Assembly: GCA_030747675.1 (NCBI GenBank)
Contig: JASLKH010000066.1
Coordinates: forward strand, 1 to 33,148
Direction: 5' to 3'
DNA: 33,148 nucleotides
Source of the DNA: Candidatus Thalassarchaeaceae archaeon
GTDB lineage: Archaea > Thermoplasmatota > Poseidoniia > Poseidoniales > Thalassarchaeaceae
This document shows, in pieces, positions 1 through 33,148 of the stretch. The notes beneath the pieces were generated by a model. It saw only the letters and a program-made list of their open reading frames with translations. It was not told where the DNA came from and searched no databases. How positions within the stretch are numbered: position 1 is the stretch's first letter; each line of letters opens with the position of its first letter. The position numbers and the translations under genes were made by a program.

Positions 1-132
1 AGCTCCGGCTGGAGGTGCGGTGGGAGGTCCTGCGGGTGGTGCGGATGGAGGTCCTGCCGGTGGTGCGGATGGAGGTCCTGCTGGTGGTGCGGATGGAGGT
101 CCTGCTGGTGGTGCGGATGGAGGTCCTGCCGG
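1..132 (-). repeat. 24-bp coding tandem repeat, about 5.5 units, encoding (PAGPPSAP)n
   Basis: The plus strand repeats GGAGGTCCTGC(T/C/G)GGTGGTGCGGAT, with variation mostly at third codon positions of the minus-strand frame. It continues off the window edge. Confidence 0.95.
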
Positions 133-753
133 TGTAGGAACTTGCGCAGTAGTATACACGGTAGTAGTGTGAGAATTAGGTAGAGAGGATTGCGATTCTA
201 ACAAACCTCCTGCAAAAGCGGCTTGAATTGGATTTGAAGAATCAATATCTGAGGCTAACATTGAATCTTCTTCGAAACTTTCTCCAAAACCATCTAATGC
301 ATTTCCAAATATGGATGCCATCGGGTCATCTTCATAGATTAAGGTGGATGGAGGGAGAGAAGACATTTTTTGATCAATTTCGTTCTTCTTCCTTGGCTCA
401 TTTTCAATTCTAACCTCATTAGTAAATGGTCCAAGCTCAATTGTTTTGGGTCCCGAATCTGTGTTGTAATCAAGTTTAAACAACCACGCCCCAGTATCAG
501 CAGGAATCCAAAATGTCAAGTTATCATCATCATTAGATTCAATTCTTTTTGGAGCACTTCGTGTCAACCCATGGGTTCCATCCATTGCTCTTACATCACC
601 TCGAATATCCCACAAATCTTGCCTTGATTCATTAGCAACATCGATTGTTATTTCAAGAACATCATCATCATCATCATCAATTTCCTCTACTACAGTCCAC
701 AATGTTGCTGTGACTCCTTGAGATGAAGCGGATTGCTGATTTGATGGTGGCAT
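1..753 (-). CDS. Hypothetical protein, 3'-truncated by the window edge (>251 aa); N-terminal beta-rich domain, acidic linker, Pro-rich repeat
   Basis: Absent from the ORF track because it has no stop in the window. Manual translation from ATG at 753 is open to position 1: MPPSNQQSASSQGVTATLWTVVEEIDDDDDDVLEITIDVANESRQDLWDIRG...PAGPPSAPPAGPPTAPPAGA. It is co-oriented with the upstream RDD gene. Confidence 0.8.
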   Translation of the reverse strand, partial: MPPSNQQSASSQGVTATLWTVVEEIDDDDDDVLEITIDVANESRQDLWDIRGDVRAMDGTHGLTRSAPKRIESNDDDNLTFWIPADTGAWLFKLDYNTDSGPKTIELGPFTNEVRIENEPRKKNEIDQKMSSLPPSTLIYEDDPMASIFGNALDGFGESFEEDSMLASDIDSSNPIQAAFAGGLLESQSSLPNSHTTTVYTTAQVPTPAGPPSAPPAGPPSAPPAGPPSAPPAGPPSAPPAGPPTAPPAGA

Positions 754-804
754 TACCGTGACGGTATCGACACCGCTACTTGAATCCCGCTCTGTAAAGT
801 GCCC

Positions 805-1377
805 TTAACGAAGGTGCCTTCTTTTAGCGGGAGGCAATGAATTTGCAACAACAACAATACTTGCACACTCTAGATCTATACTGGATTGATGAGTGTGCCT
901 ACGGTGGATATGTCTTGAATCGATGATGAAGAATATGATATTCAAAAAGGGTAGGAGATATTTCAGTTTCATCACAGAACGTTTCCCACAATCTGAACGG
1001 GGCAACGGTTCTCCATCTTCGCGAACAACTGCTAGTCCAAACCAGCGTTGACCCAAAGTTCGGCCAAGTGTTGCAACGAGATACTTTTGATACAAATATG
1101 CAGCAACTAAAATAATCCCCCAATTTAGTACTGAAACCCACCACTGGGTAGATACAAGTATAGTGTAACTAAAGGCATCTAAGATTCTCCATTTAGTCAA
1201 AATTGAAAGAACTCCCATGAATGCAATTACATCTAACATGAATGCAGACAACCTTTTCCAAATAGGTGCCAAGATTGTTCCTTCTGGAATTGGCCAATGC
1301 CCCGAATTGTTCTGAATAGATTGTTTGGCTAGAGTAATTCCATCACCATGAATAGAAATGGGGTTGTCTTCACTCAT
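805..1377 (-). CDS. RDD family membrane protein
   Basis: LAPIWKRLSAFMLD motif, two hydrophobic helices, then GRTLGQRWFGLAVVREDG. The track start at 1401 is TTG; ATG at 1377 (MSEDN) or 1386 is more likely. Confidence 0.8.
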   Translation of the reverse strand: MSEDNPISIHGDGITLAKQSIQNNSGHWPIPEGTILAPIWKRLSAFMLDVIAFMGVLSILTKWRILDAFSYTILVSTQWWVSVLNWGIILVAAYLYQKYLVATLGRTLGQRWFGLAVVREDGEPLPRSDCGKRSVMKLKYLLPFLNIIFFIIDSRHIHRRHTHQSSIDLECASIVVVANSLPPAKRRHLR

Positions 1378-1412
1378 GATTCTCATACCTTCCGTGTTCA
1401 ACCCTGTTTATG

Positions 1413-3431
1413 TTACATATGTATGACGTGGTACGCTTCCAAACCTCTCTCACTAGCCCAATCACACCATGAAGCCCAATCTGAATCATTTCGTAAAGTT
1501 CGAGGATGACCGAGTAAAATCAAACCCCTACGAGCTCTAGTTATTGCGACATTTAATCTTCGATGATCCTTCAGGAAGCCCATTTCTCCAGCATCATTTG
1601 CCCTTACTGCTGACAGAACGATTACATCTTTCTCTCTACCTTGATAGCCATCAATACTCTTGATTTCTAATCCATGATATTTTTCACCAAGTTCTCTTCC
1701 CCCAGCATTTGAAAATAGATCATTCAATAGCCTTACTTGACCACTATATGGGGTAACTACACCAATTTCATCAGCAGTGATATCTCCACCTGAAAGTAAC
1801 ATATCGACAATTCTTAGGGCGAGTCCTGCTTCATCCAAATTCTGCTTTGAAGAGCCATCTCCACTAGTATCCTCCACCCCTTCAACTGGTACAAAAGCCA
1901 CAGGTGCATCCCAATTAGGCCAAACGAAACCAATTGGCGCAGGCCGTTCTTCAGCAGCAACTCCATCAGTCAATTCACCGCCATAAAACCGCTCACTGGG
2001 CCATTCACGAATTACTGGATGCATCCTGTATTGGGTAGTCAACATTGTTGCAGGTAGTCCAAGAGTTATTAATCGCTCAAAAAGAGATCTTGCTAGCCCT
2101 TTTTCTTCCGCCCTTCTAGAAATCACAGTCGGTGGTAATTGTCTATGGTCTCCTACCAGGACAACATGTCTTGCACCTTTCATTAATGGAACTAAGGAAG
2201 CAGGCTCAGTTGCTTGAGTAGATTCATCCATCAACACCAATGGGAATCTACGAGATTCTAGCAACAAGTGACCGGCTCCTATACAAGTTGAACAAATAAC
2301 TTCAGCATGATCTATGATGTCATCACGCATTTGATTTTCAATTCGTCTGATTTCTTTCCAACCTCGATTAACATCTCGATGAGCAATCCCCTTCTCTTTA
2401 CCTTTCATTGATGGTAATCTTCGAGTTAAATCTTCATTCAACTTTAGTAATACATCCACATCATCCCTTAGATGATGTTCTTCCATTTTAGCTGCCATTG
2501 TTGCATCTCTCAGATTTTCTCTCACTTTGACAGGTTGCCCGATTCGAATTGCCTTTACACCAGCATTCAGCATTCCTTCAAGCAAGTTATCTACTGCGAC
2601 ATTTGAATCTGCTACTGCTAGAATTGGACCGACCCCCGTCTTTGCCCAAGATGCCAAAATTTGTACTGCAGTGTGTGTTTTTCCAGTCCCAGGGGGCCCC
2701 TGAATTAATGATAATCGGCTCTTCATAGCAGTGTCAAAAGCAATTTGTTGCGACCCATTCAAGTTTTTGCTATGACCAGAAGATGCAACAAGACGTTTTT
2801 CCATCCCACCTAAATTTGCTACACGCCCAGCACTGCCCGCAATATCTTTGACTTGACCAAAAATCAATTCGCGAAGGGGTGAAGCACCTTCTTCAGAATA
2901 CATTGCATCAATAGCTTGAGCCATTCGGTCATGCGCTACACGATTTACCCCACGATCTAAGCGCCATACACCTTCACGAATTTTTGGAGGTTGTTCGTTG
3001 AAAACGATTCTGATGAATGAACGACTTCGTGACAACACAGTTCCTTCAAACACTTTTTCTTTCACTGGGTTCTTTCGAGACAATGTGACAATATCTCCAT
3101 GTGAGAAACGATGATGTGGGAGGCTCACTCCTTTACAAAAAACCTTCACCACACGATCTCCGAATAACCACCCGTCGTTTTTTGCTAACAAATCGAATAG
3201 AGTTAATCCATTTTCAACAAGTTGACTTCTTGTCCATTTCCGCAATCGTTCTTCTACTGCAGACATTTCATCTTCAAGTTCTAAATCGATCAAATTGTGA
3301 AACCTCTCATGATAATCTTGTGATCGTGGAAAGGAATCTAAGATGACACCTTCAGATTCTGATGGTGATATTGAAGTGCCCGTAGGGGGGCCGCGCCTAA
3401 TGCGGTGGACCCGTCCTTTCTTGTCAACCAT
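1413..3431 (-). CDS. Superfamily 1 helicase, Upf1/IGHMBP2/DNA2-NAM7-like (AAA_11/AAA_12 type)
   Basis: Motifs QGPPGTGKT, ADSNVAVD, DESTQATEP, VGDHRQLPP, QYRMHP, DGYQGREKD and NVAITRARR. Confidence 0.92.
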   Translation of the reverse strand: MVDKKGRVHRIRRGPPTGTSISPSESEGVILDSFPRSQDYHERFHNLIDLELEDEMSAVEERLRKWTRSQLVENGLTLFDLLAKNDGWLFGDRVVKVFCKGVSLPHHRFSHGDIVTLSRKNPVKEKVFEGTVLSRSRSFIRIVFNEQPPKIREGVWRLDRGVNRVAHDRMAQAIDAMYSEEGASPLRELIFGQVKDIAGSAGRVANLGGMEKRLVASSGHSKNLNGSQQIAFDTAMKSRLSLIQGPPGTGKTHTAVQILASWAKTGVGPILAVADSNVAVDNLLEGMLNAGVKAIRIGQPVKVRENLRDATMAAKMEEHHLRDDVDVLLKLNEDLTRRLPSMKGKEKGIAHRDVNRGWKEIRRIENQMRDDIIDHAEVICSTCIGAGHLLLESRRFPLVLMDESTQATEPASLVPLMKGARHVVLVGDHRQLPPTVISRRAEEKGLARSLFERLITLGLPATMLTTQYRMHPVIREWPSERFYGGELTDGVAAEERPAPIGFVWPNWDAPVAFVPVEGVEDTSGDGSSKQNLDEAGLALRIVDMLLSGGDITADEIGVVTPYSGQVRLLNDLFSNAGGRELGEKYHGLEIKSIDGYQGREKDVIVLSAVRANDAGEMGFLKDHRRLNVAITRARRGLILLGHPRTLRNDSDWASWCDWASERGLEAYHVIHM

Positions 3432-3565
3432 GGTACTACCGAAAAGATACTACCCCTTAGCCCTCTCCCTCAGAATCGGGTTTTCCATGGAGATGGTTGA
3501 ACACAAAAAACTCGGCGCGAAATGTAGCGACCCTTATACCATAATTGAGAGCGCCAAGAGTTGGG

Positions 3566-4774
3566 ATGGGTATGTTCGGCTGGCGAAAAAAGCAAGAGGT
3601 TGACGGCAAACAATGTCCGTTATGCCAACTTGTGAATACTGAAGATGCCGATCAATGCACAAGGTGTTACTACGAATTCACAGTGGCTGCTCATCGTCAA
3701 ACAGTGTCAGAAGTATCCAGTGAAGAACAAAGTGACTTATTTGATGCATTATTGGGTGAAGATGATCAAAATAATGAAGATGAGACTATGGTCGATTGGA
3801 CATCTCACAAATTCACTATGGATGATATGACAGTTGAGGTTTCACCATATGATGATGATGGAATCGTTGAAGTTGATAAAGCCATATCTTTGGAAAATCA
3901 ATTTGATTCCCCTAATCCGGTTGCACGAGTTAAGAAACAGGACGTTGGAGATGTTGAGGATGGATATGTACTGACTGCAGCCGATGCTCCAAAGAATGCT
4001 GAAAAGTTTGATTATGGTAGCGGACCCGACTTATCTTATGTTGAGGAACAACATGTTGCTCCAGTTGTCAAACTGGTTGAAATAACTGAGAGTGAAGATA
4101 GAGAACCAGTTCAATCAGCTTCATCAATTGATGATTTAGATGAAGAAGAGGTCATAGAACCTCCTCAAACCCAGCAAAAGGAACAATCAATATCCAAAAC
4201 ACCCCCCACATCTCATGAATTGGAGGTTCCATTTGATACAGAACCACCTAAATCAGTTCCAGTCCCCCAGATTCCCAATGCAAATACGCCATCAACTCCC
4301 CAGCCCCCTTCTATCCCAGTACTAAGTGCAACAGTATCGGTTACCGAAGCGTTTTCTCCTCTATCAGATTCAACTCAACCCTCACCTATTGTAGAGCCAT
4401 CACAAATTTCTCCAGCACCTCCTGTTGTGCAAACTCCTTCGATTCCATTGGTTCCTTCAATTCCTTCGTCACAGAACTCATCCATTTGGCCTTGGCCTCA
4501 ATCTGAACCTTGGGAAGATCCTGAACTTCGAAAGAGCCTTCGTGAAACGATGGAAGCAGCTAAATCAGGAAATATAGATGATGCGAAAAGGAGTTTGGTT
4601 TCTCTAGGTCCACATTTAGGAGAAAGAATTGATTTAATATTCCACATTGGAGTTTTGTTGAAGCGATTTGGTCAAGAAGAGACGATGCAAAAAATGATCC
4701 AAAATGCACAAGTAAAATATCCAGACTCCGCAGAAGTCTCGAAAGCAGTTGAACATCTGTTAGATGCAGAGTGA
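3566..4774 (+). CDS. Hypothetical protein: N-terminal zinc ribbon, long acidic and Pro-rich disordered region, C-terminal helical (TPR-like) domain
   Basis: CPLC-x10-CTRC near the N-terminus, a D/E-rich then P/S/T-rich middle, and an amphipathic helical C-terminus. ATG at 3566 or 3572 is preferred to the TTG at 3545. Its stop overlaps the next start (GTGA). Confidence 0.8.
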   Translation: MGMFGWRKKQEVDGKQCPLCQLVNTEDADQCTRCYYEFTVAAHRQTVSEVSSEEQSDLFDALLGEDDQNNEDETMVDWTSHKFTMDDMTVEVSPYDDDGIVEVDKAISLENQFDSPNPVARVKKQDVGDVEDGYVLTAADAPKNAEKFDYGSGPDLSYVEEQHVAPVVKLVEITESEDREPVQSASSIDDLDEEEVIEPPQTQQKEQSISKTPPTSHELEVPFDTEPPKSVPVPQIPNANTPSTPQPPSIPVLSATVSVTEAFSPLSDSTQPSPIVEPSQISPAPPVVQTPSIPLVPSIPSSQNSSIWPWPQSEPWEDPELRKSLRETMEAAKSGNIDDAKRSLVSLGPHLGERIDLIFHIGVLLKRFGQEETMQKMIQNAQVKYPDSAEVSKAVEHLLDAE

Positions 4775-5385
4775 ACCTCAAACAGGACCCCCTCTTCGCC
4801 GAATTCATGCGTCCAACATCTTCTCTGATTTCAGAAGAAGGGATTAGGTTAATCCCTGCGGATCCTATTTGGCACGAATCAATCGTCGTGGCAATTAAAG
4901 AAAGTCAGCCTGATGTACGTCATGCATTGCCATGGTTTGAATGGAGTTCTCCGATAGATGTTCAAGTTTCAGAATATTTGGAAGAAGTGCAACGATTAGG
5001 AAGAGGTGGTCTATCACACCATTGGATTGTTGTTCATAGGGACACTTTTGTCGGGTTGATTGCATTGGATCATAGCCCACATTTAGTAATCGGCCATTGG
5101 AACCTAGGTTATTGGATACGTTCGGCATACCAGGGCCGTCGATTTGCCAGTTATGCCATTGATTCTGTCTTAACTTGGATTAGTGCAGCAGGGGGTGCCC
5201 CAACTGCAATTGAAATGCGAGTAGATCCATTGAATATTGCAGGAGTAGCCACTGCAATTTCAGCCGCACGAAGATGGAAAGGACACCGTTTTGAAGAAGG
5301 AGATGTCCATGTTGTGATTGGAGAGGAGTTTGTATTTCATTACTGTTGGTTGATTCCACGCTTACCTATTGAGGCATCGTCATGA
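4771..5385 (+). CDS. GNAT acetyltransferase, RimJ/RimL family
   Basis: FVGLIAL...WNLGYWIRSAYQGRRFAS is the acetyl-CoA-binding motif A of RimJ/RimL proteins; VDPLNIAG corresponds to motif B. Confidence 0.85.
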   Translation: MNLKQDPLFAEFMRPTSSLISEEGIRLIPADPIWHESIVVAIKESQPDVRHALPWFEWSSPIDVQVSEYLEEVQRLGRGGLSHHWIVVHRDTFVGLIALDHSPHLVIGHWNLGYWIRSAYQGRRFASYAIDSVLTWISAAGGAPTAIEMRVDPLNIAGVATAISAARRWKGHRFEEGDVHVVIGEEFVFHYCWLIPRLPIEASS

Positions 5386-6152
5386 ATTACTGGCTTAGTG
5401 TTGATACGGATGACATTTGTCATTTACCATCCAACCGGGGGCATCCAACACGTTCTTCTAATCCAATGGAGTTCTGGAAAACAGATGGATATCAGGCTTC
5501 TAAACAACTCCTGAAATGCACTGATTCATTCATGAATTGGGCATCAAATGGCCCTGACGTGACTATATTTTTAATTGCTGAACAATTGGATTGCCCAGCA
5601 TTTTATTCTAAGATGAAATCACTTCTTGATTTTCCAAATATCACGATAGCATGCCACGGGTGGGGACATAGATGTTGGTCTGCATGGCCGAAAGAAATTT
5701 CTGATTTTTCAGATATGCTAATTGCTGCAAAAAACCGTCTTTCAAAATTCGCCGGCCCCTCGTGGCGCCCATGGTTTCGAGCTCCGGGTGGATATGTATC
5801 TCAATGGATGGCGGCCCCTCTTGCTGCTGCCGGATTTAGTATAGACTCTTCTGTCAACCCCTCAAAATGGGTTGCTCGAAAGATGAATGGAAATTGGAAA
5901 AAAGTCATCACATCTATGAACAATTCAGGACTTAAAGAAAGACCGTGGCTGGTTTCAAAAATTGGACCAGCCTGTGGTCCAGCATTGAGTTTGTTTCCAT
6001 TTTCATTATTCGCAAAGAGGGCATGGAGTAATGCATCTAAAGGAAATACAGTTAATCCGGAAAATGAAGAAGTAAATACGCTATATTGGCATATACTTGA
6101 CCATGGTCGGAAAGCTGGAAAGTGGGAGCCACCATTATCTAAAGAGAAGTGA
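5382..6152 (+). CDS. Polysaccharide deacetylase family protein (CE4/NodB-like)
   Basis: SVDTDD (motif 1), HGWGH (metal-binding motif 2), FRAPGG (motif 3) and IDSSVNP. ATGA overlap with the GNAT gene. Confidence 0.8.
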   Translation: MNYWLSVDTDDICHLPSNRGHPTRSSNPMEFWKTDGYQASKQLLKCTDSFMNWASNGPDVTIFLIAEQLDCPAFYSKMKSLLDFPNITIACHGWGHRCWSAWPKEISDFSDMLIAAKNRLSKFAGPSWRPWFRAPGGYVSQWMAAPLAAAGFSIDSSVNPSKWVARKMNGNWKKVITSMNNSGLKERPWLVSKIGPACGPALSLFPFSLFAKRAWSNASKGNTVNPENEEVNTLYWHILDHGRKAGKWEPPLSKEK

Positions 6153-8820
6153 CATCCTTTCTATCAAAAGAAAGGTTGAGATCTTCAATTGCTTTTTCAA
6201 AAACCTCTGAAGATATAACTGAATTTCTCACAAGAGAAGAAATAGCGGCGAGAGCAATATGTTCTCCATCAATTTCAAAAAATCGGCGGAGATTTTGTCG
6301 TGTATCAGAACGCCCAAACCCATCAGTGCCAAGAACCACATAATCACCACTGACCCACTGTCGAATTAAGTCTGGAACAGCCATCATGTTGTCACTAGCG
6401 GCAATTGTAACAGTGCATTTTGAATCATTCAATCGTTCGCTAACCCAAGAATCACGATACGTTTGATTGGGATTTAACCTGTTCCATCTTTCGACATCAA
6501 GTGCATCTCTGCGAAGTTCTCCATAGGACGTTACTGACCAAATTTCTGAAGTGATTCCATATCCTTGCAGTATTTCTTTAGCACGAAGAACTTGTAACAT
6601 AATTGGCCCTGAACCAAGCAGTCGACATTGTGCATTACCTTTCTCAGCACTGCTTTCTATTCGGTATAATCCACGAATAATCCCTTCTTCACAATTTATG
6701 GGTTTCTTTGGCATTGGGTAGTTTTCGTTGTAAACTGTGATGTAGTACATGGCATCCTTTTCATCAACATACATTTCATTAATTCCGTGCTGAATGATAG
6801 TGGCTAATTCGTAAGCATATGCAGGATCCCATGCCTTCACTGCTGGATTTGTTAAAGCCATCAAATGTGAGTGCCCATCTTGATGTTGCAATCCTTCGCC
6901 ATTCAGGGTAGTTCGACCAGCTGTCGCACCTATTAGGAAACCTCTTGTCCGACTATCGGCAGCAGACCAAATTAAATCAGCCACACGTTGGAATCCAAAC
7001 ATTGAGTAATAGATGTAAAACGGAATTGTTGGGCAAGATTGTGTTGCATATGAGGTGCCACTTGCAATGAAAGTAGACATCGCCCCCGCTTCATTAATCC
7101 CTTCTTCAAGAATTTGCCCAGTTAAACTTTCTTTGTACTTCATCAAAACTGCATGGTCAACAGGTTTGTACATTTGTCCAGCAGGAGAATAAATACCAAA
7201 TTCACTGAATAATGGATCCATTCCAAAAGTTCGTGCTTCATCAGGAACAACTGGAACAACAAGATTCCCGAAATCTCCTGATTTCATTAAACTCCTCATT
7301 AATTTGACAAATACCATTGTTGTACTTACTTGTAATTTACCCTTTGTACCTTCATCGAATTCAGAATATACTTTCTTTGTTGGTACAACCAACTCATTTT
7401 TAGGAACTCTTCGTTCTGGTACAAAACCCCCTAAACCTTTCCTCTTTGACAATAAATAATCAACCTCTTCGGGATAATTTTCTGGTTGTATGTAAGGTAG
7501 ATTTTCTAGTTGGGTATCGGTGAATGGTAAATTCATCGAATCACGCATAAATTGCAAGTCTTTTTGCTCCGCTTTTTTCTTCCCATGAGTAGAATTTCTT
7601 CCAGCAAATGAAGGTCCTAGACCCCACCCCTTGATGGTTCGAACTAGGATAACAGTTGGCCTTCCTTTATGCTCTCTAGCAGCATGATAGGCTGCGTTGA
7701 TTTTTTTGAAATCATGCCCTCCTACATCATCAGTTAATACTTCGAGCTCATCATCTGAAAGATGGGCTACAATTGCGGTAAGTTCAGCTGTATTGAATAA
7801 ATCAGTTCGAATGGTTGCACCATCTGCTGTCATTATTCGTTGCTCATCCCCATCGACTAATGATTCTAAACGCCTAGAGAGATGCCCATCGACGTCATTG
7901 GCAAATAGTGAATCCCAAGAAGAACCCCATAGACATTTTATGACATTCCACCCCGAACCTGTAAATCGGCTAGATAATTCTTGCACAATTTTCCCATTGC
8001 CTCGTACTGGCCCGTCTAAACGCTGGAGATTGCAATTGATAACCATTACAAGATTGTCTAAATTTTCACGTGATGCCATTACAATTTCTGATAGAGATTC
8101 AGGTTCATCAGATTCCCCATCCCCCATGAAATACCATACGGTAGATTCTGAAGTATCAGTAAGCCCCCTATTGTGTAAATATCGGTTAAACCTAGCTTGT
8201 CTAATGGCAGTCATTGCCCCAAGCCCCATACTTACACTTGGGTATTCCCAAAATTCTGGCATTAATCTTGGATGTGGATACGATGAAAGTCCAGTTCCAT
8301 CGACCTCTTGGCGAAATTGTTCGATGATGGCTTCATTCATTCTTCCTTCCATCCAGGCACGTGAGTAAATTCCCGGACTTGCATGACCTTGCCAGTAGAT
8401 ATGATCTCCATTTCCCACCCCATCTTTACCTCGGAAAAAGTTATTCTGAGCAACCTCCCATAAATGGGCAGTACTTGCGTAGGTCGAGATGTGCCCTCCA
8501 ATACCCTCCAATTTTTTGTTACTGCGGGTAACCATCATCATTGCATTCCAACGAATGATATCAAGAATTCTAGTTTCAATCTCGAGGTTTCCCGGATATT
8601 TGGGTTGATGAGACGGATGTATTGAATTAACATATGGAGTATGCGTTAATTCGCCTAATGGGACACCAATTTCATTAGCCATATTGACAGTTTCTTGCAG
8701 TAAATAACGAGCTCGTTCTGGCCCGAAATTTTCCTCAACAGAAAGAATAGAATCTCGCCATTCTTGGGTTTCATCCTCGTCGGAGTCCGGAAGAGCGCTT
8801 CGATAGTTACTACCCTCCAC
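6139..8820 (-). CDS. aceE: Pyruvate dehydrogenase E1 component, homodimeric (AceE) type
   Basis: GGHISTYAS, QGHASPGIY, SSYPHPRLMPEFW, ThDP motif GDGESDEPES, NCNLQRLDGPVRGN, EEGINEAG and GTDGFGRSDTR. Likely GTG start at 8820 preceded by GAGGCG gives 893 aa; the track start at 8943 is probably over-extended. Confidence 0.95.
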   Translation of the reverse strand: MEGSNYRSALPDSDEDETQEWRDSILSVEENFGPERARYLLQETVNMANEIGVPLGELTHTPYVNSIHPSHQPKYPGNLEIETRILDIIRWNAMMMVTRSNKKLEGIGGHISTYASTAHLWEVAQNNFFRGKDGVGNGDHIYWQGHASPGIYSRAWMEGRMNEAIIEQFRQEVDGTGLSSYPHPRLMPEFWEYPSVSMGLGAMTAIRQARFNRYLHNRGLTDTSESTVWYFMGDGESDEPESLSEIVMASRENLDNLVMVINCNLQRLDGPVRGNGKIVQELSSRFTGSGWNVIKCLWGSSWDSLFANDVDGHLSRRLESLVDGDEQRIMTADGATIRTDLFNTAELTAIVAHLSDDELEVLTDDVGGHDFKKINAAYHAAREHKGRPTVILVRTIKGWGLGPSFAGRNSTHGKKKAEQKDLQFMRDSMNLPFTDTQLENLPYIQPENYPEEVDYLLSKRKGLGGFVPERRVPKNELVVPTKKVYSEFDEGTKGKLQVSTTMVFVKLMRSLMKSGDFGNLVVPVVPDEARTFGMDPLFSEFGIYSPAGQMYKPVDHAVLMKYKESLTGQILEEGINEAGAMSTFIASGTSYATQSCPTIPFYIYYSMFGFQRVADLIWSAADSRTRGFLIGATAGRTTLNGEGLQHQDGHSHLMALTNPAVKAWDPAYAYELATIIQHGINEMYVDEKDAMYYITVYNENYPMPKKPINCEEGIIRGLYRIESSAEKGNAQCRLLGSGPIMLQVLRAKEILQGYGITSEIWSVTSYGELRRDALDVERWNRLNPNQTYRDSWVSERLNDSKCTVTIAASDNMMAVPDLIRQWVSGDYVVLGTDGFGRSDTRQNLRRFFEIDGEHIALAAISSLVRNSVISSEVFEKAIEDLNLSFDRKDVTSL

Positions 8821-8947
8821 CGAATCGCCTCGTTTGTTCGGTATACCGGTTGGTATTGAACCAATCGCTATTACTCCTAGATATCCATTCAAAATGATGA
8901 TTGTAGTTTTATTGCCACTTTGTATGAATAATCTGTATACCATTCAC

Positions 8948-8974
8948 TTTTTATGCTCCTCCTTATAGGAGGAG
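8948..8974 (+). promoter_or_regulatory. TATA-like TTTTTATG followed by the inverted repeat CTCCTCCT-TAT-AGGAGGAG covering the SD-like sequence
   Basis: Perfect 8-bp inverted repeat at 8956-8963 and 8967-8974, ending 3 nt before ATG 8978. A T-rich TATA-like box sits at 8948-8955. Confidence 0.5.
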
Positions 8975-8977
8975 TTC

Positions 8978-11900
8978 ATGAGCACACGCTATGTCCAAGC
9001 AATTTTACTGACATCAATTATGGTTTTAATGTCGTTAAGTGGTATGTTTGAGAATAGAGAACAAGAGTCAGAATCAGAAGAATTGTTGATCATAGAAGAA
9101 CCAAAATATGCTGCAACTAGCCCCGGGCACACCGTTTTTGCAGAATATGTTGGTGCTGATTGGTGTCCACCGTGTCAAAACGGTGGTTCGCCTTCCATGC
9201 ATGCTTTGAAAACTAATTTCCCTTCAGAGTTTACATATCTATCATACTTTGAATCAGGAGGTGCAGGAGTCCCTGACCCTCTTAATCGTCGAAGTCATGT
9301 GATGTACGATAGCACTGGTATTCCAACTGCATCCTTTGGAGATGCAAATACGGGTACTTATCACCCATCTGGAGCATCTACAGGAACTTCTGCTTATGAT
9401 TCTCAGTTTTCATCAGGTGGAGACATGAAAAATGTCAATGATTACTCAATATCACTTACCCAAACCGTGAATGGTGCAAATATGGACATTGATGTGACAG
9501 CCACCTATCTGGGTTCAGCCAGTAGTGTAACAGTGTATGTTCTTGCAGTAGTGACTGAAGAAACATGTCCTGATACCTACAACGATGGTACGACCCACCC
9601 TCACAATGTTATCAAGAAATGGTTACTTAATTCAGGGAACAATGGATTCCAATCACTGCAACTCAGTCCAAACAATCCAGTCACAACATCTTGGCAAGAA
9701 CCAATCAGCACAGTCCGGTCGTATGGTAGCGCTAGCGCGGCACAAAATTTCAACACAGTTGTTGCACTCATGAATGGGCCACATAGCACTTACAACGATG
9801 TTTTCGTGGCAACGGACGCTATGATGAATCCAATGGATTTGTCCGTGACTGGTTTGACAGTAACCAATAACGATGCAACTTATGACGGATTCCTTGCTCA
9901 AGATATACTAAGTCTTGAAGCAACTGTTGAAAATACAGGTACTGAAGATTATTCTGCTGGGGGCTCGATTCAATTATACCATGTCGATGGTGCTACAGAA
10001 AATCCAATTGGTCAATCCGTATCTCTAAACAATCTCAATGTAGGCCAAACACAATCAATCAGTACTCAGTTTGATACAACAGGTATCCAGATGAATCCAA
10101 ATGGGAAGGAAACGTTTCGAGTCAGAATGATGGGCACCACTGGTGAAAATGATCCGGTTGCAAATAACCGTCTTGATGTGCAGGTGGATCATGATTACTC
10201 CCCATCAACCGATACACCAGTTGCAGATGGACAAACATCGATAGCACGCGGCTCTGAATTAGATTTTGATGTTACCGGCAATGCACGAGATGCAATTGAC
10301 ACACTCGAAACCATGACCCCTGAATTTGAGACCTCACCTACTGGCCTGGACACATGGTCGTCTGATTGGGTTATTGCTCCCTCATCAGTTACTGCTCCAG
10401 GCACTCCTTCGGCACGTTATGTGTTTACGGTTGATCCTATACAAACGGCTGCGAGTGGAGATTATGATGTTCGTGCTAGACTTACTGACTCTCGTGGTCA
10501 GCAAAGTGATTGGTCTTCAGCCATAGGTGCATTCAGTTTGGAGAACGGCTTACCAATTGTAGTTGATCCGACACAACCGGAAAACACTCCTCCTAGTTGT
10601 TCCGCATTCCCTGGAGCCCCACAGGTGAAAGTTGATACTAACGAATTTGTATCTATATCTGGACTTGTTTGCGATGCCGAAACTCCTCTAAGTGATTTGC
10701 AAATTAATAGCCAAGACCCAGCTTTCATTGATTATCATTCAAATAATCAAACACTTGAAGTTAAATTCACTTCAATGCAATGGGATAGCAATTCCAATCC
10801 ACTACCACAGGGAATTAGTTTAACAATTTCTGATGGTGAAGATTCCAATACAGGTACATTGTTCTTTGACGTTATTGAAAATGGTCAACCACGCTGGTCA
10901 AGTGTACCAGCACAATCATTTGACGAGGGTATTGGTAATGGTGTATCTATTTCACTTGCGAATTCAATCACAGATACAAGTGCCCAAGGAACACCGACAA
11001 GCATCATGGGGATTTCTATTACTGTTGAGAAAATAGAGCCACAAGGAGTGATTAGTGGTGAAATTTTTGCAGGAGCAAGCCAAACATTAACCCTAACCGC
11101 AATTGATGATGATGCATATGGAACGGTTGTAGTCACAGTTCGTGCGACCGATTCTGATGGGCAATGGAGCGAGACAGATATTTTCGCCCAGGTGAATAAT
11201 GTAAATGATGCTCCTCGTTTTGATTCCACTGGGCTAGACAACCTCATGGTCCAAAAGGACAAAGATTTGAATCTTGAATTAAAATCTCGCTTTACAGATG
11301 TAGATAATGATGATAATGAGATCTGGGTGACTACATCCTTCGTTACTCCACCATATGATGGTGAATATTTGAACATGCGTTGGACAGAAGTTGGAATGCA
11401 AACAGTCACAATTACAGCTCAAGATTCAAGTGGTGCATCAGATAGTTGGAATATAGACATCAATGTTGTAGATATGTTACCATTGATATGGAGCACCAAT
11501 GGAACAGACGGCGATATTGATGTTGTAGTGGATGATTTGGCGCTACAAAAAGATCCAACTCTTTATCTTATACAGTTAAGTGAGTTGGAATTGTCAAACA
11601 TAGTGATTGTATGGTCAATCTGTAATTATCAAACTGGAATTTGCACCGACTTCGGAAGTATTGAGATAACTCAAAATGAAATATTGTCAGGATATACATT
11701 CTCTACGGTACGAGATACAGGGAATGGAATGGAAACTTATGATGAGTTGAAACTTCACGTTGAAGCGGATGACACCAGTGGCTTTGATCGAAAATCATCT
11801 GAACTTGGTTTCAAGATTTCAATTGATGATGTAGCCACGGGTGATGGAACAGATGAAATTGATGAGGGAGAAAATCAGGAATCTGAAGACTCTGCAAAGG

Positions 11901-12232
11901 AAAGCAGTGGTGGAATGGATTCAATGGTTTTGGTAGCCCTTATTTCTCTTGTCGTTCTCTTTGCTGTTGCGGGTACATTGGTAACTATGTTACTTCGCGG
12001 TGGACGAGGAAATGCAGAGGAGGCCCCAGTAGACTGGAATGCTGCTTCTTCTGAAACCCCCCTAGCATTTACACCAGTTGCGGCTCCCTCTACTCAATCT
12101 GTACCTGATTACACTCATTTGACACCGGGTGGACAATATGTATCTGGTCATGCAGGTGAAACTGTTTATCTTTCACCAGATGGAACCGCTTGGACAATGC
12201 AAGCCGACAGTTCGTTTATTCGAACATCTTGA
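8978..12232 (+). CDS. Large exported, C-terminally membrane-anchored protein: thioredoxin-like Omp28-related domain (WCPPC), CARDB/Ig-like and cadherin-like domains
   Basis: N-terminal hydrophobic signal; AEYVGADWCPPC; HPHNVIKKWL; LEATVENTG (CARDB-like); Ca-binding-like motifs TAIDDDAY, RATDSDG, VNNVNDAPRF, FTDVDND; TM helix at about nt 11924-11995; short cytoplasmic tail. Confidence 0.8.
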   Translation: MSTRYVQAILLTSIMVLMSLSGMFENREQESESEELLIIEEPKYAATSPGHTVFAEYVGADWCPPCQNGGSPSMHALKTNFPSEFTYLSYFESGGAGVPDPLNRRSHVMYDSTGIPTASFGDANTGTYHPSGASTGTSAYDSQFSSGGDMKNVNDYSISLTQTVNGANMDIDVTATYLGSASSVTVYVLAVVTEETCPDTYNDGTTHPHNVIKKWLLNSGNNGFQSLQLSPNNPVTTSWQEPISTVRSYGSASAAQNFNTVVALMNGPHSTYNDVFVATDAMMNPMDLSVTGLTVTNNDATYDGFLAQDILSLEATVENTGTEDYSAGGSIQLYHVDGATENPIGQSVSLNNLNVGQTQSISTQFDTTGIQMNPNGKETFRVRMMGTTGENDPVANNRLDVQVDHDYSPSTDTPVADGQTSIARGSELDFDVTGNARDAIDTLETMTPEFETSPTGLDTWSSDWVIAPSSVTAPGTPSARYVFTVDPIQTAASGDYDVRARLTDSRGQQSDWSSAIGAFSLENGLPIVVDPTQPENTPPSCSAFPGAPQVKVDTNEFVSISGLVCDAETPLSDLQINSQDPAFIDYHSNNQTLEVKFTSMQWDSNSNPLPQGISLTISDGEDSNTGTLFFDVIENGQPRWSSVPAQSFDEGIGNGVSISLANSITDTSAQGTPTSIMGISITVEKIEPQGVISGEIFAGASQTLTLTAIDDDAYGTVVVTVRATDSDGQWSETDIFAQVNNVNDAPRFDSTGLDNLMVQKDKDLNLELKSRFTDVDNDDNEIWVTTSFVTPPYDGEYLNMRWTEVGMQTVTITAQDSSGASDSWNIDINVVDMLPLIWSTNGTDGDIDVVVDDLALQKDPTLYLIQLSELELSNIVIVWSICNYQTGICTDFGSIEITQNEILSGYTFSTVRDTGNGMETYDELKLHVEADDTSGFDRKSSELGFKISIDDVATGDGTDEIDEGENQESEDSAKESSGGMDSMVLVALISLVVLFAVAGTLVTMLLRGGRGNAEEAPVDWNAASSETPLAFTPVAAPSTQSVPDYTHLTPGGQYVSGHAGETVYLSPDGTAWTMQADSSFIRTS

Positions 12233-12328
12233 GCAATTTTGTTTGGCATTTGAATAACCCTCAAGAGTCCATTTAACACGGACTTTGCATAGTGAATGAT
12301 TAAGAGCGTTCTACAGAGGCCAAGTGCC

Positions 12329-12508
12329 ATGTCTGTTGAGGCTATGGTACAAGGAATGATTGATACACTGAATGACGCACTAAACGATGCGGGTAAGCAC
12401 GACCGCGGTAATTCCGCAGCTGGCACCCGTGTTCGAAAGGCAATGCAGACCATTAAGGGCTGTGCACAGGACGTGCGAAAGCAAGTCCAGTCTGACAAGA
12501 ATGCTTGA
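12329..12508 (+). CDS. Short Hc1 (histone H1-like) family protein, 59 aa
   Basis: GNSAAGTRVRKAMQTIK resembles the GNKAAGTRARK signature of short Hc1-like proteins. ATG at 12329 is preferred to 12296. Confidence 0.7.
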   Translation: MSVEAMVQGMIDTLNDALNDAGKHDRGNSAAGTRVRKAMQTIKGCAQDVRKQVQSDKNA

Positions 12509-12532
12509 TTTCAGTTCAATCTGAACGTTTGT

Positions 12533-12564
12533 GTCCCCGTCTTGACTTTTGTCAAGACGGGGAC
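12533..12564. terminator. Perfect 14-bp stem-loop between convergent genes (probable bidirectional terminator or stabiliser)
   Basis: GTCCCCGTCTTGAC-TTTT-GTCAAGACGGGGAC with T-rich flanks, between the stops at 12508 (+) and 12580 (-). Confidence 0.65.
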
Positions 12565-12579
12565 CTTTCACGTTTCAAA

Positions 12580-14118
12580 TCAACATCTACTTTCGGCACC
12601 AGCCCAATGGTAGACGCGCCATCGTTCATCTATGTCTCCTTGGATTTCAAAATCATCCCAATTTTCGTTTATTTCAGTATCAACTCTGAAATCAAAAATA
12701 ATCCATTCAACACCCTGTAGTGATTCATTACAGCCATCAATTTCTGTTATCCAATCCCCAGAATCTACTCTCCAATGTGCTAGAATATCTGAGTCACTAT
12801 TTGGATCCAGTGTCAATTGCATCGAATACAAACGATGCATTGCTAGAGGAGCAGGGGCGACAAAGAGAATGTGGTCATCTTTTTCGATTTGGTTTGACAA
12901 CTCTTCGCCAATTACTTCCATGCCCCGGGTTCCGGTTGTTGCAAGGTGATACGAATTCAAAACCAACATAATCAATATTGCACCAATTAGCAAAAATTCT
13001 CTTGATTTCTCAGGTTGTATTGAAATTCCCATTTCATCTCTTTCCATCCAAAACCACCACAATGGTATGATAAGTAAGGAAGCATATCTGGGATTATGCC
13101 TAAAAGATTCAGGCCATAATTCAAAGAAGGAGATGTCCAATGAAATTGCTTCTACCATCCACATTGCTGCAATCCATCCAATTATTACACCACTACAGAT
13201 AATGGAACTTAATTGCAATAATGTGATTTTGTTGTTATAATCATATTTTCTGATGAATAATCCCATTCCTGCATAAATGAATATGAATCCACCAGTGATC
13301 CAAGCAATAACCCAGGATTGGACAATATCAATGAAATAATCGTTTATTGAGAAATTAATTTGATATAGCCGAAATATTAGAGTAAGAATTGAGAATGAAA
13401 TGAGAATTAGCCCAATTTTTTTCAGATCAAGTTTGAACTCTTTTTTATCAATTTGAGGCCAAATCAACAGTACAATGAACAAGCCAATTGCATAATATTC
13501 AGGCATCCCCTTCATTGCTAAAGTAATTGCACACAATCCAATTGAACCAATCCACCAAAGAGGTAATTTCTCACTTTTCCTTTGTTTTTCTCCAAGAATT
13601 AATGCTGCAAAAGCCAAGGTCACGAGTAGTAATATTGCTCCTTCTTGATACACTCGACCAGCAGCACGAAACATTGGAGAATATACCGCAGTCAGAGCAG
13701 TTAATCGCAAAGCATCTTCTTCATTCCATAGACTCTTTGTTGTCAAATAGACAGTCAATAAGGAGAGGAACGATGTTGTAACACTCATAAAATGTAACGT
13801 TGTGATTGATGTCCCGAATATAGTGAACCAGGCTTCAATCCAAAGGTGCCATGGCCACCATCGCCCATCAGTAGGTACATCTGAAGGCGTAGATTGATCT
13901 GTTTCTGCAGTCCGTATAGGTCCCCACTCTAAATCCGCATCACCATCATCCATCCCGTCAGTGACCATGGTTGCATGCAAATGTCCATCAAGCCCTACAG
14001 GCATCATTACTGCAGCAAGAACATGCAGAGAAAATCCAACAAGCAATAATCCAAACCAGAATTTTCTTGATGCAAACATTCCATTGAAGTATTTGCTTAA
14101 ACTACTGGCCATGTTCAT
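12580..14118 (-). CDS. Integral membrane glycosyltransferase, GT-C fold (ArnT/PMT-like)
   Basis: First TM followed by an external loop (GLDGHLHA...WWPWHLW), then about 10 hydrophobic segments; YQEG and MKG motifs; NPRY late in the protein; small soluble C-terminal domain. Confidence 0.6.
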   Translation of the reverse strand: MNMASSLSKYFNGMFASRKFWFGLLLVGFSLHVLAAVMMPVGLDGHLHATMVTDGMDDGDADLEWGPIRTAETDQSTPSDVPTDGRWWPWHLWIEAWFTIFGTSITTLHFMSVTTSFLSLLTVYLTTKSLWNEEDALRLTALTAVYSPMFRAAGRVYQEGAILLLVTLAFAALILGEKQRKSEKLPLWWIGSIGLCAITLAMKGMPEYYAIGLFIVLLIWPQIDKKEFKLDLKKIGLILISFSILTLIFRLYQINFSINDYFIDIVQSWVIAWITGGFIFIYAGMGLFIRKYDYNNKITLLQLSSIICSGVIIGWIAAMWMVEAISLDISFFELWPESFRHNPRYASLLIIPLWWFWMERDEMGISIQPEKSREFLLIGAILIMLVLNSYHLATTGTRGMEVIGEELSNQIEKDDHILFVAPAPLAMHRLYSMQLTLDPNSDSDILAHWRVDSGDWITEIDGCNESLQGVEWIIFDFRVDTEINENWDDFEIQGDIDERWRVYHWAGAESRC

Positions 14119-14151
14119 TCCAATACCTATTGAACTTAGATTATGGGGGTC

Positions 14152-15171
14152 CTAGAAATCAAAAAGTGATGATTGTCCTCTTTGTCTCATCCTGCCAGCA
14201 GATTGCATTCGATCTAGTGCTCGTGCAACTCTTCCTTCGCTAAAATCTCGTTCTTCGATTAGATATTGGCGTAAGGCATCTTCATCCACTAATCCCGAAG
14301 ATGGTAAATTCCCACTTGTTGGGTGATTTAAAAACAATTCACGAATCTCATCTAAGCGTTCAGGAATTTCCTTATCTTTCGCTTCACAAATATTTTCAAT
14401 CGTTCCAAATTCTTTTATCAATTTCAATCCAGTTTTAGGACCTATTCCTCTAATACCAGGGTGGAAGTCTGTCCCAATCATGATTCCTAAGTCGACTAAT
14501 TGTGCATATGTAATTTCGTGTTGTTGTAATAGATCGCTCAGAACTATACGTTCAGCAGAAACCATTCTACCGAATTTTTTAGTCCCATGACTTGTTAAAT
14601 TTCGAATCATAATTGGGCTTCCATACAGAAGAACATCCCAATCTTGACTTGCCACTCCAGAGACTAAGCCCTGTCTGCACCAAACACTTGCAGCCCCTTC
14701 TGCTTCCATTGGTGCCTCAATCCATGCGATTCCAAGTAAATTAAGCATATGCTGAGTTTCAAGTACCATTTCAGGAGTATATGATACAACTTGAGCACCT
14801 AGCTTATCAGCGGCTTTCCAATCTTCATCTTCAATCGCTTGCTCCCACTTTTTCACGGCGGCCACTCTTTTTTCCTTCCGACCTGCTAAAGTATCAAATT
14901 TGAGTTCATGAGGCCTACCATCAAAAACAAAAACCGGGTCAATTCCTGCAGCAACTAGTACAGAACATCGATCCAAGATTCCCATCAAGTGAGATACTGG
15001 TCGCCCATGGCTGTCGCGAAGATAAGTTCCATCCCTTCCTTCACCTCGGGCGCGTAAACTCGTGATGAATTGGTATGCTGTGAGAAAAGCGTCAACGGCC
15101 ACTCTTTGACCTGACAAATCATTGAGTTGTATTGGTGTTGGCGAAGCGAGGTCTCTCAGATTACAGCCCAT
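14152..15171 (-). CDS. fen: Flap endonuclease 1
   Basis: MGCNLRDL...VAVDAFLTAYQF, PVFVFDG, EAEGAA, SQDWDVLLYG, GTDFHPGIRGIGPKT (H3TH) and a C-terminal PCNA-binding PIP box QSSLFDF. Confidence 0.96.
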   Translation of the reverse strand: MGCNLRDLASPTPIQLNDLSGQRVAVDAFLTAYQFITSLRARGEGRDGTYLRDSHGRPVSHLMGILDRCSVLVAAGIDPVFVFDGRPHELKFDTLAGRKEKRVAAVKKWEQAIEDEDWKAADKLGAQVVSYTPEMVLETQHMLNLLGIAWIEAPMEAEGAASVWCRQGLVSGVASQDWDVLLYGSPIMIRNLTSHGTKKFGRMVSAERIVLSDLLQQHEITYAQLVDLGIMIGTDFHPGIRGIGPKTGLKLIKEFGTIENICEAKDKEIPERLDEIRELFLNHPTSGNLPSSGLVDEDALRQYLIEERDFSEGRVARALDRMQSAGRMRQRGQSSLFDF

Positions 15172-15180
15172 TGGAGCACC

Positions 15181-16770
15181 TCAAATCTCTTCTAAATCGT
15201 ATAATTCGTCATCCTCATCTTCAAAGTCATCCAGTACATCTTCAAGTTCTTCATCATATTCTTCATCATATTCGCCATATTCTTGGATTGATTTGTGCAC
15301 TTGCCAAAAACCAAATCCTCCCAGAAGTAACCCTACAGCAGTTACGAGAAGAGGATAATATTGCCAAGAGAAATCTTGTCCGATGATTGTACAGTCTTTG
15401 TGTGGAATTGCATACCGAATACTATCAAATCCATTGACTGATACCGTTACAGTTTTGATATCGGGGTCATTTGGATCAGCGTGTTTAGGAACGATGATTT
15501 CTTGATTAGAATTGGGATCTGTTGTATTGATAATTTGAATTTCAGCAAGTACTGCTTGACCAGGTCTCAAATCCTCATGAAATAATGAAAAATATAGTTG
15601 CACGTACTCTTTCCCACGTCGACTGGTTTCAGGATCTTCTAGAATCTTAGAATCACTTTCATAGCCTAGTCCAGAAATTGTTTCACCACGATCAGTCGTA
15701 GTATACACTTCGTCATACTCTGCATATAATGTGAAGGAGTAACCAGCTTTCAACTCATCTCCAAGGAAAGTCCCATCTCGTTCTTCTAATTGCACCAGTT
15801 CCTCAATTGTCCAGACTTTGGGGTCCTCTGGGTCGGCAGCCATTCCAGTAAGGACTGGCCCAGATATTAGAGGAGCAACAAACATTGCCCCTAACAAACC
15901 CATTCCTGTAAGTAGAATTGAAATTTCCTTGTATGGGATTGGGGGCAATAGGGCGAATCCGCCTACAAAAATTCCAATTGAGAACAAGCACCAAAATACC
16001 AATCCGAACCAAGAACTAGTGGCAGCGTCCTCAGTATTGTATCCCGATGCGCTTGCGTAGGGTGATTCATATCCTTCACCTGAATTAAGCCCAGGTATAG
16101 TTTCAACGTATGGCGGTAATACAGGAACATTCATCCATGACTCTCCATTGCCTAAGTACAGTGTATATCCATCAGTAATTCCTTGTGGTTTTTGAAATGT
16201 AATCCTGAGCCCTAAAGTTTCACCCTCAGGTATTTCTTCGATATTATGCCCTAAAAATTCAAAATTATATACTTGATTTTCATCAGGATTATCTATGACC
16301 TGTTGAGCAATATCTTGATTCCCTAATCGAAGAACAATGGTAACTTGTTTCGTGCAACTATCTTGCTCTAAATTACATATAATCGAAAGATGTATTTGCC
16401 CTGAAATAGGAGATGATTTATCCACTGGTATTGGTTCAGCAGGTGGATGAGATCCTTCCCAAGTGAAGGTTCGAGGCCCTCCACCATTGTTTGGGTCTCC
16501 AATGGAATTTACTTCTCCAACGCTATCGTCTGAATCTGAATCACTTGAGGCTGAATGTGTCCACATGGGCCAAGAAGATTGCGCCCCTCCTTGATTATTT
16601 GAGCCATACATTCTCATGATGTTTTGATTATAAGTGAGATTTTTTGATTCATCAGATTGCATCACACCAACATCATGATATTGAGCTGTTACTGGAGAAG
16701 TAAGGGTTAGAGTTGAGAGCAATAGCAAGCCCATCACGGCTAGTAAAGAACACCCCCAACGGCGCGGCAT
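15181..16770 (-). CDS. Hypothetical multi-pass membrane protein with signal peptide and two extracytoplasmic domains
   Basis: ATG at 16770 gives MPRRWGCSLLAVMGLLLLSTLTLTSPVTA (signal peptide), two central TM helices, a C-terminal TM and a very acidic tail. The track extension to 17247 is antisense to trm11 and is rejected. Confidence 0.75.
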   Translation of the reverse strand: MPRRWGCSLLAVMGLLLLSTLTLTSPVTAQYHDVGVMQSDESKNLTYNQNIMRMYGSNNQGGAQSSWPMWTHSASSDSDSDDSVGEVNSIGDPNNGGGPRTFTWEGSHPPAEPIPVDKSSPISGQIHLSIICNLEQDSCTKQVTIVLRLGNQDIAQQVIDNPDENQVYNFEFLGHNIEEIPEGETLGLRITFQKPQGITDGYTLYLGNGESWMNVPVLPPYVETIPGLNSGEGYESPYASASGYNTEDAATSSWFGLVFWCLFSIGIFVGGFALLPPIPYKEISILLTGMGLLGAMFVAPLISGPVLTGMAADPEDPKVWTIEELVQLEERDGTFLGDELKAGYSFTLYAEYDEVYTTTDRGETISGLGYESDSKILEDPETSRRGKEYVQLYFSLFHEDLRPGQAVLAEIQIINTTDPNSNQEIIVPKHADPNDPDIKTVTVSVNGFDSIRYAIPHKDCTIIGQDFSWQYYPLLVTAVGLLLGGFGFWQVHKSIQEYGEYDEEYDEELEDVLDDFEDEDDELYDLEEI

Positions 16771-16852
16771 AGACACGGGCAGAGGTGCGACCGTTATAGG
16801 ATTGAAGGCGGAGGGTGTGCTGCGGAGCAGCACAGGTGCCTGCACGAGATGA

Positions 16853-17992
16853 GTGGTGAAAACGTTGCACGAGGAAGCAATTGTCATCGGTGCTGGTTGG
16901 CACCCAACATTGTTTCGAGAGGAAGCACAGGCCTTGCTCGGAAATACATTCAAAATTATACATTCACATGCATTAATGATGTCAAAAAAAGATGCGAACA
17001 AATTTTCTAATAGGTCAAGTTTGGTTACAGAAGTTTTGAATCCTGCAGGGTTTGTTAATTTGAAAGATGCACCAACAATTTCTGAAGAAATATCTTCAGC
17101 ATTTCTTTCTCTCAATTTGCCTGTAGAGAAAATTGCAGTTCGTGTGGACAGATCGGGGGATAAACCAGTAACATGGTCAAGTCGAGAAATCGCAGGTCTC
17201 GTTGGTTTCCATCTTGTCGAAGCTGGCTGGCCAATTGATTTGAGCAATCCAGAAATAGTTCTACGGATCCATTTGCTTGCTCCTTCCGAATCTACTTCTT
17301 ATCCGGATACGGTAAATGCTGAAACTGTAGTTTCTTGGGGTATTACAATTTTCGAGGGAGATAATTGGAGCGAGCGCACTGCTCCAAACCGCCCATTTTT
17401 CAAACCAGTTAGCCTTGATCCAAAATTAGCCAGAGCCATGGTAAACCTTGCTTGTCCTAAAGGAAAGGATTTGTTAGACCCATTTTGTGGAACTGGTGGT
17501 CTTGTGATTGAAAGTATCCTATGTGGCCTTGACTCATATGGTAGTGATCTAGCATGGCCTATGGTAACCGGTACACGCCAAAACTCAGAATGGGCACAGA
17601 GTACTATGAATGGCACAGGTTCTTTCGAAGTACGTAATGGATCAGCAGTAGAATTAGCCAGTGTCTGGAATGACATTGCGGCATTTGGAAGTTTTGCATT
17701 TGACCCTCCATATGGCCGAAATGCTTGGAAATCAGAAGATGGGTTTGATTTGCTCAAGGGTTCATTGAAATCATGTTCACAGGTGGCTAAAGAGAATGCA
17801 CGTCTTGTTACTTTGATTCCCTGGTCACCAGAATCAATAGCACAACCGATTGAAAGTGGAATTTCTTTTGGCCAAAGTTGGTGTGAAGTTGCTAAGGCTT
17901 TCGAGGCTGTGGGTTGGTCAATACTTAGTACCCACGAGATTCGTGTTCATAGAAGCCTAGCGAGACTGCTAGTTATTGCAGAAAAAGAGTGA
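16853..17992 (+). CDS. trm11: THUMP-domain tRNA methyltransferase, Trm11/TrmG10 (m2G10) family
   Basis: FFKPVSLDPKLARAMVNLA, LLDPFCGTGG (SAM binding), FDPPYGR and C-terminal RVHRSLAR; N-terminal THUMP-like region. Confidence 0.82.
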   Translation: MVKTLHEEAIVIGAGWHPTLFREEAQALLGNTFKIIHSHALMMSKKDANKFSNRSSLVTEVLNPAGFVNLKDAPTISEEISSAFLSLNLPVEKIAVRVDRSGDKPVTWSSREIAGLVGFHLVEAGWPIDLSNPEIVLRIHLLAPSESTSYPDTVNAETVVSWGITIFEGDNWSERTAPNRPFFKPVSLDPKLARAMVNLACPKGKDLLDPFCGTGGLVIESILCGLDSYGSDLAWPMVTGTRQNSEWAQSTMNGTGSFEVRNGSAVELASVWNDIAAFGSFAFDPPYGRNAWKSEDGFDLLKGSLKSCSQVAKENARLVTLIPWSPESIAQPIESGISFGQSWCEVAKAFEAVGWSILSTHEIRVHRSLARLLVIAEKE

Positions 17993-18063
17993 GCGGTGCA
18001 GGATTCGAACCCGCGTCGACGGGTCCGAAGCCCGTCAGGATATCCAGGCTACCCTAACCGCCC
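17990..18063 (-). tRNA. tRNA-Arg (anticodon TCG)
   Basis: Cloverleaf: acceptor GGGCGGT/ACCGCTC, anticodon arm ACGGG-CTTCGGA-CCCGT, T-loop GTTCGAATC. No intron; CCA not encoded. Confidence 0.96.
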
Positions 18064-18127
18064 ATTAGCAATCGGGACGCAGCCCCTCTTTCAATTCGAC
18101 GGAGGAATCAAATCCCTATTTAGGATA

Positions 18128-19219
18128 TTAAGGCCATTCATTTGAAGGCCATTCTAAGTTTGAGCGGGACCAAAATTTGACATTATCTCCACCCCAATTA
18201 CTGGTGCCAATCATATTCAGTCCAGCATTCTCCATCAGAGTAGCATCTAAATTTGCTTTTGGTCCTTCCCCAAGTTCAACACTAGATTGGATGATAATTG
18301 CTCGATCAACTAATTTTTCTTCAAGAAACTGCTTCCAAACGCTCGCCCCCCCCTCTACCAGAATGTCCTGAATACCTCTGTCGCCGAGATGATCGAGTAG
18401 CGCATTGAGATTGACACCATTATTTCCAGAGGGTAAGGTAACACCTTGTGAATCTGATAGAGAATGAACAATGATAGTTTCACCTCCGTCAGTGAGTAGA
18501 ATTGCCGATTTAGGGGTCCTTAGAGATCGGTCGAGAACAATACGAAGTGGTTGTTGACTTTGGCCTAGGGGTACACGCCTGATATTCAGCTGTGGATTAT
18601 CTTTGACGACTGTATTGACTCCGACTACTATTGCGTCACAATGACGTCGTAATCGGTGTGCAGCATCAAGTGAAATTTCAGATGTGAATCGGCCTGAAAA
18701 ATTCCCATCGATGACACCGTTTACATCCATTGCAGCCTTCAATGTAACAAGAGGTCTTCTATGTTCACACCAATTCATGAATGATTGCATTTGAAGTCTC
18801 GCCTTTGTTCCAAGCAACCCCTCTCTAACTGATATTCCAGCATCTAGTAAAACTTTGATTCCTTCTCCTCTAACCATAGGGTTTGGGTCACGTGTAGCCA
18901 CAATGACATCTTTTACACCAGCCCAAAGTAGTGCTTGAGTGCAAGGTGGTGTTAGTCCAAAATGATTGCATGGTTCAAGAGTAACGTATGCCATTGCCCC
19001 CTCTGTTGTTACTCCTCTTGATTCCGCATCTGCAATTGCAGCCTGCTCAGCGTGTAAATCTCCTAGATGATTATGCCATCCTTCAGCAATGATTCTCCCA
19101 TTCAATACCAATACACACCCTACTGGTGGATTTGGAGAAACTTGACCTCGCCCGCGTTCGGCTAACCCAATTGCACGATTCATACACGCAATATCAAACT
19201 CTGACCACACCTCTGCCAT
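18128..19219 (-). CDS. ribD: Bifunctional riboflavin biosynthesis deaminase/reductase RibD
   Basis: SPNPPVGCVLV, HAEQAAI, YVTLEPCNHFGLTPPC (Zn deaminase); VTLKAA, DNPQLNIR, ILVEGG (reductase). ATG at 19219 after GAAGGAC is preferred to 19324. Confidence 0.94.
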   Translation of the reverse strand: MAEVWSEFDIACMNRAIGLAERGRGQVSPNPPVGCVLVLNGRIIAEGWHNHLGDLHAEQAAIADAESRGVTTEGAMAYVTLEPCNHFGLTPPCTQALLWAGVKDVIVATRDPNPMVRGEGIKVLLDAGISVREGLLGTKARLQMQSFMNWCEHRRPLVTLKAAMDVNGVIDGNFSGRFTSEISLDAAHRLRRHCDAIVVGVNTVVKDNPQLNIRRVPLGQSQQPLRIVLDRSLRTPKSAILLTDGGETIIVHSLSDSQGVTLPSGNNGVNLNALLDHLGDRGIQDILVEGGASVWKQFLEEKLVDRAIIIQSSVELGEGPKANLDATLMENAGLNMIGTSNWGGDNVKFWSRSNLEWPSNEWP

Positions 19220-19348
19220 GTCCTTCGGGATGGGTAGAAGATACCCGTTCTTTTCGGTCTGAAAATCAGGCTTACCAGTTATTATTTGAATAATTATTGG
19301 GATTTGCTTACGAGGAAGACTCATGGTGTCCTCCCCTCTTCGATTAAC

Positions 19349-20377
19349 ATGGTTCGAATTGCATGCATTGTCAACCCGGCTGGTCGCGATGGTACTGTTC
19401 GCAAACGCTGGCCAGCAATTTTGGAATTAATTGAAGCCGAAGGATTGGATTGTGAAATTCATTGGACAGAGAGAACAGGCCATGCATCTGAAATAGCATT
19501 CAGTTTGCGAAATCGCGAGGATCTTGATTTGGTTGTTGCAGTTGGTGGTGACGGTACGATGAATGAAGTTGCTAGTGGTTTGCGAGGTTCAGACATGACT
19601 CTTGGAATAATTCCAATGGGAAGCGGAAATGATTACGCACGTGCACATGGAATACCTCTTCGCAAGCCAGCATTAGCGGTACCACTCCTCAAAAAAGGTG
19701 TAGATAGAAGAGTAGGTGCAATACGGATAGATGGTTATGCAGCTCCAGCATTAACTCATTACCCCTCTCCTGAAGAAACTGAATGGGATGGAATTGCAGA
19801 TGAAAAAGACATGGTTCGTCGCTGGGCGTTCCTAGAATCAGATGGAGGTACAACAAGTGATGTTTCTCGTCGAAAAACACTAGGGCAAGGCAAACGAATT
19901 CGTGGAACGATGAAGTACACATATCTTGGAATAAAAAGTATTCTTGGTTGGGAAAAGCAAGATGCTTGGTTAAAAGTCGACAATGAAGTCCATGGTCGTA
20001 AGGACATGAGTGGATTATTTACTGCAATTATGACTGAAACATTTGGTGGAGGTTACCGAGTTGCTCCTGGGATGTGTGTTACTCGGGAGTCATTTGATTT
20101 AATTCTCGCAAATGGGTTATCCAAATCACAGATGCTTCGAATTATGGGTCCTTTGAAAAAAGGAACGCATGTAGGTAAGTGGGGAATATCACAGCAATCA
20201 GCTGAACGATTTGAAATCCGTAATGTTGGTGAAAATGATCAGCCCAACAACAACCCCCACAACCCTCCAATGTGGGTTCAAGTTGATGGAGAACCTTGTT
20301 TAATGGCTCCAGCTGTTTTACAATTTGTCCCCAATCAATTAACTGTACGAGGCGGGCCCAATCTGCCCAATGAATAA
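19349..20377 (+). CDS. Diacylglycerol/lipid kinase family protein (YegS/DgkB-like)
   Basis: IVNPAG, VVAVGGDGTMNEV, GIIPMGSGNDYAR, FGGG and QVDGEP. ATG at 19349 is preferred to 19286. Confidence 0.88.
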   Translation: MVRIACIVNPAGRDGTVRKRWPAILELIEAEGLDCEIHWTERTGHASEIAFSLRNREDLDLVVAVGGDGTMNEVASGLRGSDMTLGIIPMGSGNDYARAHGIPLRKPALAVPLLKKGVDRRVGAIRIDGYAAPALTHYPSPEETEWDGIADEKDMVRRWAFLESDGGTTSDVSRRKTLGQGKRIRGTMKYTYLGIKSILGWEKQDAWLKVDNEVHGRKDMSGLFTAIMTETFGGGYRVAPGMCVTRESFDLILANGLSKSQMLRIMGPLKKGTHVGKWGISQQSAERFEIRNVGENDQPNNNPHNPPMWVQVDGEPCLMAPAVLQFVPNQLTVRGGPNLPNE

Positions 20378-21667
20378 TCACAGTGAGAAATCACTGAAAT
20401 CATCATCGTCTTCTTTGTGTGGTGGGTCTTGGACCACCGAATCGCTTTCAGAATCATTCTTTGATACTGTTTTTCGGGTCTTACGAGTTTTGCGAACATT
20501 CTTTTTAAATTGCTTAATAGGATCTTTAGATATTACTTCTTCTATTTTCCCTTCAGATTTTGGCTTTACATTCGGACGAGATGTTCTAGTTACTCCTCCA
20601 GTCACTCTTTGACCCCGTCTTCCTCCTCCAAATTCTTGGACGATACCTCGGAGACCTTTTTGCTTCAATTCTTGTTCCATTGCATGATCTGCTTGCATTT
20701 CCTTGATCTCTTCTTCGAATTTTTTAGCCTCTTCTGTCGCAGTTACTCCTGTTCCAGCGACATAATGTTGAGGCTCTTTGTCACTATCAGCTGAGTCAAG
20801 CACAGCACTCACATCAAATGTAGCAGCAACATTCGATTTATTGCCATCTCCAGTATTTCCCTTCCCAGATGTGGCTGCCTCAACTCTTGCATCATGGCGT
20901 TTTGCCTCTATTGCAGCAGACTTACCTGCTCGTAATTGAGAAGCAGAGAGCATAGTTTGTGCCCGCTCTTCAGCAGACATCATGACAACATTCCTTGAAA
21001 ATATATACATCGCACCTGCCCCTACAATGGATAGTAATAGGATGATGGTATACAATGTCCTACCGAAGAGTGGCACATCCCCTTTGACAATTTCATTACT
21101 TGAATCAACAACTCTTTCACCATTCCCATAGGTAATAGAAGTCACTAAGAAATTACCATCGCCTAGGGAATAACCACTGATTTCGATGGCTTGGTTGGTA
21201 TCTAGATACAAAATCGCATCCATGACATTTTCATTTTCCGGGACTAAACCAATAACCATCCAATCATCACCATAATCCTCCAAAATTTTTGCTAGGGTTG
21301 GTGATTCCCAATCTTTCTCAAGGTTTGCAATGCTGACGTATACATCAGTTGGATCTACATCCTGCGCACTAGAATAGGACATTTCTTTGACAATCCATGA
21401 TGCCATGGCTCGATAACTGCGTGAAGGTGATTCAAAACTTCGAGTTTGGACAAGTCTACCTGTGATTGTACTTTCATTTTCACTAACAACAGTAATTTCA
21501 TCTGTAGTGGAGGCGCCCAAATTATTCCAAATAGTTAGATTATTGTCTTCAAAATCCGTGCTGTATTCGCCAGAACCAGTGCCCCATGCTACATCAGTAT
21601 CGGACAAACATCCAGCTAACGCAGGCATGAGCAGCAAGAAGAATAGCAGAGGGGCAACGCGTCGCAC
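20378..21667 (-). CDS. Hypothetical lipoprotein-like membrane protein
   Basis: MRRVAPLLFFLLLMPALAGC lipobox, an internal TM (TLYTIILLLSIVGAGAMYIF) and a long charged, low-complexity cytoplasmic tail. Confidence 0.7.
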   Translation of the reverse strand: MRRVAPLLFFLLLMPALAGCLSDTDVAWGTGSGEYSTDFEDNNLTIWNNLGASTTDEITVVSENESTITGRLVQTRSFESPSRSYRAMASWIVKEMSYSSAQDVDPTDVYVSIANLEKDWESPTLAKILEDYGDDWMVIGLVPENENVMDAILYLDTNQAIEISGYSLGDGNFLVTSITYGNGERVVDSSNEIVKGDVPLFGRTLYTIILLLSIVGAGAMYIFSRNVVMMSAEERAQTMLSASQLRAGKSAAIEAKRHDARVEAATSGKGNTGDGNKSNVAATFDVSAVLDSADSDKEPQHYVAGTGVTATEEAKKFEEEIKEMQADHAMEQELKQKGLRGIVQEFGGGRRGQRVTGGVTRTSRPNVKPKSEGKIEEVISKDPIKQFKKNVRKTRKTRKTVSKNDSESDSVVQDPPHKEDDDDFSDFSL

Positions 21668-21743
21668 ATTGACTTGAAGTCTGCTTTCGTTGAAGATATT
21701 TCGCTTTACTAATGGTCCGATAAATCCTTTATTCGAACAGGTT

Positions 21744-22508
21744 TCATCTCACGAAAAGCCATTCTTTTTTATCGGATTTATCGGGTTTGAATTGGTACCC
21801 CTCAATGTCAAAATCCTTCAATTCATCAGCATTTTGAATTTTATTCTTTATGATGTATCTAGCCATCTCGCCTCTTGCTCTTTTTGCGGAGAAACTGATT
21901 AACTTGAGTTTACCATCTCGCATTTCTTTGAAAGAAGGAGTAATGACATTCAATTTTAGATTAGGTCGTGCAACTGATTTGAAGTATTCATTAGATGCTA
22001 AATTGATGAGGTTTCCATCACCAGAAAAAGTCGCCCGTTCTTGTAGTAGTGTCGCTATTTCATCTCCCCAATATGTGTACAAATTTGATCCTCTATTGGT
22101 GCTAAGACGTGTACCCATTTCCAAACGATGTGGCTGAATTAGATCCAATGGCCGCAATAGCCCATATAGTCCAGAGAGAATTCCAAGGTGTTTTTGAGCG
22201 AACTCCCAATCCTCATTTTTGAAATCACTTGATTTTAGGCCGACATATGTGTCTCCATCAAACATCAAAGCAGCAGGCTTCGCCTCTTCTGAATCGGTAT
22301 TTTGTGAAAATGATTGATACCGTTCATAGTTCAGTTCAGATAGTTTTTCGGAAATTTTCATCATACTCCCTATGTCTTCAGCACTCTTATTTTTCAGTTC
22401 AGAAATTAGACCTGAAGTATGATCAATTAATGAGGGGTGGGTGTAATTCAGACTTCGGTCCCAACCTGAGGAATTCAGTTTTTTTGCGGGTGAGATTACT
22501 GCATACAT
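21744..22508 (-). CDS. yaaA: Peroxide-stress protein YaaA (UPF0246/DUF328)
   Basis: ISPAKKL, FDGDTY, LSGLYGLLRPLDLIQPHRLEMGT, LINLASNEYF and SFSAKRARG. ATG at 22508 after GGTGG is preferred. Confidence 0.93.
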   Translation of the reverse strand: MYAVISPAKKLNSSGWDRSLNYTHPSLIDHTSGLISELKNKSAEDIGSMMKISEKLSELNYERYQSFSQNTDSEEAKPAALMFDGDTYVGLKSSDFKNEDWEFAQKHLGILSGLYGLLRPLDLIQPHRLEMGTRLSTNRGSNLYTYWGDEIATLLQERATFSGDGNLINLASNEYFKSVARPNLKLNVITPSFKEMRDGKLKLISFSAKRARGEMARYIIKNKIQNADELKDFDIEGYQFKPDKSDKKEWLFVR

Positions 22509-22546
22509 TTCATCCACCAATATCACTATGTTAACCTAATATCAAT

Positions 22547-24151
22547 CTAATGTTCGTGTTCGTCATGATTTGAATACTCGTCGCACCATGCTTGCTTCTC
22601 ATCTGACCACACTTCATCTGTCATGCAGTCGTACCACACCTCAGTCTCTTCTTCAAGAAGATATTCCAAGTCTTCGATAAAATCGGATGTGTCCCAGTCC
22701 GAACCAGTGTAGACAATCCGTTTGTGCCCATTTTTGTCAATAATGAATGTTACAGTATTATGTCCTACTTCGTAAACCTCGTCATCACCCATATTCATTC
22801 CGTGCTCACCATGATGGTTGTCCATTCCAACACTGCTTTGAGAATCATCTGTGCCCGGTGGTGCTTGATTTTGAACCCACATATGAGAGTTACAATAATT
22901 TTCATTTTCTATTAACATTGTATGGGTATGCATATTGTAACATCCCGTAAACACAGTTGCACCATAATTGATGTAATAATTGAATGCATCACATTCAGAT
23001 TGTGACATATTCGAATTTGGTATATGTGTACCACTATTATAGCAACCAGTGAATGATGATCCATCCTGCATAGTATGGTTCTCCAAATACATATACGATT
23101 CACAATTGGTTTCGTTATCATTAGATACTGAATGTGAGGCCATATTGTAACAGATATCTTGTCCATCATTCATCGTGTAATTTTCAAAATATGAATAGGA
23201 TTCACATGCTATTTGTTGACTGTCTTCAGTCAAGGCATGTGTATCCATATTGTAACAGACCATATTGCTATCTGGTGTTGGTAGATATGTGATGTTTGCA
23301 TTTGATGCAACCCAAGCAATGTGATCAGTGTCTTGCATGACAATGATATCATCTGCCCCTTTGTCGGGGTCATAATCCCAAGATGAATTAGTTTCATTCC
23401 AATAGTATAGGTTCCACCACCACGAGGAGTCACTTGGTGTAACATAGTTGTCAATCCCTGTTAACATATTTCCGCAGCATTCGTATGCAGTTGAATTTAT
23501 TGAGATATTATTCATCATCATCGTGCTTGTGGTTAGGTTCCATCCAGTAGGATTTTCCTCTGGTAACATATCATGATGCCCATCTAGTAACGCCGTTGTG
23601 CTGTCAGGATAGAGCACTGCAACTTGATGTAGCATTACAGAATGATTCTGATGCTCATCATGATTTGAGTGATCAGAATTGATGTGGTCATTATCAACAA
23701 GTAGGTTGTAGTTGTCCCAAACTCCAGTACGATTATCATTAGTGAAGTCTGAAGAATTATCACTAGTAAGGTGTGGCCAAGTGTAACCTCGTGCTTCAGT
23801 CCATTCAAGCAAATTCTCAGGTGTATCCCTTGCTGGGTCAATAGTAATTGATAAGATGACCAAATCTTCTTCTTCTCCCAATTCATTGTGCACTGTTTTC
23901 AAATTTGCTTCAATAGCTAAGCAAACATCGGGGCAGTGTGTATATGTGAAAGCAATAACTACAACTTTCCCATCAAAATCAGAGAGTGAAATAACTTGCC
24001 CGTCTTGAGAATAGAGAACAAAATCTGGCGCATTGGATGCAGGGTTGTATTCCATTCCATTGAAATCGTAATCATCCTTGTTAGATCCATTGCCAAGACA
24101 TCCAGAGAGTGCAATTAAAAAAGTCATCAAGAATGCTACTTTCTTGCTCAT
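22547..24151 (-). CDS. sco1: SCO1/SenC copper chaperone lipoprotein with a ~300-aa multi-domain insertion
   Basis: Lipobox ALSGC; FTYTHCPDVC (CxxxC at nt 23935-23921); SITIDPARDTPE; the distal His in VGHNTVTFIIDKNG (nt 22762-22760) is displaced by the insert. ATG at 24151 is preferred to 24169. Confidence 0.88.
   Translation of the reverse strand: MSKKVAFLMTFLIALSGCLGNGSNKDDYDFNGMEYNPASNAPDFVLYSQDGQVISLSDFDGKVVVIAFTYTHCPDVCLAIEANLKTVHNELGEEEDLVILSITIDPARDTPENLLEWTEARGYTWPHLTSDNSSDFTNDNRTGVWDNYNLLVDNDHINSDHSNHDEHQNHSVMLHQVAVLYPDSTTALLDGHHDMLPEENPTGWNLTTSTMMMNNISINSTAYECCGNMLTGIDNYVTPSDSSWWWNLYYWNETNSSWDYDPDKGADDIIVMQDTDHIAWVASNANITYLPTPDSNMVCYNMDTHALTEDSQQIACESYSYFENYTMNDGQDICYNMASHSVSNDNETNCESYMYLENHTMQDGSSFTGCYNSGTHIPNSNMSQSECDAFNYYINYGATVFTGCYNMHTHTMLIENENYCNSHMWVQNQAPPGTDDSQSSVGMDNHHGEHGMNMGDDEVYEVGHNTVTFIIDKNGHKRIVYTGSDWDTSDFIEDLEYLLEEETEVWYDCMTDEVWSDEKQAWCDEYSNHDEHEH
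22880..23257 (-). repeat. Four ~35-aa protein repeats, C-Y-N-x3-H-x9/10-C, inside the SCO protein
   Basis: CYNMDTHALTEDSQQIACESY, CYNMASHSVSNDNETNCESY, CYNSGTHIPNSNMSQSECDAF, CYNMHTHTMLIENENYCNSH. Confidence 0.88.
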
Positions 24152-24208
24152 ATTACCATCTCGCAACATTATGAGTATAGTAGTTTGTTTTTACCGCTTA
24201 GACAAAAG

Positions 24209-24294
24209 TGGCGCGGACGGAGAGATTTGAACTCCCGCGGTAAATTACCACCGGATTTCAAATCCGGCGCGATACCAGGCTATGCGACGTCCGC
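24209..24294 (-). tRNA. tRNA-Ser (anticodon TGA)
   Basis: Acceptor GCGGACG/CGTCCGC plus G and an encoded CCA, anticodon arm CCGGA-TTTGAAA-TCCGG, long variable arm, T-loop GTTCAAATC. Confidence 0.96.
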
Positions 24295-24339
24295 TTGGAA
24301 GGCCCTGAACCCATCTTACCCATATGCGTTTCAGGTGAA

Positions 24340-24717
24340 TCAGTAGTAATTCCCGGGTCGACACCATGCAGGCAGTCCACCAGCAGCACCCGGGTGCGTT
24401 AAACCGATGAAGAGAACCATCACAATAATGAAAAAGACAGGAAATAAAGCGGTAGCAGTCAAAACCTGACTATCTGGGTCACCTTTAAGATGCATGAAAA
24501 TAGCTGCAATTCCATATCCCTTTACAATTCCAACAATGACTAAAATCCATACAACAGTAGTCATGCTAACAGTTCCTTTCATTGAGAAAGTTAGTGCAAC
24601 TGCAACGACTTCAATTGCTGTAAAAATCATCAGTATTGCAAAATTCATGTTGTACGCATCAAAGCCAAACAGTGTGTGGTGGTGTTCGTGTTCATCATGG
24701 TGTGTTTCTTCACTCAT
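24340..24717 (-). CDS. coxD: Heme-copper oxidase subunit IV (prokaryotic CoxD/CtaF-like)
   Basis: Three TM helices, FTAIEV and IAAIFMHLKGD motifs, His-rich N-terminus; last protein gene of the cox block. Confidence 0.8.
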   Translation of the reverse strand: MSEETHHDEHEHHHTLFGFDAYNMNFAILMIFTAIEVVAVALTFSMKGTVSMTTVVWILVIVGIVKGYGIAAIFMHLKGDPDSQVLTATALFPVFFIIVMVLFIGLTHPGAAGGLPAWCRPGNYY

Positions 24718-24730
24718 TTCTTCTTCCTCC

Positions 24731-25834
24731 CTAATACAAATAGAATGCTGGGAATACCAACACCCAAACTAAATCGACAAAGTGCCAATACAATCCAAAG
24801 TACTCGATACTAACTGCGTTTGCAGGTGTGTATCCCCCTTGGAACGCTTTGATTACCATATAGAATAGTGCCACCATTCCGCCAAAGACGTGAACTCCGT
24901 GGGTTCCAGTGGTCACGTAGAATGTAGAAGCAGACATTCTTACATCAACGATGTATGATTGCATCGCTCCTTCAGCACAATGATGCCCATCCCATTCAGA
25001 GCAGACTTGATATGTGTATTCGCTAGCATGTATGGTAAAACCATCTTCAAGTAAACTTGGAGAATAGAATAGAGGGTCATCGTGTGACCCAATCTCAAAC
25101 CCAATGAACCATTCCACCATCTTGAATATCAAGAATAATGTAGCCAATAGAAGTGTTGTTAGAAGGTACTTTCCAACTTTTCTACTGCGTTCCGCCTCAC
25201 TCAAACTCTTGTCTTTCGCAGTCTTAAGTGCTAGGACAATTGTAAATGATGAAATAATCAGTGCGAATGTATTGATTGCTCCAGGAATTAATGTATCAGG
25301 CATGAATCCCACAGCTGCATGGGCAGTTTCCTGATGCCAACCACCTTCTGCAATGAAGTAAGACGCAGGGAGCCAGCAGGGAGATCCCGGCTCAAATCCA
25401 GGTGTCCCTACAACTGATGCGCAACTGGGTATTCCAGAACGATATCGGATGTATGTGCTGAATAGGCTACTAAATACCATCATTTCAGACATTAGGAACA
25501 TCCAAAGTGCAATCTTACGAACATCGATATTACGGAATGGAACCCCCCTCGATTTGGCTTCATAGGAACCATCATGTCCCCAATCTTGTTTCCAGAATAT
25601 AATTATTCCAGCAAAGAAAATTGCTAGGCCAGTAATAAGTAGCCATACTTCACCCACATTGACCGCATATTCCCAAAAGCCATCTCCAGTATCATTCCAT
25701 GATTGTGTAAACACTTTTGCGAATCCAAGAAGGAAGATGCTTGAACCAAATGCCATCATAATAGGGGCCCATGAATTATGTGGTGTATGCCACCCATGAT
25801 GATCATCATGATGCTCGTTATTTCCGTAACTCAT
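24731..25834 (-). CDS. coxC: Cytochrome c oxidase subunit III
   Basis: WMFLMSEMMVFSSLF, INTFALIISS, FYVTTGTHGVHV and GLYWHFVDLVW. ATGA overlap with the subunit I stop. Confidence 0.93.
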   Translation of the reverse strand: MSYGNNEHHDDHHGWHTPHNSWAPIMMAFGSSIFLLGFAKVFTQSWNDTGDGFWEYAVNVGEVWLLITGLAIFFAGIIIFWKQDWGHDGSYEAKSRGVPFRNIDVRKIALWMFLMSEMMVFSSLFSTYIRYRSGIPSCASVVGTPGFEPGSPCWLPASYFIAEGGWHQETAHAAVGFMPDTLIPGAINTFALIISSFTIVLALKTAKDKSLSEAERSRKVGKYLLTTLLLATLFLIFKMVEWFIGFEIGSHDDPLFYSPSLLEDGFTIHASEYTYQVCSEWDGHHCAEGAMQSYIVDVRMSASTFYVTTGTHGVHVFGGMVALFYMVIKAFQGGYTPANAVSIEYFGLYWHFVDLVWVLVFPAFYLY

Positions 25835-28185
25835 TGTTCCACCTCGGTGTCATCTGGTACCATCATTCTTTCTAACATTCTACCAAACCAGCCAGGCTCT
25901 CCTTCATGCTCATGCAAACTCATGTCTAGTACAGGTGGGTTGTCAGGATCATGAGATGGAGTTGGAGGTGGACTTGAAGTCATCCATTCCATTGACCAGC
26001 CACCCCATGGGTTGTCTGGAGCTTTTGCTCCACGTAGTGAACTACTGAGCATATTGTAAACCAATATCAGATTGCTCGCAAAGAAACAGAACGCTGCAAT
26101 GGTAATCATCATGTTCCAATCTGCTGCTTCTGGTGGCAGTGCATCATACATATCTGTGGTGAGGAAGTATGTGTGCTGCCTTCGAGGCATACCCCATATT
26201 CCAAGACGATGCATTGGCCAAAAGATGAGATTGTATGAAATAAATCCAGTAACGAAGTGGATGATGCCCAATTTTTCATCTAACATTCTTCCAGTTGCTT
26301 TCGGGAACCAATAATATATTCCTGAATATATTCCGAACACAATACCTCCAACGAAAACATAGTGGAAGTGGGCGACTACGAAATAAGTTTCATGCAAATG
26401 TAAATCCATAGCAATGGAAGGGAAATACATTCCAGAGATTCCACCTAAGGTGAATGTTACTAAGAATCCTAAAGCCCACAAGGTATGTGTTCGATAGACT
26501 AAACTCCCACCATGCATCGTTTGTAGCCAGTTGAAGACCTTAATTCCGGTTGGAACTGCTACAAGCATAGTTGTCAGCATAGTGACGAATCGGAGTGTAG
26601 GGTCCATACCACTGGTGAACATGTGATGTCCATAAACGATGAAACCAAGAATACCAATACCTGCAAGAGCAAATACCATTGATTTGTATCCAAATACTGT
26701 CTTGCGAGCACTGGTAGAGATGACTTCTGAAATAATACCAAAAGCGGGAACAACAACAACATACACTTCTGGGTGACCAAAATACCAGAATAGATGACTC
26801 CAAAGTAGAGGGTCACCTCCACCGGCGACTTCGTAAAATGTAGTTCCTATTGTCCTATCAAGGAATACCTGAATTAGTCCAATTCCGAAAGCGGGAATTG
26901 AGATAAAGAGCATCAGAACAGAGATAAATATTGACCAACTGAATAGAGGCATTTGCATCCAACCCATACCCGGGGCTCGCATTGTGGCAAATGTAGTCAT
27001 GAAATTGACACCTGCTACGGTGGATGATGCTACTGCCAATATTTGTCCTGCAACCCACATAGTCGCTCCAGAGTGGGCTGTATTGGATACAATATAAGGT
27101 GCATATCCCGTCCACCCTGTATCTGCTGCTTGGCCTGAGAATATACCTGTGAAAATGAGGAGTGCCGCAGCGGGATTTAACCAGAATGCCAGTGCATTCA
27201 ATCTTGGAAGTGCTAAGTCATGCGCACCGATTTGTAGTGGTACAATCCAGTTTCCTAGACCTGCAATCATTGGCATAGCTGCAAGGAAAATCATGACAGT
27301 TCCATGCATTGTAAAGAATTGATTATACTCATCAGTAGTCAAGAAGTCATTTCCAGGGGTTGCTAATTGGATTCTAAAAATTAATGCAAATAATCCACCA
27401 ACACCAAGGAAAAATAAACCGTTAATGAAATACAAAGTTCCTACCTTTTTGTGATCGGTACTTGTCAACCAATCTGAAATCCAAGGCCAGAAATTGTCCC
27501 ATGTGAATGCATCAGGGTCCCGCCGGTAGAATACCCACAATAAGCATGATGACGTGATAACAACCATCAATAAAATAGCACTACCAAGGACAACTAAACC
27601 CCGTGCTTGTTCAATTGGTTGCTCTCCAATCGTGATGTCAATTTTGTTCCATTGATCCTCACCAGAAGCTTTGTGGTCACCATTTACTGAGTTGATGTGA
27701 AGAACAAACTTCACTCCACCTGAATCAGGCGCAGTCCATTCAACAGTCCAATTGGATTGATCATTTCCTGAATTTGTATCAGGAGTTGATGCGCCATTGT
27801 GTGTCAAACTACCATCAGGATTCATTTTAACCAGGTTTGAGTCAAGGATTGCAAAAGTTCCCGCACTTGCCCATAGATTGAAACCTGCTACAGCACTGGG
27901 TTCTGCAACAGTATCTGCACGTGAGTCAGTGAATGATATATCGAGAGTGTAAGTTTCACTTGCATTGAAGTAGATATTGCCAGAAGCATCAACAGGCAGC
28001 CCTTCTAAACTTGGTGCAACATCATCACTAGCTGAGGTGCTGTGACAATAACAGCCAGCATCTTTGATGGATTGATAAGGAATCCCAGTTGGTGAAGAAA
28101 ATGCATTAGGTGCAATTGCTATAGCAAAAAGTAAAACCCCAATAATTGCAATTGTGCGCGGTTTTTTCAAAGACTTAAACATCAT
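25831..28185 (-). CDS. coxA: Cytochrome c oxidase subunit I (A1 type) with N-terminal signal peptide, Reeler-like domain and extra TM
   Basis: TDHKKVG, FTMHG, D-channel AHDLALPRLN, FGHPEVY (A1-type Glu and cross-link Tyr), YGHHMF, K-channel PTGIK and AHFHY. Start at 28185 follows the SD-like GAGGTG. Confidence 0.95.
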   Translation of the reverse strand: MMFKSLKKPRTIAIIGVLLFAIAIAPNAFSSPTGIPYQSIKDAGCYCHSTSASDDVAPSLEGLPVDASGNIYFNASETYTLDISFTDSRADTVAEPSAVAGFNLWASAGTFAILDSNLVKMNPDGSLTHNGASTPDTNSGNDQSNWTVEWTAPDSGGVKFVLHINSVNGDHKASGEDQWNKIDITIGEQPIEQARGLVVLGSAILLMVVITSSCLLWVFYRRDPDAFTWDNFWPWISDWLTSTDHKKVGTLYFINGLFFLGVGGLFALIFRIQLATPGNDFLTTDEYNQFFTMHGTVMIFLAAMPMIAGLGNWIVPLQIGAHDLALPRLNALAFWLNPAAALLIFTGIFSGQAADTGWTGYAPYIVSNTAHSGATMWVAGQILAVASSTVAGVNFMTTFATMRAPGMGWMQMPLFSWSIFISVLMLFISIPAFGIGLIQVFLDRTIGTTFYEVAGGGDPLLWSHLFWYFGHPEVYVVVVPAFGIISEVISTSARKTVFGYKSMVFALAGIGILGFIVYGHHMFTSGMDPTLRFVTMLTTMLVAVPTGIKVFNWLQTMHGGSLVYRTHTLWALGFLVTFTLGGISGMYFPSIAMDLHLHETYFVVAHFHYVFVGGIVFGIYSGIYYWFPKATGRMLDEKLGIIHFVTGFISYNLIFWPMHRLGIWGMPRRQHTYFLTTDMYDALPPEAADWNMMITIAAFCFFASNLILVYNMLSSSLRGAKAPDNPWGGWSMEWMTSSPPPTPSHDPDNPPVLDMSLHEHEGEPGWFGRMLERMMVPDDTEVEQ

Positions 28186-28192
28186 TTCCACC

Positions 28193-28840
28193 TCAAGCAT
28201 GTACCTCTATAATTGCGGTCATGTACCCATGGTCATCTCCACAGTATTCTGCACAGTAAAGTAAGTTTGTTCCGATTTCATCAGTGCTGGGGGTGTAATA
28301 CATTCGAGTCTCTTGCCCAGGTAGAGCATCTTCTTTAATACCCCAATCAACAAAGAAAGGTGAGTGTGTCACATCTTCAGAGTATAGTATGAACGTATAG
28401 GATTCCCCCGCCTTTAAACTTAGAATCACGTTTGATCTTCCTTCTACATCCATGGTTTGACTACTATCACAAATGTCAGTGTTATTTACTTCTGAACAGT
28501 CAAAACTCCAACTCCATTGGGAAGCAGTAATTGTGACAATATGTGCATCTTCATCCTCAGTCCATATTTCATCAAGAGGACCCCATGAAATGAATGTGAG
28601 ATAAACAATGAGAATGAATGGGACAACAGTCCAAGTGACTTCCAATTTCAAATCGTCATTTTCAACAGGAAATACCCCTGGAGTCAGGTTGTCAATATTG
28701 TTATCCGAACCATCCTTAGAGCGGTATTTTAAGGAGTGATGAAACAACCATGAAAATGTGAAAATACCGACTAAAATAGCCCATAGCGTGAATTCATCAA
28801 ATAGGTCATTGAAGATGTCGCCTCCTGCCTTCATTACCAT
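28193..28840 (-). CDS. coxB: Cytochrome c oxidase subunit II (CuA), without a fused heme c domain
   Basis: Two TM helices, LEVTWTVVP, ASQWSW, DVTHS and CuA motif CAEYCGDDHGYM; no CxxCH. Confidence 0.93.
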   Translation of the reverse strand: MVMKAGGDIFNDLFDEFTLWAILVGIFTFSWLFHHSLKYRSKDGSDNNIDNLTPGVFPVENDDLKLEVTWTVVPFILIVYLTFISWGPLDEIWTEDEDAHIVTITASQWSWSFDCSEVNNTDICDSSQTMDVEGRSNVILSLKAGESYTFILYSEDVTHSPFFVDWGIKEDALPGQETRMYYTPSTDEIGTNLLYCAEYCGDDHGYMTAIIEVHA

Positions 28841-28882
28841 TCCTCAGGCTGCCCGGCGCGAGGACGCTATATGAGAGTTGTC

Positions 28883-28904
28883 TGCCCCCCCGTAGGGGGG
28901 GGCA
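28883..28904. promoter_or_regulatory. GC-rich inverted repeat TGCCCCCCC-GTAG-GGGGGGGCA in the divergent cox/DUF167 intergenic region
   Basis: 9-bp perfect stem with a 4-nt loop, about 45 nt upstream of the coxB start. Confidence 0.45.
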
Positions 28905-28996
28905 CTGTATCGCATCTCTTACAAATTACCAGTAATAATTGCTTTACGACCCATCTAGCGATTTCCTCAAGCACCTTCTGTTGTATTGAAGCGATC

Positions 28997-29320
28997 ATGC
29001 GAGACCAATTCATTGGCATCATTCGCGAAGTCGGAGAGGATATTTTTCTCGCAATAGAAGTTCAACCAGCATCGAAAAGAAACAATATTGAAGGTATTAA
29101 TATGTGGCGTAAGAGATTACAAATCGCAGTTAAATCCTTGCCACAAAAAGGAGCTGCAAATGAGGAAGTTTGTGCATTGATTTCAGAAAAATGGGGTATA
29201 TCTTTTTCCTTGGTGAGTATAGAAAGAGGTCACAAATCACGTCAAAAAACAGTGCGTATTAAACAAATTTCACTGGATGAAATTACGTTACATCTTGAGC
29301 AGTTAGCGGGTGTAAATTAA
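28997..29320 (+). CDS. DUF167 (YggU/UPF0235) family protein
   Basis: AIEVQPASKRNNIEG, IAVKSLPQKGAANEE and SIERGHKSRQKTV. ATG at 28997 is preferred to 28871. Confidence 0.85.
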   Translation: MRDQFIGIIREVGEDIFLAIEVQPASKRNNIEGINMWRKRLQIAVKSLPQKGAANEEVCALISEKWGISFSLVSIERGHKSRQKTVRIKQISLDEITLHLEQLAGVN

Positions 29321-29800
29321 ATGGAAAAGAGAAAGCTTCCAGGTGTGGCTGATGTGGAAGCGCGGTATACCCTTGCAGGACGTGCTTTAGGGGAAGCGAG
29401 AATCCGAAATAGGCCTTTAGAAAAAGGTGGGTGTAATTGTCCGATTTTAGTCGAAGGGCGACGGGATAGGGTGACATTAGAAGCAATGAATTTTTCAGGA
29501 CCCATTGAATTAGTCAATAGGGGTTGGGATCAATCAAGATTGGTTGCATATTTGTTTGAGAAGTATGGAAAAATCAATCCCGTGGATGGGGGTACATCTC
29601 TTATTTTGTTGATGGATTGGGACCGTACAGGGGGTAGACTTCAACGCGGGGTAGGTAACCGATTAGAAGCATTTGGAATGCAAGTGGACCAGGAAACACG
29701 TCAAATATTGTTGCGTTCAATGAAGCCAGAGGGAAGAACAGTAGAGTCATTGAAGCCTCACGTAGAAAAATTAATTCCATACATTGATGCGATTGATTGA
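29321..29800 (+). CDS. Small stand-alone Toprim domain protein (archaeal UPF0292/RNase M5-like)
   Basis: ILVEGRRD and LLMDWDRTG (DxD) Toprim motifs; directly abuts the upstream stop (TAAATG). Confidence 0.85.
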   Translation: MEKRKLPGVADVEARYTLAGRALGEARIRNRPLEKGGCNCPILVEGRRDRVTLEAMNFSGPIELVNRGWDQSRLVAYLFEKYGKINPVDGGTSLILLMDWDRTGGRLQRGVGNRLEAFGMQVDQETRQILLRSMKPEGRTVESLKPHVEKLIPYIDAID

Positions 29801-29810
29801 ATTAGTCTAG

Positions 29811-32714
29811 TTATACAATACGAATTACCGCTCGAATTTTTAATTCACCAGATAAATTGTTTTGAATATCATCTAATTCCATCAATCGTCTTGCTAAATC
29901 ATCATGGAGTCGGGAAATGAGGCCATTCTTCATTCGAATCCAACGTGGATCTGGCACGCCACCATCTTGCTGTGTTCTCCACTCAGCTTCTGCTAGTTGC
30001 CCCATCTCTCTTTGGATTCGAGCATTCCATGCTTGTTCGGCATTAATGCGTAATTCATCCATTAAAGGAATTAATCGCTGATTTTCAGCGTTTAATAGTG
30101 CTAATTTGATAGGTTCTGTCAGAGATTCTAGATTCATCATTTGTTCATCAATTTCTGCTTGTTCTATCAACAGAAGTGGTTTTGCTCCGTAATCGTTTAG
30201 AGGAACGCCTGCAGCATCTAGATACAGCCATCTACGTACTGTTGTTTTGGTTAAACCGTTGACTGTCCAATCTATACATATACACCAGATGGAATTAAGA
30301 GGCGTAGAATCTATTCTAGGACTCTTTAGATTGTACAGAACTGGGTCTTTATTTTCATCAATAATCCATCTAACCAATGGATGATAAGGCGTTAAAAATA
30401 TATGCGCATGCTCTTTATTTCTCGCAATTTCCCGTTCAAATATCACATGAAACCAATGTGGTCCTGAACTGTTACTTGTTTTTCGAATTAATTCACTCCA
30501 TCCAACAGTGTCTTGATCATTTTTCATTTCATCCGAAACACGTTCTGCGAGAATTTGAACGATAGAATCATCTAAACGCAACATCCAGATCCCATCATCA
30601 CTGGCTTGATGTATTTGAGCAAGGTCACCAAGATGATACATAATCCATTCTCTTAATTGGGTTGATGTTACTCCCAATGAATGCTTTTTGATGGAATTTC
30701 GCAAGGCAGCAATTCCCGGATCAGGCCCAATCCATTCTCGTTCATCTACAGATCTTTCATTCAACCACATCTCTCTCTTATCAAGTAATGTTAGAACATT
30801 AGAATTGTCATCTTCAACATCTTCTGCAAGAATCATTTCAGGTCTTACTGGAGTACCTGCAACTCTATTTAACTCAGTTCTTGCAACCATTCGCATTGCT
30901 TGTCCAAGAAGAGGATCAAGCATACCTAGAGCATCTTCAAAGATTCGAATTCTGTGATACAAACGATGTAAAATTGCAGCATCAATTGTACCTTCCACAG
31001 CAAGGTTGAGGATTTCAATTTCTTCTGCAGTTTGACCAAATCGATCTAGTCTTCCAATGCGTTGCTCAATCCGCATAGGATTCCATGGAAGATCATAATT
31101 TACCAAACGGTGGCAGTGTTGTTGATCCAAACCCTCACTACCAACTTCACTTGAGAGAAGAATGTCAATTTCTCCGGTTCTGAATCTTTCTCTAATATTG
31201 TCTCGTTCATTCATATTGGTCCTTCCAGTGATTATTTCACTATTGAAACCGGCTGCATTCAGCCGTTCGTGTAAATGCTCAAGTGTAGCATGGAAATGGC
31301 TGAATAGAAGAATTCCACCCTCATCATCAGATTCTAAACTAGTGGTTAACCAAGCTTCAAATGCTTCATATTTTGAATCTGTAGCACCTAATGATTCAGC
31401 AGCTTCTATGAGTTCTGAAAGGTTGCCTAACCTTCTCAACATTCGAATTTCAACATCACCTAAATCGACATTTTCATCAAATTCAATATCTGTATTTTCC
31501 TCAAAATCTTCTCTTGCTTGGGTTCGAAGTTGTCTTAGCACATGTCGAGCAAATGCTGGTAGACACGATGAGGCCATTCGTTCAGGTACGATTAGTGCCC
31601 AATCGAAGACATAGCCCTCAGGATGTCTCATCTGTACAAGAGTTCTAGCCCATCGCCGTGCGGCTTCGTATAATCTCCATTCTTCAGTGCTTAATTGTAC
31701 ATCCAATGTAACAGCTTTGCGACTTGCGATGTGCCAATCTAAATCTCTCTTTCTAGTTCTTACCAATAAATCATTTAGAGGTCGAAGAGAACGAACCAAA
31801 TCTGCAAGTTTCTGCCGAGAATTTTCCAGACGATTTAATTGCCATTCATTTTCATTTAATGCCAACTCAATCGCTTTTTCTAAACGAGGGTCTCCAGTAA
31901 AACCAATAGTTTGTTCAAGTGCCCGAAAACGATCGATTGCTCGTGGTAAATTCGGCGTTGATTGTGCAATTCCATCGAGAACATCATTCAACATTCTTGT
32001 GGGCCCCATCGTGCGATGAAATTGTTCTATTGTAGGCCAACGATCAGGTGCAATCAAACTTAGTTGCACCCACAGTTCATCATCTCTAAGGTTTACAGGG
32101 GTCGCAGTCATTAAAACACACTTTTTGCTGCGCATTGCAAGTAATTGTACAGCATCATGTAACCGACTTCGAGGATTGCGGCAATGGTGTGCTTCATCAA
32201 TGATAGTTAGCATTGTTTCTGGCATTATTTCCATCAACCGTTCAAGTGTATTTGCTCGCCTTAGAATACCATGGCTAACAATAATTACACGTGGTTCACC
32301 ATTTGCAATTCTTTCGACAATAGAGAGTAATCTTCGTCCACTATCTGCAACGATTGCATCAATATCTCCACGATGGTGTAATTCTTGTTTCCATTTTGAT
32401 TTTAATGACCCTGGGCATGCAATAATCACGGCACCATTTTCGCCGATTGCGTGTAGTCTTCTTAGGATCCTGATTGCTGAGATAGTTTTTCCCAACCCCA
32501 CTTCATCAGCAATCAACAATCCACGCCATGGAGATCCAGCTAATTTAGCGGCAGGAAGGTGTTGGTGTGGTTGATCTTGCCACCTTCCAAACGCATGCAG
32601 TGGGGCGAAATCAGTGGTTGGATGAAGCAAATTCAGATTCACCCACCTTAGAGCGGGATTAATTCTACGAACGACTTCGTGCCCAGCCTCTTCAGTGGCG
32701 CCTGATGTGGTCAT
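29811..32714 (-). CDS. SWI2/SNF2 family helicase/ATPase (RapA/HepA-like core) with C-terminal helical region
   Basis: IADEVGLGKT, IIDEAHH, MTATP, LLVRTRK, LLFSHF, SEVGSEGLD and YDLPWNPMRIEQRIGRLDR. Confidence 0.92.
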   Translation of the reverse strand: MTTSGATEEAGHEVVRRINPALRWVNLNLLHPTTDFAPLHAFGRWQDQPHQHLPAAKLAGSPWRGLLIADEVGLGKTISAIRILRRLHAIGENGAVIIACPGSLKSKWKQELHHRGDIDAIVADSGRRLLSIVERIANGEPRVIIVSHGILRRANTLERLMEIMPETMLTIIDEAHHCRNPRSRLHDAVQLLAMRSKKCVLMTATPVNLRDDELWVQLSLIAPDRWPTIEQFHRTMGPTRMLNDVLDGIAQSTPNLPRAIDRFRALEQTIGFTGDPRLEKAIELALNENEWQLNRLENSRQKLADLVRSLRPLNDLLVRTRKRDLDWHIASRKAVTLDVQLSTEEWRLYEAARRWARTLVQMRHPEGYVFDWALIVPERMASSCLPAFARHVLRQLRTQAREDFEENTDIEFDENVDLGDVEIRMLRRLGNLSELIEAAESLGATDSKYEAFEAWLTTSLESDDEGGILLFSHFHATLEHLHERLNAAGFNSEIITGRTNMNERDNIRERFRTGEIDILLSSEVGSEGLDQQHCHRLVNYDLPWNPMRIEQRIGRLDRFGQTAEEIEILNLAVEGTIDAAILHRLYHRIRIFEDALGMLDPLLGQAMRMVARTELNRVAGTPVRPEMILAEDVEDDNSNVLTLLDKREMWLNERSVDEREWIGPDPGIAALRNSIKKHSLGVTSTQLREWIMYHLGDLAQIHQASDDGIWMLRLDDSIVQILAERVSDEMKNDQDTVGWSELIRKTSNSSGPHWFHVIFEREIARNKEHAHIFLTPYHPLVRWIIDENKDPVLYNLKSPRIDSTPLNSIWCICIDWTVNGLTKTTVRRWLYLDAAGVPLNDYGAKPLLLIEQAEIDEQMMNLESLTEPIKLALLNAENQRLIPLMDELRINAEQAWNARIQREMGQLAEAEWRTQQDGGVPDPRWIRMKNGLISRLHDDLARRLMELDDIQNNLSGELKIRAVIRIV

Positions 32715-32768
32715 ATTTTCCTACGGTAACGCCGACGTTCTTGAAGACTCGGCTGGGGATGCCCATAA

Positions 32769-33148
32769 TCAGGGAATTCCAACACCATCTTGTTTGACAG
32801 TGTTGAGAACGACATGTGTGACTGTTCTGATAATCCCCTCAGATGAAAGAATTGTTTTTGATAAGTCATCCAAATGTGCTCGGTTCCGTACACGAGCTAA
32901 TACCATTGAGTCGAATTCACCAGTTACATCGTAAATCCCGAAAACTCTTTCGTCTTCAGCAATCCTTCTTTGTACCTCCATCAATTGACCCTTTTCGATT
33001 CGTAATCCACATAAAACAGTCATATTCCAACCTACTTTATCAGCATCAATTTTAACTTGATAACCTCTTATAACACAATGTTATTCCATTCGCTTTACAC
33101 GATTTGAAACATTACCATGTGCAACACCTACTTGCTCTGCAATAGACC
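32769..33148 (-). CDS. Lrp/AsnC family transcriptional regulator, 5'-truncated by the window edge, with an in-frame TAA at 33083-33081
   Basis: Manual translation: SIAEQVGVAHGNVSNRVKRME*HCVIRGYQVKIDADKVGW...IYDVTGEFDSMV...RTVTHVVLNTVK. The HTH and AsnC ligand-binding domains are in the same frame across the stop. Confidence 0.8.

What the first reader, a model, noticed from the sequence alone, without database searches (positions are those of the whole stretch)
27481..28185. Cytochrome oxidase subunit I fused to an exported Reeler-like domain with a contracted CYCH motif
Before the normal CoxA start (WLTSTDHKK) there are about 235 extra residues: a signal peptide, a ~155-aa soluble domain and one more TM. 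The domain has Reeler/choice-of-anchor-V-type hallmarks (GCYCH, GFNL, LTH, WTVEWTAP, NSVNGD...DQW). The frame is continuous and an SD-like GAGGTG precedes the start. CxCH (nt 28053-28042) is one residue shorter than the heme c motif; a contracted CxCH heme site has been shown in an anammox multiheme cytochrome. Subunit II lacks a heme c domain, so this could be a built-in electron-entry or metal-binding module on the outer face. In eukaryotes, Reeler domains also accompany a membrane redox enzyme (ferric-chelate reductase). Heme or metal binding here is unproven.
Basis: partly seen in the sequence, partly recalled or inferred. Interest (0 to 1): 0.82.

Follow-up and report, generated by a model that had tools for sequence, protein, structure and literature searches.

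The report
Archaeal oxidase with cytochrome-f-like head
In the abundant ocean archaea of Marine Group II, the main subunit of the oxygen-reducing respiratory enzyme carries an extra outward-facing domain that looks like cytochrome f and has a shortened haem-attachment motif. It is probably a built-in electron inlet and one member of an undescribed class of cytochromes, though no haem has been measured.

Summary
ORF 25831-28200 (-) encodes one continuous protein: signal peptide, a ~155-aa exported domain, an extra membrane helix, then a complete A-type haem-copper oxidase subunit I.

- **Domain identity:** it passes NCBIfam choice-of-anchor V (73.7 bits, cut-off 42). Its predicted fold matches Reeler domains and cytochrome f about equally well (Z 10-11).
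- **Fusion is real:** about 50 protein clusters carry it, including closed Marine Group II genomes, two sister-family genomes and one more distant Thermoplasmatota genome. A split form (coxI, then a separate domain gene) also exists.
- **Motif:** G-C-x-C-H is a family signature, not a local oddity. Cys, Cys-His and a distal His are kept in about 95-100% of 118 relatives. Cys spacing varies (1, 2, 4-8), and one lineage has canonical CxxCH.
- **Maturation system:** 54 of 61 Marine Group II genomes have archaeal CcmE, yet none has a canonical cytochrome c.
- **Paralogue:** one sits upstream of Rieske/cytochrome b in 6 of 6 genomes, where c1 or f would be.

Best reading (about 0.55): a covalent-haem, cytochrome-f-like electron-entry module feeding CuA. 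Haem binding is untested.

First readers of this scan noted the same motif on another contig of this genome (e1-5723191/2/3).

The parts
28193..28840 (-). coxII: subunit II, 215 aa. It has two membrane helices and a CuA cupredoxin domain, and no cytochrome c domain.
   Evidence: Pfam COX2 4.1e-8. The CuA ligands H159, C196, E198, C200, H204 and M207 are invariant in 39 orthologues.
28189..28194 (-). SD-like GAGGTG. It lies 3-6 nt before the ATG codons at 28185 and 28182 and overlaps the end of coxII.
   Evidence: Read directly from the sequence. Orthologues start at the M7 equivalent.
25831..28200 (-). Whole ORF of the fusion protein: choice-of-anchor V domain, extra membrane helix, then CoxI. 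It is 789 aa from the first ATG and about 783 aa from the likely start.
   Evidence: About 50 orthologous clusters of 770-786 aa exist.
28096..28182 (-). Signal peptide (residues 7-35): basic n-region, hydrophobic core, A-F-S before the predicted cleavage site.
   Evidence: AF2 helix 14-28. The -1 position is A, S or G in 106 of 112 family members. Cleavage is inferred, not shown.
27625..28095 (-). Exported choice-of-anchor V domain (residues 36-192), a Reeler/cytochrome-f-like beta sandwich.
   Evidence: NF041895 73.7 bits. AF2 pLDDT 86. VIA-align Z 10.4-11.0 to F-spondin reeler and Z 9.2-10.6 to 13 cytochrome f entries.
28042..28053 (-). C50-Y-C52-H53, the proposed haem c attachment motif with proximal His. 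G49 precedes it.
   Evidence: Invariant in 19 orthologues. In the family, C 113/114, C 114/114 and H 114/114. Cys spacing varies 1-8 with CH always adjacent. CxxCH occurs in f26 homologues.
27799..27801 (-). H134 (T-H motif), a candidate distal haem ligand or metal ligand.
   Evidence: Invariant in orthologues and present in 112 of 118 family members. Any role as a ligand is inferred.
27523..27603 (-). Extra transmembrane helix TM0 (residues 200-226). It returns the chain to the cytoplasmic side before CoxI helix 1. The conserved F-Y-R..P..F motif follows it.
   Evidence: AF2 helix 200-226. F224, Y225, R226, P229 and F232 are invariant.
25954..27471 (-). Canonical A-type haem-copper oxidase subunit I core (residues 244-749), with the GHPEVY motif and the His ligands conserved.
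   Evidence: PF00115 3.7e-141. TIGR02891 629 bits. Invariant H299, H476, Y480, H525, H526, H611, H613.
24731..25834 (-). coxIII, 367 aa. Only the C-terminal ~70 aa match COX3.
   Evidence: PF00510 5.6e-11.
24340..24717 (-). coxIV-like small subunit, 125 aa.
   Evidence: PF03626 3.6e-10.
22547..24169 (-). SCO1/SenC-type copper chaperone with a long Cys/His-rich extension, 540 aa. It lies downstream in the same strand block.
   Evidence: PF02630 1.3e-21.

Best explanation
The gene encodes subunit I of an A-type (CuA-containing) haem-copper oxygen reductase of a Marine Group II (Poseidoniales) archaeon. A choice-of-anchor V domain is fused to its N-terminus.

Proposed mechanism:
1. The signal peptide exports the domain to the outer face of the membrane.
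2. The archaeal variant of cytochrome c maturation System I (CcmC, CcmE with CxxxY, CcmF) attaches haem covalently to Cys50 and Cys52.
3. His53 is the proximal axial ligand. The distal ligand is His134 or, as in cytochrome f, the new alpha-amino terminus.
4. One extra membrane helix tethers the domain above the oxidase, where it acts as a resident one-electron relay feeding CuA of subunit II. This is the job done by the cytochrome c domain fused to subunit II in caa3 oxidases.
5. The upstream donor is a paralogous membrane-anchored domain encoded with the Rieske/cytochrome b complex, either directly or through the plastocyanin-family copper proteins that most Marine Group II genomes encode.

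Shown:
- anatomy, conservation, family membership and predicted fold
- genomic contexts
- presence of Ccm genes and failure to find canonical cytochrome c

Inferred:
- haem attachment and ligation
- signal-peptide cleavage
- direction and partners of electron transfer
For: 1. The motif behaves like a haem c motif.
- Cys, Cys-His and H134 are kept in 95-100% of 118 relatives that share only about 12% mean column identity.
- The Cys-Cys spacing varies: 1 residue in 103, 2 in 1, 4 in 6, 5, 6 or 8 in 4. His always follows the second Cys.
- In Thermoplasmatota family f26, homologues that pass the NF041895 cut-off carry canonical CxxCH at the same place (GCTSCH, CISCH, CSSCH, GCTACH).

2. The maturation machinery has no other visible client.
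- This genome has a CcmF-like gene, a CcmC-like gene and a CcmE ending in G-C-P-S-K-Y.
- CcmE was found in 54 of 61 Poseidoniales genomes and in 16 of 16 genera.
- Pfam Cytochrom_C and Cytochrome_CBB3 were found in 0 of 61.
- A census of this 78%-complete genome found no signal-peptide protein with CxxCH. The exported CxCH proteins are the six choice-of-anchor V paralogues plus the Rieske protein.
- Outside the order, 17 of 23 genomes with strong hits to the domain have CcmE. Five of the other six were tested and all have CcmF/CcmC-type genes. Among genomes without the domain, about 10 of 132 have CcmE.

3. The fold and layout resemble cytochrome f.
- Thirteen cytochrome f structures align at Z 9.2-10.6, with 133-137 residues at 2.9-3.4 A.
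- The alignment always runs from model residue 36 (the predicted mature N-terminus) to cytochrome f residue 1.
- Like cytochrome f, the motif lies about 14 residues after the cleavage site and a C-terminal membrane anchor follows.
- The mature N-terminus X-[P/S]-x-G-[I/V] and its spacing to the motif are conserved family-wide.

4. The genomic contexts are respiratory.
- A 275-305-aa paralogue lies upstream of DUF7318, Rieske and cytochrome b in 6 of 6 genomes from two families.
- In G073 one paralogue follows NrfC-NrfD and lies 4 kb from ccmB-ccmC. Another abuts a multicopper oxidase.
- Other fusions join the domain to a plastocyanin-type domain (P0066) and to a DUF4079 membrane domain (P0194).

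5. The link to the oxidase is independent of this genome.
- Fusions occur in Marine Group II, in sister family f4 and in family f27.
- In G080 a second oxidase has an unfused coxI, followed with a 4-nt overlap by a separate 204-aa domain gene.

6. The oxidase takes electrons from outside. Its CuA ligands are invariant. The nearest non-archaeal CoxII relatives are caa3-type proteins with a fused cytochrome c, which the Marine Group II protein lacks.
Against: - No haem, spectrum or metal content has been measured for any member of this family, and I found no paper on it.
- CxCH is a rare haem motif. The only experimentally shown case I know of is in an anammox multihaem cytochrome (Ferousi et al. 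2019, cited in PMC8042395). As I recall, the E. coli Ccm system does not readily handle CxCH. I could not verify that here.
- The resemblance to cytochrome f is structural only and ties with the cofactor-less Reeler domain (Z 10.4-11.0). Neither Pfam nor a family profile finds cytochrome f by sequence.
- I could not read model coordinates, so the proximity of H134 to the motif, and of the domain to CuA, is untested.
- Plastocyanin-family proteins occur in 55 of 61 Marine Group II genomes. A conventional carrier to CuA therefore exists, and the fused domain need not be the inlet.
- CcmE was not detected in 7 of 61 Marine Group II genomes, nor in family f26.
- The co-occurrence counts come from related genomes and are not independent.
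Confidence: 0.55

Rival explanations
1. Non-haem metal site. Cys50, Cys52, His53 and His134 bind copper, or iron or zinc, directly. The domain would then be either a small redox centre or a copper-handling module that helps load CuA or CuB on the outer face. In the second case it would be a functional analogue of Cox11, PCuAC or YcnI.
For: - Cys/Cys/His/His is a plausible soft-metal ligand set.
- The operon ends with an SCO1-type copper chaperone.
- No Cox11 was found in this genome.
- The copper-binding beta sandwich YcnI appears among weaker fold matches (Z 7.0).
- One relative is fused to a plastocyanin-type domain and another lies beside a multicopper oxidase.
Against: - A copper-loading role does not explain paralogues in Rieske/cytochrome b and NrfCD operons, which have no copper site.
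- Cys spacing of 1 to 8 residues with His fixed after the second Cys is typical of haem c motifs, and canonical CxxCH variants exist. A fixed-geometry metal site would not be expected to vary this way.
- It leaves the Ccm system of Marine Group II without a substrate.
Confidence: 0.2
2. No cofactor. The domain is a structural Reeler-type module, for example a docking platform for a copper-protein donor, an assembly or supercomplex spacer, or a surface-binding module. The two Cys would form a small disulfide loop.
For: - Eukaryotic Reeler domains have no known cofactor and are regarded as adhesion modules (PMC10691727).
- The fold match to F-spondin reeler is as good as the match to cytochrome f.
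- Many family members are joined to Ig-like, fn3 or CARDB surface-protein domains and to PGF-CTERM or other sorting anchors.
- Variable Cys spacing is also compatible with a disulfide loop.
Against: - The His after the second Cys is kept in 114 of 114 sequences and H134 in 112 of 118, which a disulfide loop does not require.
- F-spondin reeler aligns only from residue 41-43 on. By sequence it lacks both the motif segment and the His.
- The repeated association with quinol-oxidising modules, the oxidase and ccm genes is unexplained.
Confidence: 0.12
3. The domain binds haem but is not the electron inlet of this oxidase. It would do something else on the outer face, for example accept electrons from or donate them to external substrates, sense redox state, or hold the bc-type complex and the oxidase together as a supercomplex.
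For: - Three to ten paralogues per genome, some on very large surface proteins of 800-1800 aa, suggest several roles.
- Cupredoxins are available as conventional donors to CuA.
Against: - Covalent tethering to subunit I, or a translationally coupled gene right after coxI, is conserved across at least three families. That argues for a role inside the oxidase.
- CoxII has lost or never had the cytochrome c domain of its nearest bacterial relatives.
Confidence: 0.1

Closest known systems
caa3-type cytochrome c oxidases (Thermus, Bacillus, Rhodothermus): a class I cytochrome c domain fused to the C-terminus of subunit II
   Same: Both are A-type haem-copper oxidases with a resident, covalently tethered electron donor on the outer face next to CuA. 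The nearest non-archaeal relatives of this CoxII are such proteins.
   Different: Here the extra domain is on subunit I, at the N-terminus, held by an additional membrane helix. It is a beta sandwich rather than an alpha-helical class I cytochrome c. Its motif is CxCH rather than CxxCH, and haem binding is not shown.
Cytochrome f (PetA) of the cytochrome b6f complex
   Same: - Predicted beta-sandwich fold (Z 9.2-10.6 over 133-137 residues).
- The Cys...Cys-His motif lies about 14-20 residues after the signal-peptide cleavage site.
- The mature N-terminal segment is conserved.
- A single C-terminal membrane anchor follows.
- A paralogue is encoded with Rieske and cytochrome b.
- Plastocyanin-family proteins occur in most of these genomes.
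   Different: No detectable sequence similarity. There is no small domain. The motif is CxCH, not CxxCH. A conserved His134 is available as sixth ligand, whereas cytochrome f uses the alpha-amino group of Tyr1 (recalled from the 1ctm structure paper's title and text). This copy is fused to an oxidase.
Reeler domain (Pfam PF02014: reelin, F-spondin, ferric-chelate reductase 1/SDR2, insect Noduler)
   Same: Same fold (Z 10.4-11.0) and weak but real sequence similarity. Of 118 relatives, 42 hit PF02014 at E up to 10, best 3.1e-7. The family profile finds F-spondin at E 0.003. In SDR2 the Reeler domain also sits on a membrane redox protein (PMC10691727).
   Different: Eukaryotic Reeler domains lack the N-terminal G-C-x-C-H segment and the T-H histidine in the alignment, and no cofactor is known for them. 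This protein itself scores below the Pfam cut-off (13.5 vs 21 bits).
Contracted CxCH haem site of the anammox tetrahaem cytochrome (Ferousi et al. 2019, J Biol Chem 294:16953; cited in PMC8042395 and PMC11492766)
   Same: Both have one residue between the two Cys. That case is the precedent that such a motif can carry covalent haem.
   Different: That is a single unusual site inside an alpha-helical multihaem protein of a bacterium. Here CxCH is the only motif and is the norm of a large beta-sandwich family. The paper itself was not readable here.
NCBIfam NF041895, choice-of-anchor V domain-containing protein
   Same: This domain is a member by score (73.7 bits vs 42).
   Different: The family name refers only to its variable C-terminal anchors. 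I found no paper on the family and none proposing a function, and I found no mention of a fusion to CoxI.

Membership tests
NCBIfam NF041895 choice-of-anchor V domain | Score above the curated cut-off of the family model | tested here: met
   73.7 bits, E 1.5e-20, cut-off 42, residues 26-186 matched to profile positions 2-146 of 150.
Pfam PF02014 Reeler domain | Score above the Pfam gathering threshold | tested here: not met
   13.5 bits against a cut-off of 21, E 0.11. Among relatives, 42 of 118 match at E up to 10, best 3.1e-7. The relation is at superfamily level.
Pfam PF02014 Reeler domain | Reeler beta-sandwich fold | tested here: met
   F-spondin reeler 3coo, 2zot and 2zou: Z 10.4-11.0, 117-120 residues, rmsd 3.0-3.5 A. 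Foldseek E 3.5e-6. This rests on a predicted model with pLDDT 86.
c-type cytochrome | Cys-Xn-Cys-His haem attachment motif in an exported segment | tested here: met
   C50-Y-C52-H53 lies 14 residues after the predicted signal cleavage site. The spacing is non-canonical (n = 1). Relatives have n = 2, 4, 5, 6 or 8.
c-type cytochrome | Cytochrome c maturation system encoded in the genome | tested here: met
   CcmF-like gene (76 bits), CcmC-like gene and CcmE (34.9 bits, CxxxY type) in this genome. CcmE found in 54 of 61 genomes of the order.
c-type cytochrome | Haem covalently bound through thioether bonds | not testable with these tools
   Needs haem staining, pyridine haemochrome spectra or mass spectrometry.
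Cytochrome f (PetA; Pfam PF01333/PF16639) | Sequence match to the cytochrome f models | tested here: not met
   No Apocytochrome f family appears for this protein at E up to 10. None appears among the 25 Pfam families listed for the 118 relatives, out of 73 matched. The family profile finds no cytochrome f chain in the PDB.
Cytochrome f (PetA; Pfam PF01333/PF16639) | Large-domain fold with the N-terminal haem segment and a C-terminal membrane anchor | tested here: met
   Thirteen cytochrome f entries at Z 9.2-10.6, with model residue 36 aligned to chain residue 1. Complex structures also align the membrane helix. The scores tie with Reeler.
A-type haem-copper oxidase subunit I (CtaD/CoxA) | COX1 domain with the six His ligands and the His-Tyr (GHPEVY) motif | tested here: met
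   PF00115 at 471 bits. H299, H476, Y480, H525, H526, H611 and H613 are invariant. TIGR02891 scores 629 bits, just under its equivalog cut-off of 670.75.
caa3-type oxidase | Cytochrome c domain fused to subunit II | tested here: not met
   CoxII is 215 aa with COX2_TM and COX2 only. Thirty-nine orthologues are 211-266 aa.

The most novel reading that the evidence does not exclude
Choice-of-anchor V domains may be a large, unrecognised class of beta-sandwich c-type cytochromes whose normal attachment motif is CxCH. CxxCH-based surveys would therefore miss them.

On this reading:
- They are homologous both to cytochrome f and to eukaryotic Reeler domains.
- In Marine Group II and related Thermoplasmatota they replace cytochromes c1/f and c altogether. 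The chain would run from Rieske/cytochrome b with an f-like subunit, through a plastocyanin-type protein, to an f-like domain fused to oxidase subunit I.
- Cytochrome f would gain its first relatives outside oxygenic photosynthesis.
- Reeler domains of animal proteins such as ferric-chelate reductase 1 would descend from a haem protein.
Probability: 0.3. Interest if true: 0.9.

Novelty: new variant of a known kind. Interest (0 to 1): 0.8.

Why it matters
Marine Group II archaea are among the most abundant heterotrophs of the surface ocean and have never been cultured. How electrons travel from their quinol-oxidising complex to oxygen is therefore known only from gene lists.

This work gives a concrete, testable wiring. 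A family of membrane-anchored domains sits at both ends of that gap, and it would explain why these genomes keep a cytochrome c maturation system while having no recognisable cytochrome c.

If the domains bind haem:
- A one-residue-shorter attachment motif becomes the rule for a whole protein family rather than a single curiosity.
- Surveys of archaeal and environmental cytochromes that search for CxxCH undercount them.
- The substrate range of the archaeal Ccm variant has to be rethought.
- The long-standing isolation of the cytochrome f fold, and the unknown function of Reeler domains, both gain an experimental handle.

If they do not bind haem, the family is still a conserved Cys/His module tied to respiratory complexes and worth characterising.

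Tried and rejected
- **Complex prediction.** I ran complex prediction on the CuA domain of CoxII with the exported domain and haem. It returned 'no answer' (score 0.00, mark 0.32). This is neither support nor evidence against.
- **Read-level check of the fusion junction.** I relied on independent assemblies and closed genomes instead.
- **DNA pattern census for CxxCH in closed genome G027.** It gave 141 hits against 85 for the control and no frame information, so I abandoned it. I did not download another genome piecemeal.
- **Profile search of the PDB and Pfam scans.** These found Reeler but no cytochrome f by sequence.
- **phmmer of the domain against the PDB.** No hit.
- **ESM Atlas.** It returned only unnamed Thermoplasmatota clusters, one with 11% Reeler.
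- **System II hypothesis for the CxxCH-bearing lineage.** ResB (PF05140) was not found in 5 of 5 genomes. I can claim no link between motif spacing and maturation system.
- **Cox11-like copper chaperone idea (CFCF motif analogy).** I kept it only as part of the metal-site rival, because paralogues occur in operons with no copper site.
- **Domain tree.** The bc-linked paralogues form a clade (92/99) and the main Marine Group II fused copies another (98/96). The backbone is unresolved, so one fusion event cannot be told from several.
- **Rieske-type 2Fe-2S reading.** I considered it because Rieske box II is also C-x-C-H (PMC4122944). I rejected it because the domain has only two conserved Cys and no box I.
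- **Literature searches.** Searches for choice-of-anchor V, CXCH plus haem, Reeler plus haem, and Marine Group II plus cytochrome c biogenesis found no description of this family or fusion. The 2015 survey of archaeal cytochromes c searched for CxxCH (PMC4429474).
Full report
**1. What is in the sequence**

The minus strand of the window carries an oxidase operon:
- coxII, 28193-28840
- a 789-aa ORF, 25831-28200
- coxIII, 24731-25834
- a coxIV-like gene, 24340-24717
- a 540-aa SCO1/SenC-type protein, 22547-24169

The long ORF is uninterrupted.
- Pfam COX1 covers residues 252-704 (E 3.7e-141).
- The first ~235 residues are extra: a signal-peptide-like stretch (7-35), a soluble domain (36-192) and one additional membrane helix (200-226).
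- GAGGTG at 28189-28194 precedes the ATG codons at 28185 and 28182. Orthologues start at the equivalent of the second one.
- One extra helix before the 12-helix CoxI core fits the topology. It lets an exported N-terminal domain connect to helix 1, which starts on the cytoplasmic side. This is an inference from the known CoxI topology.

**2. The fusion is real and old**

- A search restricted to the first 235 residues found about 50 clusters (90% identity level) of 770-786 aa. All have the COX1 domain and 32-75% identity in the extension. Where a name is given, sources call them Poseidoniales, Thalassarchaeum or Thermoplasmatota.
- They sit on many independent contigs, up to 1.68 Mb. Two single-contig genomes have the same coxII, fusion, coxIII order (G027, G003).
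- Outside Marine Group II, the fusion occurs in sister family f4 (G080, 740 aa; G198, 745 aa) and in a more distant Thermoplasmatota family, f27 (G097, 761 aa).
- G080 also has a second oxidase with an unfused 503-aa coxI. A separate 204-aa gene for the same domain (motif CICH) follows it with a 4-nt overlap. Fused and split forms of one gene pair are classical evidence of a functional link.

**3. What the domain is**

- It passes the NCBIfam model NF041895, choice-of-anchor V (73.7 bits, cut-off 42). It misses Pfam Reeler (13.5 bits, cut-off 21).
- Among 118 relatives, 42 touch the Reeler model at E up to 10, best 3.1e-7. A profile of the family finds the F-spondin reeler domain in the PDB at E 0.003.
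- An AlphaFold2 model built on 118 sequences has mean pLDDT 86 and shows a beta sandwich between the signal helix and the membrane helix.
- Foldseek ranks F-spondin reeler first (E 3.5e-6), with cytochrome f from rank 11.
- An aligner that does not depend on Foldseek, run against 48,161 representative chains, puts cytochrome f first: 2jxm_B at Z 10.6, 135 residues, 2.9 A. Reeler scores 8.8 there.
- On re-alignment of Foldseek's top 1000, reeler entries score Z 10.4-11.0 and thirteen cytochrome f entries Z 9.2-10.6. The next fold, cohesin, scores 8.6.
- Every cytochrome f alignment runs from model residue 36 to cytochrome f residue 1. In the b6f complex structures the C-terminal membrane helix aligns as well.

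So the domain is Reeler-related by sequence. By predicted structure it matches Reeler and the cytochrome f large domain equally well.

**4. The motif**

In 19 fusion orthologues these positions are invariant: G49, C50, C52, H53, G106, F107, H134, W151, W155, P158, N170, V172, N173, G174 and D182.

An exhaustive HMMER search of 1.84 billion representative proteins found 309 relatives at E 0.001 or better.
- Most are 200-250 aa: signal peptide, domain, C-terminal anchor.
- Of the best 150, 133 contain CxCH.
- In an alignment of 118 (mean column identity 12%), conservation is C50 in 113 of 114, C52 in 114 of 114, H53 in 114 of 114 and H134 in 112 of 118.
- The spacing between the two Cys is 1 in 103 sequences, 2 in one, 4 in six, and 5, 6 or 8 in four. 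His always follows the second Cys directly.

CxCH is therefore the signature of the family, not a peculiarity of this gene. Its variation pattern, a free loop length with a fixed Cys-His, is that of haem c attachment motifs (established knowledge of CXnCH variants).

In Thermoplasmatota family f26, homologues above the NF041895 cut-off carry the canonical motif at the same position: GCTSCH, CISCH, CSSCH and GCTACH.

The segment before the motif is also conserved.
- The -1 position of the predicted signal-peptidase site is A, S or G in 106 of 112.
- X-[P/S]-x-G-[I/V] follows, with Gly in 110 of 112.
- About eight residues later comes G-C-x-C-H.
- A conserved, fixed-length mature N-terminus is what one would expect if the new N-terminus folds back onto the cofactor. 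I recall that cytochrome f does this, with the alpha-amino group of Tyr1 as the sixth haem ligand. I did not test it here.
- H134 is the alternative sixth ligand.

**5. A maturation system without a known client**

This genome (1.68 Mb, 78% complete) encodes:
- a 748-aa CcmF-like protein
- a CcmC-like fragment at a contig end
- a 134-aa CcmE ending in G-C-P-S-K-Y, the CxxxY form described for archaea (Allen et al. 2006, cited in PMC4429474)

A six-frame census of this genome found no ORF with both a signal peptide and CxxCH. The exported CxCH proteins are the six choice-of-anchor V paralogues and the Rieske protein.

| Family searched | Genomes with a hit, of 61 Poseidoniales (16 genera, 3 families) |
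|---|---|
| Choice-of-anchor V domain | 61 (3-10 copies each) |
| CcmE | 54 (all 16 genera) |
| Pfam Cytochrome_CBB3 | 0 |
| Pfam Cytochrom_C | 0 |

In a sample of 201 Thermoplasmatota genomes:
- 23 genomes outside Marine Group II have strong hits to the domain.
- 17 of those 23 have CcmE.
- Five of the remaining six were tested and all have CcmF/CcmC-type genes.
- Among the roughly 132 non-Marine-Group-II genomes without the domain, about 10 have CcmE.

These counts come from related genomes and are not independent. They still show that the domain does not occur without haem-lyase-type genes in the genomes I checked.

The 2015 survey of archaeal cytochromes c searched for CxxCH and does not mention Marine Group II (PMC4429474). 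Such proteins would have been missed.

**6. Respiratory neighbourhoods of the paralogues**

Contig C98 of this genome carries, in order:
- a 279-aa paralogue (signal peptide, domain, C-terminal helix)
- a DUF7318 protein
- a twin-arginine Rieske-type protein
- cytochrome b (PF00033, 3.9e-41)
- a 946-aa Fe-S/CCG protein

In five further genomes from two families, the single cytochrome b gene has a 285-304-aa paralogue 1.9-2.4 kb upstream on the same strand. That is the place and the architecture of cytochrome c1 or f.

Other contexts:
- In G073, one paralogue follows NrfC-like and NrfD genes and lies 4 kb from ccmB-ccmC. Another abuts a multicopper oxidase.
- One relative joins the domain to CARDB and a plastocyanin/azurin domain (P0066).
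- Another joins it to Ig domains and a DUF4079 membrane domain, with a weak (sub-threshold) prokaryotic cytochrome b561 (Ni_hydr_CYTB) hit (P0194).

The bc-linked paralogues form their own clade (92/99), apart from the main clade of oxidase-fused copies (98/96). The deeper branching is unresolved.

**7. The oxidase side**

- CoxII keeps all CuA ligands (H159, C196, E198, C200, H204, M207), so the enzyme takes electrons from an outer-face donor rather than from quinol.
- Its nearest relatives outside the archaea are caa3-type subunits II with a fused cytochrome c domain. The 211-266-aa Marine Group II proteins lack that domain.
- CoxI keeps the haem and CuB histidines and the GHPEVY motif.

**8. 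Most likely mechanism**

The exported domain is a cytochrome-f-like, covalently haem-binding module that stays tethered above the oxidase and passes single electrons to CuA. A paralogue plays the c1/f role on the Rieske/cytochrome b complex.

Electrons could pass directly between the two domains, for instance in a supercomplex. They could also pass via plastocyanin-family proteins, which I found in 55 of 61 Marine Group II genomes though not in this incomplete one.

I give this reading about 0.55. Haem attachment, ligation, signal cleavage and electron flow are inferred.

**9. Rivals**

| Reading | Weight | For | Against |
|---|---|---|---|
| Non-haem metal site, possibly copper handling | 0.2 | The ligand set and the SCO1 neighbour | Paralogues in copper-free operons, the variable spacing, the CxxCH variants and the idle Ccm system |
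| Cofactor-free Reeler-type docking or structural domain with a disulfide loop | 0.12 | The tie with reeler structures and the many surface-protein architectures | The invariant His residues and the respiratory contexts |
| Haem domain with another role than electron entry | 0.1 | Remains possible | — |

**10. Limits**

- No coordinates were available to me, so distances such as H134 to the motif and the domain to CuA are untested.
- The complex prediction gave no answer.
- The precedent paper for CxCH haem could not be read here.
- My recollection that the E. coli Ccm system handles CxCH poorly is unverified.

**11. Novelty**

Oxidases with a built-in cytochrome are known (caa3). This one differs in three ways:
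- the subunit that carries the domain
- the way the domain is anchored
- the kind of domain

I found no paper describing the family's function, the fusion, or a Marine Group II cytochrome.

I file it as a new variant of a known kind. There is a 0.3 chance that it marks a new class of c-type cytochromes linking cytochrome f and Reeler domains.

First readers of this scan had independently noted CxCH and CxxxCH Reeler-like proteins on contig C34 of the same genome. I confirmed those motifs but found no Pfam match for the neighbouring membrane protein.

Noticed in passing
window 22547-24169 (-): The SCO1/SenC-type protein is 540 aa, and only residues 48-135 match SCO1. The long C-terminal part contains four spaced repeats of a C-Y-N-x-x-x-H type motif (for example CYNMDTH, CYNMASH, CYNSGTH, CYNMHTH) and His-rich ends. 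It could be an additional metal-binding array.
   Followed up: no
window 24731-25834 (-): CoxIII is 367 aa but only its last ~70 residues match COX3. The N-terminal 290 residues include a His-rich start and a Cys-containing exported-looking insert.
   Followed up: no
own genome contig C98 (locus L010) 1810-7671: This is a conserved complex III-like operon: choice-of-anchor V paralogue (279 aa), DUF7318, TAT-signal Rieske-like protein (no Pfam hit at E 0.01 but CPHLCC...CICHSS boxes), cytochrome b, then a 946-aa Fe-S/CCG (HdrD-like) protein. The same order occurs in G027 and G003.
   Followed up: yes
own genome contigs C48 (L011 1837-2784) and C99 (L012 1693-2703): Two divergent copies of one three-gene arrangement exist: pntB-like gene, choice-of-anchor V protein with a C-terminal multi-helix membrane region, then a long TatC. 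In four other genomes the equivalent paralogue lies 8-17 kb from ccmE. I did not resolve whether the two copies are true paralogues or a mixed bin (contamination 2.45%).
   Followed up: partly
own genome contig C34 (L013), 831-aa and 376-aa ORFs: A large surface protein starts with the domain (GCSCH) and is followed by many repeats. The next gene has a related N-terminus with C-G-G-S-C-H, and a 210-aa membrane protein with no Pfam match follows. Contig C44 ends with what appears to be the same N-terminus.
   Followed up: partly
locus L042 (G080:C44:76800-80500): A second oxidase operon in a sister-family genome has an unfused 503-aa coxI. A 204-aa choice-of-anchor V gene (CICH) follows it with a 4-nt overlap. 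This is a split version of the fusion.
   Followed up: yes
locus L031 (G073:C3:1-20000): The cluster reads ArsR regulator, NrfC-like Fe-S protein, NrfD, choice-of-anchor V protein (CTCH), two unknown exported proteins, ccmB, ccmC, then a CcmF-like gene. A further paralogue lies beside a multicopper oxidase at 605-3444.
   Followed up: partly
proteins P0066 and P0194: Two other domain fusions exist. One is choice-of-anchor V + CARDB + plastocyanin/azurin domain (647 aa). The other is choice-of-anchor V + Big_7 repeats + DUF4079 membrane domain with a weak (sub-threshold) prokaryotic cytochrome b561 (Ni_hydr_CYTB) hit (798 aa), which recalls the eukaryotic Reeler-DOMON-cytochrome b561 proteins.
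   Followed up: no
G003, G012, G044, G056: In Marine Group IIb genomes, a 670-820-aa ORF with a plastocyanin-family domain lies about 10-11 kb from the cox operon on the same contig.
   Followed up: no
window 29811-32714 (-), 8978-12232 (+), 15181-17247 (-), 20378-21667 (-): Several large ORFs in the window are unannotated. Those of 1084, 688 and 429 aa had no Pfam match at E 0.001. The 967-aa ORF next to the operon was not scanned; to my eye it looks like a helicase.
   Followed up: no
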